NCBI RefSeq assembly: GCF_900205865.1
Contig: NZ_LT906662.1
Span: 1,623,411 to 1,687,410 of the forward strand
DNA from: Thermoanaerobacterium sp. RBIITD
GTDB lineage: Bacteria; Bacillota; Thermoanaerobacteria; Thermoanaerobacterales; Thermoanaerobacteraceae
Length of the DNA stretch: 64,000 nucleotides
Direction of reading: 5' to 3'
Part shown: one piece after another, positions 1-64,000 of the stretch
Layout: each line of letters starts with the position of its first letter
Position numbering within the stretch: position 1 is the first letter of the stretch
The notes under the pieces: generated by a model
Database searches by the model: none
What the model saw: the letters and a program-made list of their open reading frames with translations, nothing else
What the model was told of the DNA's origin: nothing
Program-made: the position numbers and the translations under genes

Positions 1-496
1 TCCTACAAAACTAGTTATAAATATAAGCAGAACAGGTATGACAGGGTATGAGATAATGAGGCTTTTAAGAACCGAATATCATGTTCAATTGGAAATGGCT
101 GATTTAAGCAATATTATGGCTATTATAAGCCTTGGTGATGATATAGAGGCTATTGACTATTTGGTAAAATCTTTAAATGAGCTTTTACAAGAAAAGGAAG
201 GTACTAATGAAATAATAACGGGAAGTATAGTAAGGCCTGAAGTAATTGTAGCACCACGGGATGCCTACTATGGCAGAAATAGGTCTGTTCCATTAGACAT
301 GGCAGCTGGTGAAATAAGTGCGGAGATGATAATGGCATATCCACCTGGTATACCTATGGTATGTCCAGGTGAAAAGATAACAAAAGACCTCATCGATAGA
401 GTTAAAATGCTTAAAGAACAACATTGCCAACTACAAGGAACAGAAGACCCCAATATAGACCATATAAAAGTTTTAGGACATATGTATAAAGTTTAA
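1..496 (+). CDS. Orn/Lys/Arg decarboxylase family protein, C-terminal part (gene starts upstream of the window)
   Basis: The 152-aa reading frame 38..496 resembles the C-terminal domain of PLP-dependent Orn/Lys/Arg decarboxylases (YNGRNRSVPLDMAAGEISAEMIMAYPPGIP). The ORF is open to the window edge. Confidence 0.55.
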   Translation, partial: PTKLVINISRTGMTGYEIMRLLRTEYHVQLEMADLSNIMAIISLGDDIEAIDYLVKSLNELLQEKEGTNEIITGSIVRPEVIVAPRDAYYGRNRSVPLDMAAGEISAEMIMAYPPGIPMVCPGEKITKDLIDRVKMLKEQHCQLQGTEDPNIDHIKVLGHMYKV

Positions 497-545
497 TCCT
501 CTACAAAAAATATGTATAAATACTAAATTATAGAGGAGGCATAAA

Positions 546-1262
546 ATGAGAAAATATTCTGTTTCGAGGTTAAAGATTATAGCACTGATACTCATTCTAT
601 TTATAACATTTACATTAGAGTATTCAGCGCTAAATCTCTCAAAGACAGCTATATCCAATTTATATTGGGGTAATACAGGTAATGATGTGTCGGCTGTACA
701 GACGAGGCTTAGAGATTGGGGTTATTACAATGGACCTATTGATGGATTCTTTGGAGTAAAAATGTGGCTTGCAGTGAGGAGATTTCAAGCCAATAATGGA
801 CTTAATGTTACTGGAATCGTAGATGATGCTACAAAAACGGCACTTGGCTTTGACATTGGTGCGGCATCAGCTATATCTGGTACATATCAGGCGACAACAT
901 CTACAACGATAAGTGATGATGTGTATCTTCTTGCAATGTTAATAAGTGGTGAAGCAAGGGGTGAGCCTTATATAGGAAAAGTAGCTGTCGGTGCCGTTGT
1001 TATGAATAGAATAAGGTCGCCAAAATTTCCACATACAATTCCTGGAGTTATTTTTCAACCCGGTGCATTTTCAGCAGTTGATGACGGACAGATGTGGATA
1101 CCACCATCGCAAGATAGCATAAGGGCGGCGCAGGACGCTATTTCTGGTTGGGATCCGACGGGTGGCGCATTATATTATTACAACGCAGCAAAAGTACAAA
1201 ATTTCTGGATTTTTAATAGACCAATTATTACACAGATTGGAAATCATATTTTTGCAAGGTGA
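546..1262 (+). CDS. sleB: spore cortex-lytic enzyme SleB (PG-binding domain plus Hydrolase_2 domain)
   Basis: Has a signal/TM N-terminus and a PG_binding_1-like segment (GNTGNDVSAVQTRLRDWGYYNGPIDGFFG). The C-terminal cell-wall hydrolase motif is AVGAVVMNRIRSPKFP..IFQPGAFSAV. An RBS (GGAGG) sits 6 nt upstream. Confidence 0.8.
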   Translation: MRKYSVSRLKIIALILILFITFTLEYSALNLSKTAISNLYWGNTGNDVSAVQTRLRDWGYYNGPIDGFFGVKMWLAVRRFQANNGLNVTGIVDDATKTALGFDIGAASAISGTYQATTSTTISDDVYLLAMLISGEARGEPYIGKVAVGAVVMNRIRSPKFPHTIPGVIFQPGAFSAVDDGQMWIPPSQDSIRAAQDAISGWDPTGGALYYYNAAKVQNFWIFNRPIITQIGNHIFAR

Positions 1263-1272
1263 GGTGATAGGA

Positions 1273-2607
1273 ATGAAGCGAATATCTACAGTTGTAATGC
1301 TGTTACTTCTTTTAGTTGTAGGTGCTTGGGGTTACAACCAATACTTGCAGAAAGTTTCTTATCATAGGTATCTTCAAGCACAATATGATAGGTCTTTTTA
1401 CCAGCTTGTCAATAATGTTGAGAATATTGAGACATCGACAGGAAAACTAATGGTATCATCTCAGGAAAATACTACAATACCTATATTGAGCGACATATGG
1501 AGACAGGCCTTTTCGGGACAGGAGAATTTAGGCCAGCTTCCGATTGGACAGCCTGAGATAGAGAATACATCGAAGTTTTTATCACAGATAGGAGATTACT
1601 CGTTTAGCCTTTCAAAAAAAGTTGCAGACGGAAATAAACTATCTGATAAGGACCTTAAAACATTAGCAGAGCTTCACAATTATGCAGTATATTTAGGAAA
1701 GAACCTCCAGGACCTAAGGAGAAAGATACAAGGAGGGTATGAACTAGGTAATCTCAGAAAAAAAGGCACACAAAAGATGAGTGAAATAGATAGTAAGATA
1801 ATGAATGTAAATATGAATACCGTAAATCAGCAGATGTCAAATTATCCGACATTGATATATGATGGGCCTTTTTCAGAAAGTCAGGCAAAATTAACACCAA
1901 GAGGCCTAACAGGAAGCGATGTATCATATGATTATGCGGTATCTATAGCAAAAAAATTCGTAGCAAAACCAGTGGATGGGGCAAATAAATACAGCCCTAA
2001 CAATGGAAAAATAAATTCCTATGGGATAGAGCTAAAAACACCACAAAGAGGACCTTCGATATATATAAATGTCAGCAAAAAAGGTGGGCATGTCCTTTGG
2101 TTAATGGACCAAAGAGCAGTAACAAAGGTTAATATATCAGAGACGCAAGCACTCAATTATGCATTAAAATATTTGAAAAACAGGGAGTTTAACAATATGG
2201 AAAATACATATTCAATAAAAGCAAATGGAACAGTGCAGTTTAATTTTACTCCGGTACAGGATGGTGTTAGAATATATCCGGATATTGTAAAAGTAAAAGT
2301 AGCCCTTGATAATGGCGATATAGTTGGATTTGATGCAACGTCATACTATATGTCACATGTCAATAGAACAATTGAAAAACCAAAACTTACCGAAACTGAA
2401 GCACAGAATAAAGTAAGTAAGAATTTGAAAGTCGAAAGTGTCAAGCTTTGCATAATACCACTTGAAGGCGGAAAAGAAGTATTGGCATATGAATTTAAAG
2501 GTACCTATAGCGGTGACACATTTTATGTATATATAAATGCACAAAATGGTGTAGAAGAAAAGATCTTAAAAGTAATCAAAACAAATCAAGGCAATCTGAC
2601 AATGTAA
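1273..2607 (+). CDS. ypeB: germination protein YpeB (PepSY-domain protein partnered with SleB)
   Basis: Lies immediately downstream of sleB. It has an N-terminal TM helix (MKRISTVVMLLLLLVVGAW) and a size of about 445 aa. The in-frame ATG at 1273 is preferred over the track start at 1162, which overlaps sleB. Confidence 0.7.
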   Translation: MKRISTVVMLLLLLVVGAWGYNQYLQKVSYHRYLQAQYDRSFYQLVNNVENIETSTGKLMVSSQENTTIPILSDIWRQAFSGQENLGQLPIGQPEIENTSKFLSQIGDYSFSLSKKVADGNKLSDKDLKTLAELHNYAVYLGKNLQDLRRKIQGGYELGNLRKKGTQKMSEIDSKIMNVNMNTVNQQMSNYPTLIYDGPFSESQAKLTPRGLTGSDVSYDYAVSIAKKFVAKPVDGANKYSPNNGKINSYGIELKTPQRGPSIYINVSKKGGHVLWLMDQRAVTKVNISETQALNYALKYLKNREFNNMENTYSIKANGTVQFNFTPVQDGVRIYPDIVKVKVALDNGDIVGFDATSYYMSHVNRTIEKPKLTETEAQNKVSKNLKVESVKLCIIPLEGGKEVLAYEFKGTYSGDTFYVYINAQNGVEEKILKVIKTNQGNLTM

Positions 2608-2800
2608 AGTTAAAAAGTTGGAAGAGGAAATGTTCCTATTCCAACTTTTTGTATGAAACTTTAATTAATTAAATTTTTCGGATATATTTAATAAGAAAAT
2701 AATTAAGAATAATGTAAGTTACGTGTTTCGTAAAAGCCATTATGCATAAAAAATGATATAAAGACGAAAATATAGATGGGCCCAAAAGGAGGAATTAAAA

Positions 2801-2986
2801 TTGAGTAGACGTCATAATAGTCTTATGTCCGACGACTTAAAGATGGAGTTGGCAAAAGAGCTTGGCGTTTACGATACAGTAAAGACTGAAGGTTGGGGAA
2901 GTGTATCATCTCGAAATTGTGGCAATCTCGTTAGGCTCGCTATAGAGAAAGCTGAAAAGAGCATGGTGCAAAATAGAAACTTATAA
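2801..2986 (+). CDS. small acid-soluble spore protein, alpha/beta type
   Basis: A 61-aa protein with the SASP signature (LKMELAKELGV...WGSVSSRNCGNLVRLAIEKAE). An RBS (AAAGGAGG) lies upstream, and a hairpin with T-run follows at 3011-3048. Confidence 0.8.
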   Translation: MSRRHNSLMSDDLKMELAKELGVYDTVKTEGWGSVSSRNCGNLVRLAIEKAEKSMVQNRNL

Positions 2987-3010
2987 GTCGCCTCATATAA
3001 AGCCCAAAAA

Positions 3011-3048
3011 GGCCGGGGAAGATAAAATCTTCTCTGGCCTTTTAATTT
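3011..3048 (+). terminator. rho-independent terminator after the SASP gene
   Basis: GGCCGGGGAAGA...TCTTCTCTGGCC stem followed by TTTT. Confidence 0.5.
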
Positions 3049-3130
3049 TACAACATAATTTATGACTTGAATACATATTGTCAAAAGGGTAGAATATAAT
3101 TAATATAAATTAGATAGTACGCATAATCGT

Positions 3131-4237
3131 ATGAAAGGAATGAAAGTTTATATGGTAAAATTAAATGTGGCGGTTTTATTTGGAGGACAATCAGGCGAGC
3201 ATGAGGTATCGAAAATGTCTGCAAAATCGATTATAAATAATATAAATAAAGATAAGTATGAAATTTATTTGGTTGGAATAACAAAATGCGGAGAATGGTA
3301 TTTATACAAGGGAGATGTTGAAAAAATTGAAACCGATGAGTGGAAGAAAGAAGCCATACCTGTTGTTATCGGACCATCAACAAAATATAAGGGAATATTA
3401 ACATTAAAAGACGGCAAATATGAATTTTATCCGATAGATGTCGTATTTCCTGTCCTTCATGGACCGAATGGTGAAGATGGTACAGTTCAAGGGCTTTTGG
3501 AGCTACTTGAAGTGCCGTATGTTGGTCCGAATGTACTGTCATCTTCATTGTGTATGGATAAAATATTTTCTAAGAGGCTTTTTAAAGAATCGGGCATACC
3601 AACACCTGATTTTACAATAGTTTATAGAAATGAATTAAATGATATAAATAAAAAAGATGAAATATTTAATAGAGTATCAGGGATTGGATATCCTTGTTTT
3701 ATAAAGCCTGCAAATATGGGTTCCAGCGTTGGCATTACAAAAGTTCATAATGAAAATGAATTATATGATGCCTTGAAATTAGCAGCAAAATATGATAGAA
3801 AAATAATTGTAGAGCAGGGAATTGATGCAAGGGAGATAGAATGTGCTGTTCTTGGCAATGAAAATCCTGAAGCATCTATTGCAGGTGAAATATTGCCGGC
3901 ACACGAATTTTATGATTACGATGCAAAATATTATGATGAAGCATCTAAGTTATTCATTCCTGCACCGATACCAGATGTAAAAATGGAGGAAATAAGAGAT
4001 TTAGCAGTAAAGGCGTTTGTTGCACTAGACTGTAGGGGTATGGCGCGAGTAGACTTTTTGATGGACAAAAATACAGGTAAAGTATATTTAAACGAGTTAA
4101 ATACGATACCAGGTTTTACAAAAATAAGTATGTATCCAAAACTATGGGAAGCGACGGGAAAGCCTTATCCTGTTTTGATTGATGAACTTATTGAGCTTGC
4201 AATATCTGCTAATAAAGAGAAGTGTACAAATTGGTAA
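3131..4237 (+). CDS. ddl: D-alanine--D-alanine ligase
   Basis: Ddl family N-terminus (VAVLFGGQSGEHEVS) with an ATP-grasp body and a length typical of Ddl. An alternative start is MVKLN at 3152. Confidence 0.85.
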   Translation: MKGMKVYMVKLNVAVLFGGQSGEHEVSKMSAKSIINNINKDKYEIYLVGITKCGEWYLYKGDVEKIETDEWKKEAIPVVIGPSTKYKGILTLKDGKYEFYPIDVVFPVLHGPNGEDGTVQGLLELLEVPYVGPNVLSSSLCMDKIFSKRLFKESGIPTPDFTIVYRNELNDINKKDEIFNRVSGIGYPCFIKPANMGSSVGITKVHNENELYDALKLAAKYDRKIIVEQGIDAREIECAVLGNENPEASIAGEILPAHEFYDYDAKYYDEASKLFIPAPIPDVKMEEIRDLAVKAFVALDCRGMARVDFLMDKNTGKVYLNELNTIPGFTKISMYPKLWEATGKPYPVLIDELIELAISANKEKCTNW

Positions 4238-4255
4238 AATAAAGGGGAGCTTAGT

Positions 4256-4678
4256 TTGAGAAAAGCTGTAATAACAGTAAAAGGAACACAGAAAAATGCA
4301 CAGAATGAGCTTGATACGATTGAGCTTATTACAGAAGGTGGTTTTTTAAGAAAAGGTGATTATTACTATATAAAATATGACGAGTCGGAAATATCTGGAA
4401 TGGATGGGACGACTACGACATTAAAAATAAGTGAAGATGTTGTTGTACTCATGAGATTTGGCTCAAATCAATCAAAAATGGTATTTGAAAAGGACAAAAG
4501 ACACGAGTCGAATTATGTTACACCATATGGCAATGTATTACTCGGCATAAAGCCACATGTTATAGATGTAAAACTTAATGAAAATGGCGGTGAATTGAAA
4601 TTAAAATATGCTCTTGATTTAAATGAAAATGTAATAAGCGACAATGAATTGCATTTAACAGTTCGGGAGGTTAATTAA
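4256..4678 (+). CDS. DUF1934 (YwiB-like) protein
   Basis: A 140-aa acidic protein immediately upstream of argS, with overlapping stop and start (TAATG). This context is conserved in Firmicutes. Confidence 0.5.
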   Translation: MRKAVITVKGTQKNAQNELDTIELITEGGFLRKGDYYYIKYDESEISGMDGTTTTLKISEDVVVLMRFGSNQSKMVFEKDKRHESNYVTPYGNVLLGIKPHVIDVKLNENGGELKLKYALDLNENVISDNELHLTVREVN

Positions 4679-6366
4679 TGAATAATATTGTACAAAAGGT
4701 GAAAGATGAGATAACAAAGATTGTGACAGAATCAATAAATAAGGCAATAAAAGAAGGATTTCTATCAATAGAAAAAATACCGGATATAGAGATAGAAGAG
4801 CCAAAAGAAAAGCAACATGGAGATCTTGCTATAAATACAGCTATGATAATGGCTAAGTCAGCCAAGATGCCACCGAGGAAGATAGCAGAGAAAATCAAAG
4901 ATGGTATTGACTTGAATGGAACGTTTATAAATAAGGTGGATGTCGCGGGGCCGGGATTTATGAATTTCTATTTAAATGAAAATTACCTTATAGAAGCACT
5001 AAAGCTTATCATTGAAAAAGGCAGTGAGTATGGCCGAGTAAATATAGGAAATGGGAAGAAAGTACAGGTGGAATTCGTTTCAGCAAATCCGACAGGGCCT
5101 ATGCATATGGGCAATGCGAGGGGCGGTGCACTCGGCGATGCACTTTCATCAATACTGGATTGCGCTGGATACAATGTAACTAAGGAATTTTACATAAATG
5201 ATGCAGGTAATCAAATAGAAAAATTTGGTTTATCCCTTGAAGCAAGATATTTAGAACTACTCGGTGAACATGCAGAAATACCTGAAGGAGGATATCATGG
5301 CGATGATATTATTGAAAGAGCTAAGGAATTTTTAAACTTATATGGTGATAAATATAAAGATGTTCCAGCAGAAGAAAGAAGGAGAGCACTGACAGAATAC
5401 GGACTTAATAAGAATATAGAAAAACTTAAAGAGGATTTACATGCATATGGCATAGAATACGACGTATGGTTTTCGGAGAAGTCCTTACATCAAAGTGGTG
5501 AAGTGAATTCTATAATAAATGAACTTAAAGAAAAAGGTTATACGTATGAAAAAGATGGAGCTTTATGGTTTAAAGAGACCTTGTTTGGCGCGGAAAAGGA
5601 TGATGTTTTAGTACGTGCAAATGGGTATCCCACATATCTGGCCTCAGATATTGCATATCATAAAAATAAATTTTTGACGCGTGGCTTTGACTGGGTCATA
5701 GATATATGGGGAGCTGACCACCATGGACATGTTGCACCAATGAAAGGCGCTATGGAAGCTCTCGGTATAAATCCGGACAAGCTTGATGTTTTGCTTATGC
5801 AGCTTGTAAGGCTTATGAAAAGCGGAGAAGTTGTAAGGATGTCCAAAAGAACAGGTAAAATGGTGACATTAAGGGATTTAATTGACGAAGTCGGCAAAGA
5901 TGCGGCACGATTTTTCTTCAATATGCGTTCTGCCGACAGTGCAGTTGATTTTGATATGGACTTGGCGGTTGAACAGTCGAATGAAAACCCAGTATTCTAC
6001 GTACAATATGCCCATGCCAGGATATGCTCTATCATAAGGCAGCTTGAAGAGGATGGTATAGAAATAGAAGATTCCATTAATGCAGACTTAAGTCTACTTA
6101 AAGATGAAACAGAAATTGATTTAATCAAAAAGCTTGCATATTTGCCGGAGGAGATTACAATAGCCGCTAAAACAATAGCACCGCATCGAATAACGAGATA
6201 CATCCTTGATGTAGCGTCACTATTTCATTCTTTTTATAATAGCTGCAGGGTAAGAGGTACTGATGAAAATCTTATGAAGGCAAGGATTGCACTTATAGTC
6301 GCAACAAAGACAGTTATAAAAAATGTTCTTGATATGTTAAAAATAACTGCACCGGAAAAAATGTAA
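4678..6366 (+). CDS. argS: arginine--tRNA ligase
   Basis: 562-aa class-I aaRS with a HIGH-like motif (PTGPMHMGNARGG), an MSKRTG-type KMSK motif, and a DALR anticodon-binding C-terminus. Confidence 0.9.
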   Translation: MNNIVQKVKDEITKIVTESINKAIKEGFLSIEKIPDIEIEEPKEKQHGDLAINTAMIMAKSAKMPPRKIAEKIKDGIDLNGTFINKVDVAGPGFMNFYLNENYLIEALKLIIEKGSEYGRVNIGNGKKVQVEFVSANPTGPMHMGNARGGALGDALSSILDCAGYNVTKEFYINDAGNQIEKFGLSLEARYLELLGEHAEIPEGGYHGDDIIERAKEFLNLYGDKYKDVPAEERRRALTEYGLNKNIEKLKEDLHAYGIEYDVWFSEKSLHQSGEVNSIINELKEKGYTYEKDGALWFKETLFGAEKDDVLVRANGYPTYLASDIAYHKNKFLTRGFDWVIDIWGADHHGHVAPMKGAMEALGINPDKLDVLLMQLVRLMKSGEVVRMSKRTGKMVTLRDLIDEVGKDAARFFFNMRSADSAVDFDMDLAVEQSNENPVFYVQYAHARICSIIRQLEEDGIEIEDSINADLSLLKDETEIDLIKKLAYLPEEITIAAKTIAPHRITRYILDVASLFHSFYNSCRVRGTDENLMKARIALIVATKTVIKNVLDMLKITAPEKM

Positions 6367-6370
6367 AGGC

Positions 6371-8140
6371 ATGTTTCCTACCTTATTTTTGTTAGGAGGA
6401 GCCAATATGTTAGGAACTGAAATGATATTGGAAATATTGTATATTGTTTTGATTGGCGGAGGTTTGTTACTAGGCTTTCAAGTAAATCATCTTTATTTCT
6501 TGTTGCCAATTGTAGGTATTGCCATAGTTTTAATTATCAACAAAATTAAGAAAGATACTGAACAAGAAAAAGCAAAGAGAGAAATCAAAGAAAAATGGGG
6601 CAAAGACCATAAGGAAAAAAGAAATTTTGATTTTATTGAGAAGCTTTATAGAGCTCTTTTAAAGGAAGAGAATTGTGAAAATATCGATGATACCACATGG
6701 CGAGACCTCGATATGGATTTTGTATATGAGAAGCTTGACCATACAATGTCAAGTCCCGGTCAACAATATTTATATTATCTTCTAAGACATCTAATTCACG
6801 ATGAGGTAGAATTAAAAAATAGAAGTACTATGATTGAGGAATTTATGAAGAATAAAGATTATGCTGAGTTACTACAAGTTCATTTAAAAAGGATTGGGAA
6901 AGAGCAAAGTGTTGATATAGTAAGATACTTGTTAGAAGGTATGAAAATTGTTAATAATCCTCTTCCATTATATCAGATTTTAACTTTATTAGTTATTCTG
7001 TCGCCTGTTATTATTTATTTTGGTCATGGCTTTGGAGTACTTCTATTGATTGCGTTAGTTATGATAAATGGCATGGTTTATTCTAATACTAAATCCAAGA
7101 TATTTGAGGAAATGATGGTATTTGAGAATATATCGAAATTATTAAGATGTGTAAATGAAATAATAAAAGAGGATGGCGATAACCCTACTTTTGACTTTTC
7201 TAAATTAAAAGAACTTTATGATAAAGTAAAAAATATATATAGAAATGTAGGTTCAATTGAATTTTTAGAAAAAGCGGCAGCTGGAGGTGACTCAACCGGA
7301 ATATTGAGTTTTCTCAACATGTTATTATTAATAGAAGTAAGAAGCTTTTACAAATCAATTGATTTAATGAATAAATATAAAGGGGAATTACTTGATTTAT
7401 ATATTGAACTTGGCAAAATAGATGCGTATATTGCATTAGCATCGTACAAGGATAGCTTAAAGTACTACACAAAACCATCATTGTCGAAAAAGAAGCCATA
7501 TTTCCTTAGGGCTTTGGACCTATATCATCCACTTCTTAGTGACCCCGTGCCGAATTCCATCGAGGTAAGCGCTAGAGGAATCCTTTTGACAGGTTCAAAT
7601 GCATCTGGTAAGTCCACATTTTTAAAGACTATTGGTATAAATGCAATTTTCGCCCAAACTTTTAATACTGTACTTGCAAAAGAATATTCATCAAGCTATT
7701 TTAATGTGATGACATCTATAGGCACCCTTGACAATATAATTGGCGGTGACAGCTATTTCATGGTTGAAGCAAAATCCCTTAAGAGGATAATAGACACACT
7801 CAATGATGATGTCACTGTTTTATGTATACTTGATGAAATTTTCAGAGGAACAAATACAATAGAGAGGATAAGCGCTGCATCAGAAGTTCTTCACTATATG
7901 ATAAAGAAAAATTGTTTTGTCGTTGCCGCAACACATGATTTAGAGCTTACAAGCCTTGTCGAGGATTACTATGATAATTACCATTTTGAAGAAAATGTTG
8001 ATGATAATGATGTTAAATTTAATTATCTTTTGCAAAAAGGCCCATCAAGAAGTAGAAACGCCATAAAAATACTTAAATTGCTAGGATATCCGGAAGAAAT
8101 TTATAAAAACGCTATGGATAGAGCAAATGAAATTTTGTGA
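6371..8140 (+). CDS. MutS-family ATPase with N-terminal transmembrane region (MutS domain V only)
   Basis: Has N-terminal TM helices and a C-terminal MutS ABC-ATPase core (LLTGSNASGKSTFLK; DEIFRGTN; ATHD). No Smr or mismatch-binding domains are evident. Confidence 0.6.
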   Translation: MFPTLFLLGGANMLGTEMILEILYIVLIGGGLLLGFQVNHLYFLLPIVGIAIVLIINKIKKDTEQEKAKREIKEKWGKDHKEKRNFDFIEKLYRALLKEENCENIDDTTWRDLDMDFVYEKLDHTMSSPGQQYLYYLLRHLIHDEVELKNRSTMIEEFMKNKDYAELLQVHLKRIGKEQSVDIVRYLLEGMKIVNNPLPLYQILTLLVILSPVIIYFGHGFGVLLLIALVMINGMVYSNTKSKIFEEMMVFENISKLLRCVNEIIKEDGDNPTFDFSKLKELYDKVKNIYRNVGSIEFLEKAAAGGDSTGILSFLNMLLLIEVRSFYKSIDLMNKYKGELLDLYIELGKIDAYIALASYKDSLKYYTKPSLSKKKPYFLRALDLYHPLLSDPVPNSIEVSARGILLTGSNASGKSTFLKTIGINAIFAQTFNTVLAKEYSSSYFNVMTSIGTLDNIIGGDSYFMVEAKSLKRIIDTLNDDVTVLCILDEIFRGTNTIERISAASEVLHYMIKKNCFVVAATHDLELTSLVEDYYDNYHFEENVDDNDVKFNYLLQKGPSRSRNAIKILKLLGYPEEIYKNAMDRANEIL

Positions 8141-8186
8141 TATATAATAAAATATTGTCCTATAATATGGAATAGGAGGTGCTATC

Positions 8187-8822
8187 ATGAAAATAAGATA
8201 TTTCGGACATTCCTGTTTCAAGATAACGACAGACAGCGGTGTTTCTATTGTTACAGATCCGTTTGACAAGACTGTTGGCTATCCTTTGCCTGAGACTGAT
8301 GCGGATATTGTAATATCTACACATTCACATTATGACCACAATTATTTCAAAGCGATAAAGGGAAACTTTGATATAATAAATACACCTGGTGAACATAATG
8401 TAAAAGGGATTCACATAAAGGGTGTAAATACCTTTCATGATGATGAACACGGTGCAAAAAGAGGCAAAAATATTGTCTTTATTATGGATGTAGATGGCAT
8501 AAAAGTATGCCATGCTGGTGACCTTGGACATTTACTTACAGATGAAATGATATCGGAAATAAAACCTATTGATATATTAATGATACCTGTTGGAGGTTTT
8601 TTTACAATCGATGATAGACAGGCTGTAAAAGTTATTGATTCACTAAAACCAAAACTTACAATTGCCATGCATTTTAGGACACTTGCTGTTGATATGCCTA
8701 TTGAAACTGTTGATAACTTTTTGAAAATGACATGTGGTGAGAAAATCCAATCTAATGAAATTGATGTTAAAAAGAATGATTTAGAGGGAAAACCAAAAGT
8801 TATCGCATTGAATTATGAATAA
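8187..8822 (+). CDS. MBL-fold metallo-hydrolase
   Basis: Carries an HxHxDH motif (STHSHYDHN) and a later HAGD. An RBS (GGAGGTG) lies upstream. Confidence 0.7.
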   Translation: MKIRYFGHSCFKITTDSGVSIVTDPFDKTVGYPLPETDADIVISTHSHYDHNYFKAIKGNFDIINTPGEHNVKGIHIKGVNTFHDDEHGAKRGKNIVFIMDVDGIKVCHAGDLGHLLTDEMISEIKPIDILMIPVGGFFTIDDRQAVKVIDSLKPKLTIAMHFRTLAVDMPIETVDNFLKMTCGEKIQSNEIDVKKNDLEGKPKVIALNYE

Positions 8823-8926
8823 TATTTTTAAATAATAATTCAATTTAAAAATATTGACACTTATTTCCTAAAAATTTAAAGAATAATTAAGCCTAAATGG
8901 GACAACATAATAACGTAAGGTTCGTA

Positions 8927-9235
8927 ATGGTTGAGCCAAGACCATTTAAGGACGAAAGTTCTTAAATGGTCGGCCAAAGATTGATATCCGATCAAGTGGT
9001 CGGATATCAGTCGGAGGGCAGATTATAATATGTCTTGTAAGGCTTGATATTAGTCGAATTGGATTAATATCAGGTTAAAAGAGATGTATTATAGTCGAGC
9101 TAAGACTATTATAAGTTCCGAAGGTCAAATGTATGGCATAATGTTGTACTTAAACTGGAGGTCTGATATAGTTGAAAGATTATATCAGGTTTCTAAGGTA
9201 TTTATAATAGTCGAGCATAGGTCTTAATAAGTTTT
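8927..9235. repeat. array of imperfect tandem hairpin-forming repeats in an intergenic region
   Basis: Successive inverted repeats occur along the region: AATGGTTGAGCCAAGACCATT, TGATATCCGATCAAGTGGTCGGATATCA, CTTGATATTAG..TTAATATCAGG, TATAGTCGAGCTAAGACTAT, and CTGATATAGTTGAAAGATTATATCAG. An 80-nt core, comprising the GATAT hairpin plus TAnTAGTCGAGC...TTATAAGTT, is repeated with a period of about 118 nt. A TTGACA-like -35 lies at 8855. Confidence 0.5.
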
Positions 9236-9342
9236 GTAATGCTTTTATTAAGTCATATGTTTTGATTTAATAAAGGTATGTAAAGATTTATATAGGCTAA
9301 AGCGAAGATCATTACGAGCCTTTTTAAATATAATTTATATTG

Positions 9343-9374
9343 GAGACGGTACTTATTGAACCGTCTCTTATTTA
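9343..9374 (+). terminator. rho-independent terminator-like hairpin
   Basis: GAGACGGT-loop-ACCGTCTC followed by a T-rich tail. Confidence 0.45.
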
Positions 9375-9404
9375 TTATAATAAAATTATGACTTAAGTCA
9401 TATA

Positions 9405-9449
9405 AAATGGTGACTTTGTGTACTACAAAGATATCACCATTTTTTTTAT
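9405..9449 (+). terminator. rho-independent terminator
   Basis: AATGGTGA...TCACCATT stem followed by TTTTTTTT. Confidence 0.55.
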
Positions 9450-9487
9450 TATAATATTGTAAGATTAGATGAAAGGAGATATTGATT

Positions 9488-10423
9488 ATGAAAGCCGTAA
9501 GAATTGAAGGATTGACTAAAAGATTTGGAGATCTAGTGGCACTTGACAACATAAACCTAGAGATCGAAGAAGGGGAGATATATGGATTTTTAGGGCCTAA
9601 CGGCGCAGGTAAAAGCACAGCTATAAATATTATCTGTGGGCTTTTAAAAATAGACAAAGGAAATGTATATGTACTTGAAAAAGAAATAAGGAAAGATCCC
9701 GATTTTACAAAGAGAAATATCGGTATAGTTCCACAGGACATAGCAATATATGGAGATTTATCCGCATATGAAAATGTGAGCTTTTTTGCAAGCTTATACG
9801 GTTTAAAAGGGAGAGAGCTAAGGGAAAATGTTGAGATGGCATTAAAATTTGTTGGACTCGACGACAAAGCAAAGTGGATTGCAAATAAATTTTCCGGTGG
9901 AATGAAAAGAAGGCTTAATATAGCATGTGCAATAGCTCATAGGCCAAAGATTATCATTATGGATGAGCCGACAGTAGGCATAGATCCGCAGTCTAGAAAC
10001 CATATTTTAGAATCTGTAAGAAGGCTTAACGAGATGGGAAGTACAATAATATACACAAGTCATTACATGGAAGAAGTCGAAGCTATATGTACAAAAATAT
10101 CGATAATAGATCATGGCAAGATAATTGCAGAAGGCACGAAGGAAGAACTTAAGTCCATTATTACAGATACAAATACAACGATGATTACGGTTGGTTCAGT
10201 GACAAATATTGACGAAAACAAGCTTAAAAATATAAGTGGTGTAAGAAGCATTGATATTGATGAAAATGTGGTGAAAATAATAAGTTCAAGAGATGTAAAC
10301 AACCTGGATAAAATGATTTTATATTTCACATCAAATCATATACCGATTAAAAATGTGGAAACTCAGACACCTGATTTAGAGACAGTATTCCTCACGCTGA
10401 CAGGTAGGAAATTAAGGGATTAG
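9488..10423 (+). CDS. ABC transporter ATP-binding protein
   Basis: Walker A (GPNGAGKST), the ABC signature (FSGGMKRRL) and Walker B (IIIMDEPT). An RBS (AAAGGAGAT) lies 9 nt upstream of the ATG at 9488. Confidence 0.85.
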   Translation: MKAVRIEGLTKRFGDLVALDNINLEIEEGEIYGFLGPNGAGKSTAINIICGLLKIDKGNVYVLEKEIRKDPDFTKRNIGIVPQDIAIYGDLSAYENVSFFASLYGLKGRELRENVEMALKFVGLDDKAKWIANKFSGGMKRRLNIACAIAHRPKIIIMDEPTVGIDPQSRNHILESVRRLNEMGSTIIYTSHYMEEVEAICTKISIIDHGKIIAEGTKEELKSIITDTNTTMITVGSVTNIDENKLKNISGVRSIDIDENVVKIISSRDVNNLDKMILYFTSNHIPIKNVETQTPDLETVFLTLTGRKLRD

Positions 10424-10425
10424 GG

Positions 10426-11553
10426 GTGATTATAATGAGAATACTTAAAATTATGTTTAAAGAGATGAAAGGAAATCTGAGGGATAAAAAAGCAATGGCA
10501 ATGATGGTACTGTTTCCAATAGTGCTTATAACAATATTAGGCTTTGCTTTTTCTAATATATTTAACAGCAATTACACTATAAGCGGTATCAATGTAATTT
10601 ATACAGATAATGGAAACAAAGAAATATCAACCGGATTCCAAAATTTTATAAAAAACAGCAAGGAAATTGAAATAAAATTTGATGAGATAAAAAATATAGA
10701 TCAAGGAATAAATGATATAAAAAATGCGAAATATACAGGTTATATTGTTTTAAAAGATAATAATATTACACTCTATAAAAATGATAGAAATTTTTTAGAT
10801 ACTAATATTGTTGAAAGCATTTTAAAAGCTTTTATAGACAGATTTAATGTAATTTCGGTTATTGCCAAAGAAAATCCGGCGATAATTCAAAAAATAGCCA
10901 CAGATGATAATTATAATTTTACCGACATAGTGTCACTAAATAGGAATAAGCAGCCATCATCAAATGACTATTATTCTGTAACAATGTTAACACTTATTAT
11001 ACTTTATGGTTCTATAAGCGGTGTTTATTCTATAGGTGAAGAGAGAACAAAAAAAACAGGTGATAGGGTACTAATGAGCCCCGTAAGAAAATATGAGATA
11101 TTAACAGGCAAACTTCTTGGAGTTTCATTTGCCGTACTTTTACAATCAATTCTGGTATTTATATTCAGCAAATACATCCTTGGAGCAAATTGGGGTACAG
11201 ATATATTTACAATCTTCTTAATAATAATAAGTGAAATAATTTTTTCAATAAGTATCGGGATTTGCTTAGGCTTTTTAATTAAAAATACCAATGCAGCGTC
11301 AGGAGTAATCAACGTGGTAATTCCTTTTATAGCATTTCTTGGCGGTGCATATTTTCCTATAAACGAAACAGGAAGCATTGTATTGATGAAGTTAGCTGAT
11401 ATATCTCCTATCAAGTGGACAAATACATCTATATTTCAGGTGATATTTGCTAATAATTACGGCGATGTATCAATTGCATTAATGATTAACATAATATGTG
11501 CAGCAGTTTTTATAGCGCTATCAGCCTATTTTTTTAGAAAGGAGGCATTTTAA
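10426..11553 (+). CDS. ABC-2 family transporter permease
   Basis: N-terminal TM helix, a large extracytoplasmic loop, then five or more TM helices. It is translationally coupled to the upstream ATPase. Confidence 0.7.
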   Translation: MIIMRILKIMFKEMKGNLRDKKAMAMMVLFPIVLITILGFAFSNIFNSNYTISGINVIYTDNGNKEISTGFQNFIKNSKEIEIKFDEIKNIDQGINDIKNAKYTGYIVLKDNNITLYKNDRNFLDTNIVESILKAFIDRFNVISVIAKENPAIIQKIATDDNYNFTDIVSLNRNKQPSSNDYYSVTMLTLIILYGSISGVYSIGEERTKKTGDRVLMSPVRKYEILTGKLLGVSFAVLLQSILVFIFSKYILGANWGTDIFTIFLIIISEIIFSISIGICLGFLIKNTNAASGVINVVIPFIAFLGGAYFPINETGSIVLMKLADISPIKWTNTSIFQVIFANNYGDVSIALMINIICAAVFIALSAYFFRKEAF

Positions 11554-11555
11554 TC

Positions 11556-12692
11556 ATGAGGAATATGCTATTGTTGATAAAGAATACTTTAAAATTGATA
11601 TTTAGAAAGAAAAGCAATATAATTTTTATTCTTTTGTCAATTACCATTCCACTTATATTCTTATCATTCAGCTTTGCAGATAATGCACAACTTAGAATTG
11701 GCATCGTAAATAAGGATAATGGTTCGTTATCTATGGATATGATAAAATCACTTCAGAATTCAGAAAAATACAAGATTATTACATTAACTAAGAGAAACCT
11801 AAATAATACCGTTGCAAAAGGTGATGTTGATTGTGCAATAGTTATACCAGAAGAATTTAGCAACAGTATAATCGCTGATAATGTACCTAAGCTACAAATT
11901 GTTTCTATAAAAGGTCAGGAAGCGACGTTATTGATACAGAATTATATAAATTTATATATGAAAAATATTAAAGACATATCGAAGGCTTCTAATGGCAATA
12001 AAGACATGTTTTATAAAATGTATGATAAATATAGAAAAAGTACTTTTACACTGAATGAATTTAGCATAAAAGATAAAAGCAGAAGTAATAATGCAACAAT
12101 GCGTAGCATCGGATTTTTTATAATGTTTTTGATGATGGGAACAAGTAGTATATCAGATCTTATGCTACAGGAAAAGAGAGATAAAACATTTTATAGAATA
12201 TGTGCTGCTCCACTAAAATCTCGTACGTATGTATTTAGCAATTTCATCGTAAACGCAGCAGTAACTTTGTTTCAGATAATATTGATTATGACTTTCTTGA
12301 TTATATTTTTGAAATTGCCTATAGATAAATCACTTATCGAAATGTTTGTGGTTTTATCCATATTTGGGCTGACATCTATAGGGCTCAGTATGCTTATTAC
12401 TGCCTTTTCTGATTCGACAATGCAATCTAGCAATTTGTCGACATTAATAATTACGCCTACATGTATGCTTGGAGGTGTGTTTTGGCCTATTGACTTCATG
12501 CCTAAAGCACTTCAGAAAATATCAAATTTTGTTCCACAAAAATGGGCGGTCGATGCAATAATGAAAATTGAAGAAAGCTCAAATCCAAATTTATTGATAA
12601 ACATTGGAATATTAATAGCTTTTACATTGGCATTTCTTCTAATCGCAACATATAAAATAAAAATATCAGAAAAGGTAGCTGATTTTGTATAG
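11556..12692 (+). CDS. ABC-2 family transporter permease (second subunit)
   Basis: Same architecture as the preceding permease; its start is 3 nt after the previous stop. Confidence 0.7.
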   Translation: MRNMLLLIKNTLKLIFRKKSNIIFILLSITIPLIFLSFSFADNAQLRIGIVNKDNGSLSMDMIKSLQNSEKYKIITLTKRNLNNTVAKGDVDCAIVIPEEFSNSIIADNVPKLQIVSIKGQEATLLIQNYINLYMKNIKDISKASNGNKDMFYKMYDKYRKSTFTLNEFSIKDKSRSNNATMRSIGFFIMFLMMGTSSISDLMLQEKRDKTFYRICAAPLKSRTYVFSNFIVNAAVTLFQIILIMTFLIIFLKLPIDKSLIEMFVVLSIFGLTSIGLSMLITAFSDSTMQSSNLSTLIITPTCMLGGVFWPIDFMPKALQKISNFVPQKWAVDAIMKIEESSNPNLLINIGILIAFTLAFLLIATYKIKISEKVADFV

Positions 12693-12759
12693 CTGGTTAT
12701 ACAAGAAATAGGGGCTTATAATCTAAGCCCTTATTTTTATATTTATTTAATGTAATATA

Positions 12760-13929
12760 ATGACAATACAATTATTTCATGCTAAAATACTATTAGTTTA
12801 TAAATGGGAGACATTTCATATGGACATTTGGTTTATACTCTGTAAATTTATTATAATCATTTATATATTGATTAAGTACTTTATTAACGAAATGGCGGTT
12901 TACCCAGAGAGTTTTGTCTTTTTCATTCTCATTTACATATGCATAAATATGGCATACTACATCATAGACAATAAATTAATCAAAAAGGCGATATTAATTT
13001 TATCCATAGCCTTGTCGGCTATTTGCTATTTATATATCAACAAATTATTTGTATTACTCTTACCTATTAATATATATGAACTAAGTTTTAATTTGTTTTC
13101 TACAAATTTAAGCTTTATTATATCAATATTTATTTTATTTTTACTTGATAGTTCAACAGTATCGGAATATACTATAATTGCATTAATGTCATATCTAATA
13201 TGTTTTATTGCCCAAAGGTTATATGAAAAGATAGAAAAATTAAAAAGTCAGAATGATGATTTGCGTGAAAAAATACAGATGTTATACAATAAAATCAATA
13301 AAAGCGAAGAATACGAAAAACAGGTTAGATACACGGCTCAATTAGAAGAGCGAAACAAGATATCACAAAAAATTCACGACAATGTCGGCCATACAATATC
13401 GGGCAGTTTGATGCAGCTGGAAGCATCAAAATTATTGATTGATAAAAATAAGGATGATGCAAAAAAGCTAATTCAAAATGCTATAGACACATTGAGAAAT
13501 GGACTTGAGAGCATACGCCTGGCATTAAGAGAAATAAAGCCACCGGTAGAACAAATGGGCATTAATAGGTTAAGACTTATTATAAATGATTTTACTGTAA
13601 AAACTCACATCCCTGTGAATTTGGAATACACTGGTATTCTTGATAAAATTACATATTCACAATGGAATGTTATTGTAGAAAATGTAAAAGAAGCATTGAC
13701 AAATATCATGAAATATTCAAAAGCGACTAAAGTTGTTGTTAGTATTGATGTTCTTAATAAATTTATAAAGACAGAGGTAAAGGACAATGGTGTTGGTGCA
13801 TATATTATAAAGAAGGGTCTTGGATTAAGTGGCATCGAGGAAAGGTGCGGAAGCATTGGAGGAAAAGTCATAATAGATGGATCAAATGGATTTTCAGTAA
13901 TTTTTTTGTTGCCGCTGGAGGGGGATTAA
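12760..13929 (+). CDS. sensor histidine kinase, HisKA_3 family (intramembrane-sensing)
   Basis: Multi-TM N-terminus, an H-box (ERNKISQKIHDNVGHTISG) and a HATPase_c domain (KDNGVGA...GLGLSGIEER). The true start may be an internal Met. Confidence 0.75.
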   Translation: MTIQLFHAKILLVYKWETFHMDIWFILCKFIIIIYILIKYFINEMAVYPESFVFFILIYICINMAYYIIDNKLIKKAILILSIALSAICYLYINKLFVLLLPINIYELSFNLFSTNLSFIISIFILFLLDSSTVSEYTIIALMSYLICFIAQRLYEKIEKLKSQNDDLREKIQMLYNKINKSEEYEKQVRYTAQLEERNKISQKIHDNVGHTISGSLMQLEASKLLIDKNKDDAKKLIQNAIDTLRNGLESIRLALREIKPPVEQMGINRLRLIINDFTVKTHIPVNLEYTGILDKITYSQWNVIVENVKEALTNIMKYSKATKVVVSIDVLNKFIKTEVKDNGVGAYIIKKGLGLSGIEERCGSIGGKVIIDGSNGFSVIFLLPLEGD

Positions 13930-14559
13930 ATGTCTATTAAAGTACTTATAGCTGATGATGATTCATTGATAAGAGAAAGTCTTAAGATAATACTGGGAAT
14001 GGATGAAGAATTTGAAGTGGTATCATGTGTTGATGATGGACTTAAGGCAGTTAATTATTGTCTAAAATATAATATAGATGTTGCATTAGTAGATGTAAGA
14101 ATGCCTGTAATGAACGGAGTACAGGCGGCTAAAGAAATATGCCGAAAGACAGCTACAAAAGTTTTAATCCTTACTACATTTGATGATGATGAATATATTA
14201 TAGATGTGATAAAAAGCGGCGCAAAGGGGTATCTTCTTAAAAATAATTCGCCGGAAAAGATAAAGAATGCTATAAAGATGGTCTATGAAGGTAATTCCGT
14301 TGTGCAAGATGTAGTTCTTGACAAGATAAAGGAAGGCCTCGGTAAAGACAAAAGCGTTAAAATTGATACATCCTTATTTACAAGAAGGGAAATAGAAATC
14401 ATGGATCTTATATCAAAAGGCCTTTCAAATAAGGAAATAGCTGATAAGCTTTATATTTCAGAAGGAACGGTAAAGAACTATATTACATCTATACTTGATA
14501 AAACGGGATTACAACACAGGACGCAGATTGCTATCTATTATCTGAATGGAGGCGAATAA
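13930..14559 (+). CDS. response regulator, NarL/LuxR family
   Basis: REC domain (LIADDDSLIRESL...DVALVDVRMP) plus a LuxR HTH (LSNKEIADKLYISEGTVKNYITSIL). Its start overlaps the kinase stop. Confidence 0.85.
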   Translation: MSIKVLIADDDSLIRESLKIILGMDEEFEVVSCVDDGLKAVNYCLKYNIDVALVDVRMPVMNGVQAAKEICRKTATKVLILTTFDDDEYIIDVIKSGAKGYLLKNNSPEKIKNAIKMVYEGNSVVQDVVLDKIKEGLGKDKSVKIDTSLFTRREIEIMDLISKGLSNKEIADKLYISEGTVKNYITSILDKTGLQHRTQIAIYYLNGGE

Positions 14560-14651
14560 ATAGTTTATTTGACATTTATTGATGTTATGAATTGTGGTAT
14601 ACTACATAATGCATTTGATATGAAATAAATATATAGAGGAAAGGTGATATA

Positions 14652-15323
14652 ATGAATAGTTCATACATACCAGAAATTGTTTCGCCGCTAAGGCAGAAGA
14701 TGATTCGTGTTCCTGAGGTCATACAAAATGCATCAGGAATTAAAGTGTACGGGAAACTTATAAAATCACTAGTTTTTACTACTGATATAGCTATAATAAG
14801 AAATATCAATGCAAATGCAGTATTGGCTGTATACCCCTTTACGCCACAGCCTGTAATAACACATGCGCTTATGGTAGCGTCAGACATACCTGTATTTTGT
14901 GGTGTTGGTGGAGGACTAACACAAGGGAAGAGGGTTGTTAACCTTGCACTTGATGCAGAATTCGAAGGAGCTATAGGTGTTGTCGTTAACGCGCCTACTG
15001 CAAGCGAGATCATAAAGAGGATGAGGCTAACAATAGATATACCGATAGTTGTAACTATAGTTTCCGAAAAAGAAAATATAAAAGAAAGGGTCGATGCCGG
15101 CGCTACAATTTTAAACATATCTGGAGCTAAGAGGACTCCCCAAATTGTTAGACATGTTAGAGAATTATGCCCGAATATACCAATTATCGCGACTGGTGGC
15201 CCTACAGATGAAAGCATAATGGAAACAATAGAAGCTGGCGCAAATGCAATATCATATACACCACCATCAAATGCAGAAATTTTTTCTGCGATTATGGATA
15301 AATACAGAAGCGAGAGAGACTGA
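14652..15323 (+). CDS. hypothetical (beta/alpha)8-barrel-like protein
   Basis: Has an RBS (GGAAAGGTGA), the Gly-rich loops GVGGG and ATGGP, and a strong bidirectional terminator downstream. It is preferred over the overlapping low-complexity ORF 14585..15217 on the minus strand. Confidence 0.4.
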   Translation: MNSSYIPEIVSPLRQKMIRVPEVIQNASGIKVYGKLIKSLVFTTDIAIIRNINANAVLAVYPFTPQPVITHALMVASDIPVFCGVGGGLTQGKRVVNLALDAEFEGAIGVVVNAPTASEIIKRMRLTIDIPIVVTIVSEKENIKERVDAGATILNISGAKRTPQIVRHVRELCPNIPIIATGGPTDESIMETIEAGANAISYTPPSNAEIFSAIMDKYRSERD

Positions 15324-15339
15324 AACAGGGAATGGAAAA

Positions 15340-15380
15340 AGCAAGGACGGTTTTGAACCGTCCTCTGTTTAATTTTTATT
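15340..15380. terminator. bidirectional rho-independent terminator between convergent genes
   Basis: AGGACGGTTTTGAACCGTCCT hairpin flanked by an A-run on the 5' side and a T-run on the 3' side. Confidence 0.6.
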
Positions 15381-16749
15381 CATATCTTAGTGCTTCTATC
15401 GGGTCAAGTTTTGCTGCACGGGCCGCAGGATAAAGTCCTGCTGTGACAGTTACAAGTATTGAGAAGGCAAGAGAGCCTAAAACAAGCCACAATGGTATAG
15501 AGAATATTTCGGTAGGGGTTCCACCCTTGCTCTTTATAAAGATGTTAAATACAAATCCAAGGATTTTTGTGCCAAACCATCCGAATAAAATCCCCATTAT
15601 ACCTCCGATAAATCCTAGTGAACCGGATTCCACGAGGAAGAGGTTCTTGATATTACTCTTTGACGCACCGACTGCTTTCATTATACCAATAGACCTTGTC
15701 CTTTCATATATTGACATTATCATTGTGTTTATGACGCCTATTGCGGCAACGAAAAGCACTATGATGCCGCCGATTGCAAGTATCCCTTGGAATATGGCAA
15801 ACATGTTCTTTATCTGGTCTAATACTGACTGGTATGTTTGAATGCCATATCCCATTTTCTTTATTTTATCTGCTATGGTTTTTACATCCTGAAAAGACTT
15901 TGCATTTACAATAAGCTGATCCGGACCGTTGTTATCAAAGTAATTCGGATCGCCTTTATAATATCCCTGAATTTTTGCTGCCATATCTATAGACATTATT
16001 ATACTGCCTGCACCGCTGAATTTGTCGCTTATGACACCAGCAATTTTTGCTTTTATAATTAAAGGCTGTACAGGAGCAGTTCCAGGTGATTGTGGTAATG
16101 ATGCAGCCATTGAAATATCTTTACCAATAACGCTATTATAATCGGTAATTCCCATTTTTTTGAGGTAGTTCTGTCCTATAAGGACAGTATCTTTATCATC
16201 CGCATTTAAATCTCTTCCTGCAATAATTGGTTTTATGTTTTTATTCTTTTCTTTAAGTTTAACTGCTTCTATTTCAGAAGGTGAAAATACACCGTATTTT
16301 AAATCATATCCTTCAACTGTTGTAGAGCTTCCGCTTTTATCACCTATCTGTGTCTTTGTAATTTGTGCATATAACAAAGATTTGATATCAGATACATTTT
16401 CTATTTTTTTTATTTTATCAAGGTTTGCTTGTGTCAGTTTTTTAAAGTTTTTCTTGCGGTTTTCTTCCCATTTTTTCTGGTCCTCTGTTGTCATATTTAT
16501 CTCAATAGTTCCTATATCTTTATATGGAGATACCATTATCTGCGTAATGGATGCATGCTCTTTAAGCGAATTAATAACTAAGTTTTGTGTACCGACGCCG
16601 AGACTCACCATTATGATAATAAGCATTGTACCGATTGCAACTGCAAATGATGTAAGGAAAGTTCTTAGCTTTCGCCTTGATAAATTTCTGAAAGAGGTTT
16701 TTATATAATCTTTAAAGTGCATTAACTTCAACCCCCTCGATTTGTCCAT
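15376..16749 (-). CDS. ABC transporter permease, FtsX/MacB-type with large extracytoplasmic domain
   Basis: One TM helix, an extracytoplasmic domain of about 250 aa, and a C-terminal three-TM FtsX core. It pairs with a MacB-type ATPase. Confidence 0.8.
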   Translation of the reverse strand: MDKSRGLKLMHFKDYIKTSFRNLSRRKLRTFLTSFAVAIGTMLIIIMVSLGVGTQNLVINSLKEHASITQIMVSPYKDIGTIEINMTTEDQKKWEENRKKNFKKLTQANLDKIKKIENVSDIKSLLYAQITKTQIGDKSGSSTTVEGYDLKYGVFSPSEIEAVKLKEKNKNIKPIIAGRDLNADDKDTVLIGQNYLKKMGITDYNSVIGKDISMAASLPQSPGTAPVQPLIIKAKIAGVISDKFSGAGSIIMSIDMAAKIQGYYKGDPNYFDNNGPDQLIVNAKSFQDVKTIADKIKKMGYGIQTYQSVLDQIKNMFAIFQGILAIGGIIVLFVAAIGVINTMIMSIYERTRSIGIMKAVGASKSNIKNLFLVESGSLGFIGGIMGILFGWFGTKILGFVFNIFIKSKGGTPTEIFSIPLWLVLGSLAFSILVTVTAGLYPAARAAKLDPIEALRYE

Positions 16750-17392
16750 CTTTTATTTTTATAATTCTATCTGCTTTTTTTGCATCATCTGTATTGTGTG
16801 TTACCATTATGATTGTATATCCTTTTTCTTTTAAATCTTTCAATAAATTAATGATACTTAAACCTGTTTTTGAATCAAGGTTACCTGTCGGCTCATCTGC
16901 CAGAAGTATCGACGGATTGTTGACAATAGCCCTTGCTATGCTTACTCTTTGCCTTTCTCCACCGGACAGCTCAGTAGGTCTGTGTTTTGCCCTTTTCTCG
17001 AGTCCGACAAGTGTAAGTGCATGAAGTGCCATCTCTTTTCTTTTTTTCTCTCCTATTCCGGCAAACATTAAGGGCATCATGACATTTTCGAGTGAGGTGA
17101 TTGAGGGTTCAAGGTTAAATGACTGAAATACAAAACCTATGTTTTGATTTCTGTATTTTGAAAGCTCTTTATCTTTTAATTTACTTATATCATGTCCATC
17201 TACTACGATGCTGCCACCTGAGGGCTTGTCAAGGCCGCCAATTAAATGCATTAATGTGGATTTCCCTGAGCCTGATGGGCCGACAACTGCCACAAATTCT
17301 CCGTCCCTTATTTTAAGGTCAATTCCGTTTAATGCAGCGACTTGTTCTTTTCCCATCTGGTAGAATTTAAAAACTTTGTTTACTTCTATCAT
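16712..17392 (-). CDS. ABC transporter ATP-binding protein (MacB/LolD-like)
   Basis: GPSGSGKST, LSGGERQRVSIARA and LLADEPTGNLD motifs. Confidence 0.85.
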   Translation of the reverse strand: MIEVNKVFKFYQMGKEQVAALNGIDLKIRDGEFVAVVGPSGSGKSTLMHLIGGLDKPSGGSIVVDGHDISKLKDKELSKYRNQNIGFVFQSFNLEPSITSLENVMMPLMFAGIGEKKRKEMALHALTLVGLEKRAKHRPTELSGGERQRVSIARAIVNNPSILLADEPTGNLDSKTGLSIINLLKDLKEKGYTIIMVTHNTDDAKKADRIIKIKDGQIEGVEVNAL

Positions 17393-17407
17393 ACTTTGGC
17401 CTCCTTT

Positions 17408-18166
17408 TTATAAATCTATCTTTTTATCAATAAGATATGATGTTAAAATGAACAGCCCTATATATAAAAGTGTTTGGAAAATAGTGCTTGCTATGTTTAT
17501 AGGCAATACTGCAAAAGATAAAGCAACGACGCCGCTTCTTTGCGCAATTTCTGAAAATGGACTTATATTAAAATTATATGGGAATAAAGTTACGAGATAG
17601 CCGGAGGTTCTACTGATTATATAGGAAATAAGCAAAAATACGACTAATGACAAAATTTTTCCATATTTTTTGTTGTAAAAAGCTATTTTGCTGATTGTAA
17701 GGGAAAAATATGACAACACTAATACTGCGATAAAAGTCAATAAAGCAAATATAAATGTGTACAGTACAGAAATTTTATACTGGAGTATTGTATCTATAAG
17801 TGCTTTAGCTTCATGCATATATAATAGATTTATAAATGCCATTACTCCAGATAAGGTTATAAATAATGTAAATTCAATGATTGATATAATTAACTTTGAA
17901 CCAGCTATAGCATAGCCTCTCTGCGGCAGTGTGAACAAAAGGTAGCCTGTATCACCGTACATATCCCTCTGATACAACATCACTCCAGATATTAGTACGG
18001 CTACAAAGCAGGCAAATCCAGCCATAAAAGATACAACGAATGGTAAGCCATCTGACCATGTATTATTTTTTGTTATAAGGTATATATTCAATAAAATTAG
18101 TGCAATTGAAAATCCAAGATAGTATTTATACCTTCCCGCAAGCTCATACTTTATTAGTTTAAGCAT
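17408..18166 (-). CDS. ABC-2-like integral membrane protein (permease of the ytrA-type operon)
   Basis: Six predicted TM helices. It lies between the ATPase gene and the previous convergent gene. Confidence 0.55.
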   Translation of the reverse strand: MLKLIKYELAGRYKYYLGFSIALILLNIYLITKNNTWSDGLPFVVSFMAGFACFVAVLISGVMLYQRDMYGDTGYLLFTLPQRGYAIAGSKLIISIIEFTLFITLSGVMAFINLLYMHEAKALIDTILQYKISVLYTFIFALLTFIAVLVLSYFSLTISKIAFYNKKYGKILSLVVFLLISYIISRTSGYLVTLFPYNFNISPFSEIAQRSGVVALSFAVLPINIASTIFQTLLYIGLFILTSYLIDKKIDL

Positions 18167-18861
18167 TATGAATACACCTCCCTGAAGATTTCATCAATAG
18201 ATTTATTTCTTTCTGTCCTTAATTCTTCGGCATTTCCATTTAAAATAATTTCACCATCTGAGATAAATGCGACATCGTCGAAAAGCCTTTCAATATCTCT
18301 TACAAGGTGTGTTGATATTATCATTGAGCAATCTTCACGAATATTATCTATAATTGCATCAATAATTTTTTCTCTAGCATTCGGATCAATTCCACCAAGT
18401 GGTTCATCGAAAACATATAATTTTGCATTTCTTGATAGCACTAATGCAAGGTGCAATTTCTCTTTCATACCCTTTGAAAGTGAAGTTACTTTATCATTTT
18501 CATCAAGTTTCATAAAATCCAGCAATCTTTTTGACTTTTCAAGGTCAAAATCAACATAAAAATCTTTGAAGAAATTTATTGCATCTCTAACCCTCATCCA
18601 TTTATAAAGGTAGTTTACATCAGGCAGGTACGATACAATTGATTTTGTATAAATGCCCGGCTTCTGACCATCAATTAGTATTTCACCAGATGTTGGTCTT
18701 AATATACCTGCTGCAATCTTCATAAATGTAGTTTTGCTGCTGCCGTTAGGACCCAAAAGCCCGAGTATTTTCCCTTTTTCCAGTTCAAGGTTTATTCCTT
18801 TTAATGCCTTTTTACTGTAATAATTTTTAGTAAGGTTTGTCGTTTTTAAAATTAGTTCCAT
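18166..18861 (-). CDS. ABC transporter ATP-binding protein
   Basis: GPNGSSKTT, LSKGMKEKLHLALVL and LYVFDEPLGGID motifs. Confidence 0.85.
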   Translation of the reverse strand: MELILKTTNLTKNYYSKKALKGINLELEKGKILGLLGPNGSSKTTFMKIAAGILRPTSGEILIDGQKPGIYTKSIVSYLPDVNYLYKWMRVRDAINFFKDFYVDFDLEKSKRLLDFMKLDENDKVTSLSKGMKEKLHLALVLSRNAKLYVFDEPLGGIDPNAREKIIDAIIDNIREDCSMIISTHLVRDIERLFDDVAFISDGEIILNGNAEELRTERNKSIDEIFREVYS

Positions 18862-19232
18862 CAGTTGACCTCCTTTTTAAGATATTCTTTGATAATTTCG
18901 AGTATTTCATTTGAATTGAAACCTAAGCTTCTCATACCTGTTACAAATGACTCAATTATCTCTTTTGCCATTTCTTTTTTTAATGATGCAAGTTTTTCGG
19001 TATTCTCAGTTATAAATGTTCCCATGCCTCTCTGTGTATATGTGACATTTTCCCTTTCAAGTTCCTGATAAGCTCTTTGAACAGTATTTGGATTTACCTT
19101 AAGGCTTTCGGCCATTTCCCTTACAGAAGGCAATTTATCTCCTCCTTTTAGTTTTTTTGTAACTATATCCCGCTTTATTATATCCATGATCTGGATGTAA
19201 ATGGGTGTTCTCTCGTCAAACTCAATTTTCAT
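18861..19232 (-). CDS. GntR-family transcriptional regulator, YtrA subfamily (wHTH only)
   Basis: Protein of about 123 aa (MKIEFDERTPIYIQIMDIIK...LPSVREMAESLKVNPNTVQRAYQELE). It is the first gene of the GntR/ABC ATPase/permease operon. Confidence 0.8.
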   Translation of the reverse strand: MKIEFDERTPIYIQIMDIIKRDIVTKKLKGGDKLPSVREMAESLKVNPNTVQRAYQELERENVTYTQRGMGTFITENTEKLASLKKEMAKEIIESFVTGMRSLGFNSNEILEIIKEYLKKEVN

Positions 19233-19249
19233 GTTCCACCTCCATACCA

Positions 19250-19289
19250 CTATCATAGTGTACTAATTAAATAGTACACTATGATAGTA
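19250..19289. promoter_or_regulatory. perfect 17-bp inverted repeat (ACTATCATAGTGTACTA-N6-TAGTACACTATGATAGT), putative YtrA-like operator
   Basis: The palindrome is read directly in the sequence immediately upstream of the GntR gene start. Confidence 0.5.
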
Positions 19290-19494
19290 TAAATGTCAAT
19301 AGGATTTTTAAAAAATTTGTTGTAAACTATAAATAGAGGTTGATATGTCAGAAATAATATTCTATGGTGTGATTTTATGATTAAGATTAAAAGAATATAT
19401 GAGTCTAAGGAAAAAAATGACGGTTTAGAATTCAGCATTTACTTATTTTATAAATTTTTGAGCCATGAACACAACGAAAGGAATGGATGTTAAT

Positions 19495-19848
19495 ATGAAA
19501 GGCAACATTACTGATGATTCAATAATTGATAAAATTGCTCTTTTTGGTAAAGCACTAAGTGATCCAAAAAGAATTGAAATGCTTAAGATGTTTGCGGAAA
19601 ACAAAAGGTGCTTTGAAAAATCAGACGGCACAAAGGTTGAAAATAAAGAAGAAACACCAGATGGCATTTGTGTATGCCATTTTGTAAATGAATTTGATAT
19701 GGCACAATCAAAAGTGTCATACCATATAAAAATATTAAAAGACGCAGGAATAATAAAAGAAACTGTTGTCGGCAAATGGAGGTACTATGACATTGATTTT
19801 GAAAAATTTAATGAAATATTGGATTTAATCAAAAATGTCTTTACATAA
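19495..19848 (+). CDS. ArsR/SmtB-family metalloregulatory transcriptional repressor
   Basis: wHTH region (SKVSYHIKILKDAGII) with Cys residues upstream (CVCHF) typical of ArsR-type sensing sites. Confidence 0.65.
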   Translation: MKGNITDDSIIDKIALFGKALSDPKRIEMLKMFAENKRCFEKSDGTKVENKEETPDGICVCHFVNEFDMAQSKVSYHIKILKDAGIIKETVVGKWRYYDIDFEKFNEILDLIKNVFT

Positions 19849-20041
19849 TATGATTTTATCAATTAATGTTTACAAAGTACAATAAAGTGTTCTAGAATTA
19901 TTGGTAGTTATTGGATTCACCTCCTTTCAGTGGAGGTTAATAATATTATATCATTTTTATCTATAAAAGTATGTTATTATTTCCCATATCTTCGTATATA
20001 AATTATTTAACCTTATATATCAAATATTTTTGATATAATTA

Positions 20042-20070
20042 TTGACTTTTTATTTTTGAAGTTTTATAAT
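20042..20070 (+). promoter_or_regulatory. sigma-A type promoter TTGACT-17-TATAAT flanked by ATCAAA-N4-TTTGAT inverted repeats
   Basis: The consensus -35 and -10 elements are read directly. The inverted repeats lie at 20017-20036 and 20082-20097. Confidence 0.5.
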
Positions 20071-20110
20071 TAACATGATGCATCAAAAATATTTGATATG
20101 AGGTGTAATC

Positions 20111-21055
20111 ATGTTAAATTGGATAGCTGATTTTATTGTTTATAAGATGCTTGGTTTAAAAGGACATCTTGGTGATGCACTTCACTTTTTCATATATGAT
20201 TCTATAAAGATATTTTTGCTTTTACTTATAATTATTTTTGCTGTCACATTTATCAGAAGTTATTTTCCACCTGAAAAGGTCAAAAAATACTTAAGTAAAA
20301 AGAATGAATATGTTGGAAATGTCTTAGCAGCGCTTTTAGGCATAGTTACGCCATTTTGTTCATGTTCAGCAGTACCACTATTCATAGGCTTTGTAGAATC
20401 AGGCATACCACTTGGCGTTACATTTTCATTTTTAATTTCATCACCGATGGTAAATGAAGTGGCCCTTGTTATGCTATGGGGATTATTTGGATGGAAGATA
20501 TCGCTTATATACATTTTAACTGGTGTTATAGTTGCTATTATTTCAGGTATTGTGATAGGGAAATTACATCTTGAGCATCTTGTTGAGAGTTTTGTATATG
20601 AGATGAAAATGGGTGAAGAAGCATTAATTGCAGAAATAACTCTTAATGATAGAATAAATCAATCATTAAGCTATACAAAAAGCTTGATAAAGAAAATATG
20701 GCTTTATGTTCTTATTGGTATAGCACTTGGTGGATTCATACATGGATATGTACCGGCAGATTTCATCATAAAATATGCTGGGCGTGGTAATATATTTGCA
20801 GTACCTATAGCAGTATTAATCGGTATACCTATGTATTCAAATGCGGCTGGAACAATCCCGATAATCCAAGCGCTTTTAGGAAAGGGCATACAGATAGGTA
20901 CAGCATTAGCACTAATGATGTCAATAACAGCATTATCACTGCCGGAATTGATTATTCTTAAGAATGTTTTAAAACCTAAGCTAATTGCTATTTTCGTTGG
21001 AATTGTAGGGATATCAATTATTTTTGTAGGTTATTTATTTAATTTTATAATATAG
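20111..21055 (+). CDS. DUF318 / ArsP-like permease
   Basis: Eight or more TM helices and the TPFCSCSAVP motif characteristic of DUF318/ArsP permeases. It lies downstream of ArsR. Confidence 0.65.
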   Translation: MLNWIADFIVYKMLGLKGHLGDALHFFIYDSIKIFLLLLIIIFAVTFIRSYFPPEKVKKYLSKKNEYVGNVLAALLGIVTPFCSCSAVPLFIGFVESGIPLGVTFSFLISSPMVNEVALVMLWGLFGWKISLIYILTGVIVAIISGIVIGKLHLEHLVESFVYEMKMGEEALIAEITLNDRINQSLSYTKSLIKKIWLYVLIGIALGGFIHGYVPADFIIKYAGRGNIFAVPIAVLIGIPMYSNAAGTIPIIQALLGKGIQIGTALALMMSITALSLPELIILKNVLKPKLIAIFVGIVGISIIFVGYLFNFII

Positions 21056-21060
21056 AAAGG

Positions 21061-21303
21061 ATGATTTTAATGGATATCAAAATATTAGGCGGAGGCTGTA
21101 TCAATTGCCGCAACCTTGAGAAAAACACTAGGGAAGCTTTAAAGGAATTAAACATTGAGGCAAACATAGAAGATGTAACAGACTTTAAAGAGATTGCAAA
21201 ATACGGGATAATGAGGACCCCGGGGCTTGTTGTTGATGGTAAAGTTTTATCATACGGCAGAGTACCTGACAAAGATGAAATCAAAAATATGCTTTTAAAA
21301 TGA
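21061..21303 (+). CDS. thioredoxin-fold redox-active disulfide protein 2 family
   Basis: 80 aa with MDIKILGGGCINCRNLE (CxxC near the N-terminus); conserved partner of DUF318 permeases. Confidence 0.7.
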   Translation: MILMDIKILGGGCINCRNLEKNTREALKELNIEANIEDVTDFKEIAKYGIMRTPGLVVDGKVLSYGRVPDKDEIKNMLLK

Positions 21304-21330
21304 GAGATGGAGAAATCCATCTCTCATTTA
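21302..21330 (+). terminator. terminator-like hairpin
   Basis: GAGAGATGGAGAAATCCATCTCTC followed by ATTT. Confidence 0.4.
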
Positions 21331-21803
21331 CGTATAGAGTGCCTCAATATTTATTAAATTGCTTTATATTCGAGGAAATTGTACAATTTTTTTATTTCAT
21401 CACTGAAACTTGATAAAAATCTATAGTTTTTCAGTGTCCTCCAATTAATATAGAATTTTTTTAACTGCCGTAGATATGTTTCCTCGTACAAGAACACAAA
21501 CAAAAAAACAGGGCTTTCCGGCATCTTGACCACCTGTAAGCACTCCTGCCGTAGATGGCAAAACACCGTAAGACCCTGTATTTAAGCCATTTTGCGAGTC
21601 TTTAACCGTTTTTTTACATTTTGCATCAAAACCACGCACTCCACATGTGTTTTGATAGAAAGATAATACAGATACGCAGAAATATTGGCTTTGCGTAAAG
21701 ATGAACCCACTAAAATAGAGGGATGTCGTGGCACTTTATAATTTATAGCTTAACGCAATAATAATCGATTATATTCTGGTTTCAGTTTAAGCCGCCCACA
21801 AAA

Positions 21804-22190
21804 CTAATCCTCCGATCTTTTTAGTTCTTTTTCTTTTTCAACTAACAATTGTTCATATACTTCAATTTTATAATCCAGGCGTTCTAAAGTTTTCTTCATA
21901 TCTTCTATTCTTTTTATTAGATGCTTACGTTGTTCAATTAAGAGTTCTTTTCTAGCCTCAATAGTTTCGTCACCTTGCTCAACCAGCGTAACATATTCAA
22001 TCAATACTTCAATTGAAAGACCTGCATTTCGCATACATTTAATAAATTCAACCCACTTACAGTCTTCTTCCGTATAGTCCCTGTTTCCGCTTTTATTGCG
22101 GTTCACACGAGGAATCAGTCCGATTCGTTCATAATAGCGGAGTGTATCTTGTGATATATCAAATTTTTCACTTACTTCTGCAATCGTCAT
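21804..22190 (-). CDS. MerR-family transcriptional regulator (AdhR/NmlR-like)
   Basis: N-terminal HTH (MTIAEVSEKFDISQDTLRYYERIGLIP), a coiled-coil C-terminus, and Cys residues at about positions 44 and 52. Confidence 0.8.
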   Translation of the reverse strand: MTIAEVSEKFDISQDTLRYYERIGLIPRVNRNKSGNRDYTEEDCKWVEFIKCMRNAGLSIEVLIEYVTLVEQGDETIEARKELLIEQRKHLIKRIEDMKKTLERLDYKIEVYEQLLVEKEKELKRSED

Positions 22191-22215
22191 GCAATTTCAC
22201 CTCCTGATATCCAAT

Positions 22216-22246
22216 ATTATAGCACTTAAAGTTAACTTCGAATCAA
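22216..22246 (-). promoter_or_regulatory. MerR-type promoter with 19-bp spacer and central dyad AAGTTAACTT
   Basis: On the minus strand the sequence reads TTGATT-19 nt-TATAAT, followed by AGGAGGTG and the merR ATG. Confidence 0.5.
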
Positions 22247-22522
22247 GAGTAAACTTATGAAAGTATGAATTATTCCATACTCTTTACTTATTAATTTTTC
22301 TACAGCCAAATTCAACGCCCATAAATCCTTGCTTATTTTCCAGTGAAACTTTATCGATACGTAAAAAGCTGAATGATGAGTTGCCCCGCCAGTCATCCAG
22401 CTTTTTCTCTTATACGTATATCCTTTTATTTTAAATTTTTATATTCTTCATCAGTTACTGGTTCCAACCAAACGGCGCCTCCCTTTTGGATATTAGTACT
22501 TATGGCGATGTGTGTAAACCAG

Positions 22523-22840
22523 CTATCCTGTAGCACCATGCCAATGTTTCACATACGGACGAATCTTTACTACATCCCCTTTATGAAGCACCTGTACCGG
22601 CTTGCCTTCCTCCTGATAATATCCTTTGCCACCGGTAACAAGCAGAATCTGACCACCTGGATGCTTATGCCAATTATTTCTTGCACCTGGTTCAAAAGTT
22701 ACATTACCTATCGAGCAATTAAAAGTGTCGTCATTAGAAACTAGCATCTCAAGCCATGCTGCCCCTATGAAATAGTCATTCGTAATTTTTTCACCTTTCG
22801 GGAAGATTACACTTTCACTTAAATTATTTGATTTATCCAT
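22523..22840 (-). CDS. cupin-domain protein
   Basis: 105 aa with a cupin_2-like pattern (NNWHKHPGGQILLVTGG...GDVVKI). Confidence 0.65.
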   Translation of the reverse strand: MDKSNNLSESVIFPKGEKITNDYFIGAAWLEMLVSNDDTFNCSIGNVTFEPGARNNWHKHPGGQILLVTGGKGYYQEEGKPVQVLHKGDVVKIRPYVKHWHGATG

Positions 22841-22918
22841 ATTTTATCCTCCTTTATATCTTTATATTTATCTATTAAAGTTGTCGCAGCACCACAATTA
22901 CTTATAAAAAAATATTGT

Positions 22919-23155
22919 CTAATTGCCAAATAACTTAACTGCCTGCTTCATTTTATTAATAATATCCACACCAAATGGACAGTTTTTCATACATATCCCA
23001 CATTCTATGCACTCAATTGCATGATGTTCTAATAAGTCATAATGATTCTTTAATGTTTCAGGAACATCTTCTTGAATCAATGCTAAATCTAAATATTTAT
23101 TTACTGATGCAATATCTATCTTTTTCGAACATGGGGCGCAATGTCCGCAATACAT
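22919..23155 (-). CDS. small 4Fe-4S ferredoxin-type domain protein (possible C-terminal remnant of an AKR-FeS oxidoreductase)
   Basis: Two Cys clusters (CGHCAPC and CIECGICMKNCP) resemble the C-terminus of the AKR-FeS protein at 34504..35643. There is no convincing RBS. Confidence 0.4.
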   Translation of the reverse strand: MYCGHCAPCSKKIDIASVNKYLDLALIQEDVPETLKNHYDLLEHHAIECIECGICMKNCPFGVDIINKMKQAVKLFGN

Positions 23156-23310
23156 ACAGTGTCCGCTAAATGAACTTCTTGGAGCATTTGCAAGAACTTC
23201 ACTATAATCTTTTTCTTTATTGCTGGAAGTAGCATAGGCGGTTGCTGCAAGTATTTTCTTCCTAAAATTCGCTATTCTATTTTATACACCTCCTCACCTA
23301 CATTGTGCTT

Positions 23311-23943
23311 TTATCGAATAAAGTTTGTAGATATATTTTCTTCTCTTTTTGGGAACGGGATTCCTGCTTTGATACCAGCCTCTTTACACTTTAAGAACCA
23401 TGCCATATTTCTTCCTAATGTACGCATAATCTGCAATCCCTCTAAATCTTTTTTTACGTCCTCAGGCGTGAAGCCGTGTACCATGTTCCAGTATTTTGAT
23501 GAAATAACCGGCATCTCCATCAATGTGAAATACTTATTAAGCTGGTCAAATGTTGCGGTCGTTCCTGCCCTTCTGGCAGAAACAACGGCGGCTGCCGGTT
23601 TTAAGTAAAAGGATCCCTTTCCAGAACATAAATCGGCAAAGAATGCGCGGTCCATAAAAGATGTAATAGCACCTCCTGCAGCCGCGTAATGTACAGGCGA
23701 ACCAAATACAAAACCGTCAACATCTCCTGCAATTTCAAGAAAATCATTAACTCTGTCATGAAATACACAACGCCCGGTTTTGCGACAGTATCCACAATCA
23801 ATGCATCCGGCTAACGGCTTGGTTCCAATCTGAAATATTTCGGTTTCAATCCCTTCTGCATTCAGTGTTTTAGCCACTTCTTCCAATGCCGTATAGGTAC
23901 ATCCCTTTTCGTGTGGGCTTCCATTCACTAATAATACTTTCAT
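23311..23943 (-). CDS. iron-sulfur flavoprotein / NADPH-dependent FMN reductase family
   Basis: Flavodoxin-like fold (MKVLLVNGSPHEKGCTYT) with the Cys cluster CIDCGYCRKTGRC. Confidence 0.7.
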   Translation of the reverse strand: MKVLLVNGSPHEKGCTYTALEEVAKTLNAEGIETEIFQIGTKPLAGCIDCGYCRKTGRCVFHDRVNDFLEIAGDVDGFVFGSPVHYAAAGGAITSFMDRAFFADLCSGKGSFYLKPAAAVVSARRAGTTATFDQLNKYFTLMEMPVISSKYWNMVHGFTPEDVKKDLEGLQIMRTLGRNMAWFLKCKEAGIKAGIPFPKREENISTNFIR

Positions 23944-23949
23944 TTTTTT

Positions 23950-24620
23950 ACCTCCTTGCTTAGTCCTTCTTCATATCTGTTTTCTTCCGTTGTATGTTTC
24001 TGACCTTCCACTGGAAGGGAAATGTTTTTTCCTTAAATGCTTCATTTATCTGATAAATGGAATTTAGCGTCTTTGAAAATCCGTGCATAGTCCGGGACGT
24101 ACTTTTTCAGCTCATGCTCAAACCCTTTCTTAAGTTTTGAAAGAACCCTTGTCCTCGAGTATGTTACCTTGGAGTAGACAGCACCCAGATGAATCTTCTG
24201 ATTATCTTGTCCCGCCGACATTTCAGCACCTATGCAATGGGCCCGCTGAACTGGAATCATACATGATTGTGTCCATCAGATTTATACCGTGTTACATGCA
24301 AAATGATGATGCCTTTGATTTCCTGCGGTGTGGCTTCGTGCATGTTTCCTGAGCCAATGTCGATGGTGCAACTTTTCCACCGTCATCAGGCAGGTCTCTA
24401 TATTCAGCGTCTAAGTTCATTTTTGCTTTCTCTATAATTATTGATTATTCTTTGATAGGCTATGTTTTTTCCGATTCTGAACAAATTTCAGAACATAGTA
24501 AGTCACACAAATATAAATTCCCATGATGGAAAGGTAATCCGTAAAGAAAAACAAGTCTGATTCATCAAAGTTCCAATATGAAAATGATTCGCCATGCTCT
24601 TGATTGGGATTTGCCTGTCA
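23950..24620. pseudogene. GC-shifted segment with short frame-shifted ORFs (unidentified gene remnant)
   Basis: Only ORFs of 70 to 72 aa are present, in different frames on both strands. The base composition is distinct from the flanking DNA. Confidence 0.3.
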
Positions 24621-24624
24621 ATCT

Positions 24625-25230
24625 TTATTCTGTAATTCCGATTTCACGCAGCCACTCGGATACTTCATCCTGCGCAGTTTCTACATTTGATCCCCTAATT
24701 GCAAGACCATCCAGAATAGTTGACTGTGGGCAAAGTTTTTTGATATCCGTAACGCTTTGACCTAAAGCACTTCCCTCGTGTGTGCAAAATGGTACAATAG
24801 TTTTTCCAGAAAAATCAAATTCTTCCAAAAAAGTAAATACCGCCATCGGCATGGTTCCCCACCAGTTGGGATAACCAATGAAAATCACATTGTAGGAGTC
24901 CATGTTCTTAACCTTTGCTGCAAGTTTCGGTCTATAGTCATTTTTCTGTTCCTGCCTTGCTAGATTGACAACTGCATTATAATTGTTAGGATATGAATCT
25001 ACGGTCTTAATTTCAAAAATATCACCTCCCACGCTTTCGTGAATTTGATTGGCGATTACTCGAGTATTCCCAGAATGTGAAAAATATGCTACAAGAATAT
25101 TTTCTGTTTTTGACATTGGTTGTTCATCCTTTCCATTTGTATTATCCGTATTTGGCGGACTAATTTCTTTTATATCAGCGACATTGTTACTATCATTCTC
25201 TGTTTCTGTCTGTGTGCTTTCATCCGACAC
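24625..25230 (-). CDS. flavodoxin
   Basis: ILVAYFSHSGNTRVIANQI FMN-binding loop. A low-complexity N-terminal extension suggests the real start is probably the internal MSKTEN. Confidence 0.7.
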   Translation of the reverse strand: MSDESTQTETENDSNNVADIKEISPPNTDNTNGKDEQPMSKTENILVAYFSHSGNTRVIANQIHESVGGDIFEIKTVDSYPNNYNAVVNLARQEQKNDYRPKLAAKVKNMDSYNVIFIGYPNWWGTMPMAVFTFLEEFDFSGKTIVPFCTHEGSALGQSVTDIKKLCPQSTILDGLAIRGSNVETAQDEVSEWLREIGITE

Positions 25231-25394
25231 AGCAGACTATTTGGTTCTGCTATATACTATCAGTATCGCTGTTGTTCGTACAACTGTCTCTACAGGCGGT
25301 GAAAAAAGTATTAATGCAAGAATCAATACAATATTCTTTTTATCGAGTTTTACTCCTAACTGTTTATTTAATTGTTTGGTTCTAGAATTGATTT

Positions 25395-26567
25395 TTACTT
25401 GTAGGATGCTTCGTAAATAGCAACACAATCTTCAATGCTGAGTTCGCTTCTGTCACACAGGAACAATCCGCCCATCGTATCCTTTGCATTTTTGGCCATT
25501 GTTTCAAATTCTTCTGGTTTGATACCATAGTCGGACATTTTGAGGTCTGCAACTCTGCATTCTTCCTGCAATTTTACTAACATTGTGATGAAATCCATCG
25601 GCTCTTTCGCATCTTCCATTCCCATAGCTTTTGCCATCTTTATAAATCTATCATTACACACATGCTTGTTAATAAAATGTGTAAAGTAAGCTTTACTCAA
25701 CATAATTAGTCCAGCTCCATGTGGAAGATCCTGATGAAATGCTGACATTGCGTGTTCTAAGGAATGCTGACTTGTAACAGCCCCAACACACATCACCACA
25801 CCGGAAAGAGTATTCCCAAATGCCACCTTTTCACGTGCATCGATGTCGTTTCCATCTTTAACTGCTTTTGCAAGATTTCGTGCAATATTTTCAATCGCTG
25901 TAATTGCGTACATATCACTCATAAGGTTAGCTCCATTTGAAATATAGCCCTCTACACTATGAAATAACGCATCGAAGCCTTGATACGCAGTATATTTTGG
26001 TGGTACAGTAAGCATAAGTTCAGGGTCAACAATTGCCAAAACAGGAAATAGATCGTCAATACCGCCGAATCCTATTTTTTCATGCTTTTCTTCATTGGTC
26101 ACAACGCCCCATGGGTCAACTTCGGAGCCTGTACCTGCTGTAGTAGTAATTGCGATTATAGGGAGCGGTTTATGTTCTATTGGCATTCCTTTTCCACTTC
26201 CACCATGGACATAGTCCCAACAATCACCATCGTTCGTTGCCATAACTGCTATAGCCTTTGCTGCGTCCATACAACTGCCACCGCCTAAAGCAACAATGAA
26301 GTCACAATTGTTTTCTCTTGCAAATGCTCCACCTGCCATAACTGTTGATTTCAATGGATTAGGTTCAACTTTATCAAATACCACAAATTCTACTCCTGCT
26401 AATCTCAACTGTTCTTCTGTTCTTGCAAGGTATCCGTTTGCTTTTGTAGATTTTCCGTTTGAAATAACAATCATAGCCTTTTTGCCAGGCATTTTTTGTG
26501 CATGCAAATTACTTAATTGGCCTGCTCCGAATAAAACTCTTGTAGGTACATACATGTTAAAACTCAT
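25395..26567 (-). CDS. iron-containing alcohol dehydrogenase
   Basis: Fe-ADH motifs GGGSCMDAAKAIA and HSLEHAMSAFH; 390 aa. Confidence 0.85.
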   Translation of the reverse strand: MSFNMYVPTRVLFGAGQLSNLHAQKMPGKKAMIVISNGKSTKANGYLARTEEQLRLAGVEFVVFDKVEPNPLKSTVMAGGAFARENNCDFIVALGGGSCMDAAKAIAVMATNDGDCWDYVHGGSGKGMPIEHKPLPIIAITTTAGTGSEVDPWGVVTNEEKHEKIGFGGIDDLFPVLAIVDPELMLTVPPKYTAYQGFDALFHSVEGYISNGANLMSDMYAITAIENIARNLAKAVKDGNDIDAREKVAFGNTLSGVVMCVGAVTSQHSLEHAMSAFHQDLPHGAGLIMLSKAYFTHFINKHVCNDRFIKMAKAMGMEDAKEPMDFITMLVKLQEECRVADLKMSDYGIKPEEFETMAKNAKDTMGGLFLCDRSELSIEDCVAIYEASYK

Positions 26568-26811
26568 ATTGAATCCTCCTCATTAAATAATTTTTTTAAA
26601 ATTGTATTTTTGTAAACCTTTATTTTGTAGTTTATCGTGACAAGGTTTTTTTATCACTTCTTTCTTGACTACAAGTTGTTTACTTATTTCTGCAATAGTC
26701 ATATTTTACCTCATCGAGATTTATTCTATCACTTTGAGTTAACTCCAAGTCAAGCACTTTTTAGTAGAATTATTATATTGCATCATCAAAGCCTGTATGC
26801 TTTAAAACTAA

Positions 26812-27093
26812 TTATTTTTTAGAATACCTTTCTCTAATATCGTCAAGGAAAACTTTAACGTTAGGTAAGTCTGGTTTAACATATAAATATCTTTCTGCTA
26901 TTTCAAGTCCATCTTTAGTTTTCCAAACAAAGATACTAAAATAATCATTTATGGTTTTTCCACCTGATATTTTAATATCATAACCATTATTCAAATCTAA
27001 ATAAATGCAATTCTCAAAATCAATTGTTTTTACAGTATAAGGTTTTCCTAAATACTCTAATAATCTTTTCTTTCCTTTTGATATCTTTTTCAT
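26812..27093 (-). CDS. hypothetical protein
   Basis: 93-aa ORF with an RBS and no recognisable domain. Confidence 0.35.
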   Translation of the reverse strand: MKKISKGKKRLLEYLGKPYTVKTIDFENCIYLDLNNGYDIKISGGKTINDYFSIFVWKTKDGLEIAERYLYVKPDLPNVKVFLDDIRERYSKK

Positions 27094-27191
27094 TATAAAA
27101 CCTTCTTTCTTTTAATAATTAAAAATAGAGCTTTTAAGCTCTACGGTTTTAAATCCTGTATTTTATTTAAATTACTAAGCAGAAAAATTTA

Positions 27192-28151
27192 TTACCCTAC
27201 AGCTATTCTTTCTTGTCTCCCGTTTTTGAATGCTATATCACCTTCAAGTTCTGTAAGTAAATGATACCTTGCTGTTTTAAATTCTTCTCCTATAAGTCCA
27301 AGCCTTAAAAGCAATGTTCTAAAGGTATATTTTTCGTTTGTGCTTTTGGTTTTTCTTGAACTTGCACTACTTTTGTCAATACTTGGTTGCTTATTGCAAG
27401 ACATAATTGTATGTAGGATTTAATCTTTCCTGCATGGGTTGTAATATTAAAACTTCTAAACTCAACTGTATTTCCATTAAAAAAACTGTGCAGGTTAAGT
27501 CCATAATATCTACTTCTATGGTAGTGTTTATTTCTATCTTCATCAAAGTAGCCTTCATACCAAAGGTCTGCAAACTTTTCTAAAGTATCTGGCTTTCTTT
27601 TATTAAGCTTATCTAAGAAAACTCTGTCTACTTTCTTGCAATATCTGCTTTCCCTTCTGATATCAATCTTTAATGCTTTGTAAATTAAATTCTCCTTGCT
27701 CGCTATAATGTTTACCAAGTTTCTAAGTGTCCTTGGTGTAAAAGGTGATTTATCAACATGAATATGAATACCACAATTAGAGTTTACAAAGGCTCATTCT
27801 TTTCTTAAAGCTCTTATAATCTCCTGTACTATTTCAATATCTTCGTATTTGCATATTGGAGAAACAATCTCTACTCTGTAAGTATTATCAGCTTCAACTA
27901 TTTCTTTGTGGATTAAGACTTGAATCATTAATTATCTTCCAAACCCTGCTTTGGAAATCCTCAACCCTCCAAGCATCATAAGCTTCACCAATATGTTTAA
28001 CATCTGTTCTAAAGTAACTTGCAATGGTCTTTGCTGCTCTTTCTCTTGTAATACCAGTTACCTCTATCTCTATACCTAAACACAAATTTTTCATATCCAA
28101 GAACTTCCTATAGGCTATATATGTGTTTTTTGTTTTATGAGGAAATTGCAC
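27192..28151 (-). pseudogene. frame-shifted amidoligase-like (Amidoligase_2 / GS-like) gene
   Basis: Three consecutive ORF pieces in different frames (27894..28151, about 27719..27893, and 27305..27718 plus 27192..27404). They carry the LGIEIEVTGI and SNCGIHIHVD motifs. Confidence 0.4.
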
Positions 28152-28238
28152 AATTAAACTTTAACTTTTGAAGCTAAAAAAGACAATAGCAAAGCTAAGC
28201 ATATCAATGCCTGTGGATAAGTTATGAACTTTGAAAAT

Positions 28239-28706
28239 TTAATTAAGCTGTTTTTGGTAATGATTTAGTAGCATTAACGACAATATACCTGCAATAAGTA
28301 TAATACAGTTTAATAAAGCAAAGGTTTTAGCTTTTAATATTAATTGTTTAAAGTCTTCCTTAAGAACTTCCGACTCTGATATTAGGTTTAAAAATCTGCT
28401 AAAGGTTGATGTGGATGGTACAGAACCCAATACATTAAAAACACAGTTATATTTAAATACAGGGTCTGATTTTAATCTATCCACAAGCTTTACTATATTT
28501 TGAATTTTCTCAAGTTGCATAGCAATCAAGGCGTAAAGCAAAGGTAATGGGTCATATCCTTTAGGTCCTCTTTTATATTCAGGCCTTGATAGTGAAAGCA
28601 AGACATTTGAGAAATCAAACTGCGACAAAACCATTTCAAGTTTTGTTTCTGATTGAAATTTTATTAATTCGTTAAAGGAAAATAAGCATTCTTGTCGAAT
28701 ATACAT
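28239..28706 (-). pseudogene. truncated IS5/IS1182-like transposase N-terminal fragment
   Basis: KRGPKGYDPLPLLYALIAMQLEKI matches the conserved transposase N-terminal region. No DDE domain follows. Confidence 0.5.
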
Positions 28707-29074
28707 AAGTAGGTTCAGCTCTTTTGCTAGAATTGGGTTATTACTTATAATATATTCGACATTTGGGGTGAACTTCCTTTTTTGTTTCTTAAATAGTCAG
28801 TAATATCAAGCTATTTAAAATAAGAAATTTGCTCATTCTACTACTATGGTATAATATAGTAGAGAGCATCAAATTAGAATTAAGAGTTCAAGAAGCATTA
28901 GGAAATTTATGGTACTTAAGGTGATTTTGGCAAATCATTTGTCTATTTTAAAGATAAGGATAATATAATAATGATGAGTTATATGCTTGATGTCTCTACG
29001 GGAGCAGAAGACTATAGAAAAGTATATAAAAGAAGGCAGGAAAGGATGAAACAATCTTAAAAGAAGTGATTAAA

Positions 29075-30781
29075 ATGGATAAAAAGATTATTGTAGATAT
29101 ATTGAATGAAATAGGGCTTTTATTGGAATTAAAGGGAGAGAACCCTTTTAAATCAAGGGCATATTATAATGCTGCCCGAACAATAGAAGTACTTGATGAA
29201 GACATTGAAACACTTGTAAAAGAGGACAGATTAAAAGATGTAAAGGGAATCGGTGATGCACTAAATAAGAAGCTAACTGAGCTTATAAATACAGGTAAAC
29301 TTCAATATTATGAAAACCTGAAAGAGTCAATACCGAAGGGACTCATCGAAATGCTAAAGATTCCAGGGCTTGGTCCTAAAAAAATAAAAGCACTATACGA
29401 TAAATTGAAGATAACCACAATCGGCGAGCTTGAATATGCCTGTATTGAAAACAGGCTTGTAGAATTACCCGGCTTTGGTGAAAAGACGCAGAAGAAAATC
29501 CTTGACGGTATACAGTTTATAAAGCAGTTCAGCGGTCAGCATCTTTTTGTTGAAGCATATGATGATGCTATTAAATTAAAACAGTATTTGTTAGATAGTG
29601 GACTTGTAATAAGATGCGAGATTGCAGGAAGTTTAAGGCGTAAAAAAGAGATTGTAAAAGATATTGATATACTTGCAACATCAGATAACCCTGGAAAACT
29701 TATGGATATATTTGCATTATATGAAGATGTAAGAGATATCATAGCAAAAGGTGAAACAAAGACCAGTATAACATTAAAATCCGGTATAAATGTAGACCTG
29801 AGAGTCGTAAGTGATAGTGAATACCCATATGCACTGCACCATTTTACAGGCAGTAAAGAGCACAATACTGCCATGAGACATAGGGCAAGAAAAATGGGAA
29901 TAAAGATGAACGAATATGGTCTATTTTACGGTGAGAAATTAATAAAATGCAATAATGAGAAAGAAATTTTCGAAAAACTTAATCTGTCATATATTCCTCC
30001 GGAATTAAGAGAAAATATGGGAGAGATAGAAGCTGCGGAAAATGGCTTGATACCTTTATTAATTGAAGAAAATGATATTAAAGGTATTTTTCATGTACAT
30101 ACAACATATAGTGATGGTGCAAATTTACTGAAAGAAGTGGTAGATGCTGCAAGAAAACTCGGATATAAGTATATTGGTATAACAGATCACAGCAAGTCTG
30201 CATTTTATGCAAGCGGGTTAAAAGGAGAGGATGTAATAAGACAATCTGATGAAATAGATGAATTAAATAATATTTATGATGATATAGTCATATTGAAAGG
30301 TATAGAATCGGATATTCTACCAGATGGTTCACTTGATTATGATGAAGATATATTGAAAAAATTTGATTTTGTAATTGCATCTGTACATTCACATTTTAAA
30401 ATGACTAAAGATGATATGACAGAAAGGCTTATTAAAGCCATAAAAAATAAATATACAAAAATATTGGGACATCCTACAGGTAGGCTTTTACTTGCAAGGG
30501 ACAGCTATGAATTAGATCTATATAGGATAATTGATACTGCCGCTGAATATGGCAAAATAATCGAAATAAATGCAAGCCCATATAGACTTGACCTCGATTG
30601 GAGATATATAAAATACGCCAAAGATAAAGGCGTAAAATTTGCCATATGTCCTGATGCACATAGCATAGATGGCCTTCACAATGTATTCTTTGGCATCGGC
30701 ATTGCAAGAAAAGGTTGGCTTGAGGCAAAAGACGTGATAAATACATATGAAGTTGAAGAATTAAATGAGATATTAAGATGA
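29075..30781 (+). CDS. polX: DNA polymerase X family protein with PHP domain
   Basis: Pol-beta-like HhH N-terminus (GIGDALNKKLTELI; GLGPKKIKALY) with a nucleotidyltransferase core and a C-terminal PHP domain (HVHTTYSDG). Confidence 0.85.
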   Translation: MDKKIIVDILNEIGLLLELKGENPFKSRAYYNAARTIEVLDEDIETLVKEDRLKDVKGIGDALNKKLTELINTGKLQYYENLKESIPKGLIEMLKIPGLGPKKIKALYDKLKITTIGELEYACIENRLVELPGFGEKTQKKILDGIQFIKQFSGQHLFVEAYDDAIKLKQYLLDSGLVIRCEIAGSLRRKKEIVKDIDILATSDNPGKLMDIFALYEDVRDIIAKGETKTSITLKSGINVDLRVVSDSEYPYALHHFTGSKEHNTAMRHRARKMGIKMNEYGLFYGEKLIKCNNEKEIFEKLNLSYIPPELRENMGEIEAAENGLIPLLIEENDIKGIFHVHTTYSDGANLLKEVVDAARKLGYKYIGITDHSKSAFYASGLKGEDVIRQSDEIDELNNIYDDIVILKGIESDILPDGSLDYDEDILKKFDFVIASVHSHFKMTKDDMTERLIKAIKNKYTKILGHPTGRLLLARDSYELDLYRIIDTAAEYGKIIEINASPYRLDLDWRYIKYAKDKGVKFAICPDAHSIDGLHNVFFGIGIARKGWLEAKDVINTYEVEELNEILR

Positions 30782-30847
30782 ATTAATTAATATAAGAATT
30801 GTTCAATAATAAGATAGAATGATAAATAAATAGCTGCATTATAGCAG

Positions 30848-32893
30848 CTATTTATCTTCTTTTTCCTTTGCTGGTGCAGCTTGATCCTGTGTTTCTTTTA
30901 CTAGTTCTTCCTTTTCTTTATTACTTTCTTCGATAGATTTTAATATTGCTTCTTTTATCTTTTTGACCCTTTCGCTTTCTTCTTTATTTAAATTCATATC
31001 AGTGCTTAATTTGACTCCAAGTTTATCACCAATTAAGAGAGTTAGGAGCATTTCAAAGGCATTTGCAGCAGAATTTCCGCCCTCAGCTCCACCCATGCTT
31101 ATAACTGTCTTTGGAACAATATCTATTTTTGATGTTTCAATTGCTTTTGTAAATTTGTCCATAATATCCTGTGTTACTTGATACTGTGGACCACCGTATG
31201 ATTTTACCTGTTCAGATACCGCTATAGCTTTACCTATACCGATTCTCGCTTCTTTCTCTGCTTCTGCTTCTGCAAGTGCTTTGATCTTCGCTGCTTCTTG
31301 CAATGACCTCTGGTATTCAGCTTTACCTTTGTTGCCTTCTATCTGAATATTTATTTCTGATTCTGTAAGAAAAGTCTGCTGTGCTGACCTTGCTTCTGCT
31401 TCTTTTAATTCCTTAGCCTTTTCAGCGGCTTTTTGCTGTCTTGTAAATGTCTCTATTTGTTCAACAGCTATCTGCCTATCTCTCAATTGTGTAAGTATAA
31501 GTTCAATTTTGTTGTCATTTGGTGATGATGAAGGTGTACCAATCAATACTTCTTCAAGTTCAAGGTTGTAGTGCTCGAATTTTTCCTTCATCTCTTTTGA
31601 AGCCATATTCTGAATTTCGCTTCTTTGTTGAATAAGATCTATTAATGTCTTTGTCTGACCTATGTTTTTGAAATATGCAGATACCATTGGGTCAAGTGTT
31701 TGGTCAACAAGCATTTTTATATCGCCAAATCGTTGTATTACGAGCGGAGCTTTTTTATAATCTATATGCATAACAACCGATAGAGGCAAAGATGGCTCAA
31801 AAGCATCTTTAGTTATGAGGCTTACTTCTTTTAAATTTTCGTCATATTTATGTGTACCGCTCTGATTGCTTATCCATTTCAATATGATATTAGTCGTTGG
31901 CACCATCAGTATATGACCTGCATATGTGTTAAAAGCATATTTGCCAGGCATGAGAGGATCTCTCCATACTCCCCTAAAACCTTTTTCTACAAGTTCGCCG
32001 TGTTTGTAATCTTCACCAGATGAATCAATTCCTTTTGAACCAATATATGATACAACGACACCGACATTACCAACGGGGATTACTATCTTATCTATTAATT
32101 CAACTGTAGCAAAAAGCCTATTAATAAAATATGTGCCTTCTACAAGAACTTGATATTGTCTTCCTCTAAAACCGCCAGCTTTTAAGAATTTTTCAGGATC
32201 CTGGAAGTTGTTGTGGTATGTCTCGGGATTCGATACATCATCACCGACAGTAGGTGCTATTATATCGTTCTGATTTAGTGATGGGCCATCATGTACGGTA
32301 ACAATGCCTACTTTATCATCTGTACCCTTTATGACAATTGGTGTAAAGCCGTTTCTGCTTTTTAAAAGTTCAGCCATTTTATTAATTGTGCTTTCCTCTG
32401 AACGGTTTCCCATAGGAAGGTAATATGTTTTATCTTCTGTAATTATCATAAATTGTGCTAAGTTAAAAGCATAGGTTCCTTCACGAATTATTCCTCTTTG
32501 AGGACCTTTTTGACCACCATTAGTCAAAAAACCTCTTACATTTTGGAAGTTGTCACTTTCTGGTATAATTTTACCAAGTGTTTGCGTTGGTGCCATTGGA
32601 ATACCGTCACGTGCAAAGACATATCCTATTTGCCCTTGCGGTATAGTTACAAGTGGAGCTATATGAATTTTATACATTAGAGGTGTGCGAAAATGTATAC
32701 CTCCCCTTAAGACCTCTGGTTGATAACCGGCTTCACCGTGTAATGCAATTATCTGTTCATTGAGTGAGCCCTTCGGTGACCACCATTTTTCAACTATGCC
32801 AATTTTGTTATTTGGGATTATCTTTAAGCCGATAATCCAGAGTAATAGGATTATTGCGACAATAATTAATGCGATTTTAATTATTAAAAACAT
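30848..32893 (-). CDS. flotillin-like SPFH/band-7 domain protein
   Basis: N-terminal TM helix, an SPFH domain and a long coiled-coil/acidic C-terminus. The start is set at MFLIIKIALII (RBS AAGGGAGG); the longer track ORF reads through the leader. Confidence 0.8.
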   Translation of the reverse strand: MFLIIKIALIIVAIILLLWIIGLKIIPNNKIGIVEKWWSPKGSLNEQIIALHGEAGYQPEVLRGGIHFRTPLMYKIHIAPLVTIPQGQIGYVFARDGIPMAPTQTLGKIIPESDNFQNVRGFLTNGGQKGPQRGIIREGTYAFNLAQFMIITEDKTYYLPMGNRSEESTINKMAELLKSRNGFTPIVIKGTDDKVGIVTVHDGPSLNQNDIIAPTVGDDVSNPETYHNNFQDPEKFLKAGGFRGRQYQVLVEGTYFINRLFATVELIDKIVIPVGNVGVVVSYIGSKGIDSSGEDYKHGELVEKGFRGVWRDPLMPGKYAFNTYAGHILMVPTTNIILKWISNQSGTHKYDENLKEVSLITKDAFEPSLPLSVVMHIDYKKAPLVIQRFGDIKMLVDQTLDPMVSAYFKNIGQTKTLIDLIQQRSEIQNMASKEMKEKFEHYNLELEEVLIGTPSSSPNDNKIELILTQLRDRQIAVEQIETFTRQQKAAEKAKELKEAEARSAQQTFLTESEINIQIEGNKGKAEYQRSLQEAAKIKALAEAEAEKEARIGIGKAIAVSEQVKSYGGPQYQVTQDIMDKFTKAIETSKIDIVPKTVISMGGAEGGNSAANAFEMLLTLLIGDKLGVKLSTDMNLNKEESERVKKIKEAILKSIEESNKEKEELVKETQDQAAPAKEKEDK

Positions 32894-33042
32894 TAAAAAA
32901 CCTCCCTTTATCATTATATTTATTATATTCGATAAAAAATAAAAATAACCTGCAAACATTGTAAAATATTTTTTAATTAGAGGAATTTTAAAAATAATAT
33001 AGAATATTAATAAATAATATGATTTTAAGGGAGGTGTAATTA

Positions 33043-33183
33043 TGGCATTGGCATTTCCTATTCTTGTTTTATATATTACATTATTCGGTATTTCGATATA
33101 TACCCTTTGTTTAATTATAATTTTCTTAAGGAAAGCAATTACAGCATTAGACATCTATATCAATAAAAATGGGCAATATTAAG
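33043..33183 (+). CDS. putative small membrane protein (46 aa)
   Basis: An RBS (AAGGGAGGTG) lies 7 nt before the ATG, and the product is hydrophobic (MALAFPILVLYITLFGISIYTLCLIIIFLRKAITALDIYINKNGQY). Confidence 0.35.
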
Positions 33184-33197
33184 AGCAATAGTTTTTC

Positions 33198-34235
33198 CTA
33201 TTGTTCTTTTATAATGTTTTGCATAACATTTAGAACTTTCTTGATATCGTCTTTTTTTACGTAGTAATGTGTTACAAATCTAACATTAAAATCATCAGCA
33301 CCATTTACTTTGATGCCGTGTTCTAATAGTTTTGACGATAGTTCGGATCCTTTCATTCTGGTTCCGGATATATCTGACATCACTATGTTAGTCTGAACCG
33401 TATCAATATCAACTTTAATACCAGGTATATTATTGAGGCCTTCTGCCAGAAGTCTTGCATTTTCATGGTCTTCATGTAACCTCTTTGTCATTTTTTCAAG
33501 TGCGACAATACCCGCAGCTGCTATAATACCAGCTTGTCTCATGCCACCACCCAACATTTTGCGGTATTTTTTCGCTCTTATAATGAATTCCTTCGTGCCT
33601 GTTACAATTGATCCTACAGGTGCACATAGTCCCTTTGACAAGCAGAACATTACACTATCGGCATATTTAGCAATTTCTTTTACATCTAGATTTAAATATG
33701 TCGCTGCATTAAAAATCCTAGCGCCGTCAAGATGTACAGGTATATTATGTTTTTTAGCTATTTCATAAATTGCACTCATAGTTTCAATCGGCGTTACTGT
33801 ACCACCTGCTCTATTGTGAGTATTTTCAAGGCATATGAGGCCTGTTACAGGGTAATGGATATCTTCTGTCCTAATGGCCTTTTCTATGTCACTAGGATCC
33901 ATAATGCCGTTTTCTCCTCTTATCGTTTTAGCTTGTACACCTGAGAGATATCCGATGCCACCTACTTCATATGTAATGATATGGCACCTTTCTTCGAGGA
34001 TTATCTCATTGCCGTGGTGTGTATGTGTCATAATAGAAACTTGATTTCCTTGTGTGCCGCTTGTCACAAACATGGCATCTTCTTTTCCCATAATATCTGC
34101 TGCCATCTCTTCAAGCTTTTTTATTGTCGGATCTTCTCTGTAAACATCATCGCCTACTTTGGCATTATACATGGCATCTCTCATTTCTTGCGTTGGCAAT
34201 GTCACTGTATCACTTCTTAAATCTATATATCCCAA
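33198..34235 (-). CDS. ltaE: low-specificity L-threonine aldolase
   Basis: Beta-eliminating lyase fold with the PLP-Lys region FCLSKGLCAPVGS. Confidence 0.8.
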   Translation of the reverse strand: MGYIDLRSDTVTLPTQEMRDAMYNAKVGDDVYREDPTIKKLEEMAADIMGKEDAMFVTSGTQGNQVSIMTHTHHGNEIILEERCHIITYEVGGIGYLSGVQAKTIRGENGIMDPSDIEKAIRTEDIHYPVTGLICLENTHNRAGGTVTPIETMSAIYEIAKKHNIPVHLDGARIFNAATYLNLDVKEIAKYADSVMFCLSKGLCAPVGSIVTGTKEFIIRAKKYRKMLGGGMRQAGIIAAAGIVALEKMTKRLHEDHENARLLAEGLNNIPGIKVDIDTVQTNIVMSDISGTRMKGSELSSKLLEHGIKVNGADDFNVRFVTHYYVKKDDIKKVLNVMQNIIKEQ

Positions 34236-34503
34236 TTATCTTACCTCCAGTACATTAAAGATTAATTTCTATCTAAATAATAGGTTATCATTAATGATAT
34301 GTTAAAGCAATATTTACACTGTTTATTGTGATGGAAAAATTATCTTTAAATACCATTTAAGTCAATTTACATTGTGTGTAAAGGTAAAATGTTAGGTCGT
34401 ATACTATTTATTCGATTTAATTAGAAATTTTGTAATATCAAAAGTTGATGTTATAATTTTATTAGCATGTATAAAAAATTGAATATATTGGAGGAGGGGT
34501 TTT

Positions 34504-35643
34504 ATGCAGTACAGGAAATTTGGAAGAACGGGTATAGAAGTGTCGGCACTTGGTTTTGGTGCAATGAGACTACCGATTGTTGGCGATGATTATAGTAAAA
34601 TTGATGAAAATGAAGCAATTAAGATGATAAGATTTGCAATTGACAATGGTGTAAATTACGTTGACACAGCATATGCATACCATGAAGGAAATAGTGAGAT
34701 TTTAGTCGGCAAAGCATTAAAAGATGGTTACAGGGAAAAGACAAATCTCGCGACGAAGCTTCCGTCATGGCTTATAAAAGAGAAAGCTGATATGGACAAA
34801 TACTTGAATGAACAGTTAAAAAAACTCGATACAGATCATATCGATTTTTATCTCTTACATGCCCTAGATAAGGAAAGATGGGAGAACTATAAAAAACTTG
34901 ATGTGTTTAGCTGGATCGATAAAGTTAAAAAAGAAGGCAAAATAAGGTATATCGGTTTTTCATTTCATGATGAATATGATGTATTTAAAGGCATTATTGA
35001 TGATTATGATAAATGGGACTTTTGCCAGATTCAGTACAATTACATGGATATTAATAATCAAGCGGGTACAAAAGGATTAAAATATGCAGCGTCAAAGGGA
35101 CTTGGTGTTGTAATAATGGAGCCTATTAGAGGTGGAAAACTTGCGGGGAATCCACCTGATGTTATTAAAGAATTATGGGACAAGTCAAAAGTAAAAAGGA
35201 CACCCGCCGAATGGGCATTACAATGGGTATGGAATCACCCGGAAGTATCTATTGTTTTAAGTGGTATGAGTACGATGGAGCAAGTTATACAAAATATTGA
35301 GAGCGCTTCAAGGTCTGGTGCAAATAGTTTTACTGAAGAAGAGCTAGAGCTTGTCGATCAAGTTAGAAATACTTATAAAAAGCTTTCACCGGTTGCATGT
35401 ACTGCTTGTAACTATTGTATGCCATGCCCGAATGGCGTTATGATACCAAGGAATTTCGCTATTTATAATGAAGCTTGTATGTACAATAATTACAAAGAGG
35501 CTTTGAACAATTATAATAATTTAAAGGATGGCAAAGCAAGTTCATGTATTGAGTGTGGTCAGTGTGAAACTAAATGTCCACAGCATTTAACAATTATTGA
35601 TTATCTAAAAGATGTGAAAAAGTATTTTAAAGAAGCTATATAA
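34504..35643 (+). CDS. aldo/keto reductase with C-terminal 4Fe-4S ferredoxin domain
   Basis: An AKR core (GVNYVDTAYAYHEG) followed by the Cys clusters CTACNYCMPCP and CIECGQCETKCP. Confidence 0.8.
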   Translation: MQYRKFGRTGIEVSALGFGAMRLPIVGDDYSKIDENEAIKMIRFAIDNGVNYVDTAYAYHEGNSEILVGKALKDGYREKTNLATKLPSWLIKEKADMDKYLNEQLKKLDTDHIDFYLLHALDKERWENYKKLDVFSWIDKVKKEGKIRYIGFSFHDEYDVFKGIIDDYDKWDFCQIQYNYMDINNQAGTKGLKYAASKGLGVVIMEPIRGGKLAGNPPDVIKELWDKSKVKRTPAEWALQWVWNHPEVSIVLSGMSTMEQVIQNIESASRSGANSFTEEELELVDQVRNTYKKLSPVACTACNYCMPCPNGVMIPRNFAIYNEACMYNNYKEALNNYNNLKDGKASSCIECGQCETKCPQHLTIIDYLKDVKKYFKEAI

Positions 35644-35670
35644 GAAGATGATTTTTCATCTTCTTTTTCA
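35644..35670 (+). terminator. rho-independent terminator
   Basis: GAAGATGATTTTTCATCTTC followed by TTTTT. Confidence 0.6.
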
Positions 35671-35769
35671 AATATTCAAGCTGAATGTCGTAAGTACGAT
35701 GATAGAAGAGAGCATAATGCACAGCATCAAAAGTATTATTACAATGGTTAGATAAAATTTTTTATCCAT
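35668..35769 (-). CDS. putative small hydrophobic peptide (33 aa)
   Basis: Minus-strand ORF MDKKFYLTIVIILLMLCIMLSSIIVLTTFSLNI, preceded by AAGGGAGTGA. Confidence 0.3.
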   Translation of the reverse strand: MDKKFYLTIVIILLMLCIMLSSIIVLTTFSLNI

Positions 35770-35925
35770 ATGTATTCACTCCCTTAAAATTCCCCCTTAT
35801 ATATTAAGACGTAAAATTTATTAATTGTTTCATGTTAATTAAAATTTTTTTAGGGGCTTGTATTAGTAGTAAAATTATGAAATAATAAAACAGTAAGACT
35901 ATATTAAAAGAAGGGAGTGTTAAGG

Positions 35926-36177
35926 ATGTTCCAACAGCCGAGCATTGTTATGCTAATACTTCAATATTTTGCGGTATTTGCAACACCTATTGTATCAATT
36001 GTTTTTGTAGTATTTTATATAATTTATACATTAAGGAAAATGAAAAAAATTGATTCAATAGAAATAAGCCTTGCTAAACTTGCTTCAGTGCAGGGAAATG
36101 AATCGAAATTATACATAGATAATGCAGATACAGAAACTGAAGATGACAATGATAGTGGTGATAATGACGATGTATAA
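35926..36177 (+). CDS. small membrane protein with acidic C-terminal tail
   Basis: An RBS (AGGGAG) lies 8 nt upstream of the ATG at 35926. The protein has one TM helix and a C-terminus of DNADTETEDDNDSGDNDDV; a terminator follows at 36181-36203. Confidence 0.4.
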   Translation: MFQQPSIVMLILQYFAVFATPIVSIVFVVFYIIYTLRKMKKIDSIEISLAKLASVQGNESKLYIDNADTETEDDNDSGDNDDV

Positions 36178-36221
36178 AATACCGGAGAAATCCGGTGTTT
36201 TTATCATGAGGATGTGGTATT

Positions 36222-36689
36222 GTGATATGTGATTATTTAGATACAGCAATTGGCAAGCTTACTATATATTCAAATGGAAAGGGTATTTGCAGGATAGATT
36301 TTTTTTATGATGAAAATTTTGAATGTTATAGAGGAAAAGATATGTATATCGATGATTGCAAAAAACAGCTTAAACTTTATTTCGAAGGGCAATTAAAAGA
36401 ATTCAATGTAAAGCTTGATATTAACGGTTCGGATTTTCAAAAATCAGTGTGGAAGGAGCTTATGAAAATTCCCTTCGGCTCTTATGCAACATATGGAGAA
36501 ATTGCAAAGAGAATTGGAAAACCAAATGCTAAAAGAGCTGTTGGAGGTGCTCTTAATAGAAATCCAGTTCCTATAATAATTCCATGTCACAGAGTTATTG
36601 GTGCTGATGGAAGTTTGACAGGCTTTGGCGGAGGGTTACCCATAAAAGAGTTTCTTCTAAGACATGAAGGTATTGCATTTAGGATGTAG
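36222..36689 (+). CDS. ogt: methylated-DNA--protein-cysteine methyltransferase
   Basis: PCHRVIG active site and a size of 155 aa. Confidence 0.8.
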   Translation: MICDYLDTAIGKLTIYSNGKGICRIDFFYDENFECYRGKDMYIDDCKKQLKLYFEGQLKEFNVKLDINGSDFQKSVWKELMKIPFGSYATYGEIAKRIGKPNAKRAVGGALNRNPVPIIIPCHRVIGADGSLTGFGGGLPIKEFLLRHEGIAFRM

Positions 36690-36732
36690 CTGACTTATAA
36701 TATTACTTGAGTAAAAATTTAATAGACTATGT

Positions 36733-36852
36733 CCGCTGGGGGAGCTTTAAGCTGAGATGGCAAATGCCGAACCCCTCGAACCTGATTAGGCTAATACCTA
36801 CGAAGGGAATGCGGTTATGAACCGCATATTTCATATGCGGTTTTTTGTTTTT
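36733..36852 (+). ncRNA. TPP (THI-box) riboswitch with intrinsic terminator expression platform
   Basis: CTGGGGGAGC...GCTGAGA...AACCCCTCGAACCTGATTAGGCTAATACCTACGAAGGGAA matches the TPP aptamer consensus. The terminator AACCGCATATTTCATATGCGGTTTTTT follows. Confidence 0.8.
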
Positions 36853-36889
36853 CAGCGGTACATAGCCTCAATAAGAGGAGGTATTTTTA

Positions 36890-37528
36890 ATGTCTTACAT
36901 TGTAAGTATTTTTTCTGATTTTACAAAATTAAAACCAGCTACGATTTCCATCATTGTAGCAATTTTATTCGCAGTTTTGCTCTTTTACATCTTAAGAAAA
37001 AGCGTGAAATTTAATACACAGATGATAGTATATGGTGGTCTTGCAATTGCTATATCGTTTGTACTGTCATACATTAGGTTCTATCATTGGCCACAAGGTG
37101 GGTCTATAACACCTGCAAGTATGTTGCCACTATTCATTTTTGCATATTATTATGGCGCAGGGCCTGGAATAGTTGTTGGCATGGCATATGGCATGCTACA
37201 ACTTATACAGGACCCATTTGTTGTTCACTGGATACAGCTGCTTCTTGATTATCCATTGGCATTTGGTGCACTCGGGCTTGCAGGTTTATTTAAGAAGAAT
37301 TTAAGCCTCGGTGTTCTTGTAGGCGGTTTTGGAAGGTTTTTCTCTCATTTCTTGTCTGGCGTATTCTTTTTCGCAAGTTATGCACCAAAGGGAATGAATC
37401 CAATAGTGTATTCGCTGCTTGTCAATGGAATACTCGTTGGTGTTGAAGTTGGAATTTGTTTTGCAGTATCACTTATACCGCAGGTCAAAAATGTTATTGA
37501 TAGAGTAAAAGCAAAAGCATTTGTATAA
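36890..37528 (+). CDS. thiT: ECF transporter S component for thiamine (ThiT-like)
   Basis: Six-TM protein of 212 aa placed directly downstream of the TPP riboswitch. A terminator follows at 37541-37580. Confidence 0.7.
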   Translation: MSYIVSIFSDFTKLKPATISIIVAILFAVLLFYILRKSVKFNTQMIVYGGLAIAISFVLSYIRFYHWPQGGSITPASMLPLFIFAYYYGAGPGIVVGMAYGMLQLIQDPFVVHWIQLLLDYPLAFGALGLAGLFKKNLSLGVLVGGFGRFFSHFLSGVFFFASYAPKGMNPIVYSLLVNGILVGVEVGICFAVSLIPQVKNVIDRVKAKAFV

Positions 37529-37767
37529 GAAGTTTATAAAAGTCCCTTCTATTTTTTAAGTAGAAGGGACTTTTATTTTATTACGTTTTAACATTTAGAT
37601 GAACATATTTTTTTTTCAATAAAATCAATTTGATGGTATAATAATAAATAGCAATAGAAAATAAACTATATTGATAGCATTAAAATTTAACACATTTATA
37701 ATACAAATTTAATGAGGATTTAATATTCAGGTGAGATAATCAATATAGTGATTGAGAGGGTCTTTAA

Positions 37768-38883
37768 ATGGATAAGATAAGGATTTTGATACTTTATGAA
37801 GATATAGGAACAGGTCATAAAAGGACGGCTATGGCGCTTAAAAAAGCTTTTGAAAAGAGAGAAAATGTTGAAGCTATTGTAGCAAATCCTTTTGGGGAGA
37901 AGTTTCCTGGTCTTGCTAACCTGACAACACAGATTTATTTAAAAACCCTGAAGTTGACACCTGATTTATGGGGATACCTGTATGAGATGGAGAGAGACAA
38001 GATAGAAAGGAAGATAAATAAATTAGTCGGCATATCAATATATACATTTATTAAGGATTATGTGCTAAGCTGCAATCCTGATGCTGTAATTTGTACGCAT
38101 CCTTTTTCATGTTCTATATTGTCACATGTAAAAAGAAATCTTGATATACCTATTTATGCAATATTGACTGATTATGATGTGCATGCATATTGGATACATC
38201 ACCATATTGACGGGTACTTTGTAGGCTGCAGTGAGATGAAAACCCAAATGGAAAATATGGGGGTACCAGATAGTAAGGTATATGTTACGGGTATACCTAT
38301 AGATGAAGTGTTTTATGTTAAAAAGGATAAATCAGATATGCGACAAAAGCTTGGATTTTCTATAGATAAACCACTTGTTCTTGTAATGGGTGGTGGGCTT
38401 GGCCTTGGAAATATAAAAAAAGCTGTGAAAGTCATTCAGGAATATGATAATATACAGATAGCAGTAATATGTGGATTTAATAAAAACCTCAAAGAAAAAC
38501 TTGAGGAGATTGCAAAGGAAAATGTCGTAGTATATGGGCATGTTGATAATGTTCATGAATTTATGGAAGCTGCGGACGTATTGATAACTAAAAGTGGCGG
38601 GCTTACTGTAACAGAGGCCATATCAAAAGGATTACCTATGGTTGTATTTGACCCGATACCAGGTCAAGAGGAGCGCAATCTCGAATTTTTATTAAAGAAA
38701 AAGATAGCAATAAGGATAAAAGATATAGACAAACTTGATAAAAAAATTATAGATTTATTGAATGATAACACAAAATTAAAGGGAATGAAAGAGCGCATGG
38801 CGGAATTATCCGTATATGACTCAGCCGACAGAGTTTGTAGTATAGTGATAAATAATATTAAAAATGATGTAATGAAGGTGTAA
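37768..38883 (+). CDS. MGDG-synthase family glycosyltransferase (UgtP/YpfP-like diacylglycerol glycosyltransferase)
   Basis: MGDG_synth N-terminal region (ILILYEDIGTGHKRTA) plus a GT28 C-terminal domain. Confidence 0.75.
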   Translation: MDKIRILILYEDIGTGHKRTAMALKKAFEKRENVEAIVANPFGEKFPGLANLTTQIYLKTLKLTPDLWGYLYEMERDKIERKINKLVGISIYTFIKDYVLSCNPDAVICTHPFSCSILSHVKRNLDIPIYAILTDYDVHAYWIHHHIDGYFVGCSEMKTQMENMGVPDSKVYVTGIPIDEVFYVKKDKSDMRQKLGFSIDKPLVLVMGGGLGLGNIKKAVKVIQEYDNIQIAVICGFNKNLKEKLEEIAKENVVVYGHVDNVHEFMEAADVLITKSGGLTVTEAISKGLPMVVFDPIPGQEERNLEFLLKKKIAIRIKDIDKLDKKIIDLLNDNTKLKGMKERMAELSVYDSADRVCSIVINNIKNDVMKV

Positions 38884-38897
38884 GGAGGTTTCATTCC

Positions 38898-39440
38898 GTG
38901 TCAGGGGTAAAGAAATTGATAATAACGGAGGATAGGAATGTTTTCTTTCTTTTAAACGAGAAGATAAAGTGCAAAACACTTGACAGAATAATGCCCAAAA
39001 TTACTCATATTGGAGGGCCTTATTTTACAATTTTATCATGTCTTTTGCTTATTTTAGTTGGGAAAAATAGTGTAAAGGTTTCTGCGCTAGAAGCCTTAAC
39101 TACATTAACAAGCAGCCATATATTTGTGCAGATACTTAAAAGGTTATGCACAAGGCCGCGCCCATATATGGTTTTACCTGAAGCAAATACGTTTAAATAT
39201 TTGCTAAGAGATTATTCATTTCCTTCAGGACATGCAACAGCAAGTTTTTCATTAGCAGTCTCATTTTCATTTTTCTTTCCCGGTTTAGCTGTTTTTTTAA
39301 TCACACTGGCAGTTTTAGTTAGCATATCAAGGATATATATGGGATTGCATTATCCATCAGATGTACTTATCGGCTCAACAATGGGAATAGTATTTTCATA
39401 TATAACTCATATTTATGGGTTAATGTTGCCTATTTTGTGA
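38898..39440 (+). CDS. PAP2-family phosphatase
   Basis: KxxxxxxRP (LCTRPRPY), SFPSGH and SRIYMGLHYPSDV motifs. The start is a GTG. Confidence 0.7.
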   Translation: MSGVKKLIITEDRNVFFLLNEKIKCKTLDRIMPKITHIGGPYFTILSCLLLILVGKNSVKVSALEALTTLTSSHIFVQILKRLCTRPRPYMVLPEANTFKYLLRDYSFPSGHATASFSLAVSFSFFFPGLAVFLITLAVLVSISRIYMGLHYPSDVLIGSTMGIVFSYITHIYGLMLPIL

Positions 39441-39815
39441 AAACAGATAATTATGCTGCAATAAGATGGCAATCAAAGTAAAAACGTATGTCAAAACAGA
39501 GCAGAAGTAATTTCATCTAAATCCCTTTGTATAGAATAATGTTTCAATAATTACTAATAATATAATCCACCCGGCTATATAGACCGGGTATTTATTTTTA
39601 CTCTTCGAGAGGTACTGGATATACAATATACTATATATAGCAGTTAATATAGAAAAACCAATATACCACATAAAATCACCTGATTTTATTTTGCTATATA
39701 GATAATAGATTATACATATAATATATTACAATAATTGTTAAGAAAACATTGACCATGCATTTGTGTTAATGTTAAAATTATTTGTAGGTAATAATAATTT
39801 TTAAGAGGTGTTATA

Positions 39816-40322
39816 ATGGTAAATGATCTTGATAAGAAATATTTAAATGATCTTGAAGTTGTACAGCTTGCCATTGATATCGAAGATAGAGGCTATGAAT
39901 TTTATAGACTTGCCGCCGAAAAGTTTGCTGATGATAAGGAAAAGAAAGGGTTTTTTGAAAACTTAGCAAAGGAAGAAACGATACATAAGGCGAAATTTGA
40001 AGAGCTTTATTCACACCTCATCGATGAGAAAAAAGGCGATGATAGTGCATACTTTGATATTGAGGCTTCAATATACTTAAGAACATTATTCAGGACATCG
40101 GTATTTCCTTCAAAAGATGAAGCACTCAAAAAGTTAGATACCATTAAAACCCCATATGATGCATTGGAACTTGCGATAAGGGCTGAAAAAGATTCAATAC
40201 TTTTTTATGATGGAATAATAAAGGAAGCAAAATTTGACCAAACTAAAAGAGTTGCGACTACATTGATGAATGAGGAGATAAAGCATTTTATTGATTTAAG
40301 CAATGAACTCAAAAAGATGTAA
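39816..40322 (+). CDS. ferritin-like / rubrerythrin-family protein (no rubredoxin domain)
   Basis: Two EExxH-like helices (KEETIHK and NEEIKHF). Confidence 0.6.
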   Translation: MVNDLDKKYLNDLEVVQLAIDIEDRGYEFYRLAAEKFADDKEKKGFFENLAKEETIHKAKFEELYSHLIDEKKGDDSAYFDIEASIYLRTLFRTSVFPSKDEALKKLDTIKTPYDALELAIRAEKDSILFYDGIIKEAKFDQTKRVATTLMNEEIKHFIDLSNELKKM

Positions 40323-40499
40323 ATATTAGTAACATTATGGGCATTTAAGACATAAACATTGTTTTAAATGTCAATTGCATTATGCAAAATTATGAACATT
40401 TAGAATATGATAATTATAAATAATTTAACAAAATTTTAATGCTTTTTTATTTAATCTATGATAATATAGTTAATAGCGATTGTTGAGGAGGTGCAAATA

Positions 40500-41231
40500 T
40501 TGATCGAGGTTAAAGGTTTGTCTAAAGTTTTTAAAGACATAAAAGCAGTTGATAATCTAAACTTTATTGTGAATGAGAAGGAAGTATACGGACTTCTTGG
40601 TGAAAATGGTGCAGGGAAAACAACGACATTAAGAATGCTTGCCACAATGTTAAAACCTACATCAGGCAATGCAATAATGAACGGTATTGACCTTATTAAA
40701 CAACCTGAGCTTATAAGGAAAGAGATAGGCATTCTTTTCGGTGGCGAAAGTGGACTTTATGATAGGTTGACAGCAAGGGAGAATATTACGTATTTTGCAG
40801 AGCTATATGACATGAGTAGAAATGATATAAAGATAAGAATTGATTATCTTGTATCAAAATTTGGCATGGAAGAATTTATTGATAGACCTGCAGGTAAACT
40901 TTCAAAGGGAATGAAGCAAAAAGTTGCAATTGCAAGGTCAATTGTTCATGACCCTAAAATAATGCTTTTTGATGAGCCAACTTCCGGTTTAGATGTAACA
41001 TCCTCAAGAGAAGTTCATGATTTTATAAATCTATGCAGAGATGAAGGAAAATCTATAATATTTTCAAGCCATTCAATGCCGGAAGTTGAGAAACTCTGTG
41101 ATATGATAGGAATAATACATAAGGGGAAACTTGTCGCGGAAGGAACGATAGATGAGCTTAAAAATAAGTACAATAATGACAATTTGGAGGAAATATTTAT
41201 GGAATTGGTAGGTGAGAAAAGTGAAGTTTAG
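40500..41231 (+). CDS. ABC transporter ATP-binding protein (NatA-like)
   Basis: GENGAGKTT, LSKGMKQKVAIARS and LFDEPTSGLD motifs. A TTG start is preferred (RBS GAGGAGGTG). Confidence 0.8.
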   Translation: MIEVKGLSKVFKDIKAVDNLNFIVNEKEVYGLLGENGAGKTTTLRMLATMLKPTSGNAIMNGIDLIKQPELIRKEIGILFGGESGLYDRLTARENITYFAELYDMSRNDIKIRIDYLVSKFGMEEFIDRPAGKLSKGMKQKVAIARSIVHDPKIMLFDEPTSGLDVTSSREVHDFINLCRDEGKSIIFSSHSMPEVEKLCDMIGIIHKGKLVAEGTIDELKNKYNNDNLEEIFMELVGEKSEV

Positions 41232-42402
41232 ACATATTTATATAGTTCTAAAAAAGGAACTTAAAGACATATTTAGAGACAGAAAGACGTGGATATTTAC
41301 ACTTCTATTGCCTATCCTATTTTTGCCTGTTATGATGTATTTTATCGCAGGTGGTGTACAGAGCTTTACATCCGAAAAGGCATCTGATGTAAAAATAGCT
41401 GTAAGAGATGAAGGAAATAATGAGCAATTTATTAATTTCCTTAAATCAACGGGCATAACGGTTGAGAAGATAGATGATCCCAAGGTAGCACTTGAAAAGG
41501 GAAATATAAGAGCTGTAATTAATATTCCTGCAAATTTTGAGAAGGATTTAAATGAGGGCAAAAATTCTTCTGTAACGATTCAAAATGATGAATCAAATCC
41601 AAAGTCATCGACAGCGAAAACAATGCTGGAAAATTATATCAAAGAGTATTCAAATTCTATAGTAAAACAAAGACTTATGGCGAAAGGGATTGATCCTTCA
41701 ATTTTAGAGCCTATAACATTAAAGTTTGAAAATGTTGCATCTGAGAATAAGATGGCAGGTTCATTTCTATCATTTATTGTGCCAATGCTTTTAGCATTAT
41801 GGACAGCTACTGGTGGCATGGGTGCTGCAACAGACCTTGCTGCAGGTGAAAAAGAAAGAGGGACATTAGAGCCATTGCTTACAACATCACCATCGAGGCT
41901 TTCAATTATGTCTGGTAAATATTTAGCTGTTACAATAATGTCGATATTAAGTGCTGCAGCATCTTTAATCGGTCTCTATGTAGCATTTGCAATGAATCCA
42001 AAATTTTTCGGATTAAGCGGCGGATTTAAGATAACTGGTTTTATTATGGGAATAATGATTTTAACATCTATTTTAACAGCTGCAATATTTGCGGCAATTG
42101 AGCTTGCATTAAGTACATATGCCAGGTCATTTAAAGAAGGCCAGACGTATCTTACTCCTGTTACATTTATCGCAATGATACCGGCATATATGATTATGTA
42201 TACAATACCTACAGAGATACCAGTGTATTATTTTGTAATACCGATATTTGGCACTATCTCAATATTTAAAGAGCTTCTTTATGGAATAATAAATATTACC
42301 CATATGGGGATGTTTGTAGCGACATCGTTGATATATATTATTGCTGCCATTTATCTCGCATCAACAATGTTTAAGAAAGAATGGGCTTTATTTAGGACTT
42401 AA
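41221..42402 (+). CDS. ABC-2 permease (NatB-like)
   Basis: N-terminal TM helix, a large extracellular domain and five C-terminal TM helices. It overlaps the ATPase stop. Confidence 0.7.
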   Translation: MKFRHIYIVLKKELKDIFRDRKTWIFTLLLPILFLPVMMYFIAGGVQSFTSEKASDVKIAVRDEGNNEQFINFLKSTGITVEKIDDPKVALEKGNIRAVINIPANFEKDLNEGKNSSVTIQNDESNPKSSTAKTMLENYIKEYSNSIVKQRLMAKGIDPSILEPITLKFENVASENKMAGSFLSFIVPMLLALWTATGGMGAATDLAAGEKERGTLEPLLTTSPSRLSIMSGKYLAVTIMSILSAAASLIGLYVAFAMNPKFFGLSGGFKITGFIMGIMILTSILTAAIFAAIELALSTYARSFKEGQTYLTPVTFIAMIPAYMIMYTIPTEIPVYYFVIPIFGTISIFKELLYGIINITHMGMFVATSLIYIIAAIYLASTMFKKEWALFRT

Positions 42403-42573
42403 GTATAAATTAATTTTTAAGGCTATTTAAGCCTTTTTTAAGGAGATATAATTTGTAAACTTCATTATTTAAAAAAAATAAATTTTTTGGTATAATAAAA
42501 TAGTGAAATAAAGATATATTTTGTCATAAAATGGTTAAAATTATGTTATTGATAAAAAATAGGGACGATTGTT

Positions 42574-45500
42574 ATGTTTGATATAAGCGAATCAGAAATT
42601 AAAAAGAGATGCTTTGATACTTTTACTTATAAAAGAGGACTTGAATATTATGTAAGCGGAAGAATCCATGACTTAAGCTTAAATAAGGATGGGACAGCAT
42701 TTCAAGCCATTGTAACTGGAACAAAAGAATACTATGTCAGAGTACAGCAGTATAATGGAGAATTATTTACTAGCTGTACATGCCCTGCAAAAATGAAATA
42801 TAAAGGTGACTGTAAGCATATCGTTGCAGTATTGACATACATAAAAAATCATAGAGACGATATAATAGATTTTTTAGAAAGTGGCATTTCCAATGAATTA
42901 TTTGAGGCCTTTGAAGAAAGGGAATATATTCCGGAAAGTGTAAAACAACCTGTAAACATCGAAATTACTCTCGAATGTGGTTTAACCTCATTACCAGCAA
43001 TAAGTTTGCGCATGGGGATAGATAAGCTTTATGTTGTAAAAAGCATTAAGAAGTTTTTTGAGGATACAGATAATGGTGAAGTAGTGGAATTTGGTAAGAA
43101 TTTTTCCTTTGATCCAAGGATTAATACTTTTAAAGATGAAGACAAGAAGTTTATTCAGTTTTTAAGAGAGATATATGAGATAGACAAGTTTAATACAGAA
43201 GGCTCATACTATAGAATTGATCCTATATTGACAGGTAAGTATGTGAGGCTTACTCCTTCAAATTTGGAAAAATTCTTTGAGATCGTGAAAGATGGTCATT
43301 TTAATGTATCTATAGGTGACAAGACATATTACGATGTAAAAGTTGTTGATGGGGATTTGCCTATAAAATTCAAGCTTGAAAAAGGAAATAATGGTAAAGG
43401 AATAAATGTAAATGTTGAAGGCATCGAGAATCTAAGTGCACTTAGTGAAAAGGGCAATTTCTTCATGTATGATGGTGTAATATATAAAATATCAAGCAGA
43501 CAAAGATATTCATTGGTACCATTTTATAATTTATATGTTAATAATCGTGTCAATAAGATAACATTCAAAGAAAAAGATAAGTTTAGGTTTGCATCAACGA
43601 TACTCCCTGAAATTGATAAGGCCGGAAGTGTTGTCATCGATGAAAATATAAAATCATCTTTTTATAAAGAACCACTTGTAACAAAAATATACCTTGATAA
43701 AGAATATGAGAAGGTAACGGCAGACATAAATTTTACTTACGGAATTTACAATATAAACCTGTATAATCCTGATAAAACAAACATAACAAAAGATTGCATC
43801 CTTATAAGAGATGAAGCAGGAGAAAAAAGTGTTTTAGAAATATTCGAAAGAGCTGAGTTTAAGATAAAGGACAATAGGGTTTATATTGATAATGAGGAAG
43901 CAATATATAATTTTATAGTTAATCTACTGCCTGCATTGCAGAAGAGGGCAGAAGTATATTATTCTGAGTCCTTTAAGGCGATAAAGCTTTATAAAAGGTC
44001 GTATAGTGGAAGAATAAGACTTCGTGATGATAATTTGCTGGAGTTTAGTTTTTCAATAGATGATATCGATCAAGACCTTATACCGAAGATATTTGATTCT
44101 ATAAGAAGAAAGAAAAAATTTTTTAGGCTTCCAGATGGTTCATTCTTACCTATAGAAGATGATGATTTAAGAGATATAGTAAATTTAGCAGATGAACTTG
44201 ATCTAAATGATAAGGACTTAAAAAAGAATATTATAAATATTCCTAAGTACAAAGCTTTATACCTTGATGAGAGGCTTAAAAAAGACAAGGTGCAAATAGA
44301 GAGGGACCTTAAGTTTCGAGAGCTTGTTAAGAATATTAAAGAACCACAGGAAACAACTTATGAAATTCCTAAAGAACTTAGAGGAACACTTAGAAATTAT
44401 CAAGTTGTTGGTTTTAAATGGTTGAAGACATTGGCTTCATATGGACTTGGTGGCATACTTGCGGATGATATGGGATTAGGTAAGACAATACAGACAATAG
44501 CATTTTTGCTATCAGAAAGAGAAAAATATAAAGAACCTGCTATTGTAATCTGTCCGACAACGCTTGTATATAATTGGGAAAGTGAAATAAATAAATTCGC
44601 TCCAAGCCTTAAGACAACGGTTATATCAGGAAATAAAAGTGAAAGGAATTATCTTAGAAAAAATATAAAAGAATCAGATATTGTGATAACATCATATCCA
44701 TTGATAAGAAGGGATATAGACGATTACGATAATATTAAATTTAGCTATTGCATACTCGATGAGGCACAGTACATCAAAAACCCAAATTCACAGAATGCCG
44801 AATCAGTCAAAAGGATAAAAGCAAAGGGATATTTCGCTCTTACCGGTACACCTATTGAGAATTCATTGACGGAATTATGGTCGATATTTGACTTTTTAAT
44901 GCCGGGATATTTACTTTCACATAGAAAATTTGTAGAAAAATATGAAAAACCTATAATAAAGGAAAATAATAAAGAAAAACTAGTTGATTTAAACAGGCAT
45001 ATTAAGCCTTTCGTATTAAGGAGACTTAAAAAAGATGTGCTTAAGGAGCTTCCACAGAAAATCGAGACAACATCAGTTGCAGAACTTACTAAAGAACAGA
45101 AAGAGCTGTATATGGCATATCTTGAAAATGCGAAAGGCGAAATAGCCGAAGAGATAAGGAATAAAGGCTTTGAAAGAAGCCAAATTAAAATAATTTCAGC
45201 CCTTACAAGATTGAGACAGATTTGCTGCCATCCATCAATGTTCATTGAAAACTATAAAGGCGATAGCGGAAAGATGGAGCTTTTAATGGAGCTATTAAAT
45301 GAGCTTAAAGATGGTGGACATAGGGTACTCCTCTTCTCACAGTTTACAACAGCATTAAAACTTATTGAGGAAAAGCTTAAAAAAGAGAAGATTTCTTATC
45401 TCTATCTTGATGGGCAAACAAAATCAGAGGATAGAGGAGCGCTTGTAAAAGCTTTTAATGAAGGAAAGGCAAATGTATTTTTGATATCATTAAAAGCAGG

Positions 45501-45777
45501 CGGCACAGGTCTTAATTTAACAGGAGCAGATACGGTAATACATTTTGACCCATGGTGGAATCCTGCCGTTGAAGACCAGGCAACAGATAGAGCGCATAGG
45601 ATAGGCCAAATAAATACAGTACAAGTAATAAAACTTATTACACAAGGTACTATTGAAGAAAAAATTATAAAATTGCAGGAGAAAAAGAAAGAGATAATAA
45701 ATTCGGTTATAAATCCAGGAGAAACATTTATAACTAGATTGAGTGAAGAAGAAGTAAAAGAGCTTTTTGCTATGTAA
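42574..45777 (+). CDS. SNF2-family helicase with N-terminal SWIM zinc finger
   Basis: SWIM zinc finger (CTCPAKMKYKGDCKHIVAVL). SNF2 motifs LADDMGLGKT, ILDEAQYIKN and LTGTPIEN, plus a helicase C-terminal motif (HFDPWWNPAVEDQATDRAHRIGQ). Confidence 0.85.
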   Translation: MFDISESEIKKRCFDTFTYKRGLEYYVSGRIHDLSLNKDGTAFQAIVTGTKEYYVRVQQYNGELFTSCTCPAKMKYKGDCKHIVAVLTYIKNHRDDIIDFLESGISNELFEAFEEREYIPESVKQPVNIEITLECGLTSLPAISLRMGIDKLYVVKSIKKFFEDTDNGEVVEFGKNFSFDPRINTFKDEDKKFIQFLREIYEIDKFNTEGSYYRIDPILTGKYVRLTPSNLEKFFEIVKDGHFNVSIGDKTYYDVKVVDGDLPIKFKLEKGNNGKGINVNVEGIENLSALSEKGNFFMYDGVIYKISSRQRYSLVPFYNLYVNNRVNKITFKEKDKFRFASTILPEIDKAGSVVIDENIKSSFYKEPLVTKIYLDKEYEKVTADINFTYGIYNINLYNPDKTNITKDCILIRDEAGEKSVLEIFERAEFKIKDNRVYIDNEEAIYNFIVNLLPALQKRAEVYYSESFKAIKLYKRSYSGRIRLRDDNLLEFSFSIDDIDQDLIPKIFDSIRRKKKFFRLPDGSFLPIEDDDLRDIVNLADELDLNDKDLKKNIINIPKYKALYLDERLKKDKVQIERDLKFRELVKNIKEPQETTYEIPKELRGTLRNYQVVGFKWLKTLASYGLGGILADDMGLGKTIQTIAFLLSEREKYKEPAIVICPTTLVYNWESEINKFAPSLKTTVISGNKSERNYLRKNIKESDIVITSYPLIRRDIDDYDNIKFSYCILDEAQYIKNPNSQNAESVKRIKAKGYFALTGTPIENSLTELWSIFDFLMPGYLLSHRKFVEKYEKPIIKENNKEKLVDLNRHIKPFVLRRLKKDVLKELPQKIETTSVAELTKEQKELYMAYLENAKGEIAEEIRNKGFERSQIKIISALTRLRQICCHPSMFIENYKGDSGKMELLMELLNELKDGGHRVLLFSQFTTALKLIEEKLKKEKISYLYLDGQTKSEDRGALVKAFNEGKANVFLISLKAGGTGLNLTGADTVIHFDPWWNPAVEDQATDRAHRIGQINTVQVIKLITQGTIEEKIIKLQEKKKEIINSVINPGETFITRLSEEEVKELFAM

Positions 45778-45842
45778 TAAAATAGATATTTAAAATTGAT
45801 TTTACACAAAGATGATTCAGTAAATTAATAAGCTATTTAAAA

Positions 45843-45875
45843 GCAATTGTCTATTAAAACAATTGCTTTTTTTTG
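45843..45875 (+). terminator. rho-independent terminator after the helicase gene
   Basis: GCAATTGT...ACAATTGC followed by TTTTTTTT. Confidence 0.6.
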
Positions 45876-45892
45876 TAAAAAATTTCTCTGCT

Positions 45893-46157
45893 GATTATGT
45901 TACAAGTTTGTAATAAAAAATTAAGGAATTGTTAATAAATTTTATAAATTTTAATTTTATAATAAAAGGTAAGATATGGGAGGCAAGAATATAAAATGAA
46001 GCATAATATGCGGAAGTGATAAAAATTATTTTTATATTGCGGAATATTTTTAGAATAATTTAGCTTTTATATATATAGAAGGGGAAACAAAAGACGGAGG
46101 TGAAGAAAAAGATTATTCAATGTTCCCAAAAACATATGAGGGAGGGAGATATCTTTT
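45893..46157 (+). repeat. leader module copy A (part 1 joined to part 2; sigma cassette absent; uORF start degenerate)
   Basis: Shares TTATGTTACAAGTTTGTAATAAAAAATTAAGGAAT...GGGAGGCAAGAATATAAAATGAAGCATAATATGCGGAAGTGATAAAAAT...GGAATATTTTTAGAATAATTTAGCTTTTATATA with the other copies. Confidence 0.7.
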
Positions 46158-46838
46158 ATGAAATATCAAAAAAAATTAACAGCAGTATTACTTATAACCA
46201 TATTTTTACTGAGTGTAGTGATTACGGGCTTTACTTCAATATCGAAAGCAAGCACAAAAGAATCACTTGGTGTGAGTGATGCAACAAATTTTGATGATCC
46301 TATTACAGTAATTTCAGGCATGGTTCAGGCGATTAATGAACAGGATCCTTATGAGTATATGACCTATTTTACCAATTCTAATCGCACAGCTATGACACAG
46401 TTTCTTTCAAGTAATAAATCAGAGTCATTCTTTAAAGAGAAGCAAGCAAAGTTGATTCAAATTAAGGAGCTCCCAAAGGACATAGATATAGAAGCAGCAG
46501 GCATATCATCTGGAGAAAACTTAAATTTGGATGATACACGTATTTATTATGCTGAAATTAACTTTAAAGTGGATAAAGAAGATAAATGGCTATATAATGG
46601 TACAAACTATCGTGTTATTGTTGTTACAAAAGAAGATGGAAACTGGAAAATAGTCAGGCTATCAGTTCCATCTATAGAATACTTAAAAGATACTGGCAAT
46701 GGATTTAATTCAAAGGATGAAAATATTGCTGTTAAAATTGAAAGTACTCTTGAGAGAAAAGGACAAGTAATGAATATGAAGGGTGCAGTTATTGATAATA
46801 TTGCTGCAACAGAAGAACAGTTAAAAAATGAAAAATAG
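46158..46838 (+). CDS. lipoprotein; truncated paralog of 58729..59997
   Basis: Signal peptide/lipobox-like N-terminus. It is about 85% identical to the first 225 aa of the 58729 gene and is followed after the stop by a remnant of that gene's C-terminal domain at 46846-46925. Confidence 0.5.
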   Translation: MKYQKKLTAVLLITIFLLSVVITGFTSISKASTKESLGVSDATNFDDPITVISGMVQAINEQDPYEYMTYFTNSNRTAMTQFLSSNKSESFFKEKQAKLIQIKELPKDIDIEAAGISSGENLNLDDTRIYYAEINFKVDKEDKWLYNGTNYRVIVVTKEDGNWKIVRLSVPSIEYLKDTGNGFNSKDENIAVKIESTLERKGQVMNMKGAVIDNIAATEEQLKNEK

Positions 46839-47193
46839 TCCTAGCAAAAACAGCAGTTCAAGCTGGAGCTATAGCTGTAAAAATGTATGGCTGGTACCAT
46901 GTGAATCATCCAAAATGGAACTTTCGTATAATTAGGGGATTATTTGAATGGTATCTGTTGTAAAAATATCAGAAGTAGTAGCCTCTTACAGTTAATATTC
47001 CTAAATTATTATGACATTTCTAAAATGTAAAAAGATAACATTTAATAAAAAATTTATTATTATATAAATTTTAACAGTTATTACATAAATAAAAAAGAAG
47101 GTGATATATTAAAAACCTACTTTAAATTACATGATATTTTATTTAAATTGGAGGAAAAGGAAAATAATTAATTCAAATAAGGAGAGATCTGAA

Positions 47194-47427
47194 ATGAAAA
47201 GAATTTTAGTTACTATTATAATGTGCACTATTTTGGTTTTTTCATCAACTGTTGGCTTTGCAAATGTTGGTGATAATAAACTGAATAGTGTTTCTGCAAT
47301 TGTGAATAAAAATGATGCGAAAAAGATTGCAGCAAATCATGTCATTAGAGAAAAGCATAATGCTGAATTTAAAGACTGGATTAATGGCGAAGTAGACGAT
47401 GGAACAGAATTAGTCGATTTTAAATAA
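47194..47427 (+). CDS. small exported PepSY-like protein fragment (probably part of a disrupted gene)
   Basis: Signal peptide (MKRILVTIIMCTILVFSSTVGFA) and a PepSY-like segment. The reading continues in another frame to about 47570. Confidence 0.3.
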   Translation: MKRILVTIIMCTILVFSSTVGFANVGDNKLNSVSAIVNKNDAKKIAANHVIREKHNAEFKDWINGEVDDGTELVDFK

Positions 47428-47813
47428 TAATGTTATTGCTTATCTTTTTAATGTATATGACAAGACTGCATTATTAGGCTATATTATAGTAAGTGCTAAT
47501 AAAAATATGCCGCCTATTTTAGAATATTCCCGAGCTAGTTCTATAGTATTGGCTTATCCAAGATAAAACAAAATCTTCAAAGAAATGAAACACTTAAAAA
47601 AGCGACTTATGTATATTTTTTCCCTAATACATATATGATAAAATTTATTATAAATAGAAACAATTATGATCAAGAGGAAGAATTATTTGATATTAGAAAT
47701 TATAAAAAAATTATTTATAAAGACATAAATCAAAGTACAATAAATTCCTCAGATATTAACTCTTAGATGTTAATAATGTAAAAACATGGAACAAATTATT
47801 TGATTTTAATCCA

Positions 47814-48341
47814 ATGAATAGTGGAACAATAACTACGAAGAAAATAAGTGGTGTTCCAGATTTGACTTGGTATAAAGGCTGTGCTCCTACATCAGCAGCT
47901 AACTTGATTTATTATTGGGATGCTCATGGATATCCTAACCTTGTTATTAATGAAACTACTAATCAAGTAATAGAAAAATTGGCAATGAATATGGGAACAG
48001 ATAGTAATGGTTCTACTAATGTTTTATTTATTATGTCTGGTACTATTCAATATATAAAATCAAAAGGATATACAAATTTTGATGGTTATGATTTAAATCC
48101 TCCTAGCTATTATGATATAAGGAATGAAATAAATAATTCAAGACCCCTATTATTATCGGTAATAGGACATCCAACTTATGAAAATCATACAATGGCATGT
48201 GTTGGATATGAATACGTAACAGAACTTGGAGAAATAACAGAAGAATATGTAATAGTACATGATACATGGAGTGAAACTCCTACAGATGTGTATATTGCAT
48301 TTGATGGGACTTTCAAATATGCACATATATTTATTCCATAA
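47814..48341 (+). CDS. C39-like papain-fold peptidase domain protein (possibly the 3' part of a disrupted gene)
   Basis: Catalytic-type Cys (WYKGCAPTSAANLIYYW) and His (VIVHDTW). No signal peptide is present on this ORF. Confidence 0.45.
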   Translation: MNSGTITTKKISGVPDLTWYKGCAPTSAANLIYYWDAHGYPNLVINETTNQVIEKLAMNMGTDSNGSTNVLFIMSGTIQYIKSKGYTNFDGYDLNPPSYYDIRNEINNSRPLLLSVIGHPTYENHTMACVGYEYVTELGEITEEYVIVHDTWSETPTDVYIAFDGTFKYAHIFIP

Positions 48342-48354
48342 AAAGGTGATATTT

Positions 48355-48690
48355 ATGATATCAAAAAAATGGATAATGACCATGCTACTTATTTTGGCTC
48401 TCACAGGATGTTCAAATCTAAAAAAACAAGGAGATGTGGTAGGTGGAATATCTGATAATGAAGCTTTGAAGGTAGCTAAAGAAAAAGCGGAAATTACTAA
48501 AGTAAAATCAGAAGAGCTTAAAAATTTAGAAGTTGATCTCGACAAATTTTTTGATGATCCAAAACTTATGGAAAAATCTCCTTGCCCCGTTTACTGGATA
48601 ATAAAAGGTGTTGATAAAGAAGGGAAATCCTTAACTGTATATGTAAATTATAAAAAACCCAGCATTTATTATATTAAAAATGAAAGATAG
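48355..48690 (+). CDS. small lipoprotein
   Basis: Lipobox LILALTGCSN and an RBS (AAAGGTGA). It is about 95% identical to the product of 58106..58441. Confidence 0.55.
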   Translation: MISKKWIMTMLLILALTGCSNLKKQGDVVGGISDNEALKVAKEKAEITKVKSEELKNLEVDLDKFFDDPKLMEKSPCPVYWIIKGVDKEGKSLTVYVNYKKPSIYYIKNER

Positions 48691-48707
48691 TCTAATTGTT
48701 GAATTTG

Positions 48708-48733
48708 TCATGGCATTTGCCATGCTTTTTTTA
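48708..48733 (+). terminator. rho-independent terminator
   Basis: CATGGCATTTGCCATG followed by TTTTTTT; the same element occurs at 58458-58483. Confidence 0.6.
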
Positions 48734-48826
48734 TGTTACAAGATTGTAATAGAAAATTAAGGAATAATTAATAAAATTTATAATTTTTAATTTTATAATA
48801 GAGGTGAGGTATGGGAGGTTAAGAGT
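48731..48826 (+). repeat. leader module copy B, part 1
   Basis: TTATGTTACAAGATTGTAATAGAAAATTAAGGAATAATTAATAAAATTTATAATTTTTAATTTTATAATAGAGGTGAGGTATGGGAGGTTAAGAG, immediately before the ATG of 48827. Confidence 0.7.
48737..48750. promoter_or_regulatory. palindrome TTACAAGATTGTAA, putative operator
   Basis: Also present at 45899-45912 (as TTACAAGTTTGTAA), 52951-52964 and 58487-58500. Confidence 0.4.
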
Positions 48827-49228
48827 ATGGGAGAGAGCGATGTAGAATTTGCATTTATTAAGTTTATTGAAAAATCTATTAATTATGAAGCAGTAAAAGC
48901 CATAAAAAAATATAATGACATTAAAAAGAAAGAACTTTTAACATTAGAGTTACCAGATTACAATGGCAATATTGAAAATGATGGGAAAATTATTGACAGT
49001 ACGGTATACGATAATGTGTTAATTGAAAATGAAATAATAGATAGATTAATGATTTCAAAATGCAAGGAACTGTTGGAAGCGGAAGAATTTAATGTTGTAA
49101 TGCTAAATATAATGCAAGATATACCACAAAAAGAGGTAGCTAAAATGTTAAATAAATCACAATCATCCATAAGCAAGATTAAGAAAAAAGCCCTTAAGAA
49201 AATAAGAAAGTTTATGGAGGGTTCTTGA
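48827..49228 (+). CDS. ECF-type sigma-70 C-terminal fragment (regions 2.3/2.4 to 4.2)
   Basis: EFAFIKFIEKSINYEAVKAIKKYNDIKKKEL aligns to region 2.3-2.4 (compare SigW FSTWLYRIATNLTIDRIRKKK). The C-terminal VVMLNIMQDIPQKEVAKMLNKSQSSISKIKKKALKKIRK is a region 4.2 HTH. Confidence 0.6.
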   Translation: MGESDVEFAFIKFIEKSINYEAVKAIKKYNDIKKKELLTLELPDYNGNIENDGKIIDSTVYDNVLIENEIIDRLMISKCKELLEAEEFNVVMLNIMQDIPQKEVAKMLNKSQSSISKIKKKALKKIRKFMEGS

Positions 49229-49232
49229 AAGT

Positions 49233-49433
49233 ATGTGTAAAAATAAAAGCCTTTTTGAAATTATTTTAAAGGCTAAAGAAGGTGATAAAGATGCTATGCA
49301 AGAGATAATATTGCGATTTCAGCCTCTTATAAAGAAAAACATGAGAAATGTTGATATGGACATAAAAGATGATATAAGTCAGGATATTGTTGAGGTAATA
49401 ATAAAAGCAATCAAAAAATTTGATATAAAATGA
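49233..49433 (+). CDS. ECF-type sigma-70 N-terminal fragment (regions 2.1-2.2 only)
   Basis: LKAKEGDKDAMQEIILRFQPLI...DDISQDIVEVIIKAIKKFDIK aligns to the SigW-type regions 2.1-2.2 (QVKKGDQDAFADIV...AEDIAQEAFIRAYVNIDSFDIN). It has its own RBS (GGAGGG, 10 nt), and its start lies 4 nt after the previous stop. Confidence 0.6.
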   Translation: MCKNKSLFEIILKAKEGDKDAMQEIILRFQPLIKKNMRNVDMDIKDDISQDIVEVIIKAIKKFDIK

Positions 49434-49589
49434 AGCATAACATTCGGAGATGATAAAAATAATTTTTATGATGTGGAATATTTTTAGAAAAAGTTAGCTT
49501 TTATATAAGTAGAAGGAGAAATACGGAAAATGGAGGTGAAAAAAGATTATGAAATATTCCCCTTAAATATGAGGGAGGATTGGATTTAA
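49434..49589 (+). repeat. leader module copy B, part 2
   Basis: CATAACATTCGGAGATGATAAAAATAATTTTTATGATGTGGAATATTTTTAGAAAAAGTTAGCTTTTATATAAGTAGAAGGAGAAATACGGAAAATGGAGGTGAAAAAAGATTATGAAATATTCCCC... Confidence 0.7.
49530..49589 (+). CDS. conserved leader uORF (MEVKKDYEIFPLNMREDWI); its stop abuts the ATG of 49590
   Basis: An RBS (AAGGAGAAA) lies upstream. Equivalent uORFs occur at 54934..54978 and 58670..58732. Confidence 0.35.
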   Translation: MEVKKDYEIFPLNMREDWI

Positions 49590-50327
49590 ATGAAAAGGTT
49601 AGTATCGCTCATTTTATGCTTATCTTTAGCTTTATCTGTGACAATCGCTTATGCAGATCTTTCTACTAATGAACAATCAATAGGTGAAGTATCAGCTGAG
49701 TCAAAAAAACTTTCTGATCAAAAAATAGTTGAAACGGCAAAGCGGTTAGAAGTGTTAAACAAAAAAGTTTCTAATGGACAAGTAAATCCTATGAGTGATC
49801 CACAAATACCACCAAGCAAAATATTAAGTACTTCCGGATATATTGCACAACCTGATAATAGTACATGTGGACCTACTTCTGCTCATAATCTGCTCTTAAG
49901 CTGGGGTAAAAATATATCTATAGATACACTGAAGAAAGATTTGGGATATAATGGTCAAACTCCTTTTGGAGATGCATGGAAAACGACGCTTAATAATTAT
50001 ACAAATTCAACTTATTATGTAGTTACTTGGAGCCCTAGTCAGACAACAATTTGGAATGCTTTCGTTGGGGACACAATTGATGGACACCCATTTATATTAG
50101 ATACACATATGTCGTCTGAAAATGGTTATCTTGAAGGTTATTCTGGATCAACATGGTGGCATTATGTAACAGGAATTGGATATAGTGGCTATAATTTAAA
50201 TTCAGACAATAGTAAATATGGAATATACTTTGATCCGTATGATGGACGTGTGGGTACTTTTGGCCAGCATTCTTTGGAACTGCCCAAATGGGTAAAATTA
50301 GTATCAGAAAGAGGAATAGTTTGGTGA
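49590..50327 (+). CDS. exported C39-like papain-fold cysteine peptidase
   Basis: Signal peptide (LILCLSLALSVTIAYA), a catalytic-type Cys (DNSTCGPTSAHNLL) and a His (WWHYVTGIGY). Confidence 0.6.
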   Translation: MKRLVSLILCLSLALSVTIAYADLSTNEQSIGEVSAESKKLSDQKIVETAKRLEVLNKKVSNGQVNPMSDPQIPPSKILSTSGYIAQPDNSTCGPTSAHNLLLSWGKNISIDTLKKDLGYNGQTPFGDAWKTTLNNYTNSTYYVVTWSPSQTTIWNAFVGDTIDGHPFILDTHMSSENGYLEGYSGSTWWHYVTGIGYSGYNLNSDNSKYGIYFDPYDGRVGTFGQHSLELPKWVKLVSERGIVW

Positions 50328-50408
50328 TTTCATGGTATTCCTTAAGTGTTTTACTTAAGGAATACCATAATCTATATAGATAAAAGTCACTTTGTCTGGG
50401 AGGCTATT

Positions 50409-51488
50409 ATGAATAAAGTGAAACTATGTTTATTAATCATCGTAATCTTAATAATTGGTGGCTGTAGTATTAATAGTACAAGTACAGACTTAAGCAATGA
50501 GAATATAATTATTGATAAAACAAATGGTAATATACTTGATGAGTTAGAAGCTAAAAAAACCTCATCGATTGAAAATGCACATCCAATAGCTGTGCTTGAT
50601 GATGGCAGAAAAGTGTTTTTGCAGGTTAATCCTGAAGTAGACAACAGTATTTTTGTCACTTCAATCGATGGCTCAATAGTGCTTAAAATTAATGCTGAAA
50701 TTTCTAAAAATATTTATGATGCAAAAGTCATGGGGAATTGGATCGTGTATGTTGAATCCAGCAACGATATGACAAAAAGCGATTGGGCTTTGTATGCCAA
50801 AAATATAGATGACAATCGTCGCATAGAAATTGATAAGGGAAATGTTGTAAATGCAAAAGTAAAAACGCCTACTTTGTTAGGAGCGTTGATATCTGCATCT
50901 AACGACAAAATTGTTTGGACAGCTTTTGAAAAAGATGAGAAATCTGTTAATGCAATTGTCAAATTATACGATATTGAAAACAATACTTATAAAATCGTTG
51001 ATAAATTAAATGTTGAAGACGGAGAATTTGGGCAGCCAGGGTTGGATGGGGATTGGCTTGTATATGATATTGGAAAAATCGATATGAAAGCACTGGCGAG
51101 AAATGGGAAATTGGTCCTTGTAAATCTTAAGAATAACGAGAAAAGAATATTAGATGAAGGATTAAGAGTTAGCGGTGCATCAATTAAATATCCATATGTA
51201 GTATGGAATTCAGGCGATTCTATTCTAAAATTATACAATATAAAGACAAAAGAAGAAAAAACTATTGTAAATTGGGGTATGACAGGCGTTTGGAATAGCT
51301 CACTTAATGATAAGTTTATTTCATGGAATACAAACGGTGATGGTTTATACATTTACTCTATAGAAAGAGGAGAGATATTGAAGTTAAAAGATTCAGGTAT
51401 TACAAGCGGTGGTAATATTTCAGGCAATATACTGTGGTGGTACGTCAAAGGAGAAAAGTGCAAATCAGAGTGGATTACTTTAGATTGA
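50409..51488 (+). CDS. lipoprotein with beta-propeller-like repeats
   Basis: Lipobox IIGGCSI, with repeated W/Y-rich strands (WIVYVES, KIVWTAF, WLVYDIG, YVVWNSGD). An RBS (GGGAGG) lies before MNKVKL. Confidence 0.5.
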   Translation: MNKVKLCLLIIVILIIGGCSINSTSTDLSNENIIIDKTNGNILDELEAKKTSSIENAHPIAVLDDGRKVFLQVNPEVDNSIFVTSIDGSIVLKINAEISKNIYDAKVMGNWIVYVESSNDMTKSDWALYAKNIDDNRRIEIDKGNVVNAKVKTPTLLGALISASNDKIVWTAFEKDEKSVNAIVKLYDIENNTYKIVDKLNVEDGEFGQPGLDGDWLVYDIGKIDMKALARNGKLVLVNLKNNEKRILDEGLRVSGASIKYPYVVWNSGDSILKLYNIKTKEEKTIVNWGMTGVWNSSLNDKFISWNTNGDGLYIYSIERGEILKLKDSGITSGGNISGNILWWYVKGEKCKSEWITLD

Positions 51489-51501
51489 ATGAAATTACTG
51501 A

Positions 51502-51912
51502 ATGCTTTTTAATCATATTGGAGTGAGATTTATGATAAAAATTACTAGTACATGTAAATATATACCTTATAAAATTATGTTTGCGCTTTTTATAATTGTA
51601 ATGCTATTGTCACATCTATCAAATATAGCATCAGCAAATGAAAGTTTTGTTATTTTAGACATCAGCAAAGGAAGTATTGTCATAACTTCTACAGGTTATT
51701 CACAAAATAGCAGCAAAGAAATTCCATATACTATACGAGAATACAGTGGACTTCCGGAGTAGGACACGCTATGGTTATTAAAGGTTATGATACCAGCACG
51801 AATTATGTTATTTATAACGATCCTTGGGATGGATACGGGCATGGCGCAACTTACTCATATTATGTAAGTAACAGTAGCTGGTACTGGACAGATTCTCTAT
51901 TTTGGGAATAGT
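51502..51912 (+). pseudogene. C39-like peptidase remnant (frameshifted)
   Basis: An 86-aa ORF with a signal-like N-terminus is followed, in a different frame, by GHAMVIKGYDTSTNYVIYNDPWDGYGHGATYSYY. This is the conserved C-terminal His region of C39-like peptidases. Confidence 0.4.
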
Positions 51913-51934
51913 ATGAATGAGGAGGTGAATTATT

Positions 51935-52798
51935 TTGAAAAAGGTTCTTACTTTTGTTGTGATTGCTATATTGATATTAATATCAACTTTTCCGGCTTTT
52001 GCAGCTACTCCAATAAATACTCTGGTTCAACAACAATTAGATCTAGCTAAAGAAAAAGATCAGGTAGAACGTGCAATTAGCGATAGCCAGTCAAATCCTA
52101 AAAAATTTTTATTCGATAACAAACATGAGCTGGGACGTAAAGAGTTAATGGATGTAAGTAATCCTGACGATTTAATATACGGGAAAGCATATAAAGTGTA
52201 TATTGCTAATAAAGAAGTTATTCAAGATCTAATAGAAGGGAAAAATATTTCTAATGTTCTGTTAAATGCACCTTATGAGTGGGAAGTGCCTGTAAAATTT
52301 AATAATAAAAGTGTAGCGTCAATTACCGTATCTTTTTTGGACAATAGATGGAATGTTGGTGAAATTGGCGGCTATCTTTCGCCTAATTCTATTGATTTTG
52401 TAAGCAATCCTGATGATATAACTTCATATCTTGATAACAATAATTTAAAAGAAGCAAAAACATTTATTCATTTCAGAATACCTTCGTTGCATTCCGATTT
52501 TCTTTATATTGAAGCAAATAGTGGAGAATATTTTATCCCTGTTATTCACGGCGAAGGTAAAAGTGAGCTTTATGGTCTTAAAGACAAAAAAATATATACA
52601 AAAGACGAGATAATTTCCGCTGTTGGTCATACTCTTAAAGCTGGTTTGAAAGATACGGGAATGACAACAGGCCGCCCGTCGGTTAATGGGAAATATCTTG
52701 GCAATCAAGTATACTATTTAATTGTATTGACAATTTTTATTGCCTTTATAACAATTTTTCACTTTATTAGATTGAAACGAAAATACAGTTATAAGTAA
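51935..52798 (+). CDS. exported protein with C-terminal membrane anchor (hypothetical)
   Basis: Signal peptide (VIAILILISTFPAFAATP) and a C-terminal TM helix followed by a basic tail (LKRKYSYK). It has a TTG start with an RBS (GAGGAGGTG). Confidence 0.5.
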   Translation: MKKVLTFVVIAILILISTFPAFAATPINTLVQQQLDLAKEKDQVERAISDSQSNPKKFLFDNKHELGRKELMDVSNPDDLIYGKAYKVYIANKEVIQDLIEGKNISNVLLNAPYEWEVPVKFNNKSVASITVSFLDNRWNVGEIGGYLSPNSIDFVSNPDDITSYLDNNNLKEAKTFIHFRIPSLHSDFLYIEANSGEYFIPVIHGEGKSELYGLKDKKIYTKDEIISAVGHTLKAGLKDTGMTTGRPSVNGKYLGNQVYYLIVLTIFIAFITIFHFIRLKRKYSYK

Positions 52799-52944
52799 AT
52801 AAGCGAATCTAAGGTGGAATATTAAAATTCTATGTTAGACACCCATCAAAAATAGTTGGTGTCTTTTATTTTTTATTTTGCATAGGCAATCAGGATGTAA
52901 GTGTTTATCTGATAAGTTAAGGGACCAATAAAATTTTTCTGCCA

Positions 52945-53000
52945 ATTATGTTACAAGATTGTAATAAAAAATTAAGGAATAATTAATAAAATTTATGATT
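52945..53000 (+). repeat. leader module copy C, part 1, interrupted by an IS
   Basis: ATTATGTTACAAGATTGTAATAAAAAATTAAGGAATAATTAATAAAATTTATGATT, then the IS begins. Confidence 0.65.
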
Positions 53001-54782
53001 TGATTCAAGTGTCATAAGAAGCATTTTTTTAAGCTGCTAATGATAACTTTGCTTGATTTTTACCTGATTTTGTAAGAATAAATTTGATTTTGATATTTTT
53101 ATACAAAGTTGCAGCCATCTCCGCTGCCATTTTCAGTATTTTTTTTGCATTTATGGCTCCTATTTTGAATGAAAACCAGATTTTTGAGCGCACTAATCCC
53201 CTTACAGGTATCACATCTACATAATATTTGCGCCTTAGTATTGATGGAATACCCTCCACTCCATTTCTTATCTTTTGAAGTACACTGTATTCTTCTGTTG
53301 ACATCTTTTTCAAATAGCTTGCTCTTTGTATTGTTTTTGCTGTTATCAGTACATATGCCGATTTCTTTTGTAGCTTCGCTCCACATTTTTCTCTTAGTGG
53401 ACAATGTTCACATGTTTTTTTATTGAAGGATGCTCTATATAATCCTGTTTTTTCATAGTATCTTGTTTTGTATGGTTTTTCTCCTCTTGGGCATTTGATT
53501 ATTTCATGGGTCGTTTCATCTAATTCAAATTCGCTTTGTATTTCATCTGGCAATTTCCCTATAAGAGCTGTTGTTATTAGTTCGATATTGTTTTTATCTG
53601 CAAGTTCTATGTTTTCAATGCTGCTGTAAGCTCCATCTGCTATTATTGTTATTTCTTTTTCTTGTTTCCCTAGCTTTTCTATTGTTTCTTTGCAAAAGCT
53701 GCTATCGCTGTGTGTGTTTACATCATAGTCATAGCTGGTTATTATGGAGCCTTTTTCGTCTATTGTTTCTACTATGTTAGCTACATAGCCTTTATGGTCT
53801 TTTCCTGCTTTTTTGCGATATGTTGCATCTGGGTCGCTTGGGTTTTGAAGACTATCAGGGCTTATTTTTTCTTTTTCTACTGGTACTATCTTGCCTTCTT
53901 CTGTTATTTCTGTTTGTTCTTTTAGTACACGCTGTAATAGCTGATATTCTGGTAATTCAGCGTATGCTTCTCCTAATTCTTTTATTAGTGTATAGGCATC
54001 TTCAATTATTTCTTGAAGTCTTTTTGTTATTTCTTCGTTTTTTCTATGATAGATTGTTTTGTTTCTGTCGTCTTCATCTAGGTAGTGTTCCATGTTTTTG
54101 AGGTGTTGATATTCTCCTGTTTTGTATACTGCCTTGACCATATTTGCTACGCATGTGTATAGTATTTCTAATCTGGACATTTTTTTGCAACTGGATGATA
54201 CCATAATGCTGTCCATTCTTTTTACTGATGGATTTATATTAAAGTATTTTACAAATACGTTTGCCATGGCTTCCATTTCTTCATGAAGAAGGTCTCTTCC
54301 TGTTTCTAGATTGTAAAGATATAGCCTTTCACGAAAACGGCTAAAAGTCCTATCACTGAAAGGTTGACTTTTGAAGCTTGTAGTGTGAAGGGCGTATTGG
54401 AAACGGACATCACATAGGATGCTTGCTAATAGTTCGTCATCTGTGAGATTAAACATTTCTTTTAGTATTAGGGCTCCAATTATTGCGTTTACAGGACTGT
54501 TTGGACGAGAAGCGGGATTGTCACTGTACAATACGGAAAAGCGTTTCTCATTGATTGCTGGAAATATGATTTCAGCAAAGCCTTTTGCCCATGAATTTAA
54601 AACAAACGTTTTTGTTCTTTCATCCAAGTTTAAGAATCTATCATCAATTGTGATTTGTTGATATTCGTTTGGTTTGAATGCCATGGCTATGTATCGCTCC
54701 TTCTATTTCCTTTTGTTTGTATTTCTATTTTACCATATTTTTAGTTTATCATGAAGGAAAAATACTTTTGACACCTTAATCA
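53001..54782 (-). mobile_element. IS1182-family (IS5/IS1182) insertion sequence, about 1.78 kb, with imperfect terminal inverted repeats of about 25 bp and a TGATT direct-repeat flank
   Basis: Left end TGATTCAAGTGTCATAAGAAGCATTTTT and the reverse complement of the right end, TGATTAAGGTGTCAAAAGTATTTTT. TGATT is present at 52996-53000 and at 54783-54787. Confidence 0.7.
53029..54684 (-). CDS. IS1182-family transposase
   Basis: 551 aa with the N-terminal conserved region NPASRPNSPVNAIIGALILKEMFNLTDDEL. A DDE region and a C-terminal Cys-rich segment (CPRGEK...CEHCPLREKC) follow. Confidence 0.85.
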   Translation of the reverse strand: MAFKPNEYQQITIDDRFLNLDERTKTFVLNSWAKGFAEIIFPAINEKRFSVLYSDNPASRPNSPVNAIIGALILKEMFNLTDDELLASILCDVRFQYALHTTSFKSQPFSDRTFSRFRERLYLYNLETGRDLLHEEMEAMANVFVKYFNINPSVKRMDSIMVSSSCKKMSRLEILYTCVANMVKAVYKTGEYQHLKNMEHYLDEDDRNKTIYHRKNEEITKRLQEIIEDAYTLIKELGEAYAELPEYQLLQRVLKEQTEITEEGKIVPVEKEKISPDSLQNPSDPDATYRKKAGKDHKGYVANIVETIDEKGSIITSYDYDVNTHSDSSFCKETIEKLGKQEKEITIIADGAYSSIENIELADKNNIELITTALIGKLPDEIQSEFELDETTHEIIKCPRGEKPYKTRYYEKTGLYRASFNKKTCEHCPLREKCGAKLQKKSAYVLITAKTIQRASYLKKMSTEEYSVLQKIRNGVEGIPSILRRKYYVDVIPVRGLVRSKIWFSFKIGAINAKKILKMAAEMAATLYKNIKIKFILTKSGKNQAKLSLAA

Positions 54783-54995
54783 TGATTTTTAATTTTATAA
54801 TATTAGGTGAGGCAGGTATGTATAAAGTATAAAATGAAGCATAACATTCGTAAATGATAAAAATAATTTTTATGATGTGGAATATTTTTAGAAAAAATTA
54901 GCTTTTATATAAGTAGAAGGGGAAATACGGAAAATGGAGGTGAGGAAAGAGATTATGAAATATTCCCCTAAAATATGAGAGAGGGAAATAAGATT
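54783..54995 (+). repeat. leader module copy C, part 2 (resumes after the IS)
   Basis: ATGATTTTTAATTTTATAATATTAGGTGAGGCAGGTATGTATAAAGTATAAAATGAAGCATAACATTCGTAAATGATAAAAAT... The uORF MEVRKEIMKYSPKI lies at 54934..54978. Confidence 0.65.
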
Positions 54996-56096
54996 ATGAA
55001 AAAGATTTTCTCAATTTTTATTTTAATGATACTCTTTATATGTGGGGCAGTTATTAATGTAAATGCATACACAAATAACGAAAATATGAACAGTAAAGAA
55101 ATCACTAATATAATTACAGAAGCATATCAATATAGGACAAAATCAATAGTTGATCCGTCTTATATAGATAAATTGGAGTTGTTTTATGCAAAATATACAA
55201 AAATTTATAATTTCGAAAAGAATAGATATAAAAATTATATTGAGATGGCAGATAGACTGAATATAAAAATATTAAACATTAAATCCAATGTAGAAATTAG
55301 TAATATTAAGTTAAAAAACAATGATGAATGTCAAGTTGATTTAAAAGAGATTATAAGTTTTGACTGGATAAATTCAAATGATGATCCAATTAATTCTAAG
55401 ACTAACAAATCTGATATGGGTATTGATCATAAAGTTACATTAATTAAGAAAGATAATGAATGGAAAATACAAAAAGATGAATATACTGAAGGATATTTAA
55501 CAAATGTTACTTCTCCGGATTTTGATGTTTCACAATTAAAATCACTGAGTGTACCTGAAATAACGCATGATAATGTAGTTCCATATTCACCACCAGGATC
55601 AACTCCTTATAATAGAAATGCAGCTGCTAACTATGCAGAAAATTATTGTTTGAAATATAATCCTAGTTATAAAAGCTATGATTCAGTTGGTGGTGACTGT
55701 GCAAATTTTGTTTCTCAGTGCTTATATGCTGGTGGGGCCTATTATATTGGATTTGGGATTAATAGTAGTACAAACTGGTGGTATGATAATAAAAATACTT
55801 CTTTAACTACAGATGATGTTGCATCTACTACATGGACATATTGTCCTTCTCAAAGACCTTTTATACTATCAGGGTGGGGTAGTGAAACAACTTCATCAAG
55901 TTTATCAAGAGGAGACATTATATATTATGATTGGGCTGGAGATGGTATATGGGATCACGTTGCTATAGTAACAGGCTTTGATAGTTCTGGCGCTCCCCTT
56001 GTTAGCTGTCATACTACCGATTATCACAATATAAAATGGAATTATGGTGGAAGTTCTTGCAAATATAGTTGCATACACATTAATAATTATATTTAA
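54996..56096 (+). CDS. exported Amidase_6-like putative cell-wall hydrolase
   Basis: Signal peptide (IFILMILFICGAVINVNA). The C-terminal domain has Cys (GGDCANFVSQCLYAGG) and His (GIWDHVAIVTGFD) residues typical of the putative-amidase (PF12671-like) family. Confidence 0.55.
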   Translation: MKKIFSIFILMILFICGAVINVNAYTNNENMNSKEITNIITEAYQYRTKSIVDPSYIDKLELFYAKYTKIYNFEKNRYKNYIEMADRLNIKILNIKSNVEISNIKLKNNDECQVDLKEIISFDWINSNDDPINSKTNKSDMGIDHKVTLIKKDNEWKIQKDEYTEGYLTNVTSPDFDVSQLKSLSVPEITHDNVVPYSPPGSTPYNRNAAANYAENYCLKYNPSYKSYDSVGGDCANFVSQCLYAGGAYYIGFGINSSTNWWYDNKNTSLTTDDVASTTWTYCPSQRPFILSGWGSETTSSSLSRGDIIYYDWAGDGIWDHVAIVTGFDSSGAPLVSCHTTDYHNIKWNYGGSSCKYSCIHINNYI

Positions 56097-56200
56097 TATG
56101 TTAATGTGTTGCATTGATTTTAACCCTTATAAATATAAGGCAATTTTTATGTACTCTTATATTTAAAATTGAATTCAAATTGTAAATTTATATCTGATTT

Positions 56201-56245
56201 CTGCATACTCTAAATAACATAGTAAAGAGTATGCAGTGTTTTTTA
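56201..56245 (+). terminator. rho-independent terminator
   Basis: CTGCATACTCT...AGAGTATGCAG followed by TGTTTTTT. Confidence 0.6.
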
Positions 56246-56272
56246 AACAATTTTCAATGGAGGTGATCGGTA

Positions 56273-56833
56273 GTGGTATTATTTAAAAAAATTGTTTTGT
56301 GTTTTTTGATATTTTTTGCCTTTATTGTGGTCGGATGTTCGGTTCCAAATAACAACATTGCCATTAAAGAAAAGGGAAATAATTCAATAGCACAGAAGTA
56401 TTTCAATATGCTGACGAAGGAAGATATAATTAGAATTTCAAAGGCGTCTCCGGAAGAAATAATAAACATCTATTATAATAGCATAAATGATAAAAATTAT
56501 AATCTCGCCGTTGTTTGTGCTTCCAATTTTTTAAATAATGCAGCAAATAAATCATCTGAAGATATTAGTTATGTGTATAATGAACATATAGAGTATTTGA
56601 AAAATATAAAAAGTATTGATATCAAATCAATAGAAATATATCCAGATACGATAAAAAAGAATGACAGCGAAAATATAGAAAAACCTTCTAAGCTTTACTG
56701 TGTTTATTATATGCAAAAATCGAATGATATTAACAAATTTCCTGAAGAGGGGTACTTCACCAGATTTATTGCAGTTTCTAAGTCACCTTTATATGGTGGT
56801 TGGTGTATAAGTTATATTGCTTCATCACCATAA
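56273..56833 (+). CDS. lipoprotein (hypothetical)
   Basis: Lipobox FIVVGCSV with a GTG start after an RBS (GGAGGTGA). Confidence 0.5.
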   Translation: MVLFKKIVLCFLIFFAFIVVGCSVPNNNIAIKEKGNNSIAQKYFNMLTKEDIIRISKASPEEIINIYYNSINDKNYNLAVVCASNFLNNAANKSSEDISYVYNEHIEYLKNIKSIDIKSIEIYPDTIKKNDSENIEKPSKLYCVYYMQKSNDINKFPEEGYFTRFIAVSKSPLYGGWCISYIASSP

Positions 56834-56872
56834 ATTTTTTTTAAGAAAAGCTATATAGGGGAGGTAGATAAT

Positions 56873-57979
56873 GTGATTAAATCGTTTAAAACTTTATTAG
56901 CTGTTGTATTTTTATTACTTATGTCTGTTGTATTCTCTGGCTGTTCTGACACAGTGAAAAATAATACTGAAGTGCCATTTGTTGTCTTAAATAATGATGA
57001 TGGAAACTTTAAGGCAGATATATATTACTGGAATATAAAAACTAATAAAATAAAAGAAACAAATGAAAATTTATATAAGATTCCACAAAATATAATAACA
57101 AATAAAGAATTATATACGATATTCCCTATGGCTTGGGATGAACAGAATCATGCAGTTTTGCCTTCTTATTTAGAAGTATCAGATAAATTCAAAAACTTTG
57201 TTAAAAAAGCGGATTTTTATTTTCAACCAAAGACGATATGGGGGCAAGACGTAAAGTTGGTAAAAAGCGATGAAGAAAATAGATATAAGTTAACATTAAT
57301 AGATGGCGGTAAGACTGAGGAGAAAGAAATAACAATTCCTCTTCATACTTTTAAAGGTGAAGATGGTAAAGGGTATGAAGCAACAAAATGCGGAACAGTA
57401 ACATCGGTAGTTAAGACAAGTTATGGTGCAGCAATGCTCTATCCTTGCTTCACATTAGGTGGCGGAAAATTATTCATTGTAAAGTATGATAACGCATCAG
57501 AAAGTATCAAATGGCAAGAAGTTGGACCTATTAAAGGTATAGAGTTATCACCTAGCTTTCCGCCATTGGCTAATCATACAGCTACTATCGGAGATAATTT
57601 TATCATAAGAACGCAGACTAATCCTATAGAAGTGTATACCGAAAAAGTAGGTTATAAGATTATAAATAACATATATGATCTTCGGAAGAAATACGCACCT
57701 GAAACATTAAATAGTGAATTTCCTGAATATATAGATATTTTAGGAAGCTATAATGATATTTTGTTTTTAAGTATACCAGTGCATAAAAATGAAGGGACAG
57801 AATTGTATATATTTGCTGTGAAGGATGATAAACTTATAGGGATTATGCACAGAACGATAAATGATATTGAAATAATTGATGCGGCAGGAAATGTTGCATC
57901 AAAATATAATATGCCTAAAGCGAAAACTTTAATTGGCGAAAATGATGTCTATTTTCCAAATGTGAACGGCATGGATTGA
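56873..57979 (+). CDS. lipoprotein (hypothetical)
   Basis: Lipobox VVFSGCSD with an RBS (GGGGAGG). Confidence 0.5.
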   Translation: MIKSFKTLLAVVFLLLMSVVFSGCSDTVKNNTEVPFVVLNNDDGNFKADIYYWNIKTNKIKETNENLYKIPQNIITNKELYTIFPMAWDEQNHAVLPSYLEVSDKFKNFVKKADFYFQPKTIWGQDVKLVKSDEENRYKLTLIDGGKTEEKEITIPLHTFKGEDGKGYEATKCGTVTSVVKTSYGAAMLYPCFTLGGGKLFIVKYDNASESIKWQEVGPIKGIELSPSFPPLANHTATIGDNFIIRTQTNPIEVYTEKVGYKIINNIYDLRKKYAPETLNSEFPEYIDILGSYNDILFLSIPVHKNEGTELYIFAVKDDKLIGIMHRTINDIEIIDAAGNVASKYNMPKAKTLIGENDVYFPNVNGMD

Positions 57980-58105
57980 TTAATAGATTAAATGTTGAAG
58001 ACGGAGAATTCGGACAGCCAGGGTTGGATGGGGATTGGATTGTATATGATATTGGGAATACTTTCATATACACACATATATTTATTCCATAAAAAGGTGA
58101 TATTT

Positions 58106-58441
58106 ATGATATCAAAAAAATGGATAATGACAATGCTACTTATTTTGGCTCTCGCAGGATGTTCAAATCTAGAAAAACAAGGAGATGTGGTTGGTGGAAT
58201 ATCTGATAATGAAGCTTTGAAAGTGGCTAAAGAAAAAGCAAAAATTACTAAAGTAGAATCAAAAGAGCTTAAAAATTTAGAAGTTGATCTGGACAAATTT
58301 TTTGATGATCCAAAACTTATGGGAAAATCTCCTTGCCCCGTTTATTGGATAATAAAAGGTGTTGATAAAGAAGGGAAATCCTTAACTGTATATGTGAATT
58401 ATAAAAAATCCAGCATTTATTATGTTAAAAATGAAAGATAG
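58106..58441 (+). CDS. small lipoprotein, paralog of 48355..48690
   Basis: Lipobox LILALAGCSN. The whole 58020-58570 block duplicates 48290-48830. Confidence 0.55.
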   Translation: MISKKWIMTMLLILALAGCSNLEKQGDVVGGISDNEALKVAKEKAKITKVESKELKNLEVDLDKFFDDPKLMGKSPCPVYWIIKGVDKEGKSLTVYVNYKKSSIYYVKNER

Positions 58442-58457
58442 TCTAATTGTTGAATTT

Positions 58458-58483
58458 GTCATGGCATTTGCCATGCTTTTTTT
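58458..58483 (+). terminator. rho-independent terminator (duplicate of 48708-48733)
   Basis: CATGGCATTTGCCATG followed by TTTTTTT. Confidence 0.6.
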
Positions 58484-58728
58484 ATGTTACAAGATTGTAA
58501 TAGAAAATTAAGGAATAATTAATAAAATTTATAATTTTTAATTTTATAATAGAGGTGAGGTATGGGAGGTTAAGAGCATAATATGCAAAATGATAAAAAT
58601 AATTTTTATGATGTGGAATATTTTTAGAATAATTTAGCTTTTATATAAGTAGAAGGGGCAATACAGAAGATGGAGGTGAAAAAAGATTATGAAATATTCC
58701 CCAAAAATATTAAGGAGGGAGATCTTTT
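58484..58728 (+). repeat. leader module copy D (part 1 joined to part 2, no sigma cassette)
   Basis: Part 1 is identical to copy B up to GGGAGGTTAAGAG and is then joined directly to CATAATATGCAAAATGATAAAAAT... The uORF MEVKKDYEIFPKNIKEGDLL lies at 58670..58732 and overlaps the ATG of 58729. Confidence 0.7.
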
Positions 58729-59997
58729 ATGAAACATCTAATAAGATTAACAGCAGTACTGCTTATAACAACATTTTTAATAGGTATAGTGATTACAGGA
58801 TTTACTTCAATACCGAAAGCAAGCGCAAAAGAATCGGTTAGTCTGAGCAATATAACAAATTTTGATGACCCTATTGCAGTAATTAAAGGGATGATTCAAG
58901 CAATTAACGATCAGGATCCTTATGAGTATATGAACTATTTTACCGATTCTAATCGCACAGCCATGACACAATTTCTTTCAACTAATAAGTCAGAATCATT
59001 CTTTAAAGAGAAAGAGGCTAAGTTGATTCAAATTAAAGAGCTTCCAAAGGAAGTAGGTGTAGTAGCTGCAGGTATTTCATCTGGAGAAAACTTAAATTTG
59101 GATGATACACGTGTTTTTTATGCCGAAATTAACTTTAAAGTGGATAGAGAAGATAAATGGCTATATAATGGTACAAACCATCGTGTTATTGTTGTCACAA
59201 AAGAAGATGGAAGCTGGAAAATAGTAAGGCTATCAGTCCCATCTATAGAATACTTAAAAGATACTGGCAATGGATTTAATTCAGATGACGAAAATATTGC
59301 TGCTAAAATCGAAAGTACTCTTGATAAAAAAGGACAAATAATGAATATGAAAGGTGCGGTTATTGATAATATTGCTGCAAGTGAAAAACAGCTAAAAGAT
59401 GAGAAATTAAATCCTAGAGCTATTGAACCTGAAATAGGCATAGATAGCACAGCAGTTGATGAACATACGAGGCCTTCTAATATCAGGGTTTACATGACAA
59501 ACTCAGTAAATATAAATCATTATGGTTCCGGAACTCACCTTGTTGATTTTGGAGATTATGTGTATAATGTACTGCCAAATGAATGGGGCGACTGGTACAA
59601 TACGGCTAAAACAGCAGTTCAAGCAGGAGCTATAGCTGTAAAAATGTATGGTTGGTACCATGTGTATCATCCAAAATGGAATTTTAGCCCTTACTATGCT
59701 GACGTACAAGATAATATAAATGACCAAGTATATAAATACAATTCAGCGACAACTAATTTTAATAGTGCAGTTAATGATGTTGGAGGGATTGGTGTCGATA
59801 TACTCAGTGGATCGGCTTATGTTCTATTTGAAGTGCATTACGTAGCAGGAACTGAAGGACCAGGCGGGCAATATAGTGGTACGATGTGGCAATATGGAAC
59901 GTTATATTGGGCAAAACAAGGTAAAGGCTATACTTACATGTGCCATTATTATTGGGACAGATCGTCAACTCAGCCAATACATTTCTTTTACTATTAG
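58729..59997 (+). CDS. lipoprotein with C-terminal SpoIID/LytB-like domain (tentative)
   Basis: Lipobox/signal ITGFTSIPKASA. The C-terminal VLPNEWGDWYNTAKTAVQAGAIAVKMYGWY resembles the SpoIID ...ALKAQAVAARTYA region. Confidence 0.45.
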   Translation: MKHLIRLTAVLLITTFLIGIVITGFTSIPKASAKESVSLSNITNFDDPIAVIKGMIQAINDQDPYEYMNYFTDSNRTAMTQFLSTNKSESFFKEKEAKLIQIKELPKEVGVVAAGISSGENLNLDDTRVFYAEINFKVDREDKWLYNGTNHRVIVVTKEDGSWKIVRLSVPSIEYLKDTGNGFNSDDENIAAKIESTLDKKGQIMNMKGAVIDNIAASEKQLKDEKLNPRAIEPEIGIDSTAVDEHTRPSNIRVYMTNSVNINHYGSGTHLVDFGDYVYNVLPNEWGDWYNTAKTAVQAGAIAVKMYGWYHVYHPKWNFSPYYADVQDNINDQVYKYNSATTNFNSAVNDVGGIGVDILSGSAYVLFEVHYVAGTEGPGGQYSGTMWQYGTLYWAKQGKGYTYMCHYYWDRSSTQPIHFFYY

Positions 59998-60066
59998 AGA
60001 TTATTTAATTGAGTAGGAATAATTTATATTTTCCTACTCAATTTTAAAGTTTAGGAGGTATTGTCA

Positions 60067-61131
60067 ATGCGAATAAAAAAATTAACGATATTGGTTTTAT
60101 TTTTACTTTTACTTTTTTTATATGGATGCCGGTATCATATTTTTGATAAAAATCAAGTCAAAGTAATCAAATATTCTGTTCCGAATTTCGGATATTTCTG
60201 TCCGATTTTTTTTCAAGGGAAAGAGGTTGTAGCACAGCAAGGACAAGATACACCAAGGGATTTAACAAATATGACTTTGTATTCTAGTAAAGATTTTAAG
60301 AAATACAATAAAATAGCTTTATTTGAAGGTCATTTTGGACAATTTTATGTTTCACCGTATAATTCAAAAGAAATATTTTTTATGTCTACTGAAGGGAAAG
60401 AAGGCACAGAGCAAATTGTTTTCAAAAGCAACGATGGCGGAAAAAGTTGGGGGCAAGTTTATTATAATTCAGATGATAGTATGATGCTAGCTGATATGAC
60501 ATTTAGTCCTTCCAATAGAAACGAAATATTTTTAGTTAAAAATGATAAAGAACATGGCATTGAAATAATAGAAAGCCATGATTCAGGGATTCATTGGAGC
60601 AAAGCAAATTCTACAAAAGAGATTATTATGTCTACTCATCTTGTGATTGATCCTAATAATTCTAAGCATTTTTTAGTTTCTGCTTCAAATGGTCTTTGGG
60701 AGAGCATTGATGGAGGTGTTTCGTGGAAACAAATAACTACCTCAGAGTCTTTGACAGCTATTTTTGCTCTTTCCAAAAATGATAATGTGTACTTCACAAC
60801 TATGGAATCCATTAATGAAGGATGTATATATGAATTAAATAATGGAAAAATAAAAAAGATTAGCATCCCAAACATGGGAGAGTTAATTTACAACGTTGGA
60901 ATTGCTTATCAAAGCAGTACAGGAAAAGTTTATGTTATAGTAATACGGCAAAATGAAAGCAATTCTATGTATGATACTACTTTATATTACATTAAAAATG
61001 ATTCTTTTAACAAAGTAACTAATATTAAGAGTAAATATAGTACTCTTCCAAATCTGATTTTTGATGCTACAAACTCGAACGTTATATATTTTTACAGCTA
61101 TAAAAATATATACAAAGTTGTCTTATCTTGA
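60067..61131 (+). CDS. lipoprotein with BNR/Asp-box repeats (Ycf48/sialidase-like beta-propeller)
   Basis: Lipobox LFLYGCRY, with BNR-like motifs SNDGGKSW, SHDSGIHW and SIDGGVSW. An RBS (GGAGGT) lies 8 nt before the ATG. Confidence 0.55.
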   Translation: MRIKKLTILVLFLLLLFLYGCRYHIFDKNQVKVIKYSVPNFGYFCPIFFQGKEVVAQQGQDTPRDLTNMTLYSSKDFKKYNKIALFEGHFGQFYVSPYNSKEIFFMSTEGKEGTEQIVFKSNDGGKSWGQVYYNSDDSMMLADMTFSPSNRNEIFLVKNDKEHGIEIIESHDSGIHWSKANSTKEIIMSTHLVIDPNNSKHFLVSASNGLWESIDGGVSWKQITTSESLTAIFALSKNDNVYFTTMESINEGCIYELNNGKIKKISIPNMGELIYNVGIAYQSSTGKVYVIVIRQNESNSMYDTTLYYIKNDSFNKVTNIKSKYSTLPNLIFDATNSNVIYFYSYKNIYKVVLS

Positions 61132-61173
61132 TCCGGATTAAGAAGGCTGAATTTATTTCAGTCTTTTTTACTG

Positions 61174-61674
61174 CTATTTTCTCCGGCTTCTTATGACTAA
61201 AGCAAGGCCCAATAAGATTATCATTATTGAGATTATCAAGTTTGGATTAAGCCATGCGATGGAGAATTGGTTGTACAAAATTGATACATAGCTTAATATT
61301 ACAGCAGCCGTTATGACCATGACTAAGCCCATTAGCACAAAATCTCTGCTTATGATGTAAAGCTGAAAAAGACCTATTGCAACAGATAGAATGTATAAAG
61401 GCCATGTGTATTCAGAGTAAATCCAGTTTGTAAAGATATCAAAGTAAAAAATTATGCCCATTGATGTAAGTATTCCGCCTGGAACTAATATTTCGGGATT
61501 TTTTCTTTGCTTTAAGTAGCTTACTTCCATCATGATCCCTGGTATCAATATAAAAAGAGGCCATACATTAGACATATCTAATGTTATTCCATATCTCGAT
61601 AAAAAGCCAAGGTTGTCATTAAGATATATAAGCCCAAGCAATATAAGTACAATTCCGATTATTTTCTTTCCCAT
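61174..61674 (-). CDS. integral membrane protein (hypothetical, 5 TM)
   Basis: Hydrophobic 166-aa ORF preceded by an RBS (CAGGAGGTTT). Confidence 0.5.
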   Translation of the reverse strand: MGKKIIGIVLILLGLIYLNDNLGFLSRYGITLDMSNVWPLFILIPGIMMEVSYLKQRKNPEILVPGGILTSMGIIFYFDIFTNWIYSEYTWPLYILSVAIGLFQLYIISRDFVLMGLVMVITAAVILSYVSILYNQFSIAWLNPNLIISIMIILLGLALVIRSRRK

Positions 61675-61910
61675 GATTAAACCTCCTGAAAAGTTTTAGA
61701 CTTCATTTATATTTTACTATAACTGAACGGAAATTTAACTACATTTTTATGAAAAATACTTGCAAAAATTTTAGAAGATGATATAATAATAAAAACAGTG
61801 AATAAATATAATAAAATACTAATTATGCATATTGCTCATTATTTTTTTAATATTTAATGCATAAATATTAATAGAAATTAATATATATAAAACATTGGAG
61901 GCGGATCTCA

Positions 61911-62945
61911 ATGGTGAGAGTCGGCATACTTGGGGCAACCGGCTATACTGGTGCAGAGCTTATAAGGATCTTATCTAATCATGAAGATGTTCAGATAAAA
62001 TATTTATCATCTCAAAATTTTAATGGTAAAAAGATTGAAGATGTATATCCTTCATTAAAAGGGTTTTGCAGCGAGAAGCTTCAGGAATATGACACTGATA
62101 AAATTATTGAGAATTGTGATGTGGTATTTACAGCACTTCCATCGGGGTATGCAGTAAATATAGCTGAAAAATTATGCAAAAATGGAGTAAAGCTTATTGA
62201 CCTCGGCGCAGATTTTAGGTTTGATAATTTTGAAACATACAGAGATTGGTATGGAAGCGATAAAAATGGATATGGCGATATTAAAAGGGCGTATGGGCTT
62301 CCGGAACTTCATAGACAAGAGATTAAGGATGCTTTAGCGGTAGGAAATCCCGGATGTTATCCTACTTCTGCAATACTTGGTCTGTCACCTGCTTTAAAAA
62401 GCAGAATAATAGAAAATTTTATCATAATCGATTCTAAATCTGGAGTGTCCGGTGCCGGCCACAGCCCAAAACAGGGCAATATGTATGCAGAATGCAATGA
62501 CAATATAAAGCCTTACAATGTTGCTAAGCACAGACACATACCCGAGATAGAGCAAGAGCTTTCACATGTGAATCGCAAAGAGACAAAAGTTGTTTTCACA
62601 CCTCATTTAACGCCAATGACTAGAGGAATATTAAGCACCATGTACTGCAGGTTAATAAAAGAAATTTCAGCAGAAGATATATATGAGATATATAATGAAT
62701 TCTACAAAGATGAGTATTTTGTAAAAATATTAGATATCGGTGAATATCCATCAACAAAAAATGTATACGGCTCAAATTTTTGCCACATAGGATTTGAAAT
62801 TGATAAACATTCAAAAACACTGATAATCATGTCAGCAATAGACAATTTAGTAAAAGGTGCATCAGGGCAAGCTGTACAAAATATGAATATAATGTTTGGA
62901 ATTGAAGAGACAAGGGGACTTAATATGATACCAATTTTTCCTTAG
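61911..62945 (+). CDS. argC: N-acetyl-gamma-glutamyl-phosphate reductase
   Basis: N-terminus [14 protein letters not shown] and the active-site region GNPGCYPTS. Confidence 0.9.
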
Positions 62946-63018
62946 AAATATGTTTTAAAGTGTTATTCTGAAAGAAGATAGAGATAAAATGCTTACTAAA
63001 ATTGAGGAGGACTTGATA

Positions 63019-64000
63019 ATGGGAGATTTTGAGGTTATAGAAGGCAATGTCACATCACCTAAGGGATTTTTAGCTTCAGGTGTTTTTGCCGGCATAAAAA
63101 AAGCTAAAAAAGATTTTGCTTTGATATATTCAGAAAAAAAAGCAAATGTAGCAGCGTCATTTACGACAAACAAAGTGAAAGCTGCACCTGTGTTATTAGA
63201 CATGGAGAAAATAAAAAATGGTGAAGCACAAGCCATAGTCATAAACAGCGGCAATGCCAATGCTTGCACTGGGAAAAGAGGCTACGAAGATGCGTGTGCT
63301 ACGGCTGATACAGCAGCCAAGCACCTAAATATAGACAGTGATGATGTGCTTGTCTGTTCAACAGGTGTTATAGGTGTAACACTTCCAATGGATAAAGTTG
63401 CTAAGGGAATAGAGTTGGCGGTTCAAAGCTTATCAAGAGATGGCGGCAAAGAAGCTGCAAAAGCAATTCTTACTACAGATACATTTTCAAAAGAAGTAGC
63501 CGTAAAATTCGCTATAAAAGGTGTGGAAGTTACGATAGGCGGCATTGCTAAAGGTTCTGGAATGATATCGCCAAATATGGCGACTATGCTGTCTTTTATT
63601 ACTACAGATGCCAATATAACAAAAAATGCTTTAAATAGAGCTTTAAAGGATACTGTAAAGAGATCTTACAACATGATATCTGTCGATGGAGACATGAGCA
63701 CAAATGATACGGTGATAATACTAGCAAATGGCGAGGCCGGCAATCCTGTTATAGAAGATGGCACAGATGATTATGAAATTTTCTATAAAGCGCTTGAATA
63801 TGTGAATAAGAATTTAGCAAAGCAGATAGCAAAAGATGGAGAGGGCGCTACAAAGTTCATGGAGGTAAATGTTCTTCATGCATTAACAGAAGATGATGCG
63901 ATAATTGCGGCAAAGGCTACTGTAAACTCAAGTCTCGTAAAGACTGCAATTTTTGGTGAGGATGCCAATTGGGGAAGGATTATTGCCGCTGTTGGATATT
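63019..64000 (+). CDS. argJ: bifunctional ornithine acetyltransferase / N-acetylglutamate synthase ArgJ (3' end beyond the window)
   Basis: An RBS (GAGGAGG) precedes MGDFEVIEGNVTSPKGF..., and the autoproteolytic ATML site (PNMATMLSFITTDA) is present. The frame is open to the window end. Confidence 0.85.
   Translation, partial: MGDFEVIEGNVTSPKGFLASGVFAGIKKAKKDFALIYSEKKANVAASFTTNKVKAAPVLLDMEKIKNGEAQAIVINSGNANACTGKRGYEDACATADTAAKHLNIDSDDVLVCSTGVIGVTLPMDKVAKGIELAVQSLSRDGGKEAAKAILTTDTFSKEVAVKFAIKGVEVTIGGIAKGSGMISPNMATMLSFITTDANITKNALNRALKDTVKRSYNMISVDGDMSTNDTVIILANGEAGNPVIEDGTDDYEIFYKALEYVNKNLAKQIAKDGEGATKFMEVNVLHALTEDDAIIAAKATVNSSLVKTAIFGEDANWGRIIAAVGY

Follow-up and report, generated by a model that had tools for sequence, protein, structure and literature searches.

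The window analysed here is a stretch of 64,000 nucleotides of AT-rich DNA (33% G+C) from Thermoanaerobacterium sp. RBIITD, holding an island of cassettes whose leaders are copies of one repeated module of ~270 nt. In the copy on which we focus (copy B), a 17-bp box precedes the start codon of a sigma-4-like gene by 93 nt, and this gene and a small sigma-2-like gene stand between the 5′ and the 3′ half of the leader:

48709–48733, + strand: terminator-like hairpin CATGGCATTTGCCATG (hairpin 48709–48724) with a T run, belonging to the preceding cassette and abutting box B
48734–48750, + strand: box copy B, TGTTAC-AAGAT-TGTAAT, with the dyad TTACAA-GA-TTGTAA at 48736–48749
48794–48799, + strand: TATAAT, putative −10 of the promoter P5 (predicted start), 43 nt after the box
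48827–49228, + strand: sigma-4-like protein, 133 aa, with a Sigma70_r4 domain only; matches positions 51–164 of an ECF sigma model and FliA region 4
49233–49433, + strand: sigma-2-like (RsoA-like) protein, 66 aa, Pfam HTH_16; weak matches to the RsoA model and to the N-terminal region 2 of SigH, SigY and SigI
49475–49503, + strand: D1 (GGAATA-N17-CTTTTA), which resembles a promoter and immediately precedes the first cassette gene
49590–50327: first cassette gene, Peptidase_C39_2

The window's three other leaders (A, C and D) lack the sigma genes, and each of the four carries a single box:

45839–45870: terminator-like hairpin, ~30 nt upstream of box A
45898–45914, + strand: box copy A, TGTTAC-AAGTT-TGTAAT, dyad at 45900–45913 with spacer GT
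45958–45963, + strand: TATAAT of P5, leader A
46041–46069, + strand: D1, leader A
46158–46838: first cassette gene, DUF4829 fragment
~52836–52875: terminator-like hairpin, ~75 nt upstream of box C
52949–52965, + strand: box copy C, TGTTAC-AAGAT-TGTAAT, dyad at 52951–52964 with spacer GA, parted from its own −10 by an insertion sequence (IS)
52992–54781, − strand: IS element (1.79 kb) that separates the box of leader C from its −10 and carries a DDE transposase gene at 53029–54684
54796–54801, + strand: TATAAT of P5, leader C
54879–54907, + strand: D1, leader C
54975–56096, + strand: first cassette gene, Amidase_6/CHAP protein
58460–58484, + strand: the same terminator-like hairpin as before box B (hairpin 58460–58475), directly abutting box D
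58485–58501, + strand: box copy D, TGTTAC-AAGAT-TGTAAT, dyad at 58487–58500 with spacer GA
58545–58550, + strand: TATAAT of P5, leader D
58615–58643, + strand: D1, leader D
58729–59997: first cassette gene, DUF4829 plus SpoIID-like

The two adjacent genes of leader B look like a two-subunit sigma factor of the SigO–RsoA kind, one gene supplying sigma-4 and the other sigma-2, and their matches in the PDB are FliA region 4 and the N-terminus of SigI6. HTH_16, the Pfam family of the 66-aa protein, presumably includes the Orf7/Orf8-type pair of Tn916. Since the RsoA model (NCBIfam NF041489) gives this protein 24.7 bits against a cut-off of 100, we class it by its sequence as of RsoA’s kind, not as an orthologue. 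The pair resembles SigO–RsoA (PMC10028694) in that a gene bearing sigma-4 and a small sigma-2-like gene are adjacent and in the same order; it differs in that the targets here would be hydrolase cassettes instead of oxdC, and in that no RsiO-like regulator was seen. D1 (GGAATA-N17-CTTTTATATA) comes right after the sigma-2-like HTH_16 gene in all three genera considered below, stands before every cassette and is followed by a 5′ UTR and the first cassette gene; it is a candidate target promoter of the split sigma, a link that we infer. The cassette products include Peptidase_C39_2, Amidase_6/CHAP, DUF4829 plus SpoIID-like and BNR-repeat proteins and several without a family. The box precedes the sigma pair as well as genes of Amidase_6/CHAP, Peptidase_C39_2 and SpoIID-like type, whose functions are read from domain annotation.

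Alignment of the copies and reading of their sequence divide the leaders into a 5′ part, P5, and a 3′ part containing D1. P5 starts a few bases before the dyad (TATG, then TTACAA); an AT-rich stretch follows, and after it come TATAAT and a strong ribosome-binding site, GGGAGG. A preliminary description of this DNA had placed the palindrome just downstream of a terminator and upstream of an AT-rich, promoter-like region, and both observations hold for every copy: a hairpin with a T run precedes each box at the distances listed above, and the AT-rich stretch that follows ends in TATAAT. Taking this conserved hexamer as the −10 puts the box at about −72 to −56, upstream of a poor −35 region; any argument for activation from position is valid only if TATAAT is the real −10. 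A sigma-70 promoter scan returned matches that were no commoner than in shuffled sequence and is uninformative in DNA this rich in A and T. The sigma-less copies A and C have the start-codon region fused to the very end of the 66-aa gene, its last codons and stop codon (AAGAGTAT joined directly to AAAATGAAGCATAA), and copy D has the junction AAGAGCAT followed by AATATGC; short repeats (TAT; AGCAT) mark the junctions. Leaders A, C and D must therefore have arisen by deletion from a unit that bore the sigma genes. The IS element in copy C is bordered by a 7-bp target duplication, ATGATTT, at 52985–52991 and 54782–54788. At the Rfam gathering threshold the whole window yielded a TPP riboswitch at 36728–36826 and nothing else, and an E-value search of leader D gave only a chance match on the terminator hairpin; the leaders thus belong to no known RNA family.

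The preliminary description read the palindrome TTACAA-NN-TTGTAA as the operator of a dimeric helix-turn-helix regulator and reported it at four positions. All four copies are exact and have the spacers given, the first two coordinate pairs being off by one base. The pattern (TTACAANNTTGTAA) has 4 exact matches in the 64-kb window, all on the + strand, against a shuffle expectation of 0.02, but because the sites are paralogous copies within a single repeated module this contrast gauges duplication and amounts to one event, not four. With up to two mismatches there are 19 matches in the window against 12.5 by shuffle, and no further promoter-like site is among them. Perfect dyads with 6-nt arms and spacers of 0–6 nt number 263 in the window (4.1 per kb), so ~1.1 would be expected per 270-nt leader, and after duplication is discounted the dyad is not commoner than chance. 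One dyad in the ancestral leader is therefore unremarkable, and its fourfold recurrence reflects duplication only. If its arms are lengthened to 11 nt, the dyad pairs at 9 of 11 positions.

Much of the same site can be read in another way. With its invariant flanks it is a-TGTTAC-AAGAT-TGTAAT-a, two direct hexamers with an 11-bp period, and it fits exactly TGTWAH-N5-TGTWAH, the consensus reported for the essential response regulator WalR, also called YycF or VicR (PMC9210968, PMC4168254). In the 64 kb this pattern (TGTWAHNNNNNTGTWAH) matches the four leader copies only, where ~1.2 matches would be expected by chance per 64 kb and ~0.005 per leader. The consensus was recognised after the site had been compared with about fifteen known operator motifs, so the match within the window alone is only modestly significant. 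None of the LexA, CcpA cre, Rex, Fur, CodY, Spo0A, ArgR, LacI/GntR-type and PrfA boxes fits the site; the Rex box accounts for the left half only and CodY for only 9 of 15 positions.

A protein of Thermoanaerobacterium sp. RBIITD is identical to the 133-aa sigma-4-like protein of the window. Strains PSU-2 and CMT5567-10, T. saccharolyticum NTOU1 and a JGI metagenome have the same island, in which the cassettes are different ones and the flanks are again an SNF2 helicase gene and a LiaF-like gene or argC. To avoid ascertainment bias, a DNA scan was anchored on the sequence beside the box and not on the box itself; of at least 120 stretches, about six were relevant among the matches listed, the rest serving as a background set, and the scan added T. 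thermosulfurigenes, T. butyriciformans, a metagenome-assembled genome (L065) and L111, all with Thermoanaerobacterium-type loci. Across 20 Thermoanaerobacterium copies (4 from the window and 16 others) none of the 12 core positions varies, whether these are counted as hexamers or as arms, so that the direct repeat fits at 12/12 and the dyad is perfect throughout. Variable columns number 0/12 in the hexamers against 12/38 among the other unanchored columns of the module (one-sided Fisher p = 0.022, a weak test, the 20 copies being closely related and partly paralogous), and no positions of the module vary more than the two central bases (GA in 14, GT in 5, AT in 1). Within the limits of that test, invariant arms around a variable centre bear the signature of a bipartite protein-binding site. 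The palindrome had been described as present in every leader copy, which is true of all four leaders in the window; three leaders of relatives, whose modules are truncated at the 5′ end, are without the box (L001 14194, L002 12757, L003 12525). Since some relatives’ leaders have a truncated P5, the box is not obligatory for every cassette. Thermoanaerobacterium alone cannot separate the dyad from the direct repeat, because the two readings overlap at most positions and both allow a variable spacer.

Diverged homologues do separate them. By a profile search, sigma homologues at 45–54% identity were found in Thermoanaerobacter sp. YS13, T. uzonensis and Caldanaerobacter subterraneus MB4; another lies on the metagenome contig L126, where the sigma gene is 50% identical and decaying. 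In these other genera and on L126, a perfect box on the same strand precedes every homologous sigma pair and several sigma-less derivatives; the boxes read TGTAAC-CGTTT-TGTAAC, TGTAAC-CAATT-TGTAAC, TGTTAA-CAATT-TGTAAC and TGTAAC-CATTT-TGTAAC, with TGTAAC-TATTT-TGTAAC on L126, and the homologous boxes lie 40–43 nt before TATAAT, in the same register as in the window. All homologous promoters of Thermoanaerobacter, Caldanaerobacter and L126 keep TGTWAH-N5-TGTWAH at 12/12, while in the seven from other genera the dyad falls to 3–4 of 6 pairs, and the exact sequence TTACAA-NN-TTGTAA is absent from loci L126 to L132. Identity to the window between genera is 83% in the hexamers, against 20–40% in N5, 27–60% in the 15-nt upstream flank and 47–67% in the 43 nt downstream, and within the box the between-genus substitutions fall at the degenerate W and H positions and in N5. 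These promoters all come from one order and several per genome are paralogous, so they represent about four independent lineages. Box counts are 2–3 per 16-kb locus in three loci against 0.20–0.28 by shuffle, and the background is 11 boxes in 806 kb of unrelated DNA, or one per 73 kb.

Because the homologues keep the hexamers at 12/12 while the dyad decays, the conserved element is the direct repeat, and we consider it highly probable that the direct repeat, not the dyad, is the functional unit. The palindrome then reads as a genus-specific by-product, produced where TGTTAC happens to precede AA and the spacer ends in T. The claim of an operator for a dimeric helix-turn-helix regulator thus survives in part: the 12 invariant core positions in 20 copies argue that a regulator-binding site very likely lies at the 5′ edge of the promoter module, but it is the direct repeat that is conserved and not the symmetry. 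The perfect dyad in all 20 copies may nevertheless point to a second, genus-specific symmetric binder in Thermoanaerobacterium.

Three exact matches to the box occur outside P5 in the ~64 kb of the window and ~150 kb of related loci (L130 15605, L127 5034 and, on the − strand, L111 3069). The first of these, in Caldanaerobacter, reads TGTAAC-CAATT-TGTAAT and stands 21 nt before GGTATAAT, upstream of a gene with a Cu_amine_oxidN1 domain and outside any P5 module; its spacing differs from the 43 nt of the module by about two helical turns.

On balance we favour the prediction that TGTTAC-N5-TGTAAT is the 17-bp site of a WalR (YycF/VicR)-type response regulator of the OmpR family that activates the module. 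WalR itself would be the most likely member, an assignment that is less certain still; both the identity of the binding protein and activation, as opposed to repression, we infer from the sequence of the site and its surroundings. The overlapping direct repeat suggests an OmpR-family winged-helix response regulator that dimerises head to tail, and not a symmetric dimeric helix-turn-helix repressor. Like WalR sites in B. subtilis, S. aureus and S. mutans and those predicted in C. difficile, the box has direct hexamers with an 11-bp period, agrees with the consensus at 12/12, has a variable spacer and lies upstream of the −35 region, and the genes downstream encode secreted proteins resembling cell-wall hydrolases. 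In the window an A follows each hexamer, in agreement with the extended S. mutans consensus TGTWAHA-N4-TGTWAHA, and the footprinted VicR sites include TGTTAT-N5-TGTAAT, activating sites lying upstream of −35 (PMC4168254). WalRK has been reported in all Firmicutes, and hydrolase-like cargo fits WalR because its regulon always includes peptidoglycan hydrolases (PMC9210968). The window box is unlike WalR sites in that it is predicted from sequence, in a thermophilic anaerobe of the class Clostridia, in that it would act on hydrolase genes mainly indirectly, through the sigma, and in that it has multiplied together with its promoter module. The literature searched yielded nothing specific on WalR in Thermoanaerobacter.

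The box might instead be bound by another regulator of the OmpR/PhoB family, PhoP-like or a lineage-specific regulator of cell-envelope stress, which would leave the mechanism the same and change the input signal; we regard this as unlikely. An 11-bp-phased direct-repeat layout is common among OmpR-family sites, and other regulators of the family bind similar direct repeats that contain TGT. The B. subtilis PhoP box is TTAACA-N5-TTAACA, in reverse TGTTAA-N5-TGTTAA, and the TGTTAA hexamer of T. uzonensis is thus the reverse of a PhoP half-site. However, most of the hexamers end in C or T (TGTAAC, TGTTAC, TGTAAT), which fits the H of WalR where a PhoP half-site needs A, and only two hexamers are present here where PhoP sites typically have four. 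The PhoB consensus is very similar to that of WalR (S. mutans VicR paper, PMC4168254), but hydrolase-like downstream genes are a hallmark of the WalR regulon (PMC9210968) and speak against a regulator other than WalR.

It is improbable, in our view, that the box has no dedicated regulator at all, whether as a passenger in a module whose uniformity is maintained by duplication and gene conversion or as part of the core promoter, for example with TTGTAA serving as −35 and ATTAAT 17 nt downstream. The module is indeed very uniform from TATG to TATAAT in the 20 copies, TTGTAA agrees with TTGACA at 4 of 6 positions, and ATTAAT/TTAATA 17–18 nt downstream is conserved across genera. Yet conservation across genera is highest in the hexamers and lowest in the spacer between them, and at L130 15605 an independent box precedes an unrelated gene and is followed by different sequence. 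In the −35 reading the first hexamer would be idle, position 2 of ATTAAT is not the A that is key to a −10, and the pair was not among the matches of the promoter scan.

We assign a still lower probability to the original reading of TTACAA-NN-TTGTAA as an operator with dyad symmetry, at which a dimeric helix-turn-helix protein would repress or activate. A known operator of this type, the PrfA box, has the 6-2-6 form TTAACA-NN-TGTTAA and binds a dimeric helix-turn-helix regulator. The window palindrome resembles PrfA-like operators in that it is an inverted repeat of 6-2-6 form, leaves the centre free and borders a promoter on the upstream side, and it is perfect in the 4 window copies and in all 20 from Thermoanaerobacterium, with variation confined to the 2-nt centre and, when extended, with 9 of 11 pairs per arm. 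Unlike such operators, its symmetry is not conserved in the homologous promoters, where Thermoanaerobacter, Caldanaerobacter and L126 retain only 3–4 of 6 pairs and the overlapping direct repeat is perfect, and no cognate regulator gene lies nearby. Perfect 6-nt dyads are moreover common in this DNA at the density given above, and the dyad leaves the invariant TG just 5′ of it unexplained. The preliminary description had already remarked that the island encodes no regulator other than the split sigma, and our scan of its large ORFs (≥50 aa) likewise found none, as was the case for helix-turn-helix regulators in the island of any genome examined; response-regulator genes were found neither among the window’s ORFs at 0–25 and 40–64 kb nor in the related loci examined. 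The helix-turn-helix genes found in the window are of GntR type (18861–19256) and MerR type (21804–22190), each amid unrelated genes.

Finally, it is most improbable that the box serves for recombination or as an insertion hot spot, marking the boundaries of the cassettes and driving their shuffling, for although it lies ≤5 nt from the 5′ boundary of homology between leader copies, and cassette order differs among strains with IS elements inserted in leaders, no integrase or site-specific recombinase was found in any island, the IS insertions lie elsewhere in the module, the deletion junctions lie at the sigma genes and not at the box, and the box also occurs where it is single-copy (Caldanaerobacter) and before an unrelated gene.

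Under the favoured WalR-type reading, the regulator, putatively WalR, would be encoded elsewhere in the genome; once phosphorylated it would bind the box head to tail on one helix face, upstream of the poor −35 region, and activate P5. P5 would drive the two-gene split sigma operon (the 133-aa sigma-4-like and the 66-aa RsoA-like sigma-2 protein), and the split sigma would in turn read D1 ahead of each secreted, peptidoglycan-hydrolase-like cassette. The other three boxes would lie in orphan P5 modules, left when the sigma genes were deleted from duplicated units, and an orphan P5 would read straight into D1 and its cassette. Regulation of the whole cassette family from the palindrome, as first suggested, is not supported: the box belongs primarily to the promoter of the split-sigma operon, and the cassettes have a different conserved promoter, D1. 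A related logic is known from B. subtilis, where WalR sites lie upstream of sigI-rsgI and sigma-I drives lytE and mreBH (PMC7478892). The two systems would share a regulator box before a sigma operon, hydrolases in the regulon of that sigma and hence a two-tier cascade, which here is predicted; they differ in that the sigma here is split into two polypeptides unrelated to SigI, that no anti-sigma gene was seen, and that the targets form a variable cassette array.

More broadly, and as a tentative scenario that we consider possible rather than probable, a WalR-type regulator in three genera would gate a SigO/RsoA-like sigma dedicated to a fast-evolving array of secreted peptidoglycan-hydrolase-like proteins; the unit of box, P5 and D1 would duplicate together with the cassettes and the redundant sigma genes would then be deleted, leaving orphan regulator-controlled promoters stacked on sigma-dependent ones. 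If this is true, the box is the likely input of the whole island, through which two-component sensing of the wall would set the level of the split sigma and, with it, of variable secreted wall-degrading enzymes. WalR-type control, and the logic by which WalR acts on a sigma and the sigma on hydrolases, would extend to thermophilic anaerobes of the class Clostridia that are used in biomass conversion; the pair would be a second natural two-subunit sigma with a clearly conserved target promoter, and the duplicating unit would provide a modular wiring of newly acquired wall enzymes into wall homeostasis. The predicted WalR-type box is itself of a known type; what is moderately novel is its setting beside a split sigma and an array of cassettes that duplicates and decays. 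We caution against reading motifs from one genome, in which a palindrome can be the accidental shadow of a direct repeat; only the diverged homologues separated the two here.

A GGAATA that follows the box was also considered as an autoregulatory −35 element in common with D1, but this candidate is weak: it is not conserved in L126, and Thermoanaerobacter keeps only RGAAT.

A second promoter-like element, D1, lies directly 3' of the sigma-2-like gene and ahead of every cassette of secreted hydrolase-like genes, and is likely the cognate promoter of the split sigma. D1 is common to Thermoanaerobacterium, Thermoanaerobacter and Caldanaerobacter, with counterparts outside the window in two Thermoanaerobacter loci (L127 at 8627; L128 at 4448 and 8627), in Caldanaerobacter (L130 at 8510) and on a metagenome contig (L126 at 807), where the variant has GAAATA. 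The element and its surroundings lie in the window as follows.

46041-46069, 49475-49503, 54879-54907 and 58615-58643: D1, GGAATA-N17-CTTTTA(TATA)
46019-46035, 49453-49469 and 58593-58609: 8-1-8 AT-only palindrome, ATAAAAAT-W-ATTTTTAT
46098-46160, 49531-49592, 54939-54975 and 58671-58730: 5' UTR between D1 and the first cassette gene (also at about 8700 in L127)

The palindrome ends 5 nt upstream of GGAATA and is just partly retained in Thermoanaerobacter (AAAAATAAATTTT). Downstream of D1, the 5' UTR carries a strong ribosome-binding site (GGAGGTGA), GGGG...CCCC pairing and a short upstream ORF (MKYSP... in the window, MF(V/I)KRSP... in Thermoanaerobacter) whose 3' end reaches or overlaps the ribosome-binding site or the start of the first cassette gene; these features could represent a leader peptide or translational coupling.

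In leaders without sigma genes, the sigma-4-like gene is still represented by its ribosome-binding site and start region, and two junction types were found among the junction regions (45975-46000, 54815-54840 and 58560-58580 in the window; 4160-4230 in L128). In the first, GAGTAT|AAAATGAAG, the sigma-4-like start runs into the final codons of the sigma-2-like gene and its stop, and in the second, GAGCAT|AATATGC, it is joined just past that gene. One copy in T. uzonensis has an in-frame shortening of the sigma-4-like gene to 16 codons, with the HTH_16 gene intact. Redundant sigma genes are recurrently and independently deleted. The metagenomic homologue (L126 293-790) is in decay, its sigma-4-like start codon being ATA and its sigma-2-like gene being down to 28 codons, yet its direct-repeat box (a putative WalR-type site), its P5 module (the 5' promoter module of box, AT-rich stretch and TATAAT) and its D1 are intact.

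Insertion elements also interrupt these promoters, and one of them has divided leader copy C, separating the box from TATAAT; the cassette behind it retains D1 only.

52992-54781, transposase on the - strand: 1.79-kb insertion element in leader C

This element encodes a 551-aa DDE transposase (DDE_Tnp_1_6 and DUF772 domains). Its terminal inverted repeats are imperfect (GATTCAAGTGTCA... and ...TGACACCTTAATC), and it is flanked by a 7-bp target duplication, ATGATTT. The same end of an IS110-type element (CATTCCTGTAATGAATAAAAAATAAGG) sits directly 3' of ...ATAGAG both in a P5 module of T. thermosulfurigenes (L081, about 3615) and in a D1 element of Caldanaerobacter (L130, about 8560). This short motif is common to the two promoters, and the IS110-type element may target it.

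Between box and TATAAT, the 43-nt AT-rich stretch (window 48751-48793) shares 63-67% identity with most of the copies in Thermoanaerobacter and Caldanaerobacter, versus 47-49% with YS13_a and L126, in which the spacing differs. It includes a near-invariant TTAATAAA(W)TTT, possibly an additional element (for example an UP element, a non-canonical -35 or a site for another factor).

A further box, TGTTAA-GTTTA-TGTTAA, occurs directly downstream of AAGGTATAAT and ahead of the ABC-transporter operon located upstream of the sigma pair (L127 5034-5050; L130 4913-4929, an 11/12 match). No box was found at the homologous transporter in the window (40491-42402), and the further box could be a repressing site or a chance occurrence.

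The cassette behind leader A (46158-48690) looks degraded, comprising fragments of 226, 98, 175 and 143 aa versus an intact 422-aa paralogue.

58729-59997: intact DUF4829 and SpoIID-like paralogue, the reference for the leader-A fragments

Compared with the 57992-58441 region, the cassette behind leader A shows 95% identity between 48309-48608 and 58060-58359. Elsewhere in the window, a TPP riboswitch (RF00059, 76 bits; 36728-36826, + strand) lies upstream of ORFs 36890-37528 and 37768-38883.

Follow-up and report, generated by a model that had tools for sequence, protein, structure and literature searches.

A probable two-chain sigma factor behind a repeated leader in Thermoanaerobacterium, compared with SigO-RsoA and Tn916 Orf7-Orf8

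Two-chain sigma factors form a small natural set. Bacillus subtilis SigO (the sigma4 part) and RsoA (the sigma2 part) are presented in PMC8103513 and PMC7826278 (citing MacLellan 2009), and also in PMC10028694 and PMC12370630, as a published two-subunit sigma encoded by the yvrI-yvrHa operon, by whose name the sigma4 gene therefore comes first. Its targets, according to PMC8103513, are oxdC-yvrL, yvrJ and its own yvrI-yvrHa operon; PMC10028694 likewise gives its own operon and a few neighbouring ones. Tn916 carries orf7 (‘a sigma factor’) and orf8 (‘HTH protein’) in the same order, and their products are reported to activate their own promoter, Porf7 (PMC5812530, PMC12229494); PMC12229494 presents Orf8 as no more than a possible HTH regulator. 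Phage T4 places sigma2-like and sigma4-like functions on separate polypeptides, gp55 and gp33, which work with the host core RNA polymerase (RNAP) (PMC7408454; bioRxiv 10.1101/2024.09.12.612765).

We describe here a pair of adjacent genes in Thermoanaerobacterium sp. RBIITD that resembles the first two systems. The window is a stretch of 64,000 nt (RefSeq assembly GCF_900205865.1, contig NZ_LT906662.1, positions 1,623,411 to 1,687,410), and coordinates below refer to it. An initial annotation, made from the letters alone, had proposed an ECF-type sigma factor cut between regions 2.2 and 2.3 and encoded in swapped order, with the two parts 4 nt apart and separate ribosome binding sites (RBSs). 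The gene structure is as it described. ORF1 (48827..49228, + strand) encodes 133 aa and its TGA stop codon occupies 49226-49228; ORF2 (49233..49433, + strand) encodes 66 aa and begins with the ATG at 49233, leaving the gap of 4 nt. The ORF1 RBS, GGGAGG at 48813-48818, lies 8 nt 5′ of its ATG, and the ORF2 RBS, GGAGGG at 49216..49221 on the + strand, lies within the 3′ end of ORF1, 11 nt 5′ of the ORF2 ATG. An intrinsic terminator of the upstream operon (48709..48733, + strand; stem CATGGC-ATTT-GCCATG and a T-run) precedes the pair. ORF1 has 100% identity to an NCBI protein of strain RBIITD, and its NCBI label is ‘sigma factor-like HTH DNA-binding protein’.

Profile searches place the two products in complementary parts of a sigma factor. 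ORF1 matches Pfam Sigma70_r4 (PF04545) at residues 83-128 (E 1.7e-8; 34.2 bits, cutoff 24.1). Against the sigma-70 family model TIGR02937 it covers model positions 51-164 of 165 (E 5.7e-11; 42.3 bits, slightly under the cutoff of 42.9), and its N-terminal 40 aa are alignable with sigma region 2.3/2.4. ORF2 covers TIGR02937 positions 1-48 (12.9 bits). Its Pfam match is PF12645 (HTH_16), residues 8-64 aligning with the full 65 positions of the model (E 2.4e-15; 56.8 bits, cutoff 22), and it is alignable with the N-terminal region-2 segment of more than 10 NCBIfam sigma models, including SigH, SigY, ShbA, SigI and SigF/G. The TIGR02937 matches do not overlap, and the break between them, at about position 48-51, divides the sigma2 domain between regions 2.2 and 2.3. 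The domain assignment and the cut site in the initial annotation therefore both hold, with regions 2.1-2.2 in ORF2 and regions 2.3/2.4, a linker and the region 4.2 HTH in ORF1.

Joined in silico in the order ORF2+ORF1, the two sequences match TIGR02937 in a single stretch from position 1 to 164 of 165 with 54.2 bits, above the 42.9 cutoff for the sigma-70 family, so that together they cover both sigma2 and sigma4. The scores of ORF2+ORF1 against specific ECF and group-5 family models were all far under their cutoffs, and no such family can be assigned. The initial annotation had also set a Sigma70_r2 search as a check on the 66-aa ORF and a failure there as counting against its reading. Pfam Sigma70_r2 (PF04542) indeed gave no match at E ≤ 1 to ORF2 or to the ORF2+ORF1 fusion; we consider this outweighed by the other lines of evidence, the region-2 similarity of ORF2 being based on NCBIfam full-length sigma models and on the fold. 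The best NCBIfam match of ORF2 is RsoA, ‘sigma-O factor regulator’ (NF041489; E 1.7e-5), at 24.7 bits far under the 100-bit equivalog cutoff.

The fold was predicted with AF2 for the ORF2+ORF1 fusion, in which the covalent join is artificial, from an alignment of 50 sequences of database matches. The model has a mean pLDDT of 85, with residues 1-100 at 80-94 and the sigma4 domain at 96-98. It consists of a helical N-terminal domain, built from ORF2 and the first ~35-40 residues of ORF1, a disordered linker and the sigma4 domain. In a Foldseek search of the PDB the best 50 matches were all sigma factors (E down to 4.6e-6), among them SigH, SigB, sigmaE, AlgU, WhiG and SigW. A single-sequence model compared with isolated sigmaE region 2 gave a TM score of 0.67-0.72. 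The predicted structure is a sign of compatibility with a two-domain sigma fold and not proof of two-chain assembly.

Wider relatives show how this layout varies. With ORF1 as query, an exhaustive HMMER search gave 66 relatives, of which most are 130-155 aa long and match along their whole length. A tblastn search of plasmids with ORF2 gave four matches, each inside an annotated HTH-domain gene; such HTH_16 genes on plasmids are labelled ‘helix-turn-helix domain-containing protein’ by NCBI. Three of the four plasmid records were inspected (all but H2), and all three have a sigma-70-family gene just upstream on the same strand. The order is sigma - YvrJ - HTH in Paenibacillus and Virgibacillus plasmids; in a Tn916-like element on an E. 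faecium plasmid it is sigma (151 aa) - HTH (73 aa), and an integrase lies beyond the two. The sigma4 parts of these loci start at about the same TIGR02937 position as ORF1 (Tn916-like element, 48-164; SigO-like proteins of YvrJ loci, 50-163), and ORF1 and the plasmid sigma4 proteins have in common the N-terminal signature F..Y....L..EAI.L..K...ELL.LN.P.

Three relatives (P0016, P0018 and P0021) have the colinear order, HTH_16 first and sigma4 second, and a fourth (P0029) has the order sigma4 - HTH_16 - YvrJ. An unsplit 176-aa sigma is encoded in an Oscillospiraceae MAG (P0054); it covers TIGR02937 positions 6-165, its second-best model is BotR, and its colinear alignment crosses the junction free of gaps. 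The sigma4 and HTH_16 genes are adjacent in every informative relative locus. Phage sequences searched with ORF2 gave mostly annotated, apparently full-length sigma-factor genes and not split pairs. The ‘permuted’ order is thus one of the two ways in which these partner genes are commonly arranged in an operon, and it calls for no special explanation. Nor is it new: the initial annotation knew of no described permuted split sigma, but SigO-RsoA and Tn916 orf7-orf8 share the sigma4-first layout (PMC8103513, PMC7826278 and PMC5812530).

The pair is embedded in a repeated leader of ~240 nt that heads four modules of the surrounding gene island, here named A, B, D and E; the ORF pair lies between the two blocks of the leader only in module B. 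The repeat families D4 and D1 adjoin directly at ~45.9, 54.8 and 58.5 kb and at 48731-48844 and 49450-49578 have exactly the two ORFs between them, which bears out the placement of the pair between leader halves that are contiguous elsewhere. Other species likewise have the pair between Block 1 and Block 2, ahead of different downstream modules. Blocks 1 and 2 are kept between Thermoanaerobacterium and Thermoanaerobacter more strongly than the sigma proteins themselves.

Block 1 (48715..48826, + strand) is a conserved putative promoter region directly 5′ of ORF1. On the + strand it contains TGTTACAAGATTGTAATA at 48734-48751, TTAATAAA at 48768-48775 and a TATAAT box at 48794-48799, and its elements run in the order TGTTACAAGNTTGTAATA, TTAATAAA, 18 nt, TATAAT, GGGAGG. 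It is near-invariant among nine copies in three Thermoanaerobacterium genomes, and its core of ~70 nt aligns with Thermoanaerobacter without indels. The window has four copies of the motif TGTTACAAGNTTGTAATA, where ~0.7 would be expected with 3 mismatches; the conserved leader follows all four copies, with a + strand operon directly next in three and an insertion sequence (IS) between in the fourth (module D). Both here and in ORF1 orthologs the motif lies ~75 nt upstream of ORF1. Block 1 also has a perfect 6-N2-6 palindrome, TTACAA-GA-TTGTAA, equally readable as a TGTWAY repeat with 11-bp spacing.

Block 2 (49434..49589, + strand) was found in 22 copies with 21 distinct sequences in two genera. 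It carries GGAATATTTTTAGAAAAATTTAGCTTTTATATAAGTAGAAGG and ends in the RBS GGAGGTGA. In the window, all on the + strand, its conserved core GGAATATTTTTAGAAAAAGTTAGCTTTTATATAAGTAGAAGG lies at 49475-49516, with a TATATA box at 49502-49507, and is followed by the RBS GGAGGTGA at 49532-49539, a mini-ORF (MKYSP) at 49549-49566 and a second RBS at 49571-49578. Rfam gave no relevant match to Block 2 at E ≤ 1, and RNA folding gave z = -0.35, with neither significant, conserved nor covarying structure. Block 2 is for these reasons probably conserved at the DNA level. The idea of a riboswitch or attenuator in the leader was dropped on the same two results. Each block has a TATAAT-like box ~30 nt 5′ of a strong RBS; one -35/-10 motif with common spacing in both blocks was sought by eye and not found. 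A sigma-A consensus scan of the leader gave 32 sites, against 27 expected.

The sigma-less leaders retain traces of the pair. In module A (45879..46157, + strand) Blocks 1 and 2 are contiguous, and the junction retains the last 11 nt of ORF2 (ATATAAAATGA). In module D, on the + strand, an IS insertion has severed the left part of Block 1 (52930..53000) from its right part and Block 2 (54783..54974), which head an Amidase_6/CHAP gene; here, at the junction AGTATAAAATGA, the start region of ORF1 runs directly into the end of ORF2. Modules D and A have the junction AGTAT/AAAATGA, which retains the ORF1 start region together with the last codons and stop of ORF2 and fits a deletion between TAT microhomologies. 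Module E (58466..58728, + strand), which heads DUF4829/SpoIID-like and BNR-propeller genes, has a second junction type, GGTTAAGAG/CATAAT, that also occurs in several copies in other species. With their two junction types, the sigma-less leaders look as though the promoter-sigma-leader unit had been duplicated and the pair then lost from copies in no fewer than two separate deletions; they do not look like empty cassette sites. Of the gain/loss cassette in the initial annotation, these junctions favour the loss, from duplicated modules; they speak against the insertion of a mobile cassette.

We consider it likely that one alternative sigma of the SigO-RsoA / Tn916 Orf7-Orf8 type has ORF1 and ORF2 as its two subunits, and that it most likely transcribes from its own conserved leader, the leader that also heads three paralogous operons. 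A two-chain sigma was among the options in the initial annotation, and it is the one favoured by the model coverage, by the conservation and by the predicted fold of the virtual fusion. The genes would be co-transcribed and translated from their adjacent RBSs. ORF2 would supply sigma regions 2.1-2.2 and the contact with core RNAP; ORF1 would supply the region 2.3/2.4 helix, a flexible linker and the region 4.2 HTH that reads the -35 element; and the sigma2 domain would be rebuilt from the two chains on core RNAP. The holoenzyme would most likely transcribe from the conserved leader 5′ of its own genes, giving positive autoregulation, and the same leader would put under its control three paralogous operons for secreted proteins and lipoproteins with peptidoglycan-hydrolase or peptidase-like domains. 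There is precedent for autoregulation: SigO-RsoA drives yvrI-yvrHa (PMC8103513), and Orf7/Orf8 activate Porf7 (PMC5812530). The physical assembly of ORF1 with ORF2, the choice of cognate leader block, the autoregulation and an inducing signal are what we infer. The shared leader suggests, and does not prove, an autoregulated small regulon.

The main competitor has ORF1 acting alone as a small HTH factor (sigma-4 or LuxR/GerE-like) that binds as a dimer to TTACAA-N2-TTGTAA, with ORF2 as an accessory modulator and not a sigma fragment. ORF1 relatives do weakly match GerE/LuxR-type HTH models, Pfam calls the ORF2 family ‘helix-turn-helix’, and a dimeric repressor or activator could also use the perfect palindrome of Block 1, which would count against the sigma-promoter reading; the palindrome may instead be the site of an additional regulator. 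This account is unlikely in view of the N-terminal 40 aa of ORF1, which fit region 2.3/2.4, and of ORF2, which fits regions 2.1-2.2 of many sigma models. It also leaves aside the exactly complementary coverage with a fusion above the sigma-family cutoff, the unsplit sigma relative (P0054), the best 50 PDB matches of the fusion fold, which are sigma factors only, and the biochemical precedent of SigO-RsoA.

The operons behind the leaders would form the candidate regulon of such a sigma. The island extends from ~45.9 to 61.1 kb and is bounded on one side by an SNF2-helicase gene and on the other by a LiaF-like gene with argC after it. In module B the genes downstream of the pair (49590..52798, + strand) encode a secreted Peptidase_C39_2 protein (49590-50327), a 359-aa lipoprotein (50409-51488) and a 287-aa secreted protein (51935-52798); gene fragments are also present. 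Over the island, the products behind the leaders include Peptidase_C39_2 proteins, Amidase_6/CHAP, DUF4829+SpoIID-like and BNR beta-propeller proteins, and several without a family match; signal peptides and lipoboxes were noted on island products, the signal peptides being judged by eye. From domain content only, we infer a role in cell-envelope remodelling or in antagonism to other cells. A Thermoanaerobacter MAG has a 45-55% identical pair followed, behind the same Block 2, by 89% and 81% homologs of module-E genes, so the association of the pair with module-E genes holds across genera. No anti-sigma-like (zf-HC2) match was found among the island proteins scanned against Pfam, and tblastn of the window with three YvrJ proteins gave nothing significant. 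The island also holds truncated paralogs and an IS, and its content varies between species.

The pair might alternatively be the regulatory module of a mobile element, controlling excision or transfer as in Tn916 orf7-orf8 and not a chromosomal regulon. The same two-gene layout does stand beside an integrase in the Tn916-like element of the E. faecium plasmid, and here there is an IS in the island and the island content differs between species. We think this very improbable: from the SNF2 helicase gene to the LiaF-like gene and argC the island has no integrase, excisionase, relaxase or conjugation genes, the flanks have no integrase or conjugation genes, and a location in an integrative conjugative element beside xis/int was found neither in the island nor in the flanks. 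In at least three species, moreover, synteny places the locus between the SNF2 helicase gene and argC. The pair is not part of a Tn916-like element.

Conservation of the pair was followed in a scan with one genome per species. It was found in T. thermosulfurigenes, T. butyriciformans, T. saccharolyticum, sp. PSU-2, sp. CMT5567-10 and one MAG, with identities of 88-92% for ORF1 and 95-97% for ORF2. Five further Thermoanaerobacterium assemblies (L003-L007) have intact ORFs of 133+66 aa with the identical 4-nt gap and the spacer AAGT; the pair is also present on a draft T. saccharolyticum contig (L008), where a gap interrupts ORF1. In Thermoanaerobacter MAGs identity falls to 45% for ORF1 and 55% for ORF2; an intact copy (L009) again has 133+66 aa and a 4-nt gap, and in a second copy (L010) the ORF1 relative is shortened to 119 aa and the gap is 56 nt. 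Two uncultured Clostridia MAGs have a 28-37% identical pair whose ORFs overlap or lie 2 nt apart. In all eight further loci where the ORF1 relative is intact or nearly so and downstream sequence is present, an ORF2 relative comes next on the same strand, and even behind the damaged ORF1 relatives of L008 and L010 an ORF2 relative lies downstream. Adjacency is thus obligatory in these loci, and selection is purifying: pairwise dN/dS is ~0.2-0.35 for ORF1 and ~0.05-0.2 for ORF2. A search for recombination-type direct or inverted repeats around the pair gave only short AT-rich chance matches.

It is scarcely credible that the split is a decaying gene (the scar of the initial annotation), an assembly or sequencing artefact, or the substrate of a rearrangement rebuilding a single gene: the swapped order is superficially rearrangement-like, and the island has truncated paralogs and an IS, but the pair is intact in at least seven independent assemblies of two genera with dN/dS well below 1, L003-L007 and L009 having identical ORF sizes and gap, the same layout occurs in distant lineages, repeats that could restore one gene are absent from the flanks beyond chance matches, and gene order simply varies among relatives.

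The two-chain sigma reading can be extended, tentatively and with rather less than even confidence. PF12645 (HTH_16) proteins in general may be detached sigma regions 2.1-2.2 and not HTH regulators, and pairs of an HTH_16 protein with a short sigma4 protein (Tn916 Orf7/Orf8, SigO/RsoA and the 133+66 aa pair) may be one widespread Firmicute class of intradomain-split sigmas with either gene order; in Thermoanaerobacterium such sigmas would control a self-amplifying regulon, enlarged when the promoter-sigma-leader unit is duplicated and the sigma genes are afterwards deleted from the copies.

Natural two-chain sigmas are few, and, to our knowledge, only SigO-RsoA has been studied biochemically; the pair enlarges the set by an example that is compact, thermophilic and chromosomal. 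It should aid the annotation of ORF1-type genes and plasmid HTH_16 genes that are now labelled as HTH proteins, and it may be useful to those who employ split sigmas as AND gates. The repeated leader offers a testable candidate regulon of secreted cell-wall-hydrolase-like proteins. We find the leader arrangement the more interesting part of the observation, with its possible, unproven autoregulatory multi-operon architecture. Neither the pair nor the leader overturns current understanding.

Compared with known systems, T4 gp55/gp33 are alike in having sigma2-like and sigma4-like functions on separate chains. There is no detectable sequence relationship to them; the T4 split lies between domains and needs the sliding clamp gp45, whereas here sigma2 itself is cut, between regions 2.2 and 2.3, and each half can be recognised as a member of the sigma-70 family. 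Single-chain ECF and TcdR-BotR-type small sigmas likewise consist of sigma2 and sigma4 without region 3, but here they are on two chains. The Tn916 pair is closest in size to the 133+66 aa pair: a Sigma70_r4 protein of ~140-150 aa that starts at TIGR02937 position ~48 is followed by an HTH_16 protein of ~70 aa. Identity is only ~20% to ORF1 and 33-35% to ORF2, and the Tn916 genes lie on a conjugative transposon, read through into xis-int and are repressed by Orf9, whereas the pair here is chromosomal, syntenic and without mobility genes.

SigO-RsoA likewise has a larger sigma4 protein and a region-2-like partner of ~70-80 aa, co-operonic, with the sigma4 gene first, and our locus has the same make-up: a sigma4 subunit without regions 2.1-2.2 and a small region-2-like partner, adjoining and on one strand. 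The SigO-like proteins of YvrJ loci are alignable with ORF1 and share its start in the sigma model; unlike ORF1, they have an N-terminal extension of ~55-60 aa. SigO-RsoA is associated with the membrane-protein genes yvrJ and rsiO (yvrL), an association not found here, and has an oxalate decarboxylase neighbour where this pair has secreted hydrolase-like neighbours and a leader duplicated across four operons. The pair is not a SigO-RsoA ortholog, given the RsoA score far below cutoff, the lack of a detectable YvrJ homolog in the window and the missing N-terminal extension. Comparison of this pair with the Tn916-like Orf7 protein and the SigO-like sigma proteins of YvrJ loci suggests one break site, between regions 2.2 and 2.3, along with free gene order and the existence of unsplit relatives. 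The pair is best filed in the already described two-subunit sigma class, as a new compact member and not a new kind of gene.

Gene 1 of module A (46158-46924), one of the island units headed by a repeated leader, is a truncated paralog of a DUF4829/SpoIID-like gene (422 aa, 58729-59997), their products sharing 82% identity across residues 1-226. It is followed, in a different frame, by a 27-aa fragment corresponding to residues 293-319. Mosaic fragments are also found elsewhere, parts of 50409-51488 and 57992-58441 recurring at 57970-58056, 51010-51072 and 48310-48687. Together, the truncated paralog and these fragments suggest that the modules recombine often with one another.

In a Thermoanaerobacter MAG (Bu09, locus L009), the two genes 3′ of the sigma pair, that is, of the relatives of ORF1 (sigma4-bearing) and ORF2 (HTH_16), are homologs of module E genes (4360-6705, matching window 58729-61131). 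Their proteins are 89% and 81% identical to those of the window, whereas the sigma subunits reach only 45% and 55% identity; this disparity suggests either that the target genes were exchanged recently between genera or that the MAG is contaminated.

Block 1, the first part of the leader, is interrupted in module D by an IS element of ~1.78 kb (53001-54782) that encodes a DDE transposase (DDE_Tnp_1_6/DUF772; 53029-54684, minus strand), has terminal inverted repeats TGATTCAAGTGTCA and TGACACCTTAATCA, and is flanked by TGATT. The IS cuts off the motif TGTTACAAG (52949) from the remaining leader and the Amidase_6/CHAP operon of this module. In several modules gene 1 is preceded by a mini-ORF, ATGAAATATTCCCCTTAA (MKYSP), and a second RBS, the mini-ORF lying between the Block 2 RBS and the second one (49549-49566, and the corresponding sites of other copies of the leader); in others the gene starts immediately 3′ of the Block 2 RBS. 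MKYSP could be a leader peptide or a gene-start remnant.

Among remote relatives of the pair the colinear order, HTH_16 gene first, occurs at L017 (GCA_023395855.1), L020/L021 and L023. The L017 pair has a prophage-like setting, with genes for holin, glucosaminidase and an M78/HTH_3 repressor next to it. One metagenomic locus (L024/L025, 2501-5405) has the order sigma4 (134 aa), HTH_16 (87 aa) and YvrJ, then another short sigma4-only gene and a complete ECF sigma with a zf-HC2 anti-sigma. Sigma genes of both kinds, split and unsplit, form a cluster there.

Two long proteins, P0015 (647 aa) and P0030 (1253 aa), match ORF1 in seven and five separate stretches, respectively, and may carry tandem sigma4-like repeats. 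The unsplit relative P0054 (176 aa; L019, an Oscillospiraceae MAG) adjoins an agr-like cluster of AgrB, a small ORF, a HATPase_c_5 kinase and a LytTR response regulator, a neighbourhood reminiscent of TcdR-type sigma factors under quorum control.

Follow-up and report, generated by a model that had tools for sequence, protein, structure and literature searches.

An intact IS1182-like insertion sequence divides a promoter-like module upstream of an Amidase_6-like gene in Thermoanaerobacterium sp. RBIITD

Results

Features of the Locus

The window analyzed here is a stretch of 64,000 nucleotides from the genome of Thermoanaerobacterium sp. RBIITD, to which all positions below refer. Toward its distal end, an Amidase_6/CHAP-like gene lies downstream of a 67-bp promoter-like block, here called module copy C, that is split by an insertion sequence (Table 1). 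The gene upstream of this region ends at position 52798 and is followed by a hairpin with a run of T at approximately 52838-52876, as read from the sequence; copy C provides the only conserved upstream signals of the amidase gene. A small sigma-70-like protein is encoded adjacent to the promoter block. The argC gene of the window (61911-62945) has its closest matches beyond the source genome in other Thermoanaerobacterium species, at approximately 81% identity.

Table 1. Coordinates of the features discussed in this study, given as positions in the 64-kb window.
Feature	Position	Strand	Description
Insertion sequence proper	53002..54781	-	1,780 bp, GATT...AATC, IS1182-like; boundaries are where homology to 26 siblings begins and ends
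Terminal inverted repeat, transposase 3' end	53002..53018	+	GATTCAAGTGTCATAAG
Terminal inverted repeat, transposase 5' end	54765..54781	-	Minus-strand reading GATTAAGGTGTCAAAAG; kept in relatives from six other genera
Transposase gene, 551 aa, intact	53029..54684	-	Pfam DUF772, DDE_Tnp_1_6 and DDE_Tnp_1; best NCBIfam match IS1182
Target-site duplication, left copy ATGATTT	52995..53001	.	7 bp; TGATT core 52996-53000
Target-site duplication, right copy ATGATTT	54782..54788	.	7 bp; TGATT core 54783-54787
Module copy C, upstream 54 bp	52948..53001	+	Palindrome TTACAAGATTGTAA (52951-52964); first -10-like box TATGAT (52994-52999)
Module copy C, downstream 13 bp	54789..54801	+	TTAATTTTATAAT; ends in second -10-like box TATAAT (54796-54801)
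Outward TTGACA within inverted repeat	54768..54773	+	Candidate weak hybrid promoter, suggested by the sequence
Amidase_6/CHAP-like gene	54996..56096	+	Pfam PF12671, E=3.6e-32; alternative ATG at 54975; downstream of the split module
Transposase N-terminal fragment, 155 aa	28239-28706	-	Pfam DUF772, E=2.8e-12; best NCBIfam match IS1182, E=5e-9

Transposase Gene and Family Placement

The element encodes a single transposase of 551 aa on the minus strand, as a first-pass annotation of this DNA had reported. Three Pfam domains were recognized above their gathering scores, including an N-terminal DUF772 (PF05598, E=1e-10), a C-terminal DDE_Tnp_1_6 (PF13751, E=1.9e-13), and PF01609 (E=1.1e-6). The length of 551 aa is the modal ORF length among homologues, and all columns that are invariant across 11 homologues (down to 58% identity) are kept in the window transposase. 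Among these columns are SDPDAT (D284, D286), ADGAY (D350), VEG (E477), and R484, located seven residues past the glutamate, which may together constitute the DDE-K/R pattern of the IS4/IS5/IS1182 group, with putative catalytic roles suggested by conservation. A pair of hexamers, TTCATG and TAAAAT, separated by a 17-nt spacer and with TG before the latter, was read by eye on the minus strand upstream of the start codon (54755-54727) and is a plausible promoter of the transposase gene. The protein is 100% identical to WP_096231385.1, annotated as a transposase of Thermoanaerobacterium sp. RBIITD and linked to two GenBank accessions (SNX54000.1 and SNX54733.1), which indicates that the RBIITD genome contains at least two copies of the element encoding the same protein.

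The best NCBIfam match of the transposase is the IS1182 model NF033551, which exceeds any IS5 model by approximately 90 bits and is covered from position 40 to 487 of 488. Its score of 133.7 bits is nevertheless under the curated cut-off of 270, which points to a divergent branch; the IS1182 assignment of the first-pass annotation thus stands as the best family match, with IS1182-annotated homologues, but for a divergent member. The IS5 models also fell below their cut-offs, with 44 bits for NF033578 (cut-off 275), 34.9 bits for NF033581 (140), and 19.8 bits for NF033579 (140). A tblastn search against plasmids returned 61 records, in which most of the listed matches that cover 75-90% of the protein at 21-26% identity bear the name "IS1182 family transposase." The closest plasmid matches among those listed are haloarchaeal (27-31% identity) and carry merely the label "transposase."

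Like members of the IS1182 family, the element is approximately 1.8 kb long, is bounded by terminal inverted repeats, and contains a single long DDE transposase in which DUF772 is N-terminal and DDE_Tnp_1_6 C-terminal, although identity to PGAP-labeled IS1182 transposases is just 21-26%. With the IS5 family it has in common an N-terminal DUF772 and the DDE_Tnp_1 fold, together with the weak IS5-model matches, and it is presumably longer than typical IS5 members. IS1182-family elements in ISfinder are about 1.3-1.95 kb in size, a range that the length of 1,780 bp, together with the 17-bp repeats, fits. Judged from its sequence, the element belongs to a divergent IS1182-like clade that is present in multiple copies in Thermoanaerobacterium genomes.

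Distribution of the Element

We compared the window copy with 26 further full-length copies from Thermoanaerobacterium (hereafter siblings), which are of equal length, have the same ends, and share 94.6-96.4% nucleotide identity with it; the resulting set of 27 copies omits one 1,796-bp variant from the 89% cluster. In a scan of one genome per species, the closest matches within the genus were found in T. saccharolyticum NTOU1, T. butyriciformans, and T. thermosulfurigenes (90-97% protein identity), and relatives in other genera were found in Petrocella, Lacrimispora, Mobilitalea, Pelotomaculum, Anaerocolumna, Fusibacter, and Thermincola (62-81%). Looking up three members of the 96% cluster as exact proteins added 24 sites in genomes of T. 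thermosaccharolyticum, one of which has at least 10.

The same element is recognizable in T. thermosaccharolyticum (CP116033, CP117247, and JBKEEU01), T. saccharolyticum NTOU1, T. butyriciformans, and T. xylanolyticum (Thexy_0750). These copies share with the window copy its length, its terminal repeats, a 551-aa transposase, duplications of 6-8 bp, and AT-rich insertion sites. The window copy is a minor sequence variant, nearest to a copy in T. saccharolyticum NTOU1 (L003, 96.4%). Its insertion site within the module is specific to the RBIITD genome. A search of the literature found nothing specific on this element in Thermoanaerobacterium.

Element Ends and Target-Site Duplication

When the element was aligned by BLASTN with the loci of its relatives, positions 1 to 1782 of the element as first drawn aligned and nothing beyond them, with the flanks diverging at once. 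The ends are common to the 26 full siblings, several partial copies, and relatives in Petrocella, Mobilitalea, Pelotomaculum, Anaerocolumna, Fusibacter, and Thermincola. Relatives are thus numerous and the ends are common to all copies, those of 60-80% identity in other genera included, the two points on which the first-pass annotation had made its reading depend.

The terminal inverted repeats are 17 bp long and imperfect, with 14 of 17 positions identical when the tip base is counted as target. In the arms as first drawn, TGATTCAAGTGTCATAAG (53001-53018) pairs with its imperfect reverse complement at 54765-54782 at 15 of 18 positions. Past 18 bp, the match drops to 18/25 (hand count on the printed ends), so the imperfect repeats described earlier are present but their proposed length of about 25 bp was generous. 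The degenerate end pattern TGATTMARGTGTCAWAAG occurs in the 64-kb window only at 53001-53018 and 54765-54782, two matches against a chance expectation of 0.07. The transposase-distal repeat of the window copy reads CACTTGAATC rather than CACTCAAATC.

With the ends as first drawn, a direct repeat abuts the element in 24 of 27 full-length copies (23 of the 26 siblings plus the window copy). Of these repeats, 15 are 4 bp long, eight are 5 bp, and one is 6 bp. Pairing the left flank of one copy with the right flank of another yielded a repeat of at least 4 bp in 5% of 702 pairs. An A precedes the left repeat in all 24 of these copies and a T follows the right repeat in 23 of them; together with the outermost T...A of the element, these bases make the repeat read A-N(4-6)-T on both sides. 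Such a pattern could reflect either a preference for certain targets or tip bases that are themselves part of the target. All 24 repeat-bearing copies have a repeat that runs through the tip bases, and three independent ones among them, with tips that deviate from the common form, distinguish between the two. L038 has A in place of T at its tip and is flanked by the repeat AATTTAA, L060 has the tips T...T and the repeat TTTAAAT, and L097 has the tips C...A and the repeat CTATATAA. Since the deviant bases recur on the opposite side, the outermost bases belong to the target and not to the element, which gives an element proper of 1,780 bp (GATT...AATC) and duplications of 6, 7, and 8 bp in 15, eight, and one copies, respectively.

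These three copies rule out the combination of a 1,782-bp element with a 5-bp TGATT duplication. The earlier delineation gave coordinates and sequences that are correct as drawn, but placed each end one base too far out; likewise, TGATT does flank both ends and the duplication is genuine, but it is the 7-bp ATGATTT. Two other guides to the ends were set aside. The base before GATT in 120 metagenome matches was dropped as evidence, as many of these represent another element type in which the repeat continues leftward, and distant relatives were uninformative about the duplication because most copies in other genera have no repeat.

Insertion sites are very AT-rich, with a mean of 20% GC over 60 nt versus 33% in the surrounding kilobases. 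The repeat is absent in three near-identical siblings and in most distant relatives, which could result from later recombination between copies or from decay. Taken together, the element is a real and intact insertion sequence of an ordinary kind, and its target-site duplication is genuine.

The Promoter-Like Module and Its Insertion Point

The window contains four instances of the 33-nt module core (at 45897, 48733, 52948, and 58484), and the stretch that spans the insertion point is unbroken at 45934, 48770, and 58521. When the element and one copy of the repeat are deleted, copy C can be aligned gap-free with its three counterparts over a near-invariant block of 67 bp, ATGTTACAAG...TTTTATAAT, which bears out the earlier proposal that the element splits this module. 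The alignment of copies A and D with the restored copy C extends further through a leader of approximately 190 nt, in which Rfam searches identified no RNA element downstream of the module, either at the gathering threshold (whole window) or at E up to 1 (54783-55000). Conservation across all four copies stops just past the second TATAAT. The element lies within the module block, reaching the end of the first TATAAT-like box and ending 14 nt short of the second.

At the insertion point, intact copies B and D read AAAATTTATAATTTTTAATTTT, as had been stated for uninterrupted copies in general, but copy A reads AAATTTTATAAATTTTAATTTT. The junction differs at a single position, which is G in copy C (TATGATT) and A in copies B and D (TATAATT), so that the first -10-like box is TATGAT in copy C versus TATAAT in B and D. 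As this G is present in both copies of the repeat, it is older than the insertion and was copied along with the rest of the target.

No orthologous empty site emerged when the products of the transposase, amidase, upstream, and argC genes were looked up as exact proteins; these look-ups returned either nothing or only Logan contigs of 1-2.4 kb that end before the junction. Neighboring genes nearly identical to those of the window are present in the samples SRR31131349, SRR25213501, and SRR7106377. An empty copy C site was likewise absent from the metagenome scan. The pre-insertion sequence is therefore based on the paralogous copies, which have A where copy C has G; it is predicted to be AAAATTTATGATTTTTAATTTT, or the identical sequence with A for G.

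Discussion

History of the Insertion

The features described above are best explained, with high probability, by transposition of a 1,780-bp IS1182-like element into copy C of the 67-bp promoter-like block upstream of the Amidase_6 gene, after which control of this gene was most likely lost or weakened. In the proposed sequence of events, the single DDE transposase would recognize the 17-bp terminal inverted repeats and join the ends of the element to cuts staggered by 6-8 bp; the target DNA would be very AT-rich and preferably of the form A-N(4-6)-T. The 7-bp duplication ATGATTT would then have arisen when the stagger was repaired.

Several features suggest that the insertion is recent and that the element may be active: the ORF is intact, the two repeat copies are identical and share a G absent from the paralogous modules, and an identical protein is annotated twice in the RBIITD genome. 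With a full-length ORF, both ends, and identical 7-bp repeats, the element appears to be an intact insertion sequence of functional type, potentially capable of activity.

Consequences for the Amidase Gene

Because of the insertion, the upstream 54 bp of the block, including the palindrome and the first box, are now 1,787 bp farther from the amidase gene, while only the final 13 bp, which contain the second TATAAT, are still attached; the separation of the promoter part from the gene, as envisaged in the first-pass annotation, is thus evident. With 54 bp displaced, only 13 bp attached, and the transposase gene transcribed away from the locus, native control of the amidase gene has most likely been lost or weakened through uncoupling from the promoter block; at best, a weak hybrid promoter that uses the TTGACA of the element's end would have taken its place. 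Read-through from the transposase gene is excluded because this gene diverges from the amidase gene. A consensus promoter scan reported no canonical sigma-70 hybrid promoter at the junction, which, together with the transposase pointing away, makes uncoupling or silencing likelier than new activation.

Outward-facing -35 boxes on insertion sequences are a well-known route to the activation of neighboring genes, and a perfect TTGACA is located 8 nt inside the tip in every copy of this element. In the window, this hexamer (54768-54773) lies 16 nt before TAATTT (54790-54795), which has the T1, A2, and T6 positions, and 22 nt before TATAAT (54796-54801). The insertion might accordingly have created a new hybrid promoter, composed of the outward TTGACA and a -10-like hexamer in the flank, that would render the amidase gene constitutive and place it outside its former regulon, and this would amount to the rewiring of expression that the first-pass annotation had raised as a possibility. 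We consider this unlikely, given that TAATTT matches only 3/6 positions and that the consensus scan did not pick up this site, that the good TATAAT is too far away at 22 nt, and that the orientation of siblings relative to neighboring genes has no significant bias (15 versus 8; hand count from gene tables).

The insertion may alternatively have been neutral, if the functional promoter consisted of the second TATAAT and the sequence downstream of it, which are still attached to the gene. Four-copy conservation ends just past this hexamer, as expected of a -10 box, and the intact copies also have no good -35 hexamer 16-18 nt upstream of it. However, the upstream 54 bp are near-invariant in all four copies, which argues that they are needed, and the element has replaced all of the sequence from 8 nt upstream of the second TATAAT outward; a neutral insertion thus seems improbable to us.

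A more speculative and quite improbable extension is that the insertion was adaptive, in that the amidase gene either leaves the regulon of the four-copy block and the sigma-70-like protein or gains a promoter borne by the insertion sequence, and, as a separate matter, that the clade represents an uncharacterized IS1182-like subgroup with a flexible stagger of 6-8 bp anchored on A and T.

That the flanking repeat is a mere coincidence in AT-rich DNA, the element having arrived by, for example, recombination between copies, might be suggested by the repeats of at least 4 bp in 5% of the mismatched sibling flank pairs and by the three siblings without a repeat, but it is extremely unlikely in view of the 7-bp length of the window repeat, the G found in both of its copies and in none of the three paralogous modules, the exact restoration of the module by removal of one copy, and the 24 of 27 copies that obey the 6-8 bp rule.

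If native control was lost or weakened through transposition, as we favor, the amidase gene behind copy C is probably regulated differently from those that follow copies A (gene at 46158), B, and D (gene at 58729), which is relevant to studies of the promoter block. Thermoanaerobacterium is engineered for biofuel production, and active insertion sequences there cause instability.

Comparison With Known Elements

The element itself is already public as an unnamed "transposase." New in this study are the one-base correction of each end and the duplication rule of 6-8 bp with A-N-T, so that the ends (GATT...AATC), the duplication length, and the A-N(4-6)-T preference are now fixed for a high-copy element that is labeled just "transposase" in databases.

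Named members of the IS1182 family include IS1182 and IS1272 of staphylococci. Elements of the IS1182 type are heterogeneous and occur with or without a duplication (PMC12056078, PMC5678879), and some members target palindromes or stem-loops (PMC5678879). IS1272 replaces stem-loop targets without duplication (PMC5678879), whereas copies of the clade described here are flanked by duplications of 6-8 bp; a clade with such duplications falls inside the described IS1182 range. In Thermoanaerobacter kivui, the megatransposon TnCO-1 is driven by an IS1182-like element that is described as dependent on imperfect left and right terminal repeats (PMC12056078). This element is also of IS1182 type and comes from a thermophilic relative in the same order. 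Unlike it, the window copy is associated with neither passenger DNA nor a large rearrangement.

A Second Transposase Fragment

A further transposase remnant is present in the window at 28239-28706. It is an N-terminal piece from which the entire DDE part is missing, and BLASTP detected no similarity between it and the 551-aa transposase. By this comparison the two are unrelated, in agreement with the earlier description of this remnant as decayed and different. The fragment adjoins an Amidoligase_2 gene split into three ORFs (27305-28151).

A recurrent promoter-like block and a candidate regulator

A nearly invariant promoter-like block of 67 bp occurs four times in the window (copies A to D, copy C being split by the inserted element). 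Within the block are a palindrome, TTACAAGATTGTAA, and a pair of TATAAT boxes separated by 9 nt. Products of the block-led genes listed below, other than that behind copy B, are secreted or cell-wall proteins, and the four copies together with the genes behind them look like a small regulon. Copies A, C, and D also have in common a long leader, for which no matching family was found in Rfam.

Copy B lies approximately 30 nt upstream of a gene encoding a 133-aa protein with a sigma-70 region 4 domain, which scored near the threshold against the ECF-type sigma model TIGR02937 (42.3 bits; cut-off 42.9) and is followed by Peptidase_C39_2-like genes. The factor acting on the four block copies may be this sigma-like protein, which would then regulate its own gene.

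Coordinates of features in the window
Feature	Position	Strand
Amidoligase_2 (PF12224) gene, in three ORFs (28151-27894, 27928-27794, 27718-27305)	27305-28151	-
Truncated transposase fragment	28239-28706	
TPP riboswitch (RF00059), 76.1 bits	36728-36826	+
Block copy A	45897-45963	
DUF4829 gene	46158	
Block copy B	48733-48799	
Sigma-70 region 4 protein gene, 133 aa	48827-49228	+
Block copy C (split)	52948-53001 and 54789-54801	
Amidase_6 gene	54996	
Block copy D	58484-58550	
DUF4829+SpoIID gene	58729	

Sibling and related elements

At one locus of Thermoanaerobacterium thermosaccharolyticum (JBKEEU010000001.1, 851940-855595), a sibling copy of the IS1182-like element separates two riboflavin genes, ribBA (DHBP_synthase/GTP_cyclohydro2) and ribH (DMRL_synthase), with its TTGACA-bearing end pointing toward ribH, and this locus may offer a natural test of transcription outward from the element. 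Another locus (JAQQRJ010000001.1, 369709-373364) carries two copies in tandem, approximately 40 bp apart, the upstream of which has the CTTGAATC end variant of the window copy.

The motif GATTAGGGTGTCAAAAGT is also present on metagenome contigs, human-gut and other, where a recurrent sequence adjoins it on the left, for example AGTTTCCTATAAG/A (L071, L082, L090, and L091) or TTTTGCCTATAAA (L074 and L164). Judged from these sequences, such loci may represent another, related type of element whose terminal repeat is longer.

Other features

The broken Amidoligase_2 gene is immediately 3' of the truncated transposase fragment, and the region 27305-28706 is therefore decayed. The TPP riboswitch is the sole Rfam family reaching its gathering score within the 64-kb window.

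Follow-up and report, generated by a model that had tools for sequence, protein, structure and literature searches.

A probable deletion scar of two genes within a variable island of Thermoanaerobacterium sp. RBIITD

The variable island and its leaders

The analysed stretch of the Thermoanaerobacterium sp. RBIITD genome (64,000 nt of contig NZ_LT906662.1; referred to below as the window) contains a variable island (45879-61152), which is flanked by an SNF2 helicase gene (42574-45777) on one side and by a liaF-like gene and argC on the other. The island is divided into four operon blocks, and every block starts with a copy of one common promoter/leader (about 250 nt): P1 (45879-46144), P2 (48715-48826 and 49434-49578), P3 (52930-53001 and 54782-54982) and P4 (58466-58718). 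The island, the 368-aa lipoprotein gene, the propeller lipoprotein gene, the C39-like pseudogene and the elements of the junction and of the repeat described below are read on the + strand.

Block P1 comprises a truncated DUF4829 gene, a C39-like peptidase pseudogene and copy 1 of a small lipoprotein gene. In block P2, genes encoding Sigma70_r4 and HTH_16 proteins are placed between the two halves of the leader and are followed, downstream, by a Peptidase_C39_2 gene, a beta-propeller lipoprotein gene, gene fragments and a 287-aa gene. Block P3 contains an Amidase_6/CHAP gene, a 186-aa gene, a 368-aa lipoprotein gene, the scar that is the main subject of this study and copy 2 of the small lipoprotein gene. 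Block P4 carries a DUF4829/SpoIID-like gene and a BNR propeller gene.

The leader includes a perfect palindrome (TTACAAGATTGTAA), a TATAAT sequence, two strong RBS-like sites and, in most of the copies, a short upstream ORF (MKYSP...). Depending on the genome, genes are attached at either of the two RBS-like sites. The palindrome occurs four times in the window (at 58487-58500 in P4), always within the island, against 0.15 occurrences expected by chance, and part 1 of the P4 leader contains TATAAT at 58545-58550 and the RBS-like sequence GAGGTGAGG. Among viral contigs the palindrome gave one match, but a blastn comparison of the whole window with that locus found no similarity, so this match is a chance occurrence in unrelated sequence. 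Even with permissive thresholds, the leader matched no Rfam family; a single Rfam match in the window reached the gathering level, an unrelated TPP riboswitch (36728-36826, 76 bits), located upstream of the gene 36890-37528. A scan with the sigma-70 consensus was uninformative in this AT-rich DNA, as it returned 96 sites versus 96.8 expected.

The genes of the Sigma70_r4 protein (133 aa, 48827-49228, E 1.7e-8) and the HTH_16 protein (66 aa, 49233-49433, E 2.4e-15) lie exactly between part 1 and part 2 of the P2 leader. In leaders P1 and P3 the final bases of the HTH_16 gene (ATAAAATGAAGCATAA) are still present, as though a deletion had removed the pair. The P3 promoter spacer is occupied, upstream of its TATAAT, by an IS1182-family element (53002-54781) with a transposase gene (53029-54684, - strand), terminal inverted repeats (GATTMARGTGTCA) and a 7-bp target duplication (ATGATTT). 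In the complete chromosome of T. thermosaccharolyticum (CP116033, designated L009), a group II intron (6998-8404) is situated about 130 nt upstream of the point equivalent to the position of this IS.

A second scar lies in block P1. There, the first copy of the DUF4829/SpoIID-like gene (46158-46924) is 86% identical to the full gene (58729-59685), but lacks the equivalent of 59418-59604 (187 nt); its stop codon is found at 46836-46838, and it is followed by a retained 81-nt piece (46844-46924, 94% identical to 59605-59685), beyond which the homology is lost. The truncated form is also present in three other assemblies (L001, L009 and L017). The sequence following the propeller gene (51489-51935) is a graveyard of gene pieces, and relatives (L009 5199-5434; L017 8255-8868) retain there fragments of SLH-domain and Peptidase_C39_2 genes which have been lost from the window.

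Anatomy of the junction at 57980-58092

The 368-aa lipoprotein gene (56873-57979), whose product was not assigned to any Pfam family, is represented by orthologues of 91-97% identity in L004, L008, L009, L015 and L017. Its stop codon (57977-57979) immediately precedes the scar. The first component of the scar is a 79-nt internal fragment of the propeller lipoprotein gene (57980-58058), now non-coding, which matches 50998-51076 at 92.4% identity (E = 3e-26 in a search within the window), i.e. codons about 197-223 of a 359-aa protein. The intact gene that contains this source site, and represents the parent family of the fragment, lies in block P2 (50409-51488). The second component is the 33-nt tail of a C39-like/Inhibitor_I69 peptidase gene including its TAA codon (58060-58092), which differs from 48309-48341 by three mismatches. 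The two pieces are fused in frame (NRLNVEDGEFGQPGLDGDWIVYDIGNTFIYTHIFIP, followed by the stop codon), which could be a coincidence with a chance of 1 in 3, and the resulting remnant of 36 codons has no start codon in its own frame. An earlier sequence-only reading of this DNA had described the first piece as 57990-58056 (about 90% identical to 51003-51069) and the second as the last 30 nt of the C39-like gene; both pieces were recovered in our alignments, over somewhat longer intervals.

The designation of the first parent as a beta-propeller lipoprotein, taken from the same reading, is supported by an AF2 model (pLDDT 78.4, pTM 0.78), for which Foldseek returned propellers of the WD40, Kelch, TolB and BamB types with E-values down to 1e-10; the predicted propeller family is confined to Thermoanaerobacterium. 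An intact propeller gene is located directly 3' of the 368-aa gene in L009, L015 and L017, the upstream 368-aa copy of L009 being broken. The other parent is represented in the window by the C39-like pseudogene (47194-48341), which carries three frameshifts (+1 near 47422, -4 near 47542 and +2 near 47760) relative to the intact gene of T. thermosulfurigenes. Intact 382-aa genes encoding Inhibitor_I69 and Peptidase_C39_2 domains were found in T. thermosulfurigenes (L002, 104-1252) and in strain CMT5567-10 (L017, 13809-14957), and in both of them the gene ends with ...FKYAHIFIP and a stop codon directly 5' of the small lipoprotein gene. As the intact gene of T. thermosulfurigenes has this very ending, the 33-nt tail is a genuine gene 3' end. 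A pair consisting of a C39-like pseudogene and a small lipoprotein gene, of 85% identity, is also present at a different chromosomal place in OZ194616.1 (L011, 8945-10411), beside an IS and a VapBC pair and without a leader.

The microhomology at the left junction amounts to 4-10 nt, from ATTG, if the ancestral 3' flank of the 368-aa gene resembled that of L015, to ATTGATAGAT, if it resembled that of L004, which may itself derive from the scar. At the right junction there are at most 4 nt of microhomology (GGGA), and 1-2 nt are explained by neither parent. Considering the shortness of the microhomology on both sides, the scar was therefore made by illegitimate joining.

The scar is followed by copy 2 of the small lipoprotein gene (58106-58441), an intact ORF encoding 111 aa with the lipobox LAGC and preceded by the RBS AAGGTG (58094-58099). 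The AF2 model of its product, built from only 9 close sequences (pLDDT 72.7), has one helix packed on a four-stranded sheet. The best Foldseek match was YpmB/TseB (2gu3; E 0.02, rmsd 2.0 A, 79 columns), and further ones included YpeB and a vibriolysin propeptide, the top matches spanning E-values of 0.02-0.8; the Pfam match to TseB was weak and under the cut-off. These best, though weak, matches would be those of a PepSY-like fold.

Within the genus, the small lipoprotein gene stands behind at least five different upstream junctions, namely (i) the C39-like gene, (ii) the scar, (iii) in L015, a 90-nt fragment with its joint at ATTCCATA, (iv) in L004, an intact propeller gene that is followed by about 35 nt of its own 3' flank and has its joint at the RBS/start (GTGATATTTATGATA) and (v) in L003, an SLH-type gene. 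The small lipoprotein gene is intact in all cases in which the sequence covers its full length (in two T. butyriciformans contigs, L003 and L004, the sequence stops after 28 codons), and in every junction type its ATG (58106 in the window) is preceded by the conserved RBS AAGGTG.

We considered whether the fragment and the tail might have been kept for a function, i.e. as a 5' extension of the lipoprotein ORF, as a small peptide or as a regulatory RNA. A 149-aa run-on ORF (57992-58441) is indeed open in the window and in L008, in which a gene caller listed it as P0004, and the scar is 95-98% conserved between genomes. This conservation, however, is no higher than that of the surrounding block, the old propeller frame is stopped in L009 and L010, and the lipoprotein gene is kept without the scar piece in other genomes. 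Moreover, RNA folding of the scar was no better than that of shuffled sequences (z = +1.0). The run-on ORF was rejected as a true product, since there is no RBS before its ATG (57992) and an extension of 38 residues would bury the signal peptide of the lipoprotein. Retention for a function is thus very improbable; no function of the scar was detected, and, as far as can be judged from the sequence, it appears to be functionless.

No terminator was found between the 368-aa gene and copy 2 of the lipoprotein gene, which, from this arrangement, should be co-transcribed with the amidase operon. In this genome the IS interrupts the promoter of this operon. Copy 1 (48355-48690, 111 aa) stands behind two pseudogenes.

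The repeated module and the age of the scar

The segment 48309-48828 (the end of the C39-like pseudogene, lipoprotein copy 1, a terminator and part 1 of the P2 promoter/leader) is repeated 9.75 kb away in the same island as 58060-58579, where it comprises the C39-like tail, the RBS, lipoprotein copy 2, the terminator and leader part 1. The two copies can be aligned without gaps over 520 nt with 96.2% identity (blastn, E = 0). The intrinsic terminator following lipoprotein copy 2 (58460-58483) is identical to 48709-48732, or, in a narrower delimitation, 58460-58475 to 48709-48724, and beyond it lies part 1 of the P4 promoter/leader (58484-58579), shared with 48733-48828; the right edge of the repeat (48828/58579) coincides exactly with the end of this leader part. 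A gapped alignment of 48285-48828 with 58038-58579 gave 94.7% identity. The sequence-only reading had proposed a repeat of about 95% identity between 48290-48830 and 58020-58570. Its coordinates agree with ours to within about 40 nt, the left edge having been set about 20-40 nt too far to the left: 58020-58059 belongs to the propeller fragment and is not homologous to 48290-48308, and the true edge is 48309/58060. In pairwise alignments the intervals concerned were 92.4-96.2% identical, compared with the lower limit of about 70% which that reading had set for its claim. To judge by these alignments, none of the matches (the repeat, the propeller fragment and the C39-like tail) can be attributed to chance.

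The copies differ at 20 positions across the whole 520 nt, 16 of them within the lipoprotein coding sequence. Nineteen of these differences fall within the first 365 nt and the twentieth lies by the right edge (position 518), which leaves a difference-free run of 152 nt covering the end of the coding sequence, the terminator and promoter part 1 (P of about 0.02 in simulation). This run suggests either local gene conversion or promoter constraint, and its non-coding part could be explained by the constraint rather than by conversion. The dN/dS ratio between the two lipoprotein genes of the window equals 0.24 (pairwise range 0.05-0.33).

The scar junction, with identical breakpoints, was also found in the complete T. 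thermosaccharolyticum chromosome (L009), in a JGI contig (L010) and in a Logan assembly (L008). In all three the stop codon of the 368-aa gene is followed first by the propeller piece of 79 nt, then by the tail of 33 nt and finally by the lipoprotein gene, and the identity to the window over the 126-nt scar amounts to 97.6% for L008 and 95.2% for both L009 and L010. The latter two have acquired an in-frame TAG in the old propeller frame of the fragment. The shared breakpoints, together with the TAG common to L009 and L010, indicate a single origin of the scar followed by its decay. Several further look-ups were made: a 37-nt junction pattern gave nothing in metagenome contigs, neither the two small lipoprotein copies nor the sigma protein P0015 matched any contig in exact-sequence look-ups, and the argC look-up returned only short Logan contigs (1.4-2.4 kb) that stop short of the island.

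The same observations bear on the suspicion that the join is an artefact, i.e. a collapse or chimera between repeated island segments that is absent from the cell. The region is full of repeats of 80-97% identity, and two contigs of T. butyriciformans (L003 and L004) terminate within the small lipoprotein gene, so such repeats do disturb short-read assemblies. Nevertheless, the occurrence of the same junction in three other assemblies, with identical breakpoints and with substitutions of their own, excludes an assembly chimera for the junction itself, and the context of copy 1 was seen independently in L001, L002 and L017. The two-copy arrangement of the window rests on one assembly, the context of each copy being confirmed separately elsewhere. 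Overall, there is only the slightest chance that the junction is an assembly error.

A recent in-situ segmental duplication, with the chimeric junction formed at the point of insertion, is another explanation. It would agree with the 96% identity of the copies, with the identity of their last 152 nt and with their location within one island. Against it, the scar with the same breakpoints is present in genomes that have one lipoprotein copy (L009 and, within the examined part of the contig, L008). Furthermore, the copies are not each other's closest relatives, since copy 1 differs from the scar-type copy of L009 by 10 nt and from copy 2 by 16 nt; the substitutions in the tail (CA versus TG) follow the junction type across genomes and not the genome; and the dS between the copies (0.13) lies inside the between-genome range (0.05-0.30). 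We therefore regard a recent duplication as unlikely, and the term segmental duplication, used in the sequence-only reading, should not be taken to describe an event in this genome.

Only one of the two module types is found in L009 and L015, for which the whole island is available, and in L017. As the types occur singly in other genomes, the window unites two older module lineages, one linked to the C39-like gene and the other to the scar. By all these comparisons the scar is old, and inherited or transferred, and is not the trace of a fresh local duplication. The claim that the junction is a recombination scar reflecting the shuffling of island genes thus gains support from the alternative arrangements in other genomes, with the reservation that the scar is shared and old, not recent.

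Exchange of island blocks and comparison with known systems

Based on these observations, we consider it quite likely that 57980-58092 is a non-functional deletion scar of two genes, which was formed once and has since been inherited or transferred among Thermoanaerobacterium in a shuffled block. The order of events that we infer starts with a precursor operon containing the 368-aa gene, the propeller gene, possibly further sequence, the C39-like gene and the small lipoprotein gene. One deletion would have joined codon about 223 of the propeller gene, in frame, to the final 10 codons of the C39-like gene, and another would have removed the first ~590 nt of the propeller gene, both joins being illegitimate, with little or no microhomology. 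As in relatives the propeller gene directly follows the 368-aa gene and the C39-like gene directly precedes the lipoprotein gene, two deletions are the simplest path; none of the genomes compared contains the complete precursor operon, so this path is a reconstruction. The small lipoprotein gene would have kept its own RBS and become the last gene of the amidase/lipoprotein operon. All this may have happened in a single ancestor or donor, from which the scar block would have been inherited by, or transferred among, Thermoanaerobacterium species. The apparent duplication in the window would then reflect the presence, in one island, of two old module versions, C39-linked and scar-linked, with their 3' parts partly homogenised, in operon blocks reshuffled by homologous recombination between the common leaders of about 250 nt.

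The site between SNF2 and liaF/argC holds differently arranged blocks in L009, L015 and L017, and in L017 the block order is permuted and a second propeller copy is present. Island segments are 92-98% identical between genomes, whereas the identity of the SNF2 and arg genes on either side is 71-82% (window versus L009, L015 and L017). Likewise, the dS of island genes is 0.08-0.24, that of the liaF-like gene 0.32 and that of argC 0.65-1.0, and SNF2 is saturated. Since the dS of the island is far below that of its flanks, the blocks, including the scar, appear to be much younger than their host species, and this low divergence points to exchange between species. The liaF-like gene is intermediate (91-93%), as if the exchanged tract sometimes reached into it. 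The breakpoints of the scar are unique, which makes it usable as a marker, and their presence in several species with far more diverged core genes argues that island blocks move between species as units.

The rearrangement of blocks likely involves homologous recombination between leaders combined with illegitimate joining. Homologous and illegitimate recombination, offered as alternatives in the sequence-only reading, may thus both apply: the scar is an illegitimate joint, and the homologous pathway is likely for the movement of whole blocks. Natural transformation probably helps this exchange; Thermoanaerobacterium is naturally competent according to PMC4518999, which cites Shaw et al. 2010. 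In transformable bacteria, homology-facilitated illegitimate recombination joins DNA at 3-10 bp beside a homologous anchor (PMC6382021). By analogy, such a process would fit both the block swaps at the leaders and the microhomology joints.

It is possible, although doubtful, that the ~250-nt leader plays a double role, being at the same time the promoter of a split-sigma regulon (of secreted cell-wall-active proteins and lipoproteins) and a portable homology through which blocks are swapped, permuted and imported via natural transformation. The island would then be a recombinase-free cassette system at a fixed site, and the scar a by-product of imprecise homology-facilitated illegitimate events.

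The scar itself is a case of ordinary genome plasticity and not a new kind of element; the architecture of the island and the contrast between the divergence of the island and the core genome are of more interest. The products of the island include secreted peptidases specific to the genus, an amidase, a SpoIID-like protein, propeller and PepSY-like lipoproteins and a possible two-subunit sigma factor, and the island may interest those who work on these thermophiles as production strains. Its repeated leaders make the locus unstable and difficult to assemble.

Among known structures, the scar recalls gene remnants and deletion scars left by illegitimate recombination, which are internal gene fragments devoid of a start codon, with joints of 0-10 nt microhomology. 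Similarly to deletion scars in variable islands, it decays by point mutation (the TAG of L009 and L010) and adjoins pseudogenes and mobile elements, i.e. the IS1182-family element (53002-54781) here and a group II intron in a relative. Unlike the usual deletion scars, it is carried in a block which several species share and which is far less diverged than the surrounding core genome.

The island as a whole resembles integron cassette arrays in that blocks of genes are gathered at one site, each bounded by the same conserved non-coding element with an inverted repeat, and in that content and order vary between strains. However, the repeated element is a promoter/leader located 5' of multi-gene operons and is not attC, and the joints have no single crossover point in common, as they fall on RBS 1, RBS 2 or the start codon, or within genes. 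Scans of the island ORFs with Pfam and NCBIfam found no site-specific recombinase, the only mobility gene being the IS1182-family transposase in P3. An integron-like array was rejected because of the lack of an integrase or other site-specific recombinase in the island and the variability of the joints.

The Sigma70_r4/HTH_16 pair resembles Orf7/Orf8 of Tn916 or a split sigma factor of the SigO-RsoA type, and possibly constitutes a two-subunit sigma factor. Orf7 and Orf8 sit behind the promoter that they activate (PMC10028694; PMC5812530), and the pair of the island is likewise placed behind one copy of the shared promoter. On the other hand, in comparison with RsoA, the HTH_16 match reaches 24.7 bits against a curated cut-off of 100 (the protein also weakly matches region 2 of several sigma factors), and in L009 the leaders are present in an island without the pair. 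This likeness concerns the regulation of the island and not the scar, and the promoter specificity of the pair is putative.

Finally, the joints are comparable with the products of homology-facilitated illegitimate recombination as outlined in PMC6382021, in which a novel joint combines a long shared segment, here the lipoprotein-terminator-promoter module or the leader, with a microhomology of 3-10 bp. The difference is that in our case the process would be deduced from the joints, and that replication slippage or end joining within one genome could give the same joints.
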